From Malacoraja senta (lineage: Eukaryota), in contig CM075988.1 of NCBI GenBank assembly GCA_038087875.1, positions 1,860,001 through 1,924,000 of the forward strand: a stretch of 64,000 nucleotides of DNA, read 5' to 3'. Below are positions 1-64,000 of the stretch, piece after piece (the first letter of the stretch is position 1; each line of letters opens with the position of its first letter). Made by a program: the position numbers and the translations under genes. Below the pieces are notes generated by a model. It was not told where the DNA came from and made no database searches. It worked only from the letters and a program-made list of their open reading frames with translations.

Positions 1-984
1 TCAATATTTTTACACTAAATATACACAACAGTTTTAGCCACATGTATTGTGCAAAAAATAATAATTTTGATTATATTGAGTGGATGTTTCTAGATTCATT
101 TATGGGAATTAAACATTAAATTCCTTCCATCTGGCATATAAATTCATGACAGTGAGATTTAAAAATCATGTTATATTGTGAATTCTTGTGTGAATGGGAT
201 TTGTTTGTTATTTGTATACTTAGGCTATTTTTAAAAATTATCCTTTTCTTAAGAAATGGAATCTACAAGACATTCTTAATGGGAAAGTAGTGGGCAGAAA
301 AGCATGTCATGCGTGGTTTGAAGAGCAAAAACGTGTAGTTTACAATGCCAAAATTGAAAAGTTGAGGAAAAACAAGGTGTACAGAGTTGCTTTTTGGTTA
401 CAATCTGAGGAGTATGATGATGCTACTGATTATGATATGCCAATGTACCAGCTGCCAACTGATCTTCTCCATAAAGACTTGGTCTATTGCTAGAAATTGT
501 AATTTATTTACCTATCTGTTATGGACTTACAGCATATAATACAATAATATTAAAGTTCTGATCTTGAGAATATCACATTTTTGAATTTTCAAGGCAGTCT
601 GGGTGTTTATTACTATTTCCATCACAACGGTCAATTTTGTAATTAACTACAATTGGGTAATTAACTAATTATATGCTTTAATTTCAGGTCATCCAAGTAA
701 GATGTTTTATATTTGTTTCAGAATGCTTCAATCTATAATAACTGAAAATTTCATTCAGTTCTCTTAATTTTTAAGTAAGATGGGGTTTTGACTGTCCTCG
801 ATCACAGCTTTTGTGTTAAGTCAATGGAAAAGCAATAGGGAACATTGCCGAGTATGAAAATGGCCATAACTTTTTTAATACTGTAGATATGAAAGTGAAT
901 TAGGTGTCAAATTAAATTTCTTTTTATGCTTTATCTGATGGGATAAATTGCAGACGATTTTTAAAATCTCTAAATTTTGTAACA
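1..984. mobile_element. Right part of a putative AT-rich DNA transposon (superfamily uncertain, possibly hAT-like)
   Basis: 794-984 recurs in diverged form at ~1823-2026, where it ends ...AAAATTTTGTAACATTCCTA (TIR-like). It includes a protein-like ORF remnant at 290-493. Confidence 0.4.
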
Positions 985-989
985 ATGAA

Positions 990-1204
990 ACTTAGGGCTA
1001 TTTTTTTACTCGTGGACATTTTTTATCAGGCTGGAATAAACGTCCCGACTTACCTGATGCCCCGAGTACCTACGGCTGGCATAACGAGCCACTACGATAT
1101 ATCCACGGACTCCTACGGCCTCCTACGGACTCGTTACGAACATTCTGCGAGTTTGAAAACTCGGGAGAATTCGTGAATAACTCTGGAAAGTGGAACAGGC
1201 CCTT
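990..1204. mobile_element. Harbinger/PIF-type MITE, one end
   Basis: Ends AAGTGGAACAGGCCCT-TTA, matching the GGGCCTGTCCCACTT TIR of the complete copies at 11626 and 31815. Confidence 0.6.
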
Positions 1205-1822
1205 TACAATCCCTGCCATCAGTGGCGCTCCAGATCTACCGACTGCTGTGTGTGGGACTCGAGAGGCTGTAGGGGGTGGGGGAAGGGGTGGGGGTGGGGT
1301 GAGTAAACTGCAGGTTTTTCATTGTCGTCAGGGAAGGATTTCTTCGTACAACGCCATCACAATGAATGGTGGTGCTGGCTTGAAGGGCCGAATGGCCTCC
1401 TCCTGCACCTATTTTCTATGTTTCTATGTTTCTAACAAGCTTATGATGTAGAGGAAATCCCGTTCTGTTTTCAACACGTTGCTGGTCTATTGAATCGCTG
1501 AAATTGAAAGTCGGGGCTCAAATTCAAGGCCTTCAAAACACGGATCGCAAGTTCACGCTAAAACAAAAGGTATGTAGGACGTTTAATTAACATCTTATCT
1601 AGTTTTTGGTGTAATTTAATTTACATCTGATGATGCAAAATAAGTTAATTAGGCCCCGATATCGGCAACATGATCATTATCTGTATTGTGTAATTGACTA
1701 TCCGTGATCACTATTTTCATGCTAAATATCTGACTAAAAACTTCCACAGTACATACAGATCGGTTTGTGACCATCGCCATGTTGGCAGCCATGACCGATC
1801 TGTATGTGTAAAACGGCCCTTG

Positions 1823-2026
1823 TCCTGGATCACAGCTTTTGAGTTAAGTCAATACAAAACAATAGGGAACAAGATGCTAATTTCTTAGTATGAAAATGAC
1901 CATAACTTTTTAAATACTGAAGATATGAAAGTGAGGTAGGTAAATATTAAAAAAAAAAATATGCTTTATCTGATGGGATAAATTACAGGTTTGATTTTAA
2001 AAATCTCAAAATTTTGTAACATTCCT
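1823..2026. repeat. Second copy of the putative DNA-transposon terminus at 794-984
   Basis: Shared blocks GATCACAGCTTTT, AGTATGAAAATG, ATGCTTTATCTGATGGGATAAATT and AATTTTGTAACA. Confidence 0.7.
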
Positions 2027-2404
2027 ACACCTACGACAAACTACGTAAGCTACGACAAGGTGAGACAATTCAGTCGCCGGTACCTGTCACCGGTTGATGT
2101 AGGTAGTCGCCAATAGAATTCACTGAAGTCAGCACCGGCACATTGGTGACAACCTACGTCATCCTGGCGACAACCTGCGACAGCACCTACGTCAGGAGAA
2201 GTCAAGCTGCGCTCATTGGCGTCAAGCCCACTGTCGCCAACTGTCGCCGAAAAGTTTTAAACATTTCAAAATCCATCGGCGACCGGAAAAATGCTATGAT
2301 TCTTTGGGCGACTGAGGAGACTACTCACGACCACACACGTGACACCCCGACGACCATGTGACGACAGCCTAGTCGCCTGTAGTCGCCTAAGTGGGACAGG
2401 GGCA
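2027..2404. mobile_element. Truncated Harbinger-type MITE (same family as 31815-32345)
   Basis: Collinear with ~31975-32345; ends GCCTAAGTGGGACAGG. Confidence 0.75.
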
Positions 2405-2679
2405 TTAGCTTCCCCTCTCCCAGATGACTCCCCTGGCTGCCTCATCTATTTCCTGCACCTCTACTCTCACCGCCTCTCCTCCTGATCAGAGCAAGGAGAG
2501 AGTTCCCTTGTTCCTCCCCTTCCCCCACCAGCCAGCACATTCAAGAGATCTTCCATAAATTCTGCCACCTTCACCAAGATTCCACTGCTTCTTTCCACCC
2601 CCTTTCAGCATCTTTGGCCCCTGGTCAGTATTTGTGTTACCACCAATCTCTCCCCAAATCATGGCACTTTATCATGCAA

Positions 2680-3075
2680 CCTCGGAGAAAGCCTACGCAG
2701 TCACGGGGCGAAGATACACACTCCGTACAGACAGCACCCGTAGTCGGGATCGAACCTAGGTGTTTTGCCCTGTAAGCGCTATAGGGCAGCAACTCTACTA
2801 CTGTGCCACCATGCCGGTTGCTGCCTTGCAGAGCCAGAGACCCGGGTTCGATCCTGACTTCGGGTGTTGTCTGTACAGAGTTTCCACGTTCTCCCTGTGA
2901 CTGCATGGGTGCACCTGCTTCCTCCCACACTCCAAAGACAAGCAGGATTGTAAGTTAATTGGCTTCTGTAAATTGTAAATTGTTGCTAGTGCTTAGGACA
3001 GTGTTAGTGTACGGGATGACCGCTGGTCGGTGCAGACTTGGTGGGCTGAAGGGCCTCTGCACTGTATCTCTAAAG
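2680..3075. mobile_element. Head-to-head pair of HE1/V-SINE-like tRNA-derived SINEs (minus ~2680-2810, plus ~2817-3075)
   Basis: B-box GGTTCGATCC on the plus copy and GGATCGAACC on the minus copy; GCTGTCTGTAC...GAGTTT core; GGGCTGAAGGGCCT tail. Confidence 0.8.
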
Positions 3076-4507
3076 TGTAAAGGCTAAGCCACGATTCACT
3101 TGCTCGTCTGCCAATATGGTGAACTGTATTCGGTGTTCACAGTGTTGTCAGCTCTAAGATGCACTCCACAGAACATAGAACAGTACAGCTCAGGAACTGG
3201 CCCTTCAGCCCATAATGTCCATGCTGAACATCAAGCCGAGACCAACCCTTAGCTGCCCGCACATGATTTATATCCCACCATTCCCTGGATATCGTCTGCC
3301 TATTGAAAGGTCACTTAAATGCCACTGTCCTATCTGGCTCCACCACCAACCTGGCACAGTGTTCTAGGCACTGATCACAGGCCTCCAATCAGAAATGAAA
3401 CCCTCCACTACACTTTGACCCTTCCTCCAGGCCAATTTTGAACCCCATTGGCCAATATATAATGTTACTTTTTTTCAGTGTTATGCCAGATTTTTTTTAT
3501 TGGAATGAAGCACAATAACTAATTGTCATCATCACTTGGGAAATTAGATTTGTTGTAGTTGTGAGACGTTTCCATGCGGATCACTGGCAACAACTTGAGC
3601 TGTGTTATCCTGGGTGTGGGCGGGCATGCCTGGGACAAGGTGGCTGTAAAGCTGGTCCAAGCCTGGGAACCCTGCAGGATGAGTAAAGTAACCAGCTTCA
3701 TGTTTGGGTCTTCTCCCCATCCTCACACTTCACATCCTCCCCATCTCCCCCATAACCCCCAATCTCCACCTTGGCACATGATTGGAATTTGCCCCTGCCC
3801 ACACCATGCCCAGAGACCCCTTTCCAATGTGCTGCCAGTCCCACTCCCACTTCTGCCCAAGATAACCCTTCTAGATCTTCCTCTCCCCATTTCTCATGAA
3901 GAATGATTCCAGGGTCCTTTGAATACCAAAGCTTTTTAGTTTTTCGCCATTTAAAAAAGTACATTGTCAAAGTAGATCACCTCATTCAAGTCTGCATTGC
4001 ATTTCATCTGCCACTGAGTTGGTGGCCTTAGAAAGGATTTGAAGGATGAGAGTTCCAAAACTGAGGTGTTGCTTTATCAGAATCAAATAAAGGTCAGCAG
4101 GCATGGGGGAGATGATGGAATGGGGCTCGATGTGATTTAAGACACGGAGCAGCATTGGATGAAGATTATGGTTGGTGCTTGTGGAACTGAAGACTGGCGA
4201 AAGGTGTCTACCTGTAATTGGTGGAACATGAGCTGATTCTAAACACAAATCAATGGGTGATGAAGATAATATTGCACCAAATCAGTTAGTCATACAGCAC
4301 GGAAACAGGGTCCATGCTGACCAAGATGCCCAATCTAAACTAGTCCTATTTGCCCGCATTTGGCTCATATCCCTTTGAACCTTTCCTATCCATGAATGTA
4401 CCTGCTCAAGTGTCTTTTAAATGCTGTTATAGTACCTGGCTCAACTAGCTCCTCTGGCAGCTCATTCCATATACCAACTACCCTCTGAGTATCAAAGATA
4501 CCCCTGA

Positions 4508-4785
4508 GAGGTAGAGCTGTTGCCTTACAGTGCCAGAGACCCGGGTTCGATTCTGACTAAGGGTGCTGTTTGTACTGTGTACGTTCTCTCCATGATCTGC
4601 GTGGGCTTTCTCCAGTTTCCTCCCACACTCCAAAGATGTACAGGTTTGTAGATTAATTGGCTTGTAAAATTGTAAATTGTCCTTACTGTATGTAGGATAA
4701 TGCTAATGTGCGGGGATCGCTGGTCGGCGTGGACCCGGTGGGCCGAACGACATGTTTCACGCTGTATCTCTGAACTAAACAAAAC
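4508..4785 (+). mobile_element. HE1-like SINE inserted in a CR1 3' fragment
   Basis: B-box GGGTTCGATT, V-domain-like core and AACTAAAC tail; minus-strand CR1 sequence at ~4290-4505 resumes at ~4790. Confidence 0.8.
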
Positions 4786-7699
4786 AAAATTCCTAAAATC
4801 TTTCCCCTCTCACCTTAAACCTATGTCCTCTGGTTCTTGATTCCCCTACCCTGGGTAAAAGGTTTTGTTGCAGCTCGACACTGATAATGTGTTTACTGAC
4901 CCTCAAAGAATCTACGTCTTTAACAGCTGTGCATTAATTGTCAGAGCCATAAGAATTAATCTTGAAAGAATATTTCAAACCCCATCAGCAGTGGAAGGGA
5001 TTTGCTGCTGAATGTTAATTGGACTGGCGCCCGTGGACTTCATAGTGCCGGGCTGTCGGCGAGGTTGAGCACAGCTGTGGGCAGTGCCCCTGTGATATCA
5101 ACATTTCTCTAAGTGAGAGTTTTAAATATACTTGAAACAAAAGAGGCAACTGCAGCAACACATCAGAGAGTGCCCTTTACAGGGGCTGTAACTCGAGAGA
5201 TGATTAGCTGGACAATGGTATTGGAAAAAATACTCAACTCACTAACACTAATTAAACCTCAGAGGGCCTAATGGGCACAGGCCTAGCCAAATTGCAAATA
5301 CAATCCCTTCACTAAAAATAATCTGCGTAAACAATCAGTTTCACATAATTGAGTATCAGGAATCTAGTCTCACCGCTGTGCTGACTCCACTGTGGCTTTG
5401 AAATGGACGCCGTTCCCCTCGCACCCCGGCTGCACCATGAGCAATCACTGTCCGCGGAGGATTGCAAATATTTAAACCGCTCAATTCTACCAAGCAATGT
5501 GCATCACCATCCTGTAGATTGCTCTGGTCATTTTAAAGTGAAGATGCACCTGCTGGCTGTTTAGTTTTTCTTGAATTATTCACACATTCGGACAGTGACT
5601 TGACCAGAGCAGCCTATTCTGCTGCAGCCTATTTCCAGCATATTCAGCTTTTCTTTCATATTTCTACCATCTGCATTAAAAAAATCACTTTAGCATGAAA
5701 TGGTCAGACAACGTTTCAGGTCAGGACCTTTCTTCAGACACCATGTACACTCATCCCATTTTGCATTAAAGTCATAGTCATACAGCACGGAAACAGACCC
5801 TTTGGCCCAACTTGTCCATGTCGACCAAGATGCCCCATCTACACTAGTCTCACCTGCCTGCATTTAGCTCCTATCCTTCCAAACCTTTCCTATCCATGTA
5901 CCTGTCCAAATATTGTTTAAATATTATTGTACCTGCTTCAACTCCCTCCTCTTGCAGCTCGTTCCATATACCCACCTGTATAAAAAAGTTGCTTCTCACA
6001 TTCCTATTAAATATTTCCCCTCTCACCTTCAACCTATGTCCTCTGGTTCTTGATTACCCGACTCTGGGTAAAAAACCCTGTGCATTTACCCTATCTGTTC
6101 CTCTCATGATCTTATACACCTCTATAAGATCACTCCTCATCATCTTGCACCCCAATGAATCAAGTCCTCACCTGCCCAACTCTCCCTTTAGCTCGGCCCT
6201 TCAAATCCTGGCAAATTCCTTCTAAATCATCTCTACATTTTCTCCAGGTTAACAACATCCTTCTTGAGGAAGGGTGACCAAAACTGAACACAATACAGTA
6301 CTCCAAATGCAGCCTCACTAACATCTCGTACAACTGTAACGTAATACTCCTCCTCAGTGCCCTGCCATTCACTGTGAGGGCCTGCACTGGTTTGACTTCC
6401 CAAATTGCAACACCTCATACTTATTTGCATTCATTTCCATCAACCATTCCTCAGCTCACTTACCCAACTGATGAAGATCCTGTTGTAGTTTTTGATAACC
6501 ATTTTCACTATCTACAATACTATTTACTTTAGTGTCCAAACTTACTAATCATGCCTTCTACATTCTCATCCAAATTGTTGACAAAGACCAGTGCCCAGCA
6601 CTGATCCCTTAGGCACACCACTAGTCACAGATATCGTCCATAAAACAACCTTCCACCATCACCCTCTGCTTCCTTCCAAATCTGACTCTTTCAAGTCAGC
6701 TAACTCTCCCTGGATCCCATGCGATTTAACCTTCTAGCGCAGCCTTATCAAATGCCCTCCTGAAGTCATATTGACAACGTCTATGGCTTTGCTCTTATCC
6801 TTTTTGATTACTTCATCAAAAAACTCAATTCGATTTGTAAGACATGATCTCCCACGTACAAAACCATGCTGATTCCCTAATCAACCCCTGTCAAACCAAA
6901 TGCATATATATCTTATCCCTCAGAATACCCTCCAATAACTTGCCTACAACAGATAATAGGTTCACTGGTCTTTATATTTCCTAGACTGTTCCTTGCAGCG
7001 CTTCTCAAACAAAGGTACAACATTGCCCACCCTCCAGCCTTCTGGCACCTCACCCGTGACCAATGATGAATCATATATCTTAGCCAGGGCTCCTGTAATT
7101 TTTTTTTCTTGCTCCTTGCATTAATCTGATCGCCCAGGAGATTTATCTATTTTCATACAGCTTAGGATAGTTAACACCTCCTCGACAATAATACGGACTG
7201 TCCTCAAGGCATCTTCCACTAACTGACCCAAGTTCCCCAGTCTTCATGTCATTCTCCATGATAAAAACAGGAGAGAAATACTCGTTGTGGACTTTGCTTA
7301 TCTCCTGCGGCTCGACGCAGAGGTGACCACTTTGGTTTCAGAAGGGCCCTATTCTCTCACTAGTTTTCCTCAACGTACATAAATTCACTTTGGATTTTCC
7401 TTGGTATTATCTGCCAGAGATATCTCCTGCTGACCTTTGCCCTCTTGATTTCTTTCAAGTACGCTCCTCAGTCCCCTGAAATTCCTCCAGGGATACACTC
7501 AATCCCAGCTGCCTGTATTCTTCCCATACCTCCTTTTTCTTGATCAGAACCTTAATTTCCCTCATCATCATGCTTCCATATGCCCACCTGCCTTGCCCTT
7601 CACTCTAACAGGAATATATGTATCCTGAACTCTTGTCATCACACTTTTAAAAGCATCCCACTTTCTGGACATTCCTGTGCTTACAAATAACCTACTCCA

Positions 7700-8195
7700 G
7701 AAACATAGAAAAATAGGTGCAGGAGTAGGCCATTCGGCCCTTCGAGCCAGCACCGCCAATCAATTTGATGATGGCTGATCATCTAAATTCAGTACCCCTT
7801 TCCTGCTTTTCCCCCATATCCCTTGATTCCTTTAGCCTTAAGAGCTAATTCTAACTCTCTCTTGAAAACATCCAGTGAATTGGCCTCCACTGCCTTCTGT
7901 GGAAGAGAATTCCACAGATTCACAGCTCTCTGGGTAAAAAGGGTTTTCCTCATCTCAGTCCTAAATGGCCTACCCATTATTCTTCAACTGTGCCCCCTAG
8001 TTCTGGACTCCCCCAACATTGGCAACATTTTTCTTGCATCTAGCCTGTCCAATCCTTTAAGAATTTTATATGTTTCTATAAGATCCCATCTCATCCTTCT
8101 CAATTCCAGTGAATACAAGCCCAGTCGACCCATTCTTTCATCATACGTCAGTCCCGCCATCCCTGGAATTAACCTGGTGAACCTACGCTACACTA
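7700..8195 (-). mobile_element. 5'-truncated CR1 (AACATAG-tailed subfamily) nested in the older CR1
   Basis: GRPFRTEMRKTLFTQRAVNLWNSLPQKAVEA; AAACATAGAAAAATAGGTGCAGGAGTAGGCC tail. Confidence 0.85.
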
Positions 8196-8307
8196 TCTCG
8201 AATCAACTTTAACAAGTTTCTGTCTAACACCATCGAAGTTGTCCTTGCCCCAATTCAGAATTTTAACTTGTGAGGCCAGCCAGTCTTTATCCGTAACTAT
8301 TTTAAAG

Positions 8308-8541
8308 TTGAAGATAGACACAAAATGCTGGAGTAACTCAGCAGGACAGGCAGCATCTCTGGAGAGAAGGAATGGGTGACATTTCGGGTCGAGACCCTTC
8401 TTCAGACATCAATCTGAAGAAGGGTCTTGAGCCGAAACATCACCGATTCCTTCTCTTCAAAGACGTTGCCTGTCCCGCTGAGTTACTCCAGCATTTTGTG
8501 TCTATCTTTGATTTAAACCAGCATCTGCAGTTCTTTACTAC
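8308..8541. mobile_element. Penelope-derived fold-back unit with hammerhead-like cores and a 12-bp TSD
   Basis: ~95-bp inverted arms 8312-8406 and 8413-8507; ACTATTTTAAAG at both 8296-8307 and 8542-8553. Confidence 0.8.
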
Positions 8542-9603
8542 ACTATTTTAAAGCTAATAGAACAGTGGTCACTGGTTCTAATAGACTCATCTACTAATGC
8601 TTCAGTCACTTGCCCATCCCAATTTCCTAAGAGTAGATCAAGGTTTGCTCTTTCCCTTGAAGGGTCCTGCCTGAGGAAACTTTCCTGAACACATTTAACA
8701 AATTCCACCCCGTCTAAGGCCTTGGCACTATGACAGTCCATCTATATTGGGAAAGTTAAAATCCCCTACAATGACAACATTATTGGTCTTGCAGCTGCCT
8801 GCAATCTTTTGGCATATTTGATTTTCTTATTGCCATTGCCTATTTGGAGGCCTGTAGTACACTCCCAACAAAATGATCACCCCCTATTTACCTGCCCGTC
8901 TTGTCATTCTCTTAGCCAGGTTTCCGTAATGGCTACCAGTTGCAAGTAACTATCCACACCCTGAGTTCATCTGCCTTACCCATCAGGCATCTCACATTAA
9001 AGTCAATGGAATTCAGTCCAACAGTGCTTCCTTGCCCCATGCCGTGTTCCTGCCTATTCTGTCCACTGAATTTTCTTTCGTCAACTTCCCAGCCTCTCAC
9101 CTGCTTCATCCCTCCATAGGATCCCACCCCCTGCCAATCTAGTTCAAACCCACCTTTGCAGCACCAGCAAACCTGCCTCCTAGGATATTGGATTCCTTCC
9201 AGTTGGTCTGTAGTCTTCCAGGCCTTGGTCATTCTCATCTTGATACTTCTCACATGTTGTGAGAGTCTCTGCCTCCAGCACCCTCTCAGGCAATGTGTTA
9301 CACACTTCATTCACTCACTGAGTACTATCGAGATAGAGAGATACAGCACGGAACAGACACATCGGCCCGCACTGGCCCATCGAAACTATTCCTACATTAA
9401 TCCCATTTTGTATTCTCTCCATATGCTCTTCACCTTCCTTTGCCCTCCCCACCCCAGATTCTACTGCTCACCTCATACTGGGGGACCAATTAACCCATCA
9501 ATCTAGAAACAAGACGCTGGAGTAACACAACTGGACAGGCAGCATCTCTGGAGAGAAGGAATGGGTAATGTTTCAGCTTGAGACCCTTCTTCAAACTGCC
9601 GCA

Positions 9604-9637
9604 GTCTGAAGAAGGGTCTCGACCCGAAACGTCACCC
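9604..9637 (+). ncRNA. Putative minimal type-I hammerhead ribozyme (best copy of many)
   Basis: CTGAAGA 9606-12, extra A, helix II GGGT-CTCG-ACCC, GAAA 9626-29, palindromic ACGT helix III and GTC triplet ending 9633; lies in fold-back unit ~9505-9735. Confidence 0.6.
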
Positions 9638-11625
9638 ATTCCTTCTCTCCAGAGATGCTGCCTGTCCCGCTGAGTTACTTCAGCTTTTTGTGTCTATCTT
9701 CGGTGTAAACCAGCATCTGCAGTTCCTGCCCACACAACCCACTGATTTGCATGTTTTGGGGATGTGGATGAAAGCAGAGTTTAGACTTTAGAGATACAGT
9801 GTGGAACCAGGCCCTTCTGCCCACCAAGTCTGCGCCGACCAGTGATCACCCCTTACACTAGCACTATCCTACACACTAGGGAAAATGTTTACAACTTACC
9901 AAAGACAATCTACAAATCTGTACGTCTTTGGAGTGTTAACATACAAGCTCCATACAGGCAGCATCCGTGGTCAGGATCGAACCCGGGTCTCTGGCGTTGT
10001 AAGGCAGCAACTCTACCACTGCGCCACTGTGCTGCCCAGTTGCCAGGGATATTCCCAGGTCACAGAGAGAACATACAAACTCCATAAAGTATTGAATCTG
10101 ATTCCATCACCTCACGCGCCAGCACATTCCAGATATCAACCACTATTTGTGTAAAACACCTGCCCCTCAGATCCTCTTTAAAACTCTCACCTTAATATGT
10201 ACCCTCTTGTTTTTGATATCCCTACCATGGAAAAAAAATTCTGACAATCCACCCGATCTATGCCTCACATAATTTTTTTTAGTTTTAGTTTAAGGTACAG
10301 CGTGGAAACAGGCCCTTCGGCCCACCGGGTCCGCGCTGACCAGCGATCCCCGCATATTAACACTAACCTACACCCACTAGAGACAATTTTTACATTTTTT
10401 ACATTTACCAAGCCAATTAACCTACATACCTGTGAGGTCATCTCTCAGCTTCCTTCACTCTGGGGATACCAAGCCTATCCTATCTCCCCACATAACTAAC
10501 CTCCTCCATTTCCGACACCATGCTGGTGAATCTGCTGCACACTCTCTCCAGCACATCCACATTCTTCCCACAGTGGGACGACACAACTACACACCATGCT
10601 CCAGTGTTTTCAAACATAACATCCCAACTTTTATATTCTCTGTCATAAAACTGCAGATGATGGTTTATACCAAAGATAGATGCAAAATTCTGGATATACT
10701 TCACAGGTTAGGTAGCATCTTTGGGGGAAATGGATAGGTGATGTTTTGTGTCGGGAGCATTCTTCTGTCTGAAGAAGGGTCCCGACCCGAAACGTCACCT
10801 ATCCATTTTCTCCAGAGATGCTGCCTGACCCACTGAGTTTACTTCAGCATTTTATGTCTATCTGACCTGACCCATACCATGTGCCTTCTCCATCACCCTA
10901 TCTATCTGTGTTGCAGGCAACTGTGGACAGGACCCTAAGGTCCCACTGTTCATCAGTGTACCTGAACACACTCCCATTTACTGTATGTTTCCTAGCCTGA
11001 TTCATTGTTACACTGCACAGAAACGTGCCCTTTGACCCAGCATCTCCATGCGTGCCCATTGACATTGATCCCATTTACCATCACTTTATCTGCAGCTTCT
11101 GTCCCTTGCTGATTCAAGTGCTTATTCAGATGCTTTGTCACTGTGGTGAGCCTGTTTAAAACAAATCTTCAGGTAATGTGTTCCAGATTGCAACCACACT
11201 CTGCGTGAAACCATTCTTCCCCTGATCACCTTAAACATATGCCTTTTGGTCTTAGACATCTCTGCATGGAGCCACGTTTCTTATCAACTACCTTGTCAAT
11301 GTCCCATGACATTGTTCATCCCTATCAGGTCCTCCCTCAGCCTTCTTTGTCTTAGGAAAACAAACCCCGTCTGTCCAGTCTCTCCCCATAACTAGAATGA
11401 ACCCTGGGCCATCTTCAAACTCCAGCAGCAGAGTGAATACAGGAGACAGGATGAGTGGCTTTAAATGAGGGCCATGAACATTGAACTTTACTTTCCCTGT
11501 AACAGTAGCTAACTTTAACTGGGAAATGTAACCAGGTTAACCCTAAATTATACTTAAGAACCTTGACAGGAAGATAAAATAAGCAATGCTAATGCCATCG
11601 CAAGTCCTGCACTAAATGTGACTAA

Positions 11626-12284
11626 TGGGCCTGTCCCACTTAGGCAACTTTTTACGTGACTGCAGGAGACTATGCGGTCACCACATGTTCGCCACATGTT
11701 TGCGGGTGGTTGCCGGGGAGTCGCCTTCATGGTCGTGAGGAGCTCCCGCATTCTGGGAACCGGTCGCAGCCTCATTATGGTCACCGCAAACTTTTCAACA
11801 TGTTGGAAAATTAGTGGCGACCAGAATGAAGCCACCATGGAGAGTAGCGAGAATTCTCGTGCCGTAGGTGGGTCGCCAGGAGGTCCTAGTGGGTTGCCAA
11901 GAGGTCGAAGATTCTCGTAGGTTGTAGCTGGTGCTGACCGGTGAATTTCATTGGCTCATTGGGAAGTAGTTTTCAGAACCAAGGATAACCGACCGGTAAT
12001 GTTAAATGTCCGCCGAGCTTCACAGCCGTGTATCTCTGGCTTCTTAAAAGTTGTCTCCACTCCTTCTCCCTCCTTCTCCCCCCCCCCTTTTAAAGGACTT
12101 ATTGTACACTGTGCTTTAGCCGTCTTAATTATAGCGCCAACCTTCCTGTTCATCGCGGTGTGTGTCTGTATCACCTTTGCACCGTGTGAATTTCACTCAG
12201 ACAGCGATCCCCCCGCTCCCCCACGCCTGCAACTTGACAGTCGCCAGCAGTCGCCTGAAAAATCGCCTAAGTGGGACAGGCCCA
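11626..12284. mobile_element. Complete Harbinger/PIF-type MITE
   Basis: Perfect 20-bp TIR TGGGCCTGTCCCACTTAGGC / GCCTAAGTGGGACAGGCCCA, flanked by TAA and TTA; no transposase. Confidence 0.85.
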
Positions 12285-12440
12285 TTAGGCTCTTAAACCA
12301 GAATGAATCCATATTACGATGAAAGTTAAGACAAAGAGAAATTATGGAGCCGACTTAAGGCAGGTGGATTTTGACATGGGGTAATGATGAGTGGGTCAGA
12401 TCAAGGCAGCAATCTTATTATCAGACTGACTGTCCATCAG

Positions 12441-12759
12441 GGTGGCACGGTGGCGCAGCGGTAGAGTTGCTGCTTTACAGCGTTAGAGACTCGGGTTCGA
12501 TCCAGACTACAGGTGCTGTCTGTAAGGAGTTTGTACGTTCTCCCCATGACATGCGTGGATTTTCCTTGGGTGTTCCGGTTTCCTCCCACACTTCAAAGGC
12601 GTGCATGTTTGTAGGTTAATTGGCTTTGTATAATTGTAAATTGTTGCTAGTGTGTGTAGGATAGTGTTAGTGTGCGGGGATCGCTGGTCGGCGCGGACTC
12701 GGTGGGTTGAAGGGCCTGTTTCCACGCTGTATCACTACAGTAAACTAAACTAAACTAAA
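12441..12759 (+). mobile_element. Full-length HE1/V-SINE-like tRNA-derived SINE (type copy; about 15 others in the window)
   Basis: A-box TGGCGCAGCGGTAG 12451-64, B-box GGGTTCGATCC 12493-503, CR1-like tail GGGCCTGTTTCCACGCTG, (TAAAC)n end, ATCAG on both flanks. Confidence 0.9.
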
Positions 12760-13414
12760 ATCAGTAAGAACGGTGAGCACAAGAGGGATGATCATCCCAA
12801 TGTCCACACATTGACAACCTCACCCTATTTACTGGGACTAATGCTGCTCCATCAGCAGTCAGGAACACCATTCAGGACACAGCACAGACTTGGTTTGCAA
12901 CACTCTCCACCACCGTAACCACCTTCCCTCACAGCGACTACACAATACCCCATCCACAAACTGCATCTCTGCAAGGTTTCAGCAGCAGCTGCCGATCTTT
13001 CTCAATCCCACCAATAGAGGGAGCTAGTAACCAATGCAAAGCATCACTGAAAGAGCCCAGGAATATTCCAAATTAGGCACAAGGAACTGCAGGTGACGGA
13101 ACCTTGTGTAGAACACAAAGTGCTGGAGTAACTCAGCGAGTCAGACAGCATCTGAAGAAGGGCCCCAATCCAAAACATCATCTATCCATTACCTCCAGAA
13201 ATGCTGCCTGACCCGCTTAATTACACCAGCGCTTTATGTTTTATGCAAAATTATAGGTTTAGTTTGGCGTTTATCTGAATTTGATATTGCTGATAAATCT
13301 GTTTCCAAATGATCACCCCAGATCATTACACACAGATTCATAGAGTCATGCAGGGCAGAAACAGGTCCTTCAGCCCAACTCCTCCATGCTGACCAAGATG
13401 CCTCATCTAAGCAT

Positions 13415-14705
13415 ACACTGGCCCTATCCCCGAACTCTGTCTCTGTTACATTGAAAACTGCATCAGTGCTACCTCCTGCACCCATGCAGAACTCATGGAC
13501 TTCATCAACCTCACCGCCAATTTTCATCCTGCACTCAAATTTACTTGGACCATCTCTGACAGCTCCTTGCCCTTTCTTGATCTCACAGCCTTCATCACAA
13601 ATAGACTATTGACTGACGTCTATTACAAATCCACTGACTCCCACAACTATCTCGACTACACTTCTTCCCACCCTGCTTCCTACAAAGACTCTATCTCCTA
13701 CTCCCAATTCCTCCGTCTATGCCGCATCTGCGCCCAAGATGAGGAGTTCCATACTAGAACATCCGAGATGTCCTCGTTCTTTGGGAACGGGGGTTTCCCT
13801 CTCCCATCATAAATGAGGGCCTCACTCGTATCTCCTCACAGCTCCGCCCTTGCTCCCCCACCCCATAGTCGCAACAGAGACAGAGTCCCCCTAGTCCTTA
13901 CCTTCTACCAAATTAGCTGTCGCATACAACACATAATCATCTGAAATTTCCGCCACCTCCAACGGGATCCCACCACTCGCCACATTTTCCCATCTCCACC
14001 CCTTTTCGCCTTCCTCAGAGACCGTTCCTTCCTCAACTCCCACCCAAACCGCCCCCTCCCCAGGTACCTTCCCCTGCAACTGCAGAAGATGCAATACCTG
14101 TCCCTGTACCTCCTCCCTCGACTGTGTCCAGGGACCCCGACAGTCCTTTCAGGTTAGGCAGAAGTTCACTTGCACCTCGTCCAACCTCATGTACTGTAAC
14201 CTTTGTTCAAGATGTGGACTCTTATGCATCGGCGAGACCAAACGCAGACTGGGCGATCGTTTCGCTGACACCTTTGCTCAGCCCTCGAGAACCAACCTGA
14301 CCTCCCGATTGCTAAACACTTTAATTCTCCTTTCCATTCCTACACAGACCTTTCTGTCCTCGGTCTTGGAGGAACAGCAACTCATATTTTGCTTGGGCAG
14401 CTTACAGCCCAATGGTATGAGTTGTGATTTCTCTTCAGGTAGCCCCGGCATTCCCTCTCTCTCTATCCCTTCCCCACCCAAATCGCACTAGCTTCTCATT
14501 TTCACCCAACATTCATTGTTCTTTATCTCTCCACATCACCGTCTATATCTCTCGTTTCCCTAATCCCTAACCAGTCTGAAGAAGGGTCTCGACCCGAAAC
14601 ATCACCCATTCCTTCTCTCCAGAGATGATGCCTGTCCCGCTGAGTTACTCCAGCTTTTTGTGTCTATCTTCGGTTTAAACCAGCATCTGCAGTTCTTTCT
14701 TACAC
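13415..14705 (+). mobile_element. Penelope-like element: RT C-terminal half, GIY-YIG endonuclease and 3' terminal repeat (pseudogenised)
   Basis: FHPALKFTWTISDSSLPFLDL..YYKSTDSHNYLDYTSSHP..YSQFLRLCRIC (13495-13812); YCNLCSRCGLLCIGETKRRLGDRF (from 14189); hammerhead-like core at ~14576-14603. Confidence 0.88.
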
Positions 14706-15575
14706 ATGCCTCGTCTAAGCTTGTCCCTTTTGCCTGCCTTTGGCCCATATTTCTTGAAATCATTCCTATCCATGTATCTGTCCATATGTTTTTTAAATGT
14801 TCTTCTTGTACCTGCCTCAACTAATTCCTCCATATACCCACCACCCACTGAGTGAAAAAGTTGCCACTCAGGTTTCCATTAAATCGTTCCCCTCTCACCT
14901 GAACCCATGTCCACTGGTTCTTGATTCCCCTACTCCGGGTAAAAGAATCTGTGCATTCACCCCTCATGATTTTAAACACCTCTATAAGATCACCCTTCAT
15001 TCTGCTCTCTAAGGAACAAAGGCCTAGCCTATCCAACCTCTCATTTTTAGTTTAGTTTAGTTTAGAGATACAGCGTGGAAACAGGCCCTTCGGCCCACCG
15101 AGACCTCACCGACCAGCGATCCCCGCACATTAACACTATCCTTATACACACTAGGGACAACTTACACTTATATCGCCAATTAACCTAGAAACCTGTTTAA
15201 GAAAGAACTGCAGATGCTGGAAAAATCGAAGGTAGACAAAAAAGCTGGAGAAACTCAGCGGGTGAGGCAGCATTCTCATGAAGATCTTGAAGAAAACCCA
15301 TGGAGGTCATGGGGAGAACGTACAAACTCCAAAACAGACAGCACCCATAGTCGGGATCGAACCCGAGTCTCTGGCGCTGCAAGGCAACAACTCTACCGCC
15401 GCGCCACTGTGCCACCCTAGCTCTGACACGTTTTCTTTAGCATGACCAAAACTGAACACAATACTCCAAGTATGGCCTCACCAGGTCTTGTATAACTAAC
15501 ATAACGTCACAACTTCTATACTCAATACCCTGACTGATGAAGGCCAATGTGTCAAAAGCCTTCTTCACCACCCTG
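14706..15575 (-). mobile_element. CR1 3' fragment split by an HE1 SINE (~15045-15417) that itself holds a Penelope-end fragment (~15196-15275)
   Basis: DRLGLCSLESRMKGDLIEVFKIMRG..NFFTQWVVGIW; SINE (GTTTA)n tail and GGATCGAACCC B-box. Confidence 0.75.
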
Positions 15576-17024
15576 TTTATCTGTGACATCCACCCACAGT
15601 AGAGTTCAATGAAAGCTCCTCTTCAGAGAACATCAGAGTCTGAGGCAAAAGCAGAAAATACTGGAAACACTCAATAGGCCAGGCTGCATCTGTGGGAAAA
15701 GATACGGAGATAACGTTTCTGGTAGAAGATCCGTTGTCAGAACTGGAAAGGAGACAATAGAAGCGTAAAGCTGCAGGGAGGGTGGGGTGGGGAGAGGAGG
15801 TGTTTCTGATCGATTGGAACAGGGGTTGATCATGGGGATAAGCTGCAAACAAGGTTATCTGGAACATGAGTGAATGTGAACACTTAGAGAGAGAACGACA
15901 CGAGTGGGACTTGAGAGACTGTAGATGCTGGAATCATGAGCCAAAACTAGTGCTGGAGGAACTCAGCGGGTCAGGCAGCACATGTGGTTAAACGATGTTT
16001 CGCAATCCGAAACACCACCTGTACATCCCATCCACAGATGCTCCTTGATCCGCTGAGTTCCTTCAACGCTTTGTGCTTTGAACTGGAAAAAAGAACCGGG
16101 ATCAAAGAATGTGGAGTTGCAAAATAGAACGGAGGATTGGCCCAGAAGTTTAGTTTGGTTTATTGTACTATTGTCACGTGTATTGGGGCAGTGAAAAGTT
16201 ATTTTGTTCAGAAGGTCAGGATGAGCTAGTCCACCACCCCCAGAGAGAGCAAGGGAACAAGCTGAGGCAATGTTATAGATGGGCGACTGATGCAGATCCA
16301 GATATCTACTTACCTGAAAGTGTAGAATTCACCATTGTGTCCAGAAGGCTGCACCGTGCCCAGGCAGAAGGTGAGGTGTTGTTCCTCGTGCTTGTGTTGG
16401 GCCTGGCTCGGACAGTGCAGGATGGTACAGATCGATGGGTCAGAGTGGGGGTGGGATGGGGAACTAAGGTGGCAGCAATAGCAAGCGCAGCCTCATTCCT
16501 CTGGGCTGATCATGGGTATGCCATGCACCTGTTCACAATATTCAGCATTTTCCGCTTTTGTTTTAGATTTTTAGCATCTGCATATTTTGAATTTTCATCG
16601 GTGTCTGCGGAAGATGTACCCCAGAGAGTGACACTGCCTGTATGCATGAGATTGGTGTCTGTGGAATCAAGAATCAACAGTGGGGATGCTGCATTTTCCC
16701 GGTGAGGTTGTTTAGCAGCTGGTTGATGGTACACGGTCTGTTTTGTGAGTTTGGTGTCAGCATTGTGAATGACATACCCAACCCAGAGTGGCCCGAGAGT
16801 GGTTCGTGTCCCAGTGTTGGCAATGATGGCCTGCGGGAGGAAACAGACTTGCAATGATGACTGCGAAACCTGTCTTCTGGTGTTAAATATTGGCAAAGAT
16901 ACCAGCCTGAAGCTGTGACATGGGAGCAATCCAGGGGCGGCAGTTACGAGTTTGTACGTTCTGCCCGTGGGTTTTCTCTTGGGTTTCCTCCCGCATTCCA
17001 AAAAATGTAAAGGTTTGTGGGTTA

Positions 17025-17730
17025 GACACAAAATGCTGGAGTAACCCAATGGGACAGGCAGTATCTCTGGAGAGAAGGAATGGGTGACGTTTCAGGTCGA
17101 GTCCCTTTTTCAGACTGAGAGTCAGGGGAGAGGGAGTGTGTGAAAACAAGGCATCAAAAGAGATGAAGTTAAAGGAAAATATAGAATAGATGCTTGTTAG
17201 CAAGGGGAACCTGACAATAAAGCAAATAGAAATAAAATGTAGTCGGAGACAGTCGGATTGATTGGAGAACTGGGAAAGGGAGAGGAGGAGAGAGAGGGAA
17301 AGCAAGGGTTACTTGAAGTTAGAGAAGTCAATATTCATACCGCTAGGGTGTAAGCTGCCCAAGCGAAATATAAAGCGCTGGGCCTCACTCTAACAATGGG
17401 GGAGACCCAGGACAAAATTGGTCCCTTCCTACACAAACCACCCCCTCACCAGGTACTTTCCTCTGCAACCGCAGGTGATGCAACGCTTGTCCCTATACAT
17501 CCTTCCTCGACTCTGTCAAAACCGTTTTTTCAGGTGAGGCAGAGGTTCATTTGCGCCTCCTCCAACCACATCTATTGTATCCGCTGTTCCAGTGGGATAT
17601 GTCAGCAAGGCCAAGCGCAGGCTCGGCGATCATTTTGCTGAACACCTCCGCCCGGTCTGACTACGCCTACCTGATCTGCCGGTTGTTCAACACTTTAATC
17701 CCCCTCCCATTCCCACACTGACCTTTCTGT
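17025..17730. mobile_element. Penelope 3' fragments in inverted arrangement (minus ~17025-17400, plus ~17420-17730)
   Basis: Reverse hammerhead-like core 17083-17115; plus-strand FQVRQRFICASSNHIYCIRCS resembles 14150-14350. Confidence 0.7.
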
Positions 17731-18644
17731 CCCTGCACACTAACACTATCCTACACACCATGGACAATTTAGAATATTTACTAAAGCCAATTAACCTACA
17801 AACATGTACGTCATTGGAGTGTGGGAGGAATCCAGGACACCTGGAGAAAACCCATGCAGTCACAGGAGGAACGTACAAACTCCATGCAGACAGGACCCAT
17901 ACTCAGGATCGAACCCGGGTCCCTGGCGCTGTAAGGCAGCAACTCTACTGCTGCGCACTGTGCTGCCTGTAGACCAGGCACTTTGTTGATGACATGCCAG
18001 CCATGGTATGTTGGTAAATGGAATGAGTGTTTAGGGTGAGGGAAGTGTTGGCAGAAAAACAAACTGCTTTGTACAGGATGGGGTTGACTATCTGGAGTTG
18101 TTGGAATGCCATGAAGACAGAGTTTATTCCATTGTACATATGGCTTGTGTATGTCAGAAATGGCAAGTGTTATGGGGTGGCAGTAAGTGAGTCACTGAAT
18201 ATAAGGTAGCCAGCCTCTGACCCGCTCTTGTAGCTGTGGAATTTAAGTGGGTGGTCCAGCAGAATACTGGTCCTTAGTGACATTTAAAGTATTGATGGGC
18301 TATGGGAGGATGTATGTGTGTGGGTAGACTCAGTGATGGTCATACCATTGGATGACAAGGATGGGTGGTTAGAGTTTGTAATTGGTTCTGAGCTTTAACC
18401 TGAATGTTGTCACATTGAGGTCTGGACCAGTTGCATTTCAGACAATTTGCCGATGGTATTGAGACTAATTGGCAAACATCCCCACTTCTAACTGTATGAT
18501 GGGAAGAAGGCCGCTGATGACATACCTGATTTACAACATTGAAGAGGAACATGAGCAGGCAGGGTGGGGGGGGGGGGGGGGGTTGTTATGGATCACGTGC
18601 AGGCAGAAGGGATTAGTTTAACTTGTAATCTTGGTCGATACAGG

Positions 18645-18913
18645 CATCGTGGTCCCCAGTGATGGTCAGTGTGTGTGGGACCTAAACCCCAGTGAGGGTC
18701 AGTGTGTGTGGGACCGATCCCCCAGTGCTGGTCAGTGTGTGTGTGTGTGTGTGGGATGGATCCCCCAGTGATGGTCAGTGTGTGTGTGTGTGTGTGGGAC
18801 CGATCCACCAGTGATGGTCAGTGTGTGTGGGACCGATCCCCCAGTGCGGGTCAGTGTGTGTGGGACCGATCCCCCAGTGCGGGTCAGTGTGTGTTGGACC
18901 CGTCCCCCCAGTG
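18645..18913. repeat. Minisatellite with ~32-bp unit GGGACCGATCCCCCAGTGCTGGTCAGTGTGTGT and variable (GT)n
   Basis: About seven tandem units; explains the THTD.HWG ORFs. Confidence 0.9.
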
Positions 18914-20564
18914 AGCATCTGATACTTTACTATTTCGCCTTGTTCAGTCCTGTGGGAAATGTGAACTTCTACGACATTCGTGGAATAAACCAGAAAATGC
19001 TGGAGGTTTCCAAGCACGGATTGCTGCATCTTTGCCTTTTGTGATCTCTGCCCAATATCTGGTGTTTACCAGTCCCACAATCAGCTGAAGCTGTAACACA
19101 ACGTGTTACTGAATGAGGCGATTGTGCAGTTTCCGACTTCACTGACTGATTGCACAATATTGGGAAGCTGCTGAAGTTCTTGACGTGTTCGACACCAAGT
19201 GTCAGCGATTCCCGCATACCCAGAGGCAGTGAGTGTGGAAAGATTGTTCTGTTTTTATCATTGAGATTTAACATCTTGTGGTATTTTCTCCTTTTAAAAA
19301 CAAGTACTGACAACCTCCACTTCCCATCCAGGAGATGTTTCTCTGAGCCATGAGCTCGATGTTGAGCGCAGCTGCTCCCTCAATGCCCTGATTCTGGTTA
19401 GATTAGTTTGGAGATACAGCATGGAAACAGGCACTTCGGCTTAGGAAGTTGAATGTAAAGGAAGAGTATACAGTTATAAAGCTGTGTGGAGTCGGGAAAG
19501 CCGCTGTGTGGAGTCAGGAGGTGCTGTGTGGTGCCGTGGCTGGTGCCTGCTGAGTGGGGTCCCTCCATCCACACACCCCCCTTCCTCCTCCCCCCTTCCT
19601 CTTCCCCCTCCCCCCCACACCCCCCTTCCGCCTTCCCCCTCCCCCCCACACCACCTCACCAACGGGTCCCACTGAGTCTAGTGTAATAAATAAACAGCAA
19701 TAATCCAATGCCGACACATGTTGCCATCAGTTATGGCTTTTTGTATACAGTGCCCTCCATAATGTTTGGGACAAAGACACATCATTTATACATTTGCCTC
19801 TATACTCCACAATTTGAGATTTGTAATAGAAAAAAAATCACATGTGGTTAAATTGTCAAATTTTAATAAAGGCTATTTTTATACATTTTGGTTTAGCCAT
19901 GTGAAAATTACAGCAGTGTTTATACATAGCCCCCCCCCCCCCCCAATTTCAGGGCACCATAATGTTTGGGACACAGCAATGTCATGTAAATGATAGTAGT
20001 CATGTTTAGTATTTTTAGTATTTTGTTACATGTCCTTTGCATGCTTGAAGTCTGTGATTCATGGACATGACCAGTTGCTGGGTGACTTTTCTCGTGATGC
20101 TCTGCCAGGCCTGTATTCACAATAATCACAATCACAATATTACCTTATTAGCCAAATATGTTTTGCAACATACGAGGAATTTCATTTGCCAAGTTAGTCA
20201 TACAAATAAAAAGCAACGGAACACACAAAACACATTTTAAGTGTGTAAAGAAAGCTTTTGGTGTGCTGGCCTTTATAAATCAGAGCATTGAATATAGAAG
20301 TTGTGATGTAATGTTAAAATTGTACAAGGCATTGGTGAGGCCAATTCTGGAGTATGGAGTACAATTTTACTTCGGAGTCACGTGAAGAACCCGTCCAGCA
20401 CGCATGCGCGACATTAGCGTTCACGCAGTGCAACAGCGACGAACGGGAGTACAGGCGCTCCCGCTACAAGTTTAAAAAGCGGACCATCAGGTAAGTACTT
20501 ACTCTGAGGTCGTATTCAAGAAGCTTTGCTCTCCTTTGTCAATTCCAGGAAGAAGCTGGAGAAA

Positions 20565-22448
20565 ATGAGCAAAGCACGGCAAGGGAAAAAGACCGCCCCC
20601 CCGTTCGACTCCAACAGAACGGGAGTGTCCCATCAGTGGGGGGCGAGAGGCGGCACCTGGACCGCACATGCTGCAGTCCACAATCATTGAGACCGAGCCG
20701 AGCCCAGTACCGCTAGCGCAGCCTGACCAACAGCAGCGGGCTGGAGGCAAATCAAGACAAAAAACTAACCGGACGGTTATTTCTGATTCCAATGAGGAGA
20801 ACTCTCCGCCTGAGAGCGGCAGAGGTAGCCGCCTGAGCCGCATGGAAAGGCTCATGGAGCAAATGCTCCAGCGAGACTTGCTTTGGGAGCTGGAGCAGTC
20901 TCGCCAAGGGAACTCAGGCACTCCCACATCAGTGCCCTACAATGCACTGGCCATCGCTTCTCCCTCAGCCGAGGGCAGCGTTGGCGACCAGGGCTGGGCT
21001 GGTCAGGAACAGGGGTCATTGGCTGAAGGTATCGGGAGTACGCTTGGGGTACAGGATCAGGAAGAGCTGCTGGGTGTGGTGAATCGCTATGTGGTTACAC
21101 CACGAGCAGGGCGGCCGTTGCAGCCAAAACTGGCGGCCAGCATTAACCACCTGTCCCTCAAACCCCTCCAAGAACAGGTAGTCAATGAGGCACTGGAACT
21201 CTATTCGCCTCCGGAAAACTGCAGTTCCCTCAACGTGCCGGCCGTTAACAGCGAAATCTGGGGGTATGGAGCAGGTCTCCATAAAGCAGGTCTCCCCACT
21301 ACACACCTACGAACTTTTTATAGGGGGACAATCGAGAGCACATTAACCTACGGCATCACTTCCTGGTTCGGGAGCTGCAAGGCGTACGAACGGCACCAAC
21401 TAGACAGGATTGTGAAGACCGCCAGCAGGATTATTGGTGCTCCACTCCCTTTCCTGCTGGACATATACAGGAAGAGATGTATCAGCAGAGCCATCTCCAT
21501 CATCAAAGACCCCTACCACCCATCGCATCACATATTCTCCATCCTGCCATCTGGGAAGAGGTACAGGAGCATTAGGTGCAAAACCAGCAGGATGCTCCTC
21601 AGCTTCTTCCCGCAGGTTATAAGACTGATAAATGGACTTTGCCCCCTGCCAAAGTATCGTGTACCAACCACCAACCTGGACACACGGCATCAGAGCCACT
21701 GTCGTGCCGCTGCCGATCGGAACGCCTGTTGATGTTTAGTAGAGAGTAGAGTGTTAATTTGTTCATGATATATGTATTTTTACTTCTATTTATTTTTTAC
21801 TGCACACTGAAATGGACACTGGTTGAGGAACGTTTTTTTGTTTCCTCTGGGTATGTGAATACTCAGGAAATGACAATAAAGATATACAATGTTGGACAGA
21901 GTATCCAGAACCAGGAGCTAAAATTACAACGTATCCTCAAGCTCCTGACGACAGGGATAACATCCTATGCTCGTTCCGTGGATGGAGTGGATATGACCAC
22001 CAATCAGCAAGACACTCTGGCTCTGCTGTGTAACACTCAATATGAGATCAACAACCTCCGCAAGGAGATAATAAGACCTGCCCTCAATACCAAATATGCA
22101 GGACTGTGTAAAACACCGGCCTCAGAGCCACAGATCCTGTTATTTGGAAATGACTTGACAAAACAAGTGAAAGACCTGGAGGAAGAGGCCAAAGCATTTG
22201 GTCTCATGAGGGCAGGCCCCGGAACGAGCAGACCCACACAACCCAGACGGCAGTACCCCACCGCGTCCACCAGTCGACGTCAAACTTATCGGACTGGTGA
22301 AAGCTCGGGGTCCGCATACAATCCCCGAAAGCCTTTTTTAGGCCAGGGCCCAGAGCGGACCCCATGGAAAATGCGCCACCCCCAACCAGCAGTACATTCA
22401 GTAGTACAACGACGGATGAAGAAACTGAAGAAAGGAACACTCCCATAA
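20565..22448 (+). pseudogene. DIRS ORF1 (gag-like), interrupted by Rex1 at 21268-21890
   Basis: PPENCSSLNVPAVNSEIWGY rejoins VGQSIQNQELKLQ..LFGNDL in frame once the insert is removed; probable ATG at 20565 with a +1 frameshift in a C7 run. Confidence 0.8.
21268..21890 (+). mobile_element. 5'-truncated Rex1/Babar LINE
   Basis: FYRGTIESTLTYGITSWFG..IIKDPYHPSHHIFSILPSGKRYRS..SFFPQVIRL; TGACAATAAA 3' end. Confidence 0.9.
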
Positions 22449-22450
22449 CT

Positions 22451-23950
22451 ATGGAGGTAGGTGGGTCTGGTTCCTACCAGCATATAAAAAGTGGGGGAAC
22501 TTTACTAACAGGGGGGAGATTACACCTGTTCATTGAAGCATGGAGGTCTGTCACGAATGATAGTTATACACTTAACAGTATTCGTGGATACAAAATAGAG
22601 TTCATTCAAGCAAATATGCCACCAGTTCAGCACGTACCCCAAAGGGTCTTTACCCTCTCAGTCAAAGAAAAACTAGAGGGTCAAGCAGAACTGGTGAGGT
22701 TACTTACAAAGGGTATCATTGAGAAATCCAAACATGAGCCTTTGGAATTTGTCTCAAATATATTTACCAAAAACAAAAAAGATGGTGGATGTCACATCAT
22801 CATTGACTTAACCTCACTAAATACCTTTGTTAAGTATGTACATTTCAAAATGGAAACATTTGTAACTGCCAAACAACTGATTTCCAAAGGATACTTTATG
22901 GCGAGCATTGATTTAAAAGATGCCTACTATTCAGTACCCATTCAAAAGGGTCATCGCAGATACCTGAAATTTACCTGGATGGGGTAACTATGGCAGTTTA
23001 AAGCGTTGCCTAATGGGTTAACATCAGCCCAAGACTATTTACCAAGATATTAAAACCAGCCTTGGCAACATTAACAAAACAGAGACATATTGTCATGGCA
23101 TATCTTGATGATATTCTAATAGTAGGCAAAACAATGGAGTTGGCTAAATCAGCTGTATTAGCTACCAAACAATTGTTTGAAACCCTGGGATTTGTCATAC
23201 ATCCAGATAAATCTAAGTTGACGCCATCCACAACTATGGACTATCTGGGATTTACAATTAACTCAGTCCACATGTCTGTAACGTTGCCAAAACATAAAGC
23301 AGCAGAATTGTCACAGATGTGCAACAATTTAATGGTTAGCAACGACCAACCATCCGACAAGTGGCAAGAGTAATTGGCAAAATGGTAGCAGCATTTCCAG
23401 CTACACAATTTGGACCCCTGCACTATCAAAACCTACAAAGGGCAAAAGTGCAGGCGTTAAAACGACATGCAGGTCACTTTGACCGAACCATGAAATTACC
23501 CATTGAAGCTATATCAGAGTTACAGTGGTGGATAGAGCACATTTGGCATAGTTCCAGCCCTATCATCATCAAAAACCCAACATTAACTATACAAACAGAT
23601 GCCAGTGCTCAAGGCTGGGGAGCAACTAATACCATATCCAGCACAGGTGGTAGATGGACTAACCTAGAATCATCTTTACTACAAACACTGGGCATAAATT
23701 ATTTGGAAATGTTGGGTGCGTTTTATGGTTTAAAAGCATATTCCACGAATATGCACCATCTGCATGTTCGTTTACAAATTGATAATACCACGGTGGTGGC
23801 CTATATTAACCATATGGGCGGAATAAAATCGATATCATGTGACAATTCGGTCAACCAAATCTGGCAATGGTGTGTCGAATGACATATTTGGCTATCAGCA
23901 ACTTACCTACCAGGTAAGCTAAATACAGTGGCAGACACCAGGTCATGCAA
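22451..23950 (+). pseudogene. DIRS reverse transcriptase and RNase H
   Basis: GGRLHLF..W, KKDGG..IIDL, SIDLKDAYYSVPI, YLDD (23101-12), TDAS..GWG, INYLEM, IDNTT; stop at 22985 and frameshifts near 23030, 23340 and 23880. Confidence 0.93.
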
Positions 23951-24382
23951 ATTCAATGATAACACCGAATGGATGTTAAATCCTAGAGCTTTTGCTAAAA
24001 TTACAAAGCAATATGGCACACCAGATATCGATCTCTTTGCATTCAGACTAAATCACCAGGTACCAATGTATGTCGCTTGGGAACCAGACCCTGAGGCAGC
24101 AGCGATAGATGCATTCGCGCTGAACTGGGGAAACTATTTATTTTATGCTTTTCCCCCTTCTGCCTCATCAGTAGGGTACTACGCAAAATACAGATGGACT
24201 CCACTTCAGGTAATTTGATAGTACCCGACTGGCCTACACAGCCATGGTTCCCAGTGGTCCTCGACATGGTCATCGAAACTCCTATGACCTTTCCCAGTAG
24301 CCCAGACTTATTGACTCACCCGGTATCAGGCATAAGTCATCCATGCCATGACAGAATTAACCTACTGGGTTGCAGATTATGA
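23950..24382 (+). pseudogene. DIRS DNA N6-adenine methyltransferase-like (Dam/MT) domain
   Basis: EWMLNP..F..I...GTPDIDLFA.RLN.....Y..W.PDP....IDAF...W....YAFPP, then LIVPDWPTQPWFP after a frameshift. Confidence 0.8.
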
Positions 24383-25214
24383 AAAGACCATTGCTGGGCC
24401 TGGGATTATCTGACAGGACCATCAACACCATAATGAAGGACTGAGCTACAGCGCCATCAACACTGCCAGAAGTGCTCTGTCAGCCTACTTAAAACAAGTA
24501 CCAGGACAACAGGCCATAGGGTCTCACCCGCTGGTGATCAAACTCATGAGAGGTATATTCAACTCCAACCCCCCTAGACCTAGGTACACCCAAATCTGGG
24601 ATGTCAGTGTGGTCCTGACATACCTAAGGGGATGGTCACCAGCCAGGTCTCTCACCCTGGAACAGCTAACCCTGAAAACGGTCATGCTGATGGCACTAGT
24701 CTCAGCACAAAGAGTCCAGTCCCTCCACTTATTGCGACTGGACAACATGGTTATAACACCAGACCAGGTCTCATTCACCATTCAGGAGCTGGTAAAGCAG
24801 AGCAGGCCAGGAACTTCAGGCCTAGTTATGGATTTCCGGGCATACCCACCTGACCCACGGTTGTGTGTCATGACTCACCTACTCACTTACATCAACACAA
24901 CAAGAGATTCCCGAGGGAGAGAAAAAGCCTTATGGGTCAGCCACAAGAAACCTCATGGTCGGGTGTCGAGCCAAACCATCTCAAGATGGCTCAAGCAGGT
25001 ACTGGGAGCTGCTGGAGTAGATACTGACGTATATACATCCCACTCCACCAGGGCAGCATCCACATCGGCGGCTAAAAGGATGGACGTACCACTGGACCAC
25101 ATCCTGGCTACAGCGGGGTGGTCCATGGAGAAAACGTTCCAAACGTTCTACAACAAGCCGCTAGCAGAACCTGTGTTATTTGAAGAAAGAGTTTTAGAAT
25201 CTGCAAATATATAA
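24379..25214 (+). CDS. DIRS tyrosine recombinase (catalytic domain open 24534-25214; N-terminus internally deleted)
   Basis: R (24711, SAQRVQ), HSTR (25041-52), AGW and Y (25149, TFYNKP). Confidence 0.9.
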
Positions 25215-26884
25215 TTTAAGCCCTGGGGGAGCATTTTTCTTTTGTTATTGTTTAATAAATACCATTATTGTTTACAAACACATTCATGGTTGATTACGAT
25301 AACATACTTCCTCCTTTGAATGACTTTGGCAGCGAGTGAAGTATGAACTGTTACACGGTTTGAAATCACAGAGCTTTAAAATCTTCACGTAGTCACTCAC
25401 GTGACTCCGAAGTAAAATAGTAAGATTAAACGAGAACTTACCAGTTTGAAGTTTGATCTGTATTTTATGAGGAGTTACGATGAGGGATTACGTGCCCTCC
25501 GCTCCCACCCTCAATTATAGAGATCAACTGGTATCTTAGTTCTCCTTTTTCTTTACTATGTTTATTTCAATTATTGTGTTTTCTGTGATTCCACACCGCT
25601 GCTTTGAAGTATGTCGCGCATGCGTGCTGGACGGGTTCTTCACGTAATCCCTCATCGTAACTCCTCATAAAATACAGATCAAACTTCAAACTGGTAAGTT
25701 CTCGTTTAATCTTACAATTTTGGTCGCCTAATTATAGGAAGGATGTCAACAAAATAGAGAGAGTACAGAGCAGATTTACTAGAATGTTGCCTGGGTTTCA
25801 GCAACTAAGTTACAGAGAAAGGTTGAACAAGTTAGGTCTTTATTCTTTGGAGCGCAGAAGGTTAAGAGGGGACTTGATAGAGGTCTTTAAAATTATGAGT
25901 GGGTTAGACAGAGTTGACGTGGATAAGCTTTTTCCATTGAGAGTAGGGAAGATTCAAACAAGGGGACATTACTTGAGAATTAAGGGACAGAAGTTTAGGG
26001 GGAACATTAGGGGGAACTTCTTTACTCAGAGAGTGGTAGCTGTGTGGAATGAGCTTCCAGTGGAAGTGGTGGAGGCAGGTTCGATTTTATCCTTTAAAAA
26101 TAGATTGGATGGGTATATGGACGGGAAAGGAATGGAGGGTTATGGTCTGAGTGCAGGAAGATGGGACTAGGGGGAACTAATTTTAAAAATAAATTTAAAA
26201 AAAGTGTTCGGCACAGACTTGAAGGGCCGAGATGGCCTGTTTCCGTGCTGTAATGGTTATATGGTTATTATATGGTTGATATAAACATCCACCACAGTGA
26301 CTCCTCCACATTCCTCACTGTAATGGAAGTAAAAAAAAAGTTATCTTCCCTTCTTTGTTCTCCCGTGGTCAGGGGCCTCGAGCCCTCCTTTGCTGGGAGA
26401 ATCTTGCCTCCCGTAGCCGGCGGCGGGTGATCAGCTCCTGCATCGGGGGATGTCAGCTCCTCCACGCTGGCGATCGGACCCCGCGTCGGGGCTGGTCAAA
26501 CCTTCCACAACTTTGGAGCTCCCGACACCCACGGCCTCTCCCGAGATTGCAAGCTCCCGATGTAAAGTCCGCAGGCCGTGGTTGGAGCGATCCCAGGCAA
26601 GGAATCGACTCTGATGTAAGTCCATGCCCAGTGGTGGGGTCCAAGGTCAGTCTGAGGAGGCCTCCAGCTCCATCGATGGTAGGCCGCAGAGTGACCGGAG
26701 AATGCGATCCAAAAATTTATCGCATCTCCAGCAAGGTAAGAAACTGAAAAAAAAAGTTTCCCCGACCCCAACCCCTGCCCCTCCGTAAAACAAACCGGAG
26801 AACATTTACACACACTAAAAATTAAAAAAAAAAACATAAACAGACTGTTGGCGGGGCTGCCAATCATGTGGCGCCCCTAATGGT

Positions 26885-27560
26885 CATCTTTATTTTAGGC
26901 TTATTATGGGGGCTAGTCCCTTCAGTTTTCTTTTCAGCATATAAAAGTCAAGTCAAGTCAAGAGAGTTTATTGTCCTGCTCAATTGGGTTCAGATCGGGT
27001 GATTGACTTGGCCAGTCAAGAATTGACCATTTTTTAGCTTTGAAAAACTCCATTGTTGCTTTAACAGTATGTTTGGGATCATTGTCTTGCTGTAGAATGA
27101 ACCGCCGGCCAAAGGGTTTTGAGGCATTTGTTTGAACCTGAGCAGATGGGATGTGTCTATACATCTCAGAATTCATTATGCTACTACCATCAGCAGTTGT
27201 ATCGTCAATTAAGATAAGTGAGCCAGTATATTCAGCAGCCATACATGCCCAGGCCATAACGCCCCCACCACTGTTTCACAGATGAGGGGGTATGCTTTGG
27301 ATCTTGGGCAGTTCCTTCTCTCCTCCATACTTTGCTCTTGCCATCACTCTGATGTAAGTTAATCTTCGTCTCATTTGTCCACAAGACATTTTTCCAGAAC
27401 TGTGGTTGCTCTTTTAAGCAAACTGCAACCCGGTTATCCTATTTTTGCAGCTAACCAGTGGTTTGCATCTTACCTCTGTATTTCTGTTCATGAAGACTTC
27501 TGCGGACAGTGGTCATTGACAAATCAACTAACAGTTTTTTCTTGTTTCTCAGTCTCATAA
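26885..27560 (-). pseudogene. Tc1 transposase catalytic domain (C-terminus displaced to ~20030-20117)
   Basis: VLWTNETKIN (first Asp replaced by Asn); QDNDPKH...WPSQSPDLNPIE with 34-residue D-E spacing; IQAWQSITRKVTQQLVMSM read on minus at ~20117-20060. Confidence 0.9.
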
Positions 27561-28074
27561 TGGCTTCTTTGACTTTCATCGGCACAACTTTCGTCCTCGT
27601 TGATAAACAGCAATAAAGGTTTTCAAGGATGATGGAAAGGTGCTGAGTGCTCTTGTACCTGCATTAAGGAGGCAATTAAACACACCTGAGCAATTACAAA
27701 CACCTGTGAAGCCATGTGTCCCAAACATTATGGTGCCTTTAAATGGGGAGACTATGTATAAACAGCTGTAATTTCTACATGATGAAACCAAAATGAATAA
27801 AAATTACATTTAATAAATTCTGACAATGTGCACTTTAACCACATGTGATTTGTTTCTATTACAAATCTCATATTGTGTAGTACAGAGGCAAATAAATAAA
27901 TGATGGTTCTTTGTCCCAAACATTATAGGGGGCGCTGTAAGAGTCCTGAAGTCATGTTACAGTTTAGTAAAACGTTGGCTAGGTTGCATTTGGAGTACTT
28001 TGGAATACTGGTCACCCCATTAAAGGAAAGATGTGAAGGCTTCGGAGAGAGTGCAAAGAGGTTTATCAGAATAA

Positions 28075-28205
28075 TCTGAAGAATGGTCTTGACCGGAAAC
28101 GTCACCCATTCCTTCTCTCCAGAGATGCTGCCTGTCCCGCTGAGTTACTCCAGTTTTTTGTGTCTTTCTTTGGTTTAAACCAGCATCTGCAGTTCCTTCT
28201 TACAC
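28075..28205 (+). mobile_element. Penelope terminal repeat (single arm, hammerhead-like core) inserted in a CR1 fragment
   Basis: CTGAAGAATGGTCTTGACCGGAAACGTCACC; TTTATCAGAAT flanks both sides (~28062-72, ~28207-17). Confidence 0.7.
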
Positions 28206-28808
28206 ATTTATCAGAATGCTGCCTGGATTAAAAGATGTAAGGAGAGTTTGAACACACAACTTGTTTCCTGAAGTAATGAGGTTGAGGGAGTCCTGATTGA
28301 GGTATAAAATTATGAAAATATAAAACTAGGGCACAGAGAATGTTTTTCCAAGGGTGGAAATGTCAGACACTACAGGGCATAGCTTTAAGGACAGAGGGGG
28401 GAAGTTTAAAGGAGATGTGCGGGGCAAGTTATTCACACAGAGTTGGTGGGGACCTGGAACGCGCTGCCAGGGATGGTGGTGGAGACAGGTGCGATGGTGG
28501 TGCTTTAGAGGTTTTAAGATAGGCACGTGGATATGCAGGGAATGGAGAGATCGTAGTCGGCAGACAGAGGAGATTAGTTTATCTTGGCATCATGCTCGGC
28601 TGAGACATTGTGGGCTAAATGGCCTTTTCCTGTGTTGTACTGTTCCATTTCAATGTTAGTTGCTGGGAAATTATTGGAGAAATGCAGAAGGGGCAGGATT
28701 TATGCACGTTTGGAAAGGCAAGTGGTCAGGAAGGGTTAGCATGGCTTTGTGCAGTGAAATCCTATCTCACTGAGAGCGCTCTTATGTCTCTCAGTGAACA
28801 TATGTGCT

Positions 28809-29090
28809 CATCATCATCATTGAAAACATCAACGGGCATGGTGCCTTACAATGCCGTGTACGACAGTGATCGCAACTTCTACTGAAGTGTGGATGGCCGT
28901 TGGCTCGCTAGGAGCTCATCCTCCCTTTGACAGGTCTTGGTTTTGGTCCTGCTGGGGGTCCACAGCCCCCTCCTCACCTGGTAAACCAGGTGGGAGAGAC
29001 GGTTTAGTCGCCGACTATCCGACTATGGAGCAGGTAACTGGGGATTACATGGTACCCGTGGCGTGGGTACTCCCCCAGACCTGACCTACT
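28809..29090 (-). mobile_element. Short RTE-related non-autonomous retroposon (tentative)
   Basis: (TGA)n tail on minus, several hairpins, imperfect TGTGCT-containing flanking repeat. Confidence 0.45.
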
Positions 29091-29589
29091 CGTGTGTGCT
29101 ACTCGTATGAATGTCTGTCAGTGTGATGATCCCTATTTGTAATAGTGCAGTGTAGTGGGTACTGTCTTTAGACATTAGATATACAGCGTGGAAACAGGCC
29201 CTTCGGCCCACTGAGTCCGCGCCGACCAGCGATCACCCCGTACACTGGCACCATCCTACACACTAGGGACAATTTACAATTGCACCAAATCTAATTGATC
29301 CACAAACCTGTATGTCTATAGAATGTGGGGCATAACCGGAGCACCTGGAGAAAACCAATGTGGTCACAGGGAAAATGTACAAACTCCACAAAGACAGCAC
29401 CTGTAGCCAGGATCGAACCTGTGTCTCTGGCGCTGTGAGATCACAACTCTACAGCCACACCACTGTGTCCATTGGTGAATGTGTATGAATGGGTTGATAT
29501 GATACCTGTCTCCATACCCTGATGTTCAGCTGTGTGTTTGTAATGGGATACTTTATAGTCACTTGTGGACTAGGCACAGTGAAATTCTT

Positions 29590-30365
29590 TGCTTGCATAC
29601 CCAATGTACACCTACAGCGCTGACTGCTCCTGCACACTCTGCACTTCCTCGCCCTTGTCTTCCATCCGGACACGCCCTGGCGGTCCGTGTTACCACCTGA
29701 CGGTGGGATTGGTCCTCAGTGGAGGTCTTTCTATAAGGGAGTCCTCCCCCTTTACATCGGGGACCTGGGGTGCAAAGTGTTGCACATGGCTGTGGCCTGT
29801 AACAGATTCTTGAGCCGGTTCACGGACTCACCAGCCGCCTGTAACTTCTGCAGCGAGGAAAAGACCGTGTCCACGTCCACATGCAGTGTGAGAGGTTGCA
29901 GCCCCTGTTCGACTATCTGAAGGGGCTGTTCCTCAGGTTTTGGCTACATTTTAGCCCCACAGATATTTGGGCACCCAGTACAGAGGGGGAAGGTCGGGAG
30001 GGAGGGGGGGATCGCCCTGTCCGTCTGCTGCTGGGCCTGGCCAAGATGGCTGTTGGCGGGTCCAGGCAGCGGGTGGTCGATGGCCGCACCTGGGTTGACT
30101 GCCTGCCCCTTTTCCAGGCCTATGTCCATGCCCGCGTGTCCTTGGAGATGGAACACGCGGTGTCCACGGGGGACTTTGGAGACCTTCCGTGAACGCTGGT
30201 CGCCGCGGGAGGTCGAGTGTTTATTGGTGTTATATTAAGTTGGCGTTATATTAATTTGATGATCGTTTGTTTGTAAAACTGTCAACATAGGCAGTCTTTG
30301 ATTGTGTTAATTTGTATGTTTAATTTGAATTTTTGAAAAAAAGTATTTGTATAATTTTAAAAAAC
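29590..30365 (+). mobile_element. Tx1/L1-clade LINE ORF2 C-terminus (zinc knuckle) and 3' UTR
   Basis: GDLGCKVLHMAVACNRFL..CNFCSEEKTV.H...CERLQPLF..LLLGLAKMAV; A-rich end. Confidence 0.75.
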
Positions 30366-31814
30366 GTCGCTGGTAAAGTTACAAAGCACGCCGGCTCCTT
30401 CTTTTGTTCACCCCCCCCCCTCTCCCCACAACGGTTCCCCCACACCGGGTCCCAATTGCCCATTGTTCTCCCACTACCTCCTTCATGGCGGTTCTGTGTC
30501 TGTGCATCGAGTAGTGACCATGCCCCACTTGTGACGTTATATCCGTCAGTGTGAGATCGGAGTGTGCAGAATAGCCCAGGCAGTGAAGGCTTCCTCCCTG
30601 ATGTCCACCTCCCCTTCCTTTCCCAGGGATGGGCTGACCCTCCCAAATCTACGCCCATCTACGAATGCTGTGCAGTCAGATCTCTGCCCAGATGTAACCA
30701 GATCACTTTACCAAAACGATTCCTTGCAAATTCAATGACAACATCCGTTGTGATTGTGACTGAATTCATCTGTATCTTCATCCTCCTTCATCCTTCATCC
30801 ACAACTTCTGCCATTGTACATCTTGCCAATTTCCTACACATCTCCACATCCTTATGTGGTGAAGGGGTCTACATTCAGCGGGTTTCTTCCCTATCTGCCC
30901 CGCTGCACACTGAGGTTTATAGCGCTAGATCTCTCCACCCTTGATCCGCTGCCTATAGTTGTCTTGCCCAGGACTCTCTCTTCAACTCCCCAATCATTTA
31001 AAAACTGTGCCAGTTTCCACCTTTGAGAACATTTGCCCTTTGGTTGCCTTTTTCTTGACATCCTCACTGTTCATGTGATAGAAGCAGAAGTAGGCCGTTC
31101 AGCCCATCGTCTACTCCACCATTCAATCGTGGCTGATCTATCTTTCCCTCTCAACCCCATTCTTCTGCCTTCTCTCCTTAACCCCTGACACCTTTACTAA
31201 TCAAGAATCTATCTATCTCTGCCTTAAAAATGTCCATTGGCTTGGCCTCCTCAGCCTTCTGTGGCAATGAATTCCACAGAGTCACCACCCACTGTCTCTA
31301 ATTAGATGGAGTGTCTGACACCCAATGTTTGGTGAGCAGCGATCCCTTCAACTGAACATCAGACGAGTGAAACCGCTGTCTCTGCTCCCTGAGGCCGGGT
31401 CTGTTCCCCGGACGCCATCCCTGGCCCTGAGGTGTGGCAGGCTGACACCACTGGACTCACCCTGTCACTTTCTGACTAGACCATCGCTCAGACCGCCTCC
31501 TCCCGCCTCCCTGTGTGACTGGGTACCACCGCAGCCTCAGCTCGCTGTGGGCTGAATCGTAGTAATCACTGCCCGTTTACAGTTGCCAACAACAACATGA
31601 GGTTTGTTTATATTCCAAAATCCAAATCTTCAACTTCACGTATATGTAGTGACCATGAGATACTGAATGTATAAATCAGAGACATGTCCATCAAACCCAA
31701 AACAAACCATCCCATCAGGTTTCAGAACCAACGCACACCCAGGATTTTATCAGGATTGACAGTTGATGATAATTGAGTGGACTGGATTTGTCTTTCTGTT
31801 TTGAACAAGACTTA

Positions 31815-32345
31815 TGGGCCTGTCCCATTTAGGCGATCTCTTTGGCGACTGTCACAAAAACGGCGTCTGGATCCCCCCTACGACAATGGCTACAACGACC
31901 TACCACCTAGTCGACGTCAAGCTACAGGAAGCTACGGATAACCGGCGACCCATTAGGACATCCACCTACAACCACACCTACGACAACCTATATCCACCCG
32001 CGACAAGCTACGACAAGGTAGGATAATTCAGTCACCGGTACCTGTCGCCGGTTGACGTAGGTAGTCGCCAATGGAATTCACCGAAGTCAGCACCGGTGAC
32101 ATCCTACGACAGCACCTACGTCAGGAGAAGTCAAGCTACGCTCATTGGCGTCAAGCCAACTGTCGCCGACTGTCACCAAAAAGTTTTGAACATTTCAAAA
32201 TCCAGCGGTGACCAGTAAAACGCTACGATTCTTTGGGCAACTGAAGAGACGACTCACGACCATACAGGCAACACCCCGGCGACCATGTGGCGACAGCCTA
32301 ATCGCCTGTAGTCGCCTAAAAATTTGCCTAAGTAGGACAGGCCCT
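31815..32345. mobile_element. Complete Harbinger-type MITE with TTA TSD
   Basis: TTA 31812-14, TGGGCCTGTCCCATTTAGGC ... GCCTAAGTAGGACAGGCCCT, TTA 32346-48. Confidence 0.85.
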
Positions 32346-33779
32346 TTATAGAGTCATATGGTCTTACAGCATGCAAACAGATCCTTTGACCCAACTTGCC
32401 CACACTGGCCAACATGTCTCATCTACACTAGTTCCACCTGCCTGTGTTTGGCCCATATTCCTCTAAACCTGTCCGAACCATGTACCTGTCTAAATGTTTC
32501 TTAAACGTTGTGATAATACTTGCCTCAACTGCCTCCTCCAGCAGCTGGTTCCATATACCTACCGCCCTTTGTGTGAAAAAAACCCTCAGGTTCCCATTAC
32601 ATTTTTTCCCCACTCACCTTAAACCTAAGATAGACACAAAATGGTGGAGTAACTCAGCGGGACAGGCAGCATCTCTTCTCTCCAGTGATGCTGCCGGTCC
32701 CGCTAAGTTACTCCAGCATAATTGTGGACAGATGCCAGTGTTGTTACTTTCTGGAGTGATTGGTTGGTGGGCTAGAGGTCTCTGAGTTTAAGTCCTCTGC
32801 TGGGATAGGGTTTGTTCCAAGAGCCTTTGTTGTGTCCAATGCTCTCGGCCATCTCTTGCTATCAGGTGGAGTGAATGGTTTGGCTGGGGACCTCAGGAAG
32901 GGGGATGAGAGGGAGCATCAGCTGAAGACTTTAGGGGGTAGAGTTTAGAGATACAGCATGGAAACAGGCCTTTCGGCCCAGCGATTCATGCACACTAACA
33001 CTACTCTACACACTAGGAACAATTTACGATTTTCCCAAACCAATAATCTACAAACCTGTACGTCTTTGGAATCCGAAGATATCGGAGAAAACCCATGCAG
33101 GTCATGGCAAGAACATACAAACTCCGGACAGACAGCACCCATAGTCAGGATTGAACCCGGGTCTCTGGTGCTGTAAGGCAGCAACTCTACCGCTATGCCA
33201 TCGTGCCGCTCCACCATGTGGCTGGACGTGATGGCAGATATGTCAACCTTCCCACCCTGAGAACTGCCAACAGTGCTGGGATCTGGGCGGTGCAGGGAGC
33301 CTCCTCCTTCTCCCATTTGCTGTTTAATTGTCCACCGCCACTCATGACGAGATGGGGTGGGCCAGCAGAGTTCAGTCTGATTGTTTACCATCAGTGTTTC
33401 AAGAACCTGTATTGCAGCTCGACGTGTTGGCTCCTCATCTCAACCTGATGCTCCCGCTCTGTCCCCTAAAGCAGGGTGATCGCCTGGACGGGCGGTAATA
33501 GCATAGTGAGGGGCCTAGTCTACAGATGGTGGTGGTGAACATTCCTGCAGCTGCTGATGGGACACATGGCTGTCCAGCTTTGAGCTGCCAGCATGGTCTA
33601 CTCACATACCCCGCGGTCGGTCTCACACATGGTGGAGGATAGTCTTGCTGATAGCAAAACAAGCTCCCATGGTGCTCCAAATAATATTGCGGTTCAGTAG
33701 CGGGTAGAGCCGCTGCCTGACAACATCGGAGTCTCACTTTTGATCCTGATCTCGGCTGCTGTCTGTGGAGTTTGCATGT

Positions 33780-36262
33780 AACATAGAAACATAGAAAATA
33801 ACCTCACATTTATCTATATTATACTGCATCTGCCACGCATCTACCCACTCACTCAACCTGTCCAGGTCACCCTGCAACCTCCTAACATCCTCGTCACAGT
33901 TCACACTGACACCCAGCTTTGTGTCATCCGCAAGCTTGCTAGTGTTGCTCCTAATTCCCTCTTCCAAATCATTAATATATATGGTAAACAGTTGCGGCCC
34001 CAACACCGAGCCTTGTGGGACTCCACTCGCCACTGCCTGTCATTCTGAAAAGGACCCGTTCACTCCTACTCTTTGCTTCCGGTCTGCCAACCAATTTTCT
34101 ATCCATGCAACACCCTACACCCAATACCATGCGCTCTAATTTTAGTCACCAGTCTCCCGTGCGGGACCTTATCAAAGGCTTTCTGAAAGTCTAGATACAC
34201 TACATTCACTGGCTCCCCTTCATCCATTTTACTTGTCACATCCTCAAAAAATTCCAGAAGATTAGTCAAGCATGATTTTCCTTTCATAAATCCATGCTGA
34301 CTTGGACTAATCCTTTTACTGCTATCCAAATGCCCCATTATTACCTCTTTAATAATTGACTCCAGCATCTTTCCCACCACCGAAGTCAGGCTAACTGGTC
34401 TGTAATTCCCCGTTTTTTCTCTCGCTCCTTTCTTGAAAAGTTGGATAACATTAGCTATTCTCCAATCCACAGGAACTGATCCTGAATCTATTGAACATTG
34501 GAAAATGATCACCAATTCATCCACTATTTCTAGAGCCACCTCCCTGAGGACCCTGGGATGCAGTCCATCAGGCCCCGGGGATTCATCATCCTTCAGTCCC
34601 ATTAGCCTACCCAATACTATTTCTCGTCTAATGAAAATTTCTTTCAGTTCCTCGACCCCCTTAGATCCTCTGTCCTCCAGTACTTCTGGGAGATTGTTTG
34701 TCTTCCTTCGTGAAGACAGTTCCGAAGTACCTGTTCAACTCTTCTGCCATTTCCTTGTTCCCCATAATAATTTCACCCGTGTCTGCCTTCAAGGGACCCA
34801 CATTTGACTTTGCTACTCTTTTTCCCTCAACGTATCTAAAGAAGCTTTTATTGTCCTTTATATTCCTGGCCAGCTTCCCTTCGTACTTCATCTTTTCAGC
34901 CCGTATGCCCGTTTTGTTTCCTTCTGTTGTCCTATGAAAGTTTCCCAATCCTCTGGCTTCCGGCTACTCTTTGCTGTGTCTTTTCTTTTACTACATCTTT
35001 TCTTTTAGTTTTATTCTATCCCTAACTTCTCTTGTCAGCCACTGTTGCCTCCTACTCCCCTTAGAATCTTTCTTCCTTTTTGGAATGAAATGATCCTGTG
35101 TCTTTCGGATTATGCACAGAAATTCCTGCCATTGCTGTTCCACAGTCATTCCTGCTAGTACCCTTTCCAGTCTACTTTGGCGAGCTCCTCTCTCATGCCT
35201 TCATAGTCCCCTTTGTTCAACTGCATCACTGACACTTCCGATTTAACCTTCTCCTTCTCAAATTGCAGATTAAAACTAATCATATTATGATTACTACCTC
35301 CAAGCAGTTCCTTTACCTCGAGTTCTCTTATCAAATTTGGTTCATTGGACAACACTAAATCCAGAATTGCCGTTTCTCTGGTCGGCTCCATTACAAGCTG
35401 CTCTAAGAATCCATCTCGGAGGCATTCTACAAACTCTCTTTCTTGGGGTCCTGAACCAACCTGATTTTCCCAGTCTACCTGCATATTGAAATCCCCCATC
35501 ACCACAGTGGCATTACCTTTGTTACATGCCAGTTTAAACTCCTGCTGCAACTTACACCCTACATCCGGGCTGCTATTTGGGGGTCTGTAGATAACTCGAA
35601 TTAGTGTCTTCTTGCCTTTGCAATTCCTCAACTCAATCCACAGTGACTCTACTTCGTCAGTCCCTATGTCTTCCCTCGCAAGGGACTGAATTCCATTCCT
35701 CACCAAAAGAGGTATCCCCCCCTCCTCTGCCCACCTGCCTGTCCTTCCTATAGGATGTAATACCCTGAATATTAATTTCCCAGACCCGATCCTCCTGTAG
35801 CCACGTCTCAGTAATCCCCACAATGTCATATCTACCAACCTCTAACTGAGCCTCAAGCTCATCTACTTTACTTCTTATACTTCACGCATTCATATACAAT
35901 ACTTTTAATTCCTTACGCATCTCACCTTTCACATCGATCCCTATTACACTTGGCCATACTCTCCTATCGCTTTGTGAGCTTTCTTTCCCGTTAATTCTGG
36001 GGTCATTAACTATCCCTTTACTCCCTTTCCCTTTAACTCCGTCCTTGACTATCCCATTTATCCCCCCCCCCCCATCCTTATTTAGTTTAAAACCACCCGT
36101 GTAGCAGTGGCAAACCTGCCTGCCAGAATGCTGGTCCCCCACCTGTTAAGATGCAATCCGTCCCTTTTGTACAGTTCCCCCTTACTCCAAAACAGACCCC
36201 AGTGGTCTAAGAATCTAAATCCCTGCCCCCTGCACCAGTTCCTCAGCCACACATTCAGGTCC
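33780..36262 (-). mobile_element. CR1 LINE with ORF1 SGNH-esterase end and ORF2 APE endonuclease + RT, inserted in an HE1 SINE
   Basis: LNVWLRNWC..GFRFLDHW..YKRDGLHLN; IYRPPNS, MGDFN, LDLVL; SPGPDGLHPRVL, YLDFQKAFDKV, GVPQGSVLGP, LADD; SINE halves ~33685-33779 and ~36263-36480. Confidence 0.92.
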
Positions 36263-36554
36263 TGTTCCCCCTGTGACCACACGGGTTTCCACCCACATTC
36301 CAAAGATGTAGCTTAATTGGCTCCTGTAAATTGTCCCTAATGTGTATGGAGTGGTAGAATCTTGGGGAAATTCATGGGAGATAAAGAAAATGATGAATGT
36401 ACGATTAATGTCAACAAGTGGTTGATGGTTGGCGAGGCCTTAACTGGGCGGACGGAATGGCCTGTTTCTGTGCTGCATCACTCGATGACTCCAACATGTT
36501 GGTGGTTAGACTAGTAGCAACTAGGGATAAAGAGGGTTATTGTCAGACAACCTC

Positions 36555-37045
36555 CACACTCACTCACACTTCATGCTCACACTCACACTCGCCTACACTC
36601 CCCGCACTCACACTGCACACGCTCACTCATGCCCTCCACACCCATACGCCCCACACTCACACTCACACACATTCTACACACGCACTCACTCACAATCCGT
36701 GCTCACCACACTCGCATTTCTCATACACAATGCACACTCACTCCACTCACTCACTCACTCACTCACTCACTCACTCACTCACTCACTCACTCACTCACAC
36801 TCACTCACTCACTCACTCACTCACACTCACTCACTCACTCACTCACTCACTCACTCACACTCACTCACTCACTCACTCCACTCACTCACTCACTCACTCA
36901 CTCCACTCACTCACTCACTCACTCACACTCACTCACTCACTCACTCTCACTCACTCACTCACTCACTCACTCACTCACTCACTCACTCACTCACTCACTC
37001 ACTCCCCTACTCGCACTCCACTCCCCACACTCAGTCACACTCGCA
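36555..37045. repeat. (TCAC)n microsatellite with degenerate CA-rich flanks
   Basis: Nearly pure array ~36735-37005. Confidence 0.97.
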
Positions 37046-38030
37046 CACTCTGGTGGGGTCCAGGGATGTGCACGCAGGGGGCACAGAGTACACCAGCCCT
37101 CACCGCATTGTCACTGTGTCTGAGGCCGTCGCTGCTACAACTCTTGTGCATCTTTCTTGGACATCCCTGTTCCGGTGGCCCTGTGCAAGAACTCTGTGAA
37201 GGAGCCGGCGTGGTATATGGGAGCTGTCCGTAGGGATTATGTGGCCTGTCCAGCATAGCGGAGCCCCCTGGATCATGGCCTCGATGCCGACCAGACCAGA
37301 TCTGCCCTGACCTGGTCGTCACCTGGCCTGTCCTGCCATTCAATGTCCAGCAGTGGCCACGGTGTCTCCTGTGGTCTGTGGAAACACCCACGCTGTTTGT
37401 GTGCTTCCGGTAAAGTGCCCAAGCCTCACGGACACACTAGAGGTGAGTACAACTGCTTTGTCCACTTGGATATTGGTCATTCCTGTGGTGAGTGACCAGC
37501 AACTGACCGACCTCGCCGGTTCGAGTCACTCCCTCCAATGTTGTGAGAACCATCAAAAGAGGTGAGGTAGTCGAAGGTACCTTCCCTGGTAGCTGCAGTG
37601 ACCCTGTCTGCCACTCGGTGCCAAGGGTGCTGGAGTTATACAGATAAGCCGCAGGTCCAGGAGCAGGACCTCAAGCTGAGACTGGCTGTGAAGGCACCGT
37701 GAGGAGAGCACACACATCTCTGACATCAGCCGCTCAAGCAACTTGGCAACTTGGCCCTTGGCCTCAGTGTCTTGAGGTCGGGGACTGAGTGTCCAGCCTG
37801 TATCTCCAGCGCACTCCTCTGTCCAGGTCACACAGACAGGACAAACAAGTTGGAGCAAGTCACCTCCTGCATCACGCCAGTGGAATGGTCAAATGGTGTT
37901 GGAGTGACCGTGCTGGAGAGGGCGCAGACAGCTGAACTTAGCGCTGCCTCCTGTTGACCGGCACTAGGTGGATGGAAGCAGCGTGGAGGTCCCTCTACTG
38001 CTCGATGCATCTCTACTGGACCCGTCTCAT
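37045..38030 (-). mobile_element. Old RTE-clade LINE RT C-terminal fragment
   Basis: Minus-strand pieces GIEAMIQ..LCWTGHI and LAQGHRNR.CPRK, typical of RTE ends; heavily frameshifted. Confidence 0.55.
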
Positions 38031-39974
38031 GGATAGACCACTCCGACAGTGTGTGTCCTAGTCTGAAGGGGGGATGGGGGGGGCTCAGGGATTGAAACAC
38101 AGAGGCACTCAGCACTAAAGCAAGGGCTATTACAGAGGCGTGATTCACGTCTTAGTTTGAAACAAAACGTTGTGTGCGCATGAAGTGGTGATATTGCCGC
38201 AGCGGGTACAGCTACGGCCTGACAGCCCCAGAGACCCAGGTTCGATCCTGACCTCGGGTGCTGTCTGTACGGAGTTTGCATGCTCCCCCTATGACCGCGT
38301 GGGTTTTCTCCCACCTCCCAAAGAAGTGCAGGATTGTAAATTATTTGGCCCTCTGTAAATCGCCCCTAGTTTTTAGGGAGTGGATGAGAAAGTAGGATAC
38401 ATAGAATTAGTGTGAATGGGCGATCGATGATTGGTGTGGACTCGGCGGCAGAACTTCCCAGGCTCTGTCTCTTTATAAACATCTCAAAGGGTGTGCCGTT
38501 GAATATGTCTAGAACATGGTTTGTTCATGTGGAGTGTGCAGCTAATTCTGTTCACCATGCTGTGGGAATGTGTGCAGCTCTGGACAAGAGTTTACTGGAT
38601 TTGTCCCACAGACCGGAATCAGAGAAACTGGGATTGTTATCCGAGGCAGACAAGATCAGGTCAGGGCAGCCAATGTCAGGGCACATCTGTGGGTCTGTGA
38701 CCAGAACCATTACCTCAGTTTCTCTTCCCACACATCCACCCTGACCTGTTTCTCTTTTTATTTTAGATTTCCAGTATCTGAATTGATTTTTTATTTTTGT
38801 GAACGAGATTGTTATGTGTTTAGACAGCTGCAGGATTGTAAATCTCCAAGAATTTATTTTAGAGATAGAACATGGAAACAGGCCCTTCAGCCCATCAAGT
38901 CCACGACACGGTGGCGCAGCGGTAGAGACCCGCATTGAATCCTGACTACAGTTGCTGTCTGTACAGTCTGTTCTCCCTGTGACCTGTATGGGCTTTCTCC
39001 GGGTGCTCCGGTTTCCTCCCGCACTCCAAAAGACATACAGGTTTATAGGTTAATTAGCTTTGGTAAAATTGTAAATTGTCCCTAATGTGTGTAGGATAGT
39101 GTTCGTGTACGCGGTGATCGCTGATCGGTGGGGACTCGGTGGGCCAAAGGGCCTGTTTCTGTGCTGTATCTAAACTAAACTAAACATAGACATGCACTTA
39201 ACCTTCCTCCCATGCTGCAACAATGCCAAGGGAATGTCAGGTGCAGGTGGACACAGAGCGTCCTCAAGGGAAGGATAGATAATCTGCAGGGCGGTGGAGC
39301 TGCAGTGACGGGGACAGCCCACAAGGTGCCAGTACAGACTCGGTTGCCCAAATGGCCTTCTGGCTGGCGGAGCGACTCCGAGTTAAATTGATTTATTAAA
39401 ATATAGTTACAGCTTTTAAAAATGACTGTGAGTGAAGAGATTCCCTGCGAAAGTTTCCGTGAATAAAAACCAGGAACAGACAAAACATGAACAGTCCTCA
39501 AGAGCAGAATCAAAAGCTGTCTGAAGCGCTAACACATGAAGCAACCCCTGTCCTGAGTGAAACTTTTTCAGCTGAGAAATATTCATAGTGTGTGCCAGAA
39601 TCGCCGCAGGTGCTGGCCACGGAGACAGAACTGATGATGTTCCAAGTAGAAACAATGACAAAGTGTTGCTGCCGAGATCACACAGCCCTACACACAGGCA
39701 CTTGGAGATTTAAGGTCTGAATGATTCATTGAACAATTCGAATGACAAGACTATCAAAACAGTGCTCCAACAAAGGCAGGATTGTGCCTTGACTTTACGC
39801 CTCTCACATTAAGGAAAATAGTTAACCAATATAATTATAGGTAACGTTAGCTAATGTGGAATCGATCTCCTCACCCAGACATTTCTGGGTTGTAAACACT
39901 TGAGGTTAACCAACTCCACATCACAAATTGATGGTTATTGTACATCAAACCCCAGGTAGAGGCACCTGTCCACA

Positions 39975-40372
39975 CCCCGTCCCACCCCGCACCGCACTAA
40001 GCACAAACATAACCCATGCTCCCACACACCCCACCCTCCACAACACCACAGCACTTCCTCCACATCCTCACACACTCCTGGAGTGTCCAAGCACACTCAC
40101 ACTCGCTCACACTTACACCTCGTCACATTCACACCCCGTCCCACTCCCCATTCACACTCACATCCGCCACACTCTCACACCCACACACACACCCTGTCGC
40201 ACTCACACCCCATCACACTCATACCATGTCACACTCACACCCTGTCGCACACCCCCTTCACACTCGCGCCCAGTCACACTCACACTCACACCCTCTCAAA
40301 CTCACACCCGTCTCTCGCACACCTGGTCACACCGACACCCTGCCACAATGCCCCCACACTCACCCAGCCACA
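39975..40372. repeat. CA-rich low-complexity repeat
   Basis: Degenerate CACACT/CACACC units; source of the His/Thr/Pro ORFs. Confidence 0.9.
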
Positions 40373-41159
40373 GTTTAACGCTAGAGTGCCGGCCTGATAT
40401 GATCTGGCCACACTCATGCAGTGGGAGGCTGGGAGGGAGCAACATCCAGCAACGCTGTGGCTGAAGTGGAAGCGCTGGGTGATCAGCCCGGCCCCCTATC
40501 TCACCGCTCCCCACGCCACTCCCAGGCACGGCCTACAGCGGGGATCTCTGCCTCCCCCACCTTTCCAGTTCAGTTCCCGACCCACCACCTGCCGGGTGAA
40601 ACATCCTCTCTTCATCTCCCTAATCTGTCGACCACTTACTTCAAATCAATCTTCCTGATTTTAGAAATGTCAAAACAAGGAACCGCTGATGCTGGTTTAC
40701 AAAAAAAGACACCAGGTGCTGGAGTAACTCAGCGGGTCAGGCAGCATCGCTGGAGAACATGGATGGGTGACGTTTTGGGTCGAGATCCTTCAGACCTGAA
40801 GAAGATCGGTACCCTGGTTTTAGATCCCTTTGCCTACGGAAGTAACCTATTGACTCCATCTTGCCTAAATACATAGAAAATAGGTGCAGGAGTAGGCCAT
40901 TCAGCCCTTGGAGCCAGAGCCTTCTGAGGCAGAGAATTCCACAGATTCACAACTCTCTGTGTGAAAAAGATGTTCCTCATCTCAGTTCTAAATTGCCTAC
41001 CCCTATTCATTAAACTATGGCCCCAACATCAGGAACATGTTTCCTGCATCTAGCATGTCCAATCCCTTAATAATTGTATGTTTCTATAAGATACCCTCTC
41101 ATCCTTTTAAATTCCATTGAATACAAACCAAATCTGATACTACTTACATAAGTGTCCTC

Positions 41160-41566
41160 ATTCAAGTCAAGTCAAGTCACTTTTATTTCTATAGCACATT
41201 TAAAAAACAACTCTCGTTGACCAAAGTGCTTTACATTGGTGGAGGTACTAACGTTATGCAACAGTGGTTCATAGATTTAATACATACATAAATACATACA
41301 TATAGCCCTCCCTCAGAGGGCGTCAAGAAAGGCTTGAGAGTAAAGATGAGTTTTAAGTCTCGACTTAAAAGAGTCGTTGGAGGGGGATGCTGTTCCATAG
41401 TCTAGGAGCTGCAACCGCAAAGGCTCGGTCGCCCCTGAGCTTATGCCTAGACCGCGGGATGGTCAGTAACCTCAAGTCGGCCGATCTGAGGGACCTGGAG
41501 GTGGTGTGGTGGGTAAGCAGTCTTTTGATGTAGGTGGGGGCAAGCCCGTTAAGGGCTTTGTAAACA
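41160..41566 (-). mobile_element. L2-like LINE 3' end
   Basis: (CAAGT)n tail, TTTATTTCTATAGCAC...AAAGTGCTTTACA end; minus translation GDRAFAVAAPRLWNS..FKSRLKTHL. Confidence 0.8.
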
Positions 41567-41724
41567 TTGTTGGATGTTCACCTGCTTTCTCTCTTTTAAT
41601 CTTTGAATCTTAGCTCCAGAAGTGTTAGTTGCTGTGGGAAGGAGCCTCGACCAAGTGTGTGTGATGCCAAATGGCGGGAACCATTACCGTCAAATGCCAC
41701 CTCAAACCTGTGTTATAGCAACCC

Positions 41725-42692
41725 CAGTTTGCATATCGAGCAAATAGGTCAACGGAAGATGCCATCAACATAGCTCTACATTCCGCACTGACACATCTGG
41801 AGCGCCCTGGCTCATATGTGAGGATGTTATTTGTAGACTTTAGTTCTGCATTTAATACCATCATCCCCAGCAGAATGGTGGACAAACTGTCTGATCTAGG
41901 TGTTAATGCAAACACATGCAGATGGATTAAGGACTTCTTAACAGACCGCCCACAGACTGTCAGGATGGGGTCCAATTACTCCCCAGTCCTGACGCTCAGC
42001 ACAGGAGCGCCACAAGGTTGTGTGCTGAGTCCCATCTTGTATACAATATACACTTATGACTGCACACCAACACACAGTACAAACAGGATCATCAAGTTTG
42101 CGGACGACACGACTGTGGTGGGACTGATAAACAACAACGACGAGTCTGCCTACAGAGATGAAGTCCAAAAACTGACTGTGTACCAAAAACAACCTGGTAC
42201 TCAACCCATCCGTTGACTTCAGGAGGAAGAGGAGAGAGGAACCTGCTCCTCTATACATCAAAGGAGACATGGTGGAGAGAGTCGCTGGCTTTAAATTCCT
42301 GGGAATAAACATCTCCCAGGACCTCAAATGGCAAATGAACACCGTCACTCTCGTGAAGAAGTCACAGCAGCGGCTGTATTTCCTGAGGTCTCTGCGGAGA
42401 GCAAACGTCTCACAGCCGCTGCTGCTGTCCTTCTACCGATGAACCGTGGAAAGTATCCTCTCCTATGGCATGCTGGTGTGGTTTGCTAGCTGCACTGTGG
42501 CTGAGAGGAGGGAGCTGCAGAGAGTTATAAAAACTGCACAGAGCATCACAAACGCTCAACTGCCCTCCTTGGATGACATATATATATATGCTTGCGCTGG
42601 GCCATAAACATCAAGCAGGACACATCCCACCCTGCCAACCACCTTTTCACTCTGCTACCCTCTGGGAGGCGATTCAGGTCTCTGAAGGCTCG
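41725..42692 (+). mobile_element. Rex1/Babar RT fragment
   Basis: [44 protein letters not shown]. Confidence 0.9.
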
Positions 42693-45600
42693 TCCTCTGA
42701 AGGAGGGCTATATGTATGTATTTATGTATGTATTAAATCTATGAACCACTGTTGCATAACGTTAGTACCTCCACCAATGTAAATGTAGACTAAAAAATAG
42801 TTTCTACCCATGTGCGATAAAAGAACTTAATTCCAACAGAGAACACTGGGGAAGCAAAATGTAATTCCAAGAAATGCAACATTCTTAAAAAAAAAAATTT
42901 AATACTTATTTATTATTTTTACTAATAAGTGTACATATGTGTCAATGGTTGTCATGTTTGTATTTTTTAACCGGAGGAGATGCAATGGAATTTTGTTGCA
43001 CAGTATTGTGCAATGACAATAAACGTATTTCATTTCATTTCATTTCAGGTGATCATTACAGCAGGTAACACTGGCTCTCTGAAACCCCATGAAAACCAGC
43101 ATTACGGTGTGGAAGTCCTGATAAAAAATGATTTGTTCGGCAGGGAAGCTAAATACAAAGCACCCTTGAAAACGGAGTCACTGAAGCAGGCACCCATTTA
43201 ATGTGTAGAAAAGCCAGCAATAAGACAAAGCATAGGCTTCAGTCAACACAGCGGGAGCTCAGTGCCCCAGTCTCACATCTCTCCCACCCTGCTCAGCACT
43301 GTAGTTAGTCCAGGTGAAATGTATACTGCACCATACCCTCAGGCCAGTATTAGTATTAATACTCTTCTTTGTCATCAACCACCTGGAATAATGTCAAAGG
43401 CTGCAGATGATGCAGATCTGGAGTGAACAGTGAGGAAGAAAATCAAGGGTTCAGGAGAGTATATAATAATAATAATAATAATGAATTTTATTTACGGGCG
43501 CCTTATACCGAGGTCTCAAGGACACCTTACAGAGATTTATAGGAAACATATAATCAGAATTTAAAAAAATAAGTTATAAAGACCAATACACAAATCAGGG
43601 ACAGAATTCCTTCCAAAAACACAAAAAAGAAAATCAGAAGCACAATTTGAGGAGAGAGCAGCGGCAACGAAACCGCGCCAGCGTCCACTCTCCCCTCCGA
43701 CCGCCATCTTGAACACAGACTACCAAATACAATTACAAACAATTACATACAAAAATCATCCCCTTAAACCTGCAATCATTCATTCTGGAAGCAACAGCAA
43801 GATGTAGAAAATCCACGGAAATGTATTTACCTGGTTGAAATTGACAATAAAAGTTCAGTTTGGTTTATTTAGTTTAGTTTAGTTTAGTTTATTTAGTTTA
43901 GTTTAGAGATAGAGCACGGTAACAGGTTCTTTGGCCCACCGAGTCCACGCCGACCAGCGATCCCCACGCACTAACACTATCCTACACACAAAAGGGACAA
44001 TTTACATTTATACCAAGCCAATTAACGTACAAACCTGTACATCTTTAGAGTGTGGGAGGAAAACCGGAGATCCCGGCGAAAACCCACTCGATCATAGGAG
44101 AACGTAGAAACTCCGTACAGACAGCACCCATAGTCAGGATCAAACCCGGGTCTCAGTTTCAGTTTCGTTTATTGTCACATGTACCTAGGTGCTGTGAAAA
44201 GCTTTTGTTGCATGCTATCCATTCAGCAGAAAGGCAAGACATGATTATAATTGAGCCATTACAGTGCATAGATACATGGGAAGGGAATAACATTTAGTGC
44301 AAGGTAAAGCCAGTAAAGTCCGATCAATGATAGTCCCAGGGTCACAGTTGCCTGATATCAGCTGGGAAGAATCTGTCCCTGAATCTGGAGGTGTGCGGAT
44401 CTGTGGCATTGTAAGGCACGAACTCTACCACTGTGCCACTATGCAAAACTTTGAGAATATAAGTAAAAAATATGTTTATTCATGTTAGCTTCAGGGTTTA
44501 TGCAGTTTTAAGGCTGCTGTAAGAATAATTTCAGTCAACTGCACTATTGCTGCTGCCATTTCATTCTCTGCAGCAGCACAGTGCAACCCAGTGGTGATGC
44601 TGAGCCAGGCTCCATCTACACTGTCCACATCCTCACCAAGGGTCAGGTGCAACTTGGTTTACATTCAACCATGCAGGATAAGTATTATTTCTAATGCCGT
44701 GAGTTATGGATTGTTGTACATTGTAAACTGAGTTGTGAGTGTTCACAGAGTGTTCATGGACTGTACATGCTGCGACACACCTGCTGCCTCACAACGCTAG
44801 AGACCCGGATTCGATCCTGACCTCTGGTGCTCTTTGCATGGAGTTAGCATGTCCTGGCTGTGACCACTTGGGTTTCCTCCGGATGCTTCGGTTTTCTCCC
44901 ACATCCCATGGACGTGTGGGTTTGTAGGTTACATGGCCCTCTGTAAATTGCCCCTAAAGTGTAGAGAGTGGATGGGGAAGTGTGATGGTCAGCATGGGTT
45001 CGCTGGGCTGAAGGGCCTGTTGCTCTGCTGTATTTTGCAATCAATTCAATCAACTGAATACTATATGTGTATGAAGGAACTGCAGATGCTGGTTTAAACC
45101 AAAGATAGACACAAAATGCTGCAGTAACTCAGCGGGACAGGCAGCATCTCTGGAGAGAAGAAATGGTTGACATTTCGGGAAGGGTCTCGACCCAAAACAT
45201 CACCCATTCCTTCTCTCCAAAGCTGAGTTACTCCAGCTTTTTGTGTCTCTGTGAGTTACATGATTGTACATAAATGTGAAATGGGCAGTTACATGTTGAC
45301 TACTTTGAGCTGTGTGTTATCAGGGGTTGTATTTTCAGTTTATATATTTGGTTCAGTGATAGTGTTTTTTCAATTATTTAGACTTTAGAGATACAGTACG
45401 GAAACAGGCCTTTCGGCCTACTGAGTCTGCGCCAACCAGCGGTCACTGAACACTAGCACTATCCTACACACTAGGCACAATTTACAATTTCACCAAAGCC
45501 AATTAACCTATAAACTTGTACACCTTTGGAGTGTGGGAGGAAACTGAAACTCCCGGAGAAAACCCACACAGGTCAGAAGGAGAATGTACAAACTCCGTAC

Positions 45601-46319
45601 AGACAGCACCTGTAGTCAGGATCGAACCTGGGTCTGGCGCTGTGAGGCAGCAACTCTGCCACTGAGCCACTGTGGCTTCAGATGATGAGATGCATCACTC
45701 TCTGCTTTGGTCTCTGCAGCTAAAACTAAACACAATTAAAAATATGCATGTTCAGAATCATTGTGGTGCATCAACATTACAAAGGAGTAGGTATTAGAGG
45801 TCTTGAAATGTATAAAGGTGGATAAATCCCCAGACCAGGTATCTCCTCCGATGCTGTGGGAAGCCAGGGTGGAGATTGCTGGGGCTGTGGCAGAGATTGG
45901 TGCAACTTTTGTTAGCCGAGGATGAGGTGTGTGTAATGAGTCGATTCGTACACATGTCAAGATACAACACATATTTATTAAAGTCCACACAGCATTGGTC
46001 TGCAGGACATTACAGTAACTAGCAGTTACTCAGACTGAATTACATAAGCAAGCTCTTGGTGATATAAATCGCATAATAGGCGGAGCTACTCCTAACAAGC
46101 ACTACAATTGGTTAGTAGGAAATAACCAATCTACATCTTTCCTTGTAGAAACAAAATAAAGCATAGATATGTGGAAACATGGTGGCTAAACAATACAGTA
46201 GCCGAAACGTTAATAATGCATATGGGGAAGTATAGATGGTTACACAAAATCACCGTATCTAAGGGGTGGCCTGTTAACCCGACCGGCACAAGTGCGGTAC
46301 GAATCTGCGTCTCCTCCTT

Positions 46320-48694
46320 TCACCGGTGAAGTGACTGGGGAGGTGACCGGGGACGGCACCGGAGACCCGCCGGGTGGAGGTGGTGAAGTAGGCGAACTGG
46401 GCGCTGAACACCGTGGAGAGGCCGTGGGGACACAGTCTCTGGTAGTGGAGCAGCCGGCCCGGTAGTGGGAGGGTAAACAAAACGCGAGACCTCTGGATGC
46501 AGACTCGCAGGACACGGTTCCTTCACAGGAACATGTTGACGGTTGCGTCTGTAAATGGCCCTGTCCGCGCTAACCAAGTAGGAGTGCGGTTCTTTGGCAG
46601 GGCTGTGGATGTGACCCAGACGGCCATAGCCCTTGTTGGTCTGGAGGCGAACAACCTGTTCACTGGAGAGAGGTTTAAGTGGCTTACTGGACTTGTCAAA
46701 AAAACATTTTTTGGATTGTAGTTGTTTCTGGACCATGGGTGGAGAACGGACCTGTGGCTGCAGAAGCTGCTGGGGTACAGGCAGGGCAGCGGGGGTGTGA
46801 CAAGACATCAGTCGCTGGGCTGGGGAACCCAGTATGGGATCCCTGGCAATGTTCCTTAAATTGAGCAGGTCCAGGTAGACATCAGATTTAGCAAGGTAAG
46901 AACGCTCCATTCGTTTTTTTGTGCTTTGTACGGCCCGTTCAGCGAGCCCGTTGGACTGCGGAACCTCAGGGCTGCTGGTGATATGTCGAAGGTCATTGTG
47001 CAAAGTTTTTGAAAAGCTGGCTGATGAACTGACTGCCGTTGTTGGATAGAAGGCGTGCAGGGGAACCGTGCACGGGGAAATGGCGTTGCAACTTCTGGAT
47101 AACTGCTTCAGATGTGATGGTTTGGAGTAGATCAATGTCAAACCAGCCCGAATAAGAGTCGACAAGAACCAGATAGTGCTTCCCATGCCATTCGAATATG
47201 TTGTGGCTACAGTGGACCACTGTAGAGGAGGAACCGGGTGCGGCAGTAAGGGCTGGATGATGGTGTGGAAAATTGGATTAGTAAGTATGCAGATGACACT
47301 AAGATAGGTGGTGTTGTGGATAATGAAGTAGATTTTCAAAGTCTACAGAGAGATTTAGGCCATTTGGAAGAGTGGGCTGAAAGATGGCAGATGGAGTTTA
47401 ATGCTGACAAATGTGAGGTGCTACATCTCGGCAGGACAAATCAAAATAGGACGTACACGGTAAATGGTAGCGAATTGAGGAATGCAGTTGAACAGAGGGA
47501 TCTAGGAATAACTGTGCATAGTTCCCTGAAGGTGGAATCTCATGTAGATAGGGTGGTAAAGAAAGCTTTTGGTGTGCTGGCCTTTATAAATCAGAACATT
47601 GAATATAGAAGTTGGGATGTAATGTTAAAATTGTACAAGGTATTGGTGAGGCCAATTCTGGAGTATGGAGTACAATTTTGGTTGCCTAATTATAGGAAGG
47701 ATGTCAACAAAATAGAGAGAGTACAGAGGAGATTTACTAGAATGTTGCCTGGGTTTCAGCAACTAAGTTACAGAGAAAGGTTGAACAAGTTAGGTCTTTA
47801 TTCTTTGGAGCGCAGAAGGTTAAGAGGGGACTTGATAGAGGTCTTTAAAATTATGAGTGGGTTAGACAGAGTGGACGTGGATAAGCTTTTCCCATTGAGA
47901 GTAGGGAAGATTCAAACAAGGGGACATGACTTGAGAATTAAGGGACAGAAGTTTAGGGGGGACATTAGGGGGAACTTCTTTACTCAGAGAGTGGTAGCTG
48001 TGTGGAATGAGCTTCCAGTGGAAGTGGTGGAGGCAGGTTCGATGTTATCCTTTAAAAATAGATTGGATGGGTATATGGACGGGAAAGGAATGGAGGGTTA
48101 TGGTCTGAGTGCAGGTAGATGGGACTAGGGGGAAGTATTTATTTTTAATTTTAAAAAAAAAGTAAAAAAATGTTCGGCACGGACTTGAAGGGCCGAGATG
48201 GCCTGTTTCCGTGCTGTTATGTTATGGTTATGGCTGCTTCTGCTGGTCAGGCTTTTGCAGATGGCGCAGGCTTCAGTTTTGTCACGTATGTACTTGGTCA
48301 TACCAGGCCAGTAAAACATTCTCTGTGCACGTTGTAAGATTGCCTCCACGCCAGGGTGGCCCCTGTGGACGGCATCAAAGTATTTGCCCCGGAGGACAGC
48401 TGGGACAACTGCCTTCTGGCCCTTAACTATAATCCCTTCCTGTAATACCAGTTCGTCGCGAACTAGGAAGTATGGGCGGATTGTGAGCGGGGTGCTGTAT
48501 TGTTTATCCGGCCAGCCACGCCGGATGATTGCGGACAGCAATTGCAGAGTCTCATCAGCAGCCGTGTGCTCTGCCAGGCTGCTTAGGCAATCAGTAGGAA
48601 TATACGATACCTTCATTATTGAGAACTGGTCCTGTTCAGAGAGTTGTTCGCTGGTTGTGCGTGGGCCCTTGATAGCGTGTCAGCTATGTGCATG
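46320..48694 (-). pseudogene. Gypsy integrase, split by CR1 at 47256-48231
   Basis: VHRGHPG..FYWPGM..CAIC; YLVLVDSYSGW, LSNNGSQF, SSPEVPQSNGLAERAVQ; YRRNRQH. Confidence 0.9.
47256..48231 (+). mobile_element. Young 5'-truncated CR1 with an open 287-aa RT C-terminus
   Basis: ORF 47265-48128 (KYADDTKIGG...); GGCTG at 47251-55 and 48232-36; GTTATG tail. Confidence 0.95.
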
Positions 48695-48710
48695 TCCTTG
48701 CCTTTTTTTT

Positions 48711-49156
48711 CTCTTTTTTTTGAATTAATTTTATTAGAAGCGATTGTGCAGGGATAAGACGATCGACATAACAGTTATACAATTATTGCACAGCTTCATT
48801 TTTAACGTTAGAACCTAAAGAAAAAAAAAAGAAAAAAGAGAGAAAAGAAGAGAATGAAGAAAGAGAAAAGAAGAGAAAGCAAGAAAAAGACCCTAAGCTA
48901 CCAAAGAAGTGCAAGAGAAAAGAAAAGAAATAAGAAAAGAGAAGATGGAGATATAACTCCCCACCCCTCACCCATCCCTGGCATCGGGTTTACATTTGTG
49001 TTTAACCATTCCGTTGTTGCAGAAATTCAGTAAAAGGGAACCATGTCTTAAGAAATTGATCTGCTTTTTCCGCCAAGACAAGCCTAATGTTTTCCAAATG
49101 TAGTGTCTCAGACATATCAGTAATCCACATCTTCACTGTAGGGCCTGTTGTCTGTT
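48711..49156 (-). mobile_element. 5'-truncated L1-clade LINE with poly(A) and a 16-bp TSD
   Basis: TCCTTGCCTTTTTTTT at 48695-710 and 49157-72; minus translation PTVKMWITDMSETLHLE..FLKTWFPF; AATAAA and A tail. Confidence 0.85.
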
Positions 49157-49388
49157 TCCTTGCCTTTTTTTTATAGACAATTAGACTAAGTGGGACCTGT
49201 TTGGTCCCAGCTTCACATGGGAGGGCTGGTCCCCCAATGCAATTTTTCTACCTCTCAACAATTCGAATATTGCTGGCCAGTGGGAGGGGGGGGGGGGCTT
49301 TCTGGAACGCTAGCATGGGTGTTGTGGGCTGAAGGGGCTGGTTTCCAGAGGGCTAGTATGGACATTGTGGGCCGAATAGATTCTTGGG

Positions 49389-50600
49389 CTGGCAGCTCAG
49401 TCACTCAGGCCAGGCAGCTCAGTCACTCAGGCCTGGCAGCTCCGTCACTCAGGCCTGTCAGCTCAGTCACTCAGGCCTGGCAGCCCAGTCACTGAGGCCT
49501 GTCAGCTCAGTCACTCAGGCCAGGCAGCTCAGTGACTCAGGCCAGGCAGCTCAGTCACTCAGGCCTGGAAGCTCAGTCACTCAGGCCTAGCAGCTCAGTC
49601 ACTCAGGCCAGGCAGCTCAGTCTCTCATGCCAGGCAGCTCAGTCACTCAGGCCTAGCAGCTCAGTCACTCAGGCCAGGCAGCTCAGTCTCTCAGGCCAGG
49701 CAGCTCAGTCACTCAGGCCTGGCACGCCAGTCACTCAGGCCTGGCAGCTCAGTCACTCAGGCCTGGCAGCCCAGTCACTCAGGCCTGGGAGCCCAGTCAC
49801 TCAGGCCTGGCAGCCCAGTCATTCAAGCCTGGCAGCTCAGTCAGTCACTCAGGCCTGGCAGCTCAGTCACTCAGGCCTGGCAACTCAGTCATTCAGGCCT
49901 GGCAGCTCAGTCACCAAGGCCTGGCAGAGGCTGGCAGCTCAGGCCAGGCAGCTCAGTCACTCAGGCCAAGCAGCTCAGTCAATCAGGCCTGGCAGCTCAG
50001 TCACTCAGGCCTGGCAGTTCAGTCACTCAGGCCTGGCTACTCAGTCACTCAGGCCAGGCAGCTCAGTCACTCAGGCCTGGCAGCTCAGTCATTCAGGCCT
50101 GGCAGCTCAGTCATTCAGGCCTGGCATCTCAGTCACTGAGGCCAGGCAGCCCGGTCACTCAGGCCAGGAAGCTCAGTCACTCAGGCCTGGCAGCTCAGTC
50201 ACTCAGGCCTGGCAGCTCAGTCACTCAGGCCTGGCAGGTCAGTCACTCCGGCCTGGCAGCTCAGTCACTCAGGCCTGGCAGCTCAGTCACCCAGGTCTGG
50301 CAGGCTGACAGCTCAGTCACTCAGGCCTGGCAGGTCAGTCACTCCGGCCTGGCAGCTCAGTCACTCAGGCCAGGCAGCTCAGTCACCCAGGTCTGGCAGG
50401 CTGACAGCTCAGTCACTCAGGCCTGGCAGCTCAGTCACCCAGGTCTGGCAGCCTGGCAGCTCAGTCACTCAGGCCTGGCAGCTCAGTCACTCAGGACTGG
50501 CAGCTCAGTCACTCAGGCCTGGCAGCTCAGTCACTCAGGCCAGGCAGCTCAGTCACTCATGCCTGGCAGGCTTGCAGCTAGTCACCCAGGCATGGCAAAC
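49389..50600. repeat. 22-bp minisatellite GGCAGCTCAGTCACTCAGGCCT, about 50 units
   Basis: Tandem array inside the Helitron. Confidence 0.97.
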
Positions 50601-51368
50601 TGCCAGAAATTCTGCCGAAAACAGGTGACAGACTCTGTGAGCAAGAAGGGGGAGAGGGTGGACAATCAATTTTAGACATTTTCATATTTTTTTACAGATC
50701 ACAACATTGAAGAAGGAAAGTCTATCCTTGCATGGATCTCTGGAGTGCTAGTATGTGTGTTGTGCGCTGAAGGGACTGGTTTCCAGAGGGCTGGTATGGA
50801 CATTGTGGACTGAATGGATTCTTGGACTTGCAGTTCACTAAGTCATGACTGGTGGGCTGGCCCTTCAGTCACTTACAGCTGGTGGGCTGGCAGTTCACTT
50901 ACTCATGGCTGGTGGGCTGGCAGTCCAGTCACTCACGACTGGTGTGGTGGCAGTTCACGCAGTGACCCCTCCTCCCTTCATCCCCCACTCTGTTCCTTGC
51001 CATTCTCCTCCCCCCCCACGCATTCAGTCTATCTCCCCTCAACCTGCCCCCCATGCACTCTTAGTGTCTCTCCGACAGCGCAGCCATTCCTGCCTATTAG
51101 GTTCCCATTGTGATGAAGAACTCGCAGGCATGGCAAGTGGAAAAAGGATTTATTAAAGTTTAAAATGTGAATGACTCTTAAAATATAACAACAATTTAAA
51201 TGTTAAAGATGAGATTTATTAAGTTCTTTCTTGTTGTGTCTCTTGTGTGTTCTGCCGCTCACTGCCTCTTGATGCCTCTTTGCTGTTGATTAAAAAAAAT
51301 ACAATTTTAATTTAGCGGTCAAATTTTAACAAAGAAAATCTGAGAATTTACCTCAAAAGTCATCATTC

Positions 51369-51850
51369 AGTGCAGGCCTGCAAATCCAATCTCACAGCAC
51401 TTGAAGCGGAGTGCAGGTCGCAAATCCAACCTCACAGCACGGGAAGCAGAGTGCAGGCCGCAAATCCAATCTCACAACACTCGAAGCGGAGTGCGGGCCG
51501 AAAATCCAATCTCACAGCACTCCAAGCAGAGAGCAGGCAGCAAGTCCAAACTCACAGCACTCCAAGGAGAGTGCAGGCTGCAAGTCCAACCTCACAGCAC
51601 TCCAAGCAGAGTGCAGGCAGCAAGTCCAACATCACAGCAAGCAGAGTGCAGGCAGCATATCCAACCTCACAGCACTCCAAGCAGGGTGCAGGCAGCAAGT
51701 CGAACCTCACAGCACTCCAAGCAGGGTGCAGGTAGCAAGTCCAACCTCACAGCACTCGAAGCAGAGTGCAGGCAGCAATTCCAACCTCACAGCACTCCAA
51801 GCAGAGTGCAGGCCAGTAAATCCAATTTCACAGCATTTCAAGCAGAGTGC
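51369..51850. repeat. 40-bp minisatellite GCAGAGTGCAGGCAGCAAGTCCAACCTCACAGCACTCCAA, about 12 units
   Basis: Period 40 is clear at 51661-51810. Confidence 0.95.
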
Positions 51851-52100
51851 ACACAAATACACTCACACACACACATACACTCACACACACATACACTCAC
51901 ACAAACACTCACACACACACACCATATATATGGCAGTAAACTTTTTTGAATACTCAAACGGCTCAGTGTGGCGTCTCCACTTGGGCCTTCGGCAGTCAGC
52001 ACACTTCCGCATTCAGCATGACCTCTGCACTCACCGGAAATTACGTGTCATTCAACGTGACCTGTCACCTACGTCACGGGACTCTTACAGTCTGATCTAA

Positions 52101-52257
52101 TAAACCACACTTTTTAAAACCACACTTTTTAAAACCACACTTTTTAAAACCACACTTTTTAAAACCACACTTTTTAAAACCACACTTTTTAAAACCACAC
52201 TTTTTAAAACCACACTTTTTAAAACCACACTTTTTAAAACTACACTTTTTAAAACAC
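52101..52257. repeat. 15-bp tandem AAAACCACACTTTTT, about 10 units
   Basis: Near-perfect array. Confidence 0.97.
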
Positions 52258-52612
52258 ATAAGTAGACACTCAGTGTTGTGTAGGTTCGCAGCTCAGAGTC
52301 GTGACCTCTCCCTCGCCATCTTGCAGACAGACAGAGCCACGTCCAGGCTTCTGGGTTTTATAGCCGCTCCCCCATCTCCTGGAAGGAGCGTGGCCTTCAT
52401 GGCAGTGATTGACAGGAGAGAGAATCTCAACATTTTTTAAACACTAATAACTGTTTTATTTTTCATCGTGGGAAAAATCCTCGGCACCTAATGAGTGGAG
52501 GGGACCCTGAGTAAGATGGCCAAAATCACAGCCATAAGTGGTAGTGTTTTTTCTAAAATCAAAGCACAGTGCAAACAGGAAGTGGTCAAGATGAGGCTTT
52601 TAATTATATAGA

Positions 52613-55077
52613 TGTTAAAATCAAAACGCTGCAGCTGCATCATCATCCGTTGCAGATGAACAGGAGCAGCGTGAATGGGTTTATTCAAGATGGTGACCAG
52701 CAGCTGGTGGTCTGTTTCTATAACCACAGACTTCCCAAAAATAAAGTCTTTGAATTCTGTGCAGGCGAAAACCACTGCAAGCAATTCTTTTTCAATCTGG
52801 GCGTAAGGTTGTTCAGTATCAGTTAGTGTGCGAGAGGCGTGAGAAACAGGCTTGCAGTTGCCATCAACAGCGGTCTGCAGGCAAGCAGCACCAAGTCCGT
52901 ACTGGGTCGCGTCACATGTGAGCGTTACGGGTAACTCCAAAGTGAAATAGGCGAGGGTAGGTGCGCTGGCCAGCTGCAACTTAAGGATATCAAAAGCTCT
53001 TTGGTGTTGCGGATACCAGGACCATGCAGTGTCTTTGTGTGTCAGTTCCCGCAGGGGGGCAGATATATCGCTGAGGTTGGGAATATATTTCCCCAGGTAG
53101 TTGACCATTCCAAGGAACCTTTGTAGACTAGTAACGTCAGTAGGAACCGGTATTTCGTTGATAGCAACCGTTTTTGATGGGTCTGGTCTGAGACCATCAC
53201 TTGTGAAAACATGTCCGATGTAGGTAACTTCCGGGACCCAAAATTTGCACTTCAGGAGATTGAGTTTGAGCTGAATGTCTTTGGCATGGTCCAGCACTTT
53301 CTTCAGATTAGCATCATGCTCAGCCAAGTCGTGCCCGTAGACGAGAATGTCATCAACAATAATGGCGCATGGATACCCCGCAAACAGTTGTTCCATCATG
53401 CGCTAGAAAACCTTGCTGGCAGAGTTGATGCCAAAGGGCATTCTCAGGAATTTGTAACGGCCGAAGGGGGTGCCAACCTAGTAAGGTTGGACGAGTCTGG
53501 GTCCAGCGGAATCTGCCAAAATGAACTTTTGGCATCCAGGACGGAGAACACTGATGCGTTTCCTATTTGAGCAGCAACTTCCTCTACCATTCGCATAGGG
53601 TAGTGCGGGCGTTTGATAGCGGTGTTGAGATCCCTGGGTTTATGTAGCTATGGATTTCCTCCTTGTTCTTTTTCGTTGCAACCACCATGGTGGAAACCCA
53701 GTCAGATGGGTCAGTAACGTCAGCAATGACACCCAGGGAGACCATCCGCTTGAGCTCATTGTGTACTCTGTCATGCATGGCATGCGGAATACGATGTGGT
53801 GCTCGAACCACAGGAGTGGAACCCTCAGCGAGAACGAGTTGATGGACAGCGTGGCCAAAGTAGACTAGGCCTAGATCGTGGCATGCATTGATACCAAGCA
53901 GAGTTTCAGAATCCCCCTTGATGATAAAAAAAACTTTAGGGTATGAGACTGCGAGTCTATGATGCAGTTTAAATCAGTTTGTCCAAGCGGGTGTAGAACA
54001 TCACCCCCGTAGGCCCGAAGCGTTGCCGAGGCCTTTTCAACATGTTCAACATTACGTATTTTTTAACGCAGATAACGAGATGACATTGCATTTCACGCCG
54101 GTATCAATCTTTGCGATCACAGGCTTGTTACTCACAAACATGGTTACCTCAGTGTCAAGTTGCTCGTTAGAGGAAGGGAGGAGAGAGTGGATTGCTGAAC
54201 TGTCATCTGTACTTTCAGAGAGCTGAGCAGAGGATAGCTCCTCAAGCTCTTGGCTTTCGTTATCAGCAAACTCATGTTGTAACAGGTGCAAACTTGATCT
54301 TGAGATGGATGGAGTCGCACAGGAACGGCAACATTTTGCAAAATGGTTGAATTTCTTGCAGAAATTGCAAATTTTACCATGAGCAATACAGAACTTCCGA
54401 CCCAGAGCATGAGAATAGTTACAATAAGGACATCGAGCAGCAAACCTTCTTTGCTAGCAGGCTGGGGAAGACTGCGGACGCCTGTTACGACAGGAGGTGT
54501 CTGTAAGGTTGACACTATACTGTTGGCTAGAGATCGCAGACTTAGTGTGAGAAGCCGTTATCTCAGCAATCCGACAGGTGGGTCCGGCTTGATTAAGAGT
54601 CAGTTCAGTGGTACGAAGTAATTCGTCTCTCACCTTGTCACTGAGCATACCTCCAACGAGTTTGTCGCGGATCAATTCATCGCATAAATCTAAAAAATGA
54701 CAGCGTGCAGCCATGTGTTTCAAGTCTACTGGCTCGCCGATTTGTTGCTTATGAGCAAAAAACTTGTTACGCTCGATAATAGAGTTCGAGGGGAGGTCGC
54801 ACAACTGTCTAAACTTTGCAGGGTCATCAATCATTTCTGCAGGCACTTGAATCTGACCGTTTGCGTCTAAAACAGCAGGGTCAAAAGTAAAACGGTCCGC
54901 ACGTTTCATTGCCTTAGGACCAGCCAGGTTGAGTAACACAGAGGCACGTACATCTGAGGATCATTGCGATGAACAATGCGAATGTAGAGAATGTTACCCG
55001 CGCTCGAAAAGGCGCCAGCGTTCAGCAATGTCAGAGTCAAAGATCAGAGGACTAGGACGGCAAGGCGAGTTTGTCAT
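52613..55077 (-). pseudogene. Gypsy gag, protease, RT and RNase H
   Basis: ATG 55077; LIRDKLVGG; CPYC..H..C and CNFCKKFNHFAKCC knuckles; KIDTGVKCNV; AIIVDDILVYG; CDATQYGLGA, YAQIEKELLA, ETDH; frameshifted. Confidence 0.92.
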
Positions 55078-55590
55078 GATAGAGATAACAGGCACATAAA
55101 ACAAATATAAAAAACAAAACCCAATAAACGTGAACGGAGTAGGTAAGATTCACTTCTTGACACCATGTAATGAGTCGAGTCGTACACACGTCAAGATACA
55201 ACACATATTTATTAAAGTCTACTTACAGTATTGGTCTGCAGGACATTACAGTAACTAGCAGCTATTCAGACTGAATTACGTAAGCACGATCTTGGTAATA
55301 TAAATCGCATATTAGGCGGAGCAACTACTAACAAGCACTACAATTGGTTAGTAGGAAATAACCAATCTACAGTGTGGAAGATGAGGATGGCCAGTGTGGT
55401 ACCTTTATTTAAGAGGGACACCAGGGAAAAGCCAGGGAACTATGGGCCAGTGATTGGAGAAGTGATTGGAATGGAACTTGCGGGACAGCATTTACTTGCA
55501 GTTGGAAAGGCAATGATTAATTACGGATAGTTAGCATGCCTTTGTGCATGGGAAATAGTGTCTCACAAATTGGATTGTGTGTTTTAAGGA

Positions 55591-57301
55591 TGTTTAAGAA
55601 AGAACAGCAGATGCTGGAAAAATCGAAGGTAGACGAAAATGCTGCAGAAACTCAGCGGGTGAGGCAGCATCTATGGAGCGATGGAATCAGCGACATTTCG
55701 GGTCAAGAAGAAGGGTCTCGACCCAAAACGTTGCCTATTCGTGTTGTAAACACCTGTGCGGACCAACTGGCTGGAGTCTTTACGGACATTTTCAACCTCT
55801 CACTTCTGAGGTCTGAGGTCCCCACCTGCTTTAAAAGGGCATCAATTATACCAGTGCCCAAGAAGAGTAAGGTGACGTGCCTCAATGACTATCGACCTGT
55901 GGCACTAACGCCCGTGGTGATGAAGTGCTTTGTGAGGTTGATCATGGAGCAAATCAACTCCTACCTTGACAAAAACCTGGACCCACTGCAGTTCGCTTAC
56001 AGCCACAACAGCTCAACAGTGGATGCGATCTTGCTGGCCCTCCACTCCGCTCTGGACCACTTGGACAACAAAAACTCATATGTCAGGCTGTTATTCATCG
56101 ATTACAGCTCGGCATTTAACACAATCATCCCCTCCAAGCTGGTTACCAAACTCGCAGAACTGGGTCTCTGCGCATCCCTCTGCAATTGGATCCTCGACTT
56201 CCTCATTCACAGACCACAGTCTGTTCGTATTGGTGGAAAATGTGTCAGCCTCGATAACAATCAGCACGGGAGCACCTCAAGGCTGCGTGCTCAGCCCCCT
56301 GCTGTACTCACTCTATACTCATGACTGCGTAGCCGGTCACAGTGCGAACTCCATCATCAAGTTCGCTGACGACACCACTGTGGTGGGACGTATTACTGAT
56401 GGGGATGAGTCAGAGTATAGAAGAGAGATCGAGCAACTGTCCATATGGTGCCAGCACAATAACCTGGCCCTCAACACCAGCAAAACCAAGGAACTGATTG
56501 TGGACTTTGGAAGGAGTAGGATGGGGACCCACAGTCCCGTTTATATCAACGGGTCGATGGTTGAAAGGGTCAAGAACTTCAAATTCCTGGGGGTGCACAT
56601 CTCTGAAGATCTTTCCTGGTCCGAGAACACTAATGCAATTATCAAGAAAGCTCATCAGCGCCTCTACTTCCTGAGAAGATTACGGAGAGTCGGTTTGTCA
56701 AGGAGGACTCTCTCTAACTTCTGCAGGTGCACAGTAGAGAGCATGCTGACCGGTTGCATCGTGGCTTGGTTCGGCAACTTGAGCGCCCTGGAGAGGAAAA
56801 GACTACAAAAAGTAGTAAACACGGCCCAGTCCATCATCGGCTCTGACCTTCCTTCCATCGAGGGGATTTATCGCAGTTGCTGACTCAAAAAGGCTGGCAG
56901 CATCATCAAGGACCCACACCATCCTGGTCACACACTCATCTCCCTACTACCTTCAGGTAGAAGGTACAGGAGCCTGAAGACTGCAACAACCAGGTTCAGG
57001 AATAGCTACTTCCCCACAGCCATCAGGCTATTAAACCTGGCTCGGACAAAACTCTGATTATTAATAACCCATTATCTGTTATCTGCACTTTATCAGTTTA
57101 TTTATTCATGTGCTTATATATTTATATTATGGTATATGGACACACTGATCTGTTATGTAGTAAATGCCTACTATGTTCTGTGTGCTGAAGCAAAGCAAGA
57201 ATTTTATTGTCCTATCAGGGACACATGACAATAAACTCACTTGACTTGACTTGACTATTCCTTTGCTCCATAGATGCTGCCTCACCCGCTGAGTTTCTCC
57301 A
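55591..57301. mobile_element. Penelope-derived fold-back unit with a 14-bp TSD, split by Rex1
   Basis: GTGTGTTTTAAGGA at 55577-90 and 57302-15; arms 55591-55740 and 57255-57301. Confidence 0.8.
55741..57254 (+). mobile_element. Rex1/Babar LINE, 5'-truncated, nearly whole RT
   Basis: [46 protein letters not shown]; (CTTGA)n tail; CTATTC at 55735-40 and 57255-60. Confidence 0.95.
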
Positions 57302-58269
57302 GTGTGTTTTAAGGAGGTTACTCAAGAGGATTGATGAGGCAGTAAATGGGCTTTAGCAAGGTCTGGACAAGTTGCCATTAGTAGGCTGGTCTTACATTCC
57401 AGCATCTGCTGTCTCTTGTGTCTCCAGGTGCCTCATCAAGCCTGGAGTCCTGCAGCATTGCCTTCCTTTCCCTGTCCAGTTTGTGTGCGTCATTGTACCC
57501 TTTGTCGAATCCATCGAGAAGGTTGAGAGCATAGATTGGGTGTTGGCATGCAGAAGGGGCATCAGCAACTGTGACCATCTTGAGCTGGCATCAGGGACCA
57601 GGGTTACCGAAAGAGGAGCAAGGCCATGATCTTTGGACCCTGGCCCAACCGTTCAACCATCTCATTCACCATTAAATCTAACACCTGAAGATGCTGGGGA
57701 TCTGTTTTGGAGGGGCCAAGACTTCAAACAAAAATTGAATGGAATGGATAATTGTGGGAATGGCGCTCCCTCTCAATAATCCAGTCATTGTTTCTTAAGC
57801 TGGAAAGGTGCAGAAAATAATTACGAGGATGTTGCCAGGACTCTAGGGCCTGAGCTACAGGGAAAGGTTAAGCCGGGGCTCTATTCCTTGGGACATATGA
57901 GGCTGAGGGGTGATCTTATAGAGGTGCATATGAGGGAAATACTGTAGATTGGGTAGACGCACAGAGTCCTTTAGGCAGAGTAGAGGATTAAAGGACCGGA
58001 GGACATAGGTTTTAGGTGAGGGGGGGGGAAGATTTAATAGGAACCTGAGGGGCAGTTTTTTACACAAAGGGAACGAGCTGCTGGTGGAGGTAGTTGAGGC
58101 AGGTAATATCACAACGCTTAGGAAACATTTAGACAGGTTCATTGGTTGGACAGGTTTAGAGGGATATGAGCCAAACACAGGCAAATGGGACTAGTTCAGA
58201 TGGGACATGTTGGTCGGCATGGACAGGTTGGGCCGATGGGCCTGTTTCCACGCTGCATGACTCAATGTC

Positions 58270-59612
58270 CTATCAGGGGTGAGGTGCTGTCGATGTTGCT
58301 CCACAGAGCAGGTATTGCCCATTCCCCACTCCACCGCCCCGCTGATCCTACCTGAACTATCCTCCCGTCCATCAGGGGGTTCAGGAGGGAGTGGGTACGA
58401 TGAGTCACGATGTACAAATCCCTGGACAACGGAGCAAAAGTTTACCCCTCATCCTGACGGCCACCTTTGTGTGTGGCTGCATCAGGCTGTAGGTAGAGCC
58501 AAAGCACATGGACTCCAAGTGCCGTGTGCCCCATTTCCATGCAAGGTGCCAGTCAGCTGCAACTGCCGAACTAACCGTCCTTTGTGGAAAGGGTTTTCCA
58601 AACCAACATGTAATAAAAATGAACTGCAGATGCTGGCTTATACCAAAGACAGACAAAAAATGCTGGAGTAAATCAGCGGGTCAGGCAGCATCTCTGGAGA
58701 ACATGGTTAGGTCATGTTTTCAGTGGGGTCTGAAGATGGGCCCCCGACCAGAAACGTCACCTATTAATTTTCTCCAAAGATGCTGCCTGACCGGTGGTGT
58801 TACTCCAGCATTTTGTGCCTATCTTTACCAGGCTAACACCTTGAACCACAAGTCCACCAGACAGTTGTCCCCTTGGATCCTGAGCACAGTCCAGATCATT
58901 GGCAGAATGTCTCAGCGTAGCTCTCACCGTAAGCACCAAGGCCTCACGAGGCTGGTGGTGAGAGGGGCTCTCTGACAGGACCCTTCCTTGACAGTTAGAG
59001 TATCAGGTCCAGCGCACGCTGCCCTTGGGATGGCTGCGGTGGGGGAGACCGCTTAGTGGGCTGTCCATTTGCAGAGTGGGTCTGGAGAAGGAAGCAAGGA
59101 CCCTGGTCACGGTTCATCCCAAGCAACGGTGTAGCAGAGGACAAGCTGTTCCCTGCGACACACAGAGAGATGGACATCGAGTGCTGCTGGAAGGCCACCA
59201 GCTCTTTGGTCTGCCCGAAACCAATCGGTCTCCCCTCACAGCGAGACGGCCGTCAGGGAATGTTGCATTCCAGACTGCAGGAGTACCTGCTGAGGGACAC
59301 ACGGAAGTTCGGTGCAGCCAACACCAAGGCTCTGTGGGGCAGACCGCAGGCCAGGGTCCTACGGGCATTGGGGGGCCGGGTCTGGTGGGCAATCCCTCAG
59401 ACACAGGAGTTTGTGCGGGGGATGCATGAGTGGCAATGGTGCTGTAAACGCAACAGTGTGTGCACACCACTCATGTATAGAACCCACGGCACTGTGAATG
59501 TAGAGAGGAAACAGCACTATCAATGTCACGGGCCACACACTCAGCTTTACTTTTGTACTGACATATAATTGTTATTATGGACAAAGTTCATACTAAAAAT
59601 TAATAAAAAACT
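58270..59612 (+). mobile_element. Degenerate Tx1/L1-clade LINE 3' part, with a Penelope fold-back at ~58615-58825
   Basis: KHQGLTRLVVRGAL, CGGE..FAE..W, SRFIPS..IECCWK; A-rich tail. Confidence 0.55.
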
Positions 59613-59939
59613 AGCAGAAACACGCTAATGATGTCCGATACGGGATAAGCCCAGGCCACAACATTGATGAGAGAGAGATATCAAAGGAGATGTGAAAACA
59701 ATCACAGAGACATGTTACTGAAGCAATCGGAGTGTGACAGAATTCTAGACAATTAAGTATTGGATCCTGTTCAAGGAACAGTTTTGCCTGCGAGAGTAAA
59801 CAGGAATGGTGAGGATCGGGCAGCCTGCCACAGGGAGATGGGCTAGTGTTGGATGCAGCATTCCATATGGTTTTGAAAGGAACAGTGTTACAATAGCTCG
59901 GGAGTTGGAAGTTACGTACTGTCAAAGGTAAATAGTGGA

Positions 59940-60017
59940 TCAAATGTGGGATCAGGGAGGGACGGAGAGAGAGACAGAGAGTGACAAGAGTGAGAGGGGA
60001 GAGGGAGAGTGATGGGA

Positions 60018-60052
<35 letters not shown>

Positions 60053-60095
60053 AACAGTGAATGAGAGGGATCAAGAGGGAGAGAGAGAGAGATGG
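59940..60095. repeat. (GA)n microsatellite and purine-rich tract
   Basis: Pure GA run ~60021-60048. Confidence 0.9.
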
Positions 60096-61467
60096 AAACT
60101 AGCAACCAGGACACGATGGCACAATTCTATTTCAAATATAACCCTGCCCCTCCTCTCTTTCACCTGTCCCCCACCCCGATGCACACCCATTTTTCCCGCC
60201 ATCCCAGTCACCCTGCTCTTTCCCCCCTCCCCCGCCCCATGCACTCATCTCCCATCCCTAATTCCCATATATCCTTTTATTCCCTCTCTTTAGCCCTGAC
60301 CCCTTCCACCATATCCCTCCCTCCAGGTTTACATTTCACTACTCCTCGCCCTATCTGACACACTTCTGTCTCCATTCCATCTCTCACCTCTGTCACTATT
60401 TCCACCCATCTACCAATCACCCCCCTTGCCCATATCCACCTATCACTTGCCAGGCGTTGCCCCACCCCCACAGATGCTGCTGGACCGATCAGTTCCCTCT
60501 GCACTTTGTGGAGGGAATGGGGAGACGCGCGGGGTTGGGGGGGGGGGTGGGGGGGGGACAGATGGAGGGGGCGCTCTGCAGCCACGTCCGATAACTGGCC
60601 TGGTTCGCCACTGCAAGAAGATCGGACTGTCCGATTAACTTTTTGTAACTTTGTCGGCCCCAGAAAAGTGGCGACTCTTTGTGTGCTGCCGAGATGAAGT
60701 CTCCTGGATGATCTCACCAGATTGTATGCAAAAACAAAGAGTTTCACTACAGGTACCTGTGACAATAAAGTATCACTGAACCATTGAATGGAAGATGACG
60801 TTTCAGTCACGATCCTTGTTCAGACTGATGAAGTAGGGGTGAGAAAAGTGAAAAAGAGAGGTGGGGGTGGGACAACGCCTGGCATGTGATAGGTGGATAT
60901 GGGCAAGGGGGGTGATTGGCAGACGGGTAGAAATAGTGACAGAGGTGAGAGATGGAATGGAGACAGAAGGATGCCAGATAGGGCGAGATTAGTGAAATGT
61001 AAAATTGGAGGGAGGGATATGGTCAAGAATCCAGCATTTGTAATTCCTTGTGTCTGTATCTGTTCATCTTCCTGTTTTTTTGTGTGGGTTTTAAGAGTTT
61101 GACAATGCACTCTATTTGCAGTCCTTTTTAGCTATTCTTAGTTCAGGAGATTCCAAAGCAAAAAGTTGTTCCACTATCAACTGTATTACAAATGAATGCA
61201 CCAATATTTACAACAAGGGGCATTCCCACACTCACCTGTTCTGTACCAGCCCCTGATACTCGAGCCAACAATTGGCCTACCAAAGCACCCTGCCTGAGGT
61301 CATCTGTTGCCGGCCCTGATAGGTCCTGGTCTTTTCTTGCCACCAGTTCTTCTCCCCCCACCCTCTACTTTCAGTCTGAAGAAGGGTCCCAACCCGAAAC
61401 CAGAGATGCTGCCTGACCTGCCGAGTTGCTCCAGCACTTAATGTCTCCAGCATCTGTAGTTCTTTGT

Positions 61468-62070
61468 CATAGTCATAGAGTGATACAGTGTGGAACAGGC
61501 CCTTTGGCCCAACTTACCCACACCATCCAACATGTCCCAGCTACACTAGTCACACCTGCCTGCACTTGGTCCATATCCATCCAAAATTTCCTATCCATGT
61601 ACCTGTCTAACTGTTTCTTAAACGATGGGATAGTCCCAGCCTCAACTACCTCCTCTGGCAGCTTGTTCCATACACCCACCACCGTTTGTGTGAAAAAATT
61701 GACCTCTCAGATTCCTATTAAATCTTTTCCCCTTCACCTTGAACCTATGTCCTCTGGTCCTCGATTCCCCTACTCTGGGCAAGAAACTCTGTGCATCTAC
61801 CCGATCTATTCCTCTCCATGATTTGTACACCTCTATAAGATTATCTCTCATCCTCCTGCGCTCCGAATAGAGTCCCAGCCTACTCAACCTCTCCCTGTAG
61901 CTCAAACCCTCTAGTCCTGGCAACATCCTCGTAAATCTTTTCTGAACCCTTTCAAGCTTGACCATATATTTCCTATAACATGGTGCCCAGAACTGAACAC
62001 AATATTCTAAATGCAGTCTCAGCAACGTTTTATACAACTGCAACATGACTTCCCAACTTCTATACTCAAC
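61468..62070 (-). mobile_element. CR1 3' fragment
   Basis: EYRSWEVMLQLYKTLLRLHLEYCVQFWAP..VWNKLPEEVVEAG. Confidence 0.88.
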
Positions 62071-64000
62071 CTTATTCACGGTAGTTTGTTTGTTTTTTAA
62101 AACTACACAAAACATGCTGACTTCTATGTCTTTGTATCCGACGACATTGCCACAGACGACTGTGGAGGCCAAGTCAATGGATATTTTTAAGGTGGAGATT
62201 GACAGATTCTTAATTAGTGAGGGGTCAGGGGTTATGGGGTGAAGGCAGGAGAATGGGGTTGAGCGGGAAAGATAGGTCAGCCATGATTGAATGAACGGAG
62301 TAGACTTGATGGGCCGAATGGCTTAATTCTGCTCCTATCAGTTATAACCTTATGACCTGTCAACATGCATGTTCCAGTTGCTGAACTTCAGTGGATTTAC
62401 AGCACTTGCTGGAACAGTTTGGAGTTGCACTAAATATTCACAGGATCTAACTAAAACTAAGCACCGAAGCTCAGGTAAACACGTGTCCAAATGAGGCTGT
62501 TGGAAACCAATGGAACAAATCCTCCCCGGGCTACACAGTGTAAGGACCTGCTGAGGATAGCAGGGGAGGCTGAGTGAGCAAACCCAACCTGAGCTCCTTT
62601 ACCCTGTCCCATACAAAAGTCCCGGGAAGACTGCTCCAATGAAGATATCAGACAGGGTCATCTCAAGCTAGTCAGGGACTTGAAGGAACTATCCACGTCT
62701 GGATACATGACAAGAGAGACAGAGAGGACACACAAGGAACTGCAACTGCTGGAATCTTGAACAAAACCACACATATTGCTGGAATAATTCAGCGGGTCAG
62801 GCAGCATCTGTGGAAAGAATGGAAAAGCAACGTTTCGAGTTGGGACTCTTCTGGTGCAGAGAATGGGCTGGAGTCGTCTTACAGCTTCCAGCCAACACTA
62901 ACAAACTAAACGGTGCAAGTTAGCAGTTGGCTGGTTCAGTTAATGAGAAGATGTGGTCTGTGTTTTTGTTACAAGGGGTTGTAAAATCTTATAAAAGAAC
63001 TGTTATATTGAGATATTTAGCTTTGTGTATGAAAACCAGCCTCCTCATTGACGGCAGCCGAGCTGACAAAGGGGTCTCCTTCCTCCCCCGTCCTTACTGT
63101 CCCATCAGGGACTCTGGCACCTGGAACAGATCTCCTGGTTGCTCAATGCACATCAGGGGCACCTCTGCCACTGTGGAGAGTTGGTAGGGAAAGATTAAAA
63201 AAAACTTTAAACCAGACCCAATGTAACAGATCTATTCTCCATGTATAAATCTTATTTGCGTGTTTCCAAGTGCTCTAATGTTCCTGATATTGATACATAA
63301 TAGGTACTTTGTTTGGATGGAAGCAATTAATGGTAATTGTCCATTTAAAGAGTCAAAGACCCTCGTCTCATGGATTTAAGAGTGTCAGTCACCATGAACT
63401 GAGAGGTGGGACACCAGGAATCATAAGCTGACTGAAGCAATGAATGTTTTCTGGCATGGCCACTCCGCACTAGGAGACCTGTAGCCATGATGCACTGTAG
63501 CCAACGGCTCTGGACTTAGATCACAAAACTCTAGGGTGGGGCCTCTTAACTGTAGGTTTAATTGCTCAATAACTATCAACACTACCATGCTTTTCCACCA
63601 AAGCTGGTGATGAAACAGGATTAATGATGTCCCATCCATCTGCACTCACATGTTGAGTCACGTTGGTGCCTGCGGCCATCTTCCTCGACATTGTGTAATG
63701 CTGCTGCTTTGTGATTGAAGTTCAAGTTCTTCAATAAAGTCCTTTGGAAGCATTTACACCAGACCTTGTAATTTTGCTCCAACTGAGTGTAGAGTGGTGG
63801 CTCTAGGTGATAGACCCTCATTGGAGACCCTTGACTATCTTTGATCGGACGTTACTGGACATTATTCACGATATTCTCTTTATGAGGTATAAATGATAGA
63901 TGGCTCGATTGTAGTCCCGTATTGCCTTTTCGCTGATTGGTTAGCACGCCACAAAAGCTTTTAACTGTACCTCGGTACACGTGACAATAAACTAAACTCA

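What the first reader, a model, noticed from the sequence alone, without database searches (positions are those of the whole stretch)
8308..9735. Mobile fold-back units with a hammerhead ribozyme core on both strands (retrozyme-like Penelope derivatives)
Seen: a ~200-bp palindromic unit recurs at ~8308-8541, 9505-9735, 10650-10865, 13080-13245, 45070-45250, 55591-57301 (split) and 58615-58825, with single arms at 5700, 14575, 17083, 28075, 40765, 60795 and 61374. The best arms read CTGAAGA-A-GGGT/ACCC-GAAA-CGTC. Helix II co-varies between copies (GGGTC/GACCC versus GGTC/GACC at 28075). Two units have clean TSDs (12 bp at 8296/8542, 14 bp at 55577/57302) and no coding sequence. Known: Penelope-like elements carry minimal hammerheads with a palindromic helix III and often have inverted termini. 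Inference: these may be a non-autonomous self-cleaving family, or repeated extreme truncation-inversion products. A transcript from either strand would hold one sense ribozyme plus its antisense, a possible switch between cleavage and long dsRNA. The extra A after the core and the very short helix I in most copies are caveats.
Basis: partly seen in the sequence, partly recalled or inferred. Interest (0 to 1): 0.7.

Follow-up and report, generated by a model that had tools for sequence, protein, structure and literature searches.

The report
Head-to-head Penelope retrotransposon end stubs
These ~200-base mirror-image repeats are pairs of short end pieces of a Penelope-type jumping gene joined head to head, a layout already described for this class, and they are likely one-off insertion leftovers carrying a mostly broken self-cutting RNA motif rather than a new self-copying family.

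Summary
The repeats are real. Each arm is the last 95 or 131 nt of a Neptune-type Penelope-like element (PLE). Nine head-to-head units occur, from four subfamilies. The minimal hammerhead, its extra A and the inverted-copy-plus-tail layout are published (PMC4209133, PMC8557442, PMC3846280). Only 3 of 18 arms keep a complete motif, never both arms of a unit, and the hairpin is predicted to bury it by 35-45 kcal/mol. In contigs of three other runs, copy ends pile up at two 3' sites 36 nt apart and at the ribozyme's front edge, not at its cut. One small lead: the untailed arm reaches further 5' in 5 of 5 lopsided units. This scan found the same thing before in at least nine other windows.

The parts
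8308..8541 (.). Head-to-head unit: untailed arm 8310-8407 (-), tailed arm 8410-8541 (+); subfamily A
8296..8307 (+). Left copy of 12-bp TSD (right copy 8542-8553)
9504..9736 (.). Head-to-head unit: untailed arm 9504-9598 (-, core mutated), tailed arm 9602-9736 (+); no TSD above chance
9604..9635 (+). Complete minimal type I hammerhead motif (2-bp helix I, extra A, 4-5-bp helix II, palindromic 4-nt helix III); predicted cut after 9633
10641..10863 (.). Head-to-head unit, tailed arm left (decayed), untailed arm right with complete motif at 10769; subfamily B
13081..13245 (.). Lopsided unit: tailed arm starts at about +47, untailed at 0, 3-nt microhomology at the join
13413..14705 (+). 5'-truncated, frameshifted Neptune-type PLE: RT C-terminal part, Cys linker, GIY-YIG remnant, 3' UTR, hammerhead arm (14572-14671) and tail (14672-14706); TSD 13398-13412/14706-14720 (15 bp, 1 mismatch)
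14439..14574 (+). Putative intron (inferred): GT donor over the ORF stop codon, pyrimidine tract, AG acceptor directly before the hammerhead core
   Evidence: donor in 3 copies, acceptor in 4; not shown by RNA
15194..15275 (-). Single tailed arm without the core, subfamily C, inside another repeat
15914..16080 (.). Older lopsided unit, subfamily D, no core on either arm
16313..16471 (-). C-terminal piece of an older PLE ORF ending on a consensus donor
17020..17732 (-). Second ORF-bearing PLE remnant: untailed arm 17023-17117, UTR, ORF end, and an internally inverted GIY-YIG piece 17427-17732
28075..28206 (+). Single tailed arm starting at the core, 11-bp TSD 28062-28072/28207-28217
32619..32726 (.). 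Short unit joined at about +46/+38; neither arm has a tail or a core
40672..40812 (-). Single tailed arm with a 9-nt inverted stub at its 5' end; possible 12-bp TSD (1 mismatch, borderline)
45065..45250 (.). Lopsided unit: tailed arm from +18, untailed from +6; no core
55591..57302 (.). Lopsided unit of subfamily C (tailed arm from +12, untailed from +3 to +5), right arm split by a LINE (about 55741-57256); 14-bp TSD
58609..58826 (.). Lopsided unit: tailed arm from +12 to +22, untailed from -1; subfamily B
60786..61055 (-). PLE UTR-like stretch plus mutated core on the minus strand, with a lone tail in opposite orientation at its 5' end (about 61021-61055)
   Evidence: read by eye
61372..61465 (+). 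Arm with internal deletions (cut site lost), preceded by a pyrimidine tract
62734..62852 (-). Older single tailed arm from +5
5711..5739 (-). Old hammerhead motif with an A-U pair at 10.1-11.1

Best explanation
The units are two short copies of the 3' end of a Neptune-type Penelope-like retrotransposon joined head to head, and each one likely arose once, during insertion, as a dead-end product. Shown: arm identity with an ORF-bearing PLE end, two preferred 3' end points 36 nt apart, a tail on one arm only, different centres, 11-15-bp TSDs. Inferred: the element's RT-endonuclease makes a staggered cut in AT-rich DNA; both DNA ends prime reverse transcription, one at the proximal and one at the distal internal start site; both cDNAs stop at or inside the hammerhead region (limit about -3 to 0, 28-31 nt upstream of the cut); they are joined through a few matching bases and filled in. 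The hammerhead is the parent's known minimal motif, carried as a passenger and decaying.
For: Arms match the 3' end of 13413-14705 at 69-95%. That copy aligns with elasmobranch RT + GIY-YIG proteins (E 2e-81; Pfam RVT_1 and GIY-YIG in those relatives) and has its own TSD. Nine units, nine different centres. The two arms share subfamily marks in 9 of 9 units across four subfamilies (assigned by eye; P 4.6e-5 under random pairing). Exactly one tail in 8 of 9 (P 0.02 at p = 0.5). In run X1, 3' ends pile at 14670/14671 (1018, 1254 contigs) and 14706/14707 (1145, 1034) with AT-rich flanks; X15 shows the same two sites. 5' ends pile at 14572-14575 in X1 (1175/694/688/456) and X5 (1046/679/623/407); the cut position 14604 is not among the six rows shown per run. 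The 7 opposite-strand joins shown are all different, 0-9 contigs each. G12 is G>A in 16% (X1) and 14% (X5) of summed depth, no lower than other CpG sites. Literature: inverted 5'-truncated copy plus one-sided 30-40-bp tail (PMC8557442 passages; PMC3846280 passages); two RT start sites define the tail, both strands are cut and extended, ribozyme cleavage is dispensable in vitro (PMC11167929 main text).
Against: Only 2 of 9 units have a TSD above chance. Unit 32620 has no tail. The contig data are de Bruijn contigs, both calls were overloaded, most rows were hidden (508 and 48 joints, 1605 and 354 loose ends), and near-symmetric centres may be under-reported, so a shared centre elsewhere in the genome is not excluded. 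The joins do not say which arm is tailed. The in vitro data come from a Poseidon-clade element, not Neptune. Double priming is inferred: antisense self-priming also fits the polarity. The reason for the 5' limit is unexplained. No whole genome was held.
Confidence: 0.8

Rival explanations
1. Same origin, different mechanism: the palindrome forms by self-priming (fold-back) of a cDNA or of an antisense template, as proposed for rotifer PLEs, and the endonuclease trims one end.
For: PMC3846280 discussion favours self-priming on an antisense template. Joins use 1-3-nt microhomologies inside quasi-palindromic sequence. The 9-nt inverted stub at 40765 looks like a short fold-back. The antisense version would make the tailed arm the shorter one at the centre, as seen.
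Against: Fold-back of a tail-primed cDNA predicts that the tailed arm reaches further 5'; the opposite holds in 5 of 5 lopsided units (P 0.03; three units are near-symmetric). The untailed end at +95/96 also terminates 17023, which has no mirror arm, and fits a direct RT start site (PMC11167929). No antisense template was shown here.
Confidence: 0.12
2. The palindrome is itself a replicating non-autonomous element (retrozyme-like or MITE-like) whose ribozyme releases unit-length RNA.
For: ORF-less, recurring, similar length, TSDs on 2 of 9. Animal retrozymes derive from PLE pLTRs (bioRxiv 10.64898/2026.07.22.740005, parts 1-2 of 5 read).
Against: No two centres alike among 9 units or among the 7 joins shown from other runs. 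Four subfamilies. 10 of 18 arms lack the core and no unit has two complete motifs. Copy ends do not map to the cut. No head-to-tail arrays of the unit in the window. Arms of one unit are not closer to each other than to other copies in subfamily A (partner ranks 2-12).
Confidence: 0.05
3. A transcript of the unit switches between self-cleavage and long dsRNA and has a regulatory role.
For: Units fold into 90-100-bp hairpins of -73 to -167 kcal/mol. The family is present in contigs of a run guessed to be RNA (X15), which does not show transcription.
Against: The antisense arm is made first from either strand; the hammerhead-compatible ensemble lies 35, 36 and 45 kcal/mol higher in the three units tested, and the transcript prefix ending at 9640 is already paired (tertiary and dimer energy not modelled). 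The motif needs a dimer and cleaves weakly (PMC4209133). No A>G strand bias in 19 arms.
Confidence: 0.03

Closest known systems
Complex insertions of EN+ Penelope-like elements: inverted 5'-truncated copy, 30-40-bp tail at one end, TSD (PMC8557442 Fig. 2 legend and passages; A. vaga Pen2a in PMC3846280 passages; D. virilis Penelope, PMC2377424 parts 2-3)
   Same: Head-to-head inverted ends, one-sided tail, TSD, palindromic junction, parent with RT + C-terminal GIY-YIG.
   Different: Here both copies are cut down to 50-131 nt, so no ORF lies between them; TSDs are 11-15 bp against 8-10 bp in the rotifer; very high density (9 units in 64 kb).
Minimal type I hammerheads of metazoan PLEs (PMC4209133, parts 1-2 of 4 read)
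   Same: Extra nucleotide between 9 and 10.1, G10.1-C11.1, palindromic 15.2-16.2 without loop 3; pairs on opposite strands 100-700 bp apart already noted; intron end at helix I as in D. virilis.
   Different: Helix I is 2 bp (as in D. virilis; 4-5 bp in S. mansoni) and helix II is 4-5 bp, shorter than the 6-8 bp reported; opposed motifs here are under 40 bp apart.
Poseidon element PAc of Anolis (PMC11167929, parts 1-2 of 4 read)
   Same: Two end points about 35 nt apart that define the tail, AT-rich targets, copy ends not at the ribozyme cut.
   Different: Different clade; no conserved ORF start inside the hammerhead was established here.
Non-LTR retrozymes of animals (PMC7229834 passages; bioRxiv 10.64898/2026.07.22.740005)
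   Same: ORF-less, type I hammerhead, PLE pLTR ancestry.
   Different: Retrozymes are head-to-tail arrays with a motif in each unit and give circular RNAs; these are head-to-head pairs, mostly without a complete motif.

Membership tests
EN+ Penelope-like element (C-terminal EN) | RT followed by a C-terminal GIY-YIG endonuclease in the parent | tested here: met
   13413-14437 aligns to P0001/P0002/P0005 at 45-50% (E to 2e-81); 5 of 5 relatives scanned hit GIY-YIG and 3 of 5 hit RVT_1. The broken window pieces themselves hit no Pfam family.
EN+ Penelope-like element (C-terminal EN) | Inverted 5'-truncated copy and 30-40-bp tail at one end | tested here: met
   8 of 9 units; two end points 36 nt apart in X1 and X15.
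EN+ Penelope-like element (C-terminal EN) | Full-length copy in partial tandem forming a pLTR | not testable with these tools
   No full-length copy in the window, no genome held, no match in the three prokaryote/virus/metagenome collections.
EN+ Penelope-like element (C-terminal EN) | Spliceosomal intron in the pLTR ending at the hammerhead | tested here: inconclusive
   GT donor over the stop codon in 3 copies and AG acceptor before the core in 4; no spliced join among the 15 rows shown for X15/X1.
Neptune clade | CX2-5CxxC linker before the endonuclease (shared with Nematis; PMC8557442) | tested here: met
   C-X4-C-X2-C-type motif at about 14070-14100 and in the relatives.
Neptune clade | RT phylogeny with Neptune references | not tested
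   No named reference set was available; Neptune versus Nematis is not resolved.
PLE minimal type I hammerhead | CUGANGA, extra nucleotide, helix II with G10.1-C11.1, GAAA, palindromic 15.2-16.2, UH cut | tested here: met
   Complete at 9606 and 10769, with a wobble at 8405. Rfam gave no hammerhead hit at E up to 1.
PLE minimal type I hammerhead | Self-cleavage as a dimer | not testable with these tools
   Needs an assay; Vienna cofold does not give the hammerhead dimer as minimum.
Non-LTR retrozyme | Head-to-tail tandem units, each with a complete hammerhead | tested here: not met
   Units are head to head; 3 of 18 arms complete. Head-to-tail-type joins occur in other runs with unknown spacers.
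Non-LTR retrozyme | Abundant unit-length linear and circular RNA with ends at the cut | not testable with these tools
   No raw RNA reads offered; DNA copy ends do not pile at the cut.
Replicating palindromic element (MITE-like) | Shared internal structure (same centre) and fixed TSD length among copies | tested here: not met
   9 different centres; TSDs 12 and 14 bp.

The most novel reading that the evidence does not exclude
The stubs are a fossil record of the PLE integration complex. One RNA would be primed from both target ends at the two internal start sites, with a leading polymerase running to a fixed 5' limit (-3 to 0, at once an intron acceptor and an initiator-like TCAGT) and a trailing, tail-primed polymerase lagging behind. 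That would give the rule seen here (one tail per unit; untailed arm reaches further), settle how PLE inverted repeats form, and tie the copy boundary to the PLE intron or start site instead of the ribozyme cut.
Probability: 0.3. Interest if true: 0.5.

Novelty: new member of a known kind. Interest (0 to 1): 0.22.

Why it matters
As a discovery it is ordinary: a known retroelement class, a known ribozyme variant and a known insertion layout, here in minimal form and at very high density. The value left is as material. How PLEs make inverted ends and what their hammerheads and introns do are open questions, and a shark or ray genome holds enough of these stubs to count tail asymmetry, arm polarity and 5' limits at base resolution. 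Nine 90-100-bp hairpins per 64 kb could also be a large passive source of dsRNA where they sit in transcripts, though nothing here shows that.

Tried and rejected
No whole genome was held. Pattern scans found nothing in metagenome contigs, viral contigs or prokaryote genomes. Rfam at E up to 1 gave 8 sub-threshold hairpin hits and no hammerhead. The two raw-read DNA runs X22 and X23 laid 0 reads and test nothing. Summed contig depth is far higher over the arm than over the ORF, but it is no copy number and was not used. X15 is only guessed to be RNA and was not taken as proof of transcription. A splicing-activated ribozyme was considered: joining the putative exon end to the core does not lengthen helix I (read by eye), so it was dropped. 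An ADAR scar, a lead from e1-9141068, was not seen in 19 arms of subfamilies A and B; the B majority is loose, and C and D were not tested. An A/T variant at 14655 differs between the arms of 45070 and might mean two source RNAs, but it varies in two subfamilies and was judged undiagnostic. In one search three rows (9505L, 10650L, 60795) were one base out of register; their mutated cores are read. Pfam found no host exon among 14 further ORFs. Lunse et al. 2017 was not held and is known only through PMC6765202 passages. Searches for a description of this family in sharks or skates (listings only) gave none, but the library lacks most subscription papers and Repbase/Dfam were not available. No supplements were read; supplementary figures of PMC4209133 and PMC11167929 may bear on helix sizes and start sites.
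Full report
Setting. The window is repeat-rich vertebrate DNA; the closest named relatives of its Penelope protein come from sharks and rays. No whole genome was held. Arm positions below count from the first C of the CUGAAGA box as +1 (window 14576), so the predicted cut lies between +28 and +29.

Observation. A search with the 9505 unit found related pieces at about 20 loci. The hammerhead motif matches 7 times and the arm body 18 times at up to 3 mismatches, against 0.00 in 100 shuffles. Nine head-to-head units exist: the seven listed, plus 15914-16080 and 32619-32726. The title overstates the ribozyme. Only 8308 keeps both conserved boxes on both strands. Of 18 arms, 10 lost the first box at the join, 5 are mutated and 3 are complete, never two in one unit (three rows there were out of register and are read).

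What the arms are. The 'single arm' at 14575 is the 3' end of a 1.3-kb element, 13413-14705. It aligns with elasmobranch proteins over the RT C-terminal part, a cysteine linker and the endonuclease (45-50%, E to 2e-81). Five of five such relatives hit Pfam GIY-YIG and three hit RVT_1, although the broken window pieces hit nothing themselves. The element has its own 15-bp TSD with one mismatch. A second remnant ends at 17023 and holds an internal inversion; a third ORF end lies at 16471-16313. The linker motif points to the Neptune or Nematis clades (PMC8557442 passages); no tree was built. So each arm is the last 95 or 131 nt of a PLE.

Anatomy of the units. The arms point outwards, with 3' ends at the flanks. 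Eight of nine units have one arm ending near +123 to +132 (with tail) and one ending at +78 to +96 (without); 32620 has no tail (P 0.02 at p = 0.5). All nine centres differ. Approximate tailed/untailed starts are: 8308, -3 or 0/-1; 9505, -3/-3; 10650, +1/-1; 13080, +47/0; 15920, +20/+15; 45070, +18/+6; 55591, +12/+3 to +5; 58615, +12 to +22/-1; and 32620, +46/+38 with no tail. These were read by eye, and microhomologies of 1-3 nt blur them. No arm of a unit extends upstream of about -4. The two arms carry the same subfamily marks in 9 of 9 units over four subfamilies (P 4.6e-5), yet within subfamily A an arm's partner ranks only 2nd to 12th among its neighbours. That is what independent, repeated formation followed by neutral decay gives.

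Evidence from other runs. The search listed 23 runs, 20 holding the stretch; five were laid. X22 and X23 gave 0 reads. In X1, 311,756 contigs were laid, and the six loose-end rows shown were 3' ends at 14670, 14671, 14706 and 14707 (1018, 1254, 1145, 1034 contigs, AT-rich flanks) and 5' ends at 14572 and 14573; X15 shows the same two 3' sites. On the hammerhead region, 5' ends stand at 14572-14575 in X1 (1175, 694, 688, 456) and X5 (1046, 679, 623, 407); the 14572 class also holds longer copies with another UTR. The cut position 14604 is not among the six rows per run, whose lowest counts are 235 and 124. Seven of the 15 joints shown are opposite-strand joins, all different, with 0-9 contigs each. 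The essential G12 (role recalled) is G>A in 16% and 14% of summed depth, no lower than neighbouring CpG sites. Limits: these are de Bruijn contigs, both calls were overloaded, most rows were hidden, and symmetric centres may be missed.

The ribozyme. The motif fits the published PLE minimal hammerhead. The nucleotide between 9 and 10.1 is a conserved feature, a 2-bp helix I is known from D. virilis, single motifs did not cleave and dimers cleaved weakly, and pairs on opposite strands 100-700 bp apart were already noted (PMC4209133 parts 1-2). Pair support among 14 window motifs is modest. In a head-to-head unit either transcript makes the antisense arm first. The hammerhead-compatible ensemble is predicted 35, 36 and 45 kcal/mol above the free ensemble in the three units tested, against 6 and 14 for two single arms, and the prefix ending at 9640 is already a hairpin (tertiary and dimer terms not modelled). 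No A>G strand bias appears in 19 arms. A cleavage/dsRNA switch is therefore unlikely.

How it likely works. Known: PLE insertions often have an inverted 5'-truncated copy and a 30-40-bp tail at one end (PMC8557442; PMC3846280 passages; PMC2377424 parts 2-3). A purified Poseidon protein cuts and extends both target strands at AT-rich sites, starts at two internal positions that define the tail, is predicted to be a dimer, and does not need ribozyme cleavage (PMC11167929 parts 1-2). Inferred: here both ends of a staggered cut are primed, one at +95/96 and one at +131/132, both cDNAs stop in or just before the hammerhead, and they are joined by microhomology. One-sided priming gives singles such as 28075 and 13413-14705. 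The published rival is self-priming. Fold-back of a tail-primed cDNA would make the tailed arm reach further 5'; in 5 of 5 lopsided units the untailed arm does (P 0.03; three more are near-symmetric). The antisense-template version of PMC3846280 fits this polarity and stays open.

Unexplained. Short copies stop at -3 to 0, not at the cut. That site is an AG after a pyrimidine tract in four longer copies, with a GT donor over the ORF stop codon in three, which parallels the D. virilis intron that ends at helix I. It also reads like an initiator (consensus recalled). The counts favour a template that includes the AG, hence a start site over a spliced join, but no RNA evidence was obtained.

Verdict. 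Real, correctly tied to Penelope, and ordinary: the minimal form of a described insertion layout with a described ribozyme variant. It is not a retrozyme (head-to-tail test not met) and not a replicating palindrome (shared-centre test not met). Searches (listings only) found no paper on this family in sharks or rays, but Repbase, Dfam and most subscription papers were out of reach. Nine earlier notes of this scan reached the same reading on other DNA; my reading was written down before them and they were not counted as support. Interest 0.22.

Noticed in passing
window 20500-25214 (-): DIRS-like retroelement remnant: ORFs resembling gag, RT and RNase H (by eye) and a tyrosine recombinase (PF00589, E 3e-6), interrupted by a LINE piece.
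   Followed up: partly
window 46320-54960 (-): Broken Gypsy-type LTR retrotransposon (RVT_1, RT_RNaseH, Integrase_H2C2), interrupted by a CR1-like LINE piece and two tandem arrays (49386-50606, 51369-51851).
   Followed up: partly
window 60308-60471 and 61023-60861: 93% identical inverted pair of PLE UTR-like sequence with nearly the same 5' limit, facing each other; possibly a local inverted duplication. A lone tail in opposite orientation follows at about 61021-61055.
   Followed up: partly
window 17427-17732: Internal inversion in a PLE copy: the inverted piece (14038-14359 equivalent) abuts the direct piece (from 14369), as in twin priming on one RNA.
   Followed up: partly
runs X1 and X15 laid on window 13900-14720: Six of the 15 best joints link the short end (14669-14671) to the long end (14705-14707) on opposite strands, 9-21 contigs each in X1. 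They may be neighbouring or nested insertions, or tandem units; spacers were not shown.
   Followed up: no
window 8404-8414 and 28073-28076: Two copies have AA directly before the T that precedes the core, as the putative spliced join of one donor variant would give; a point change or AT-rich filler explains it equally.
   Followed up: partly
window 32612-32626: The flank of the untailed end matches the first 7 bases of the tail, hinting at target similarity or microhomology at priming.
   Followed up: no
window 25713-26268 and 47671-48231: Two CR1-like LINE 3' pieces 95% identical; a short SINE-like family also recurs more than ten times.
   Followed up: no
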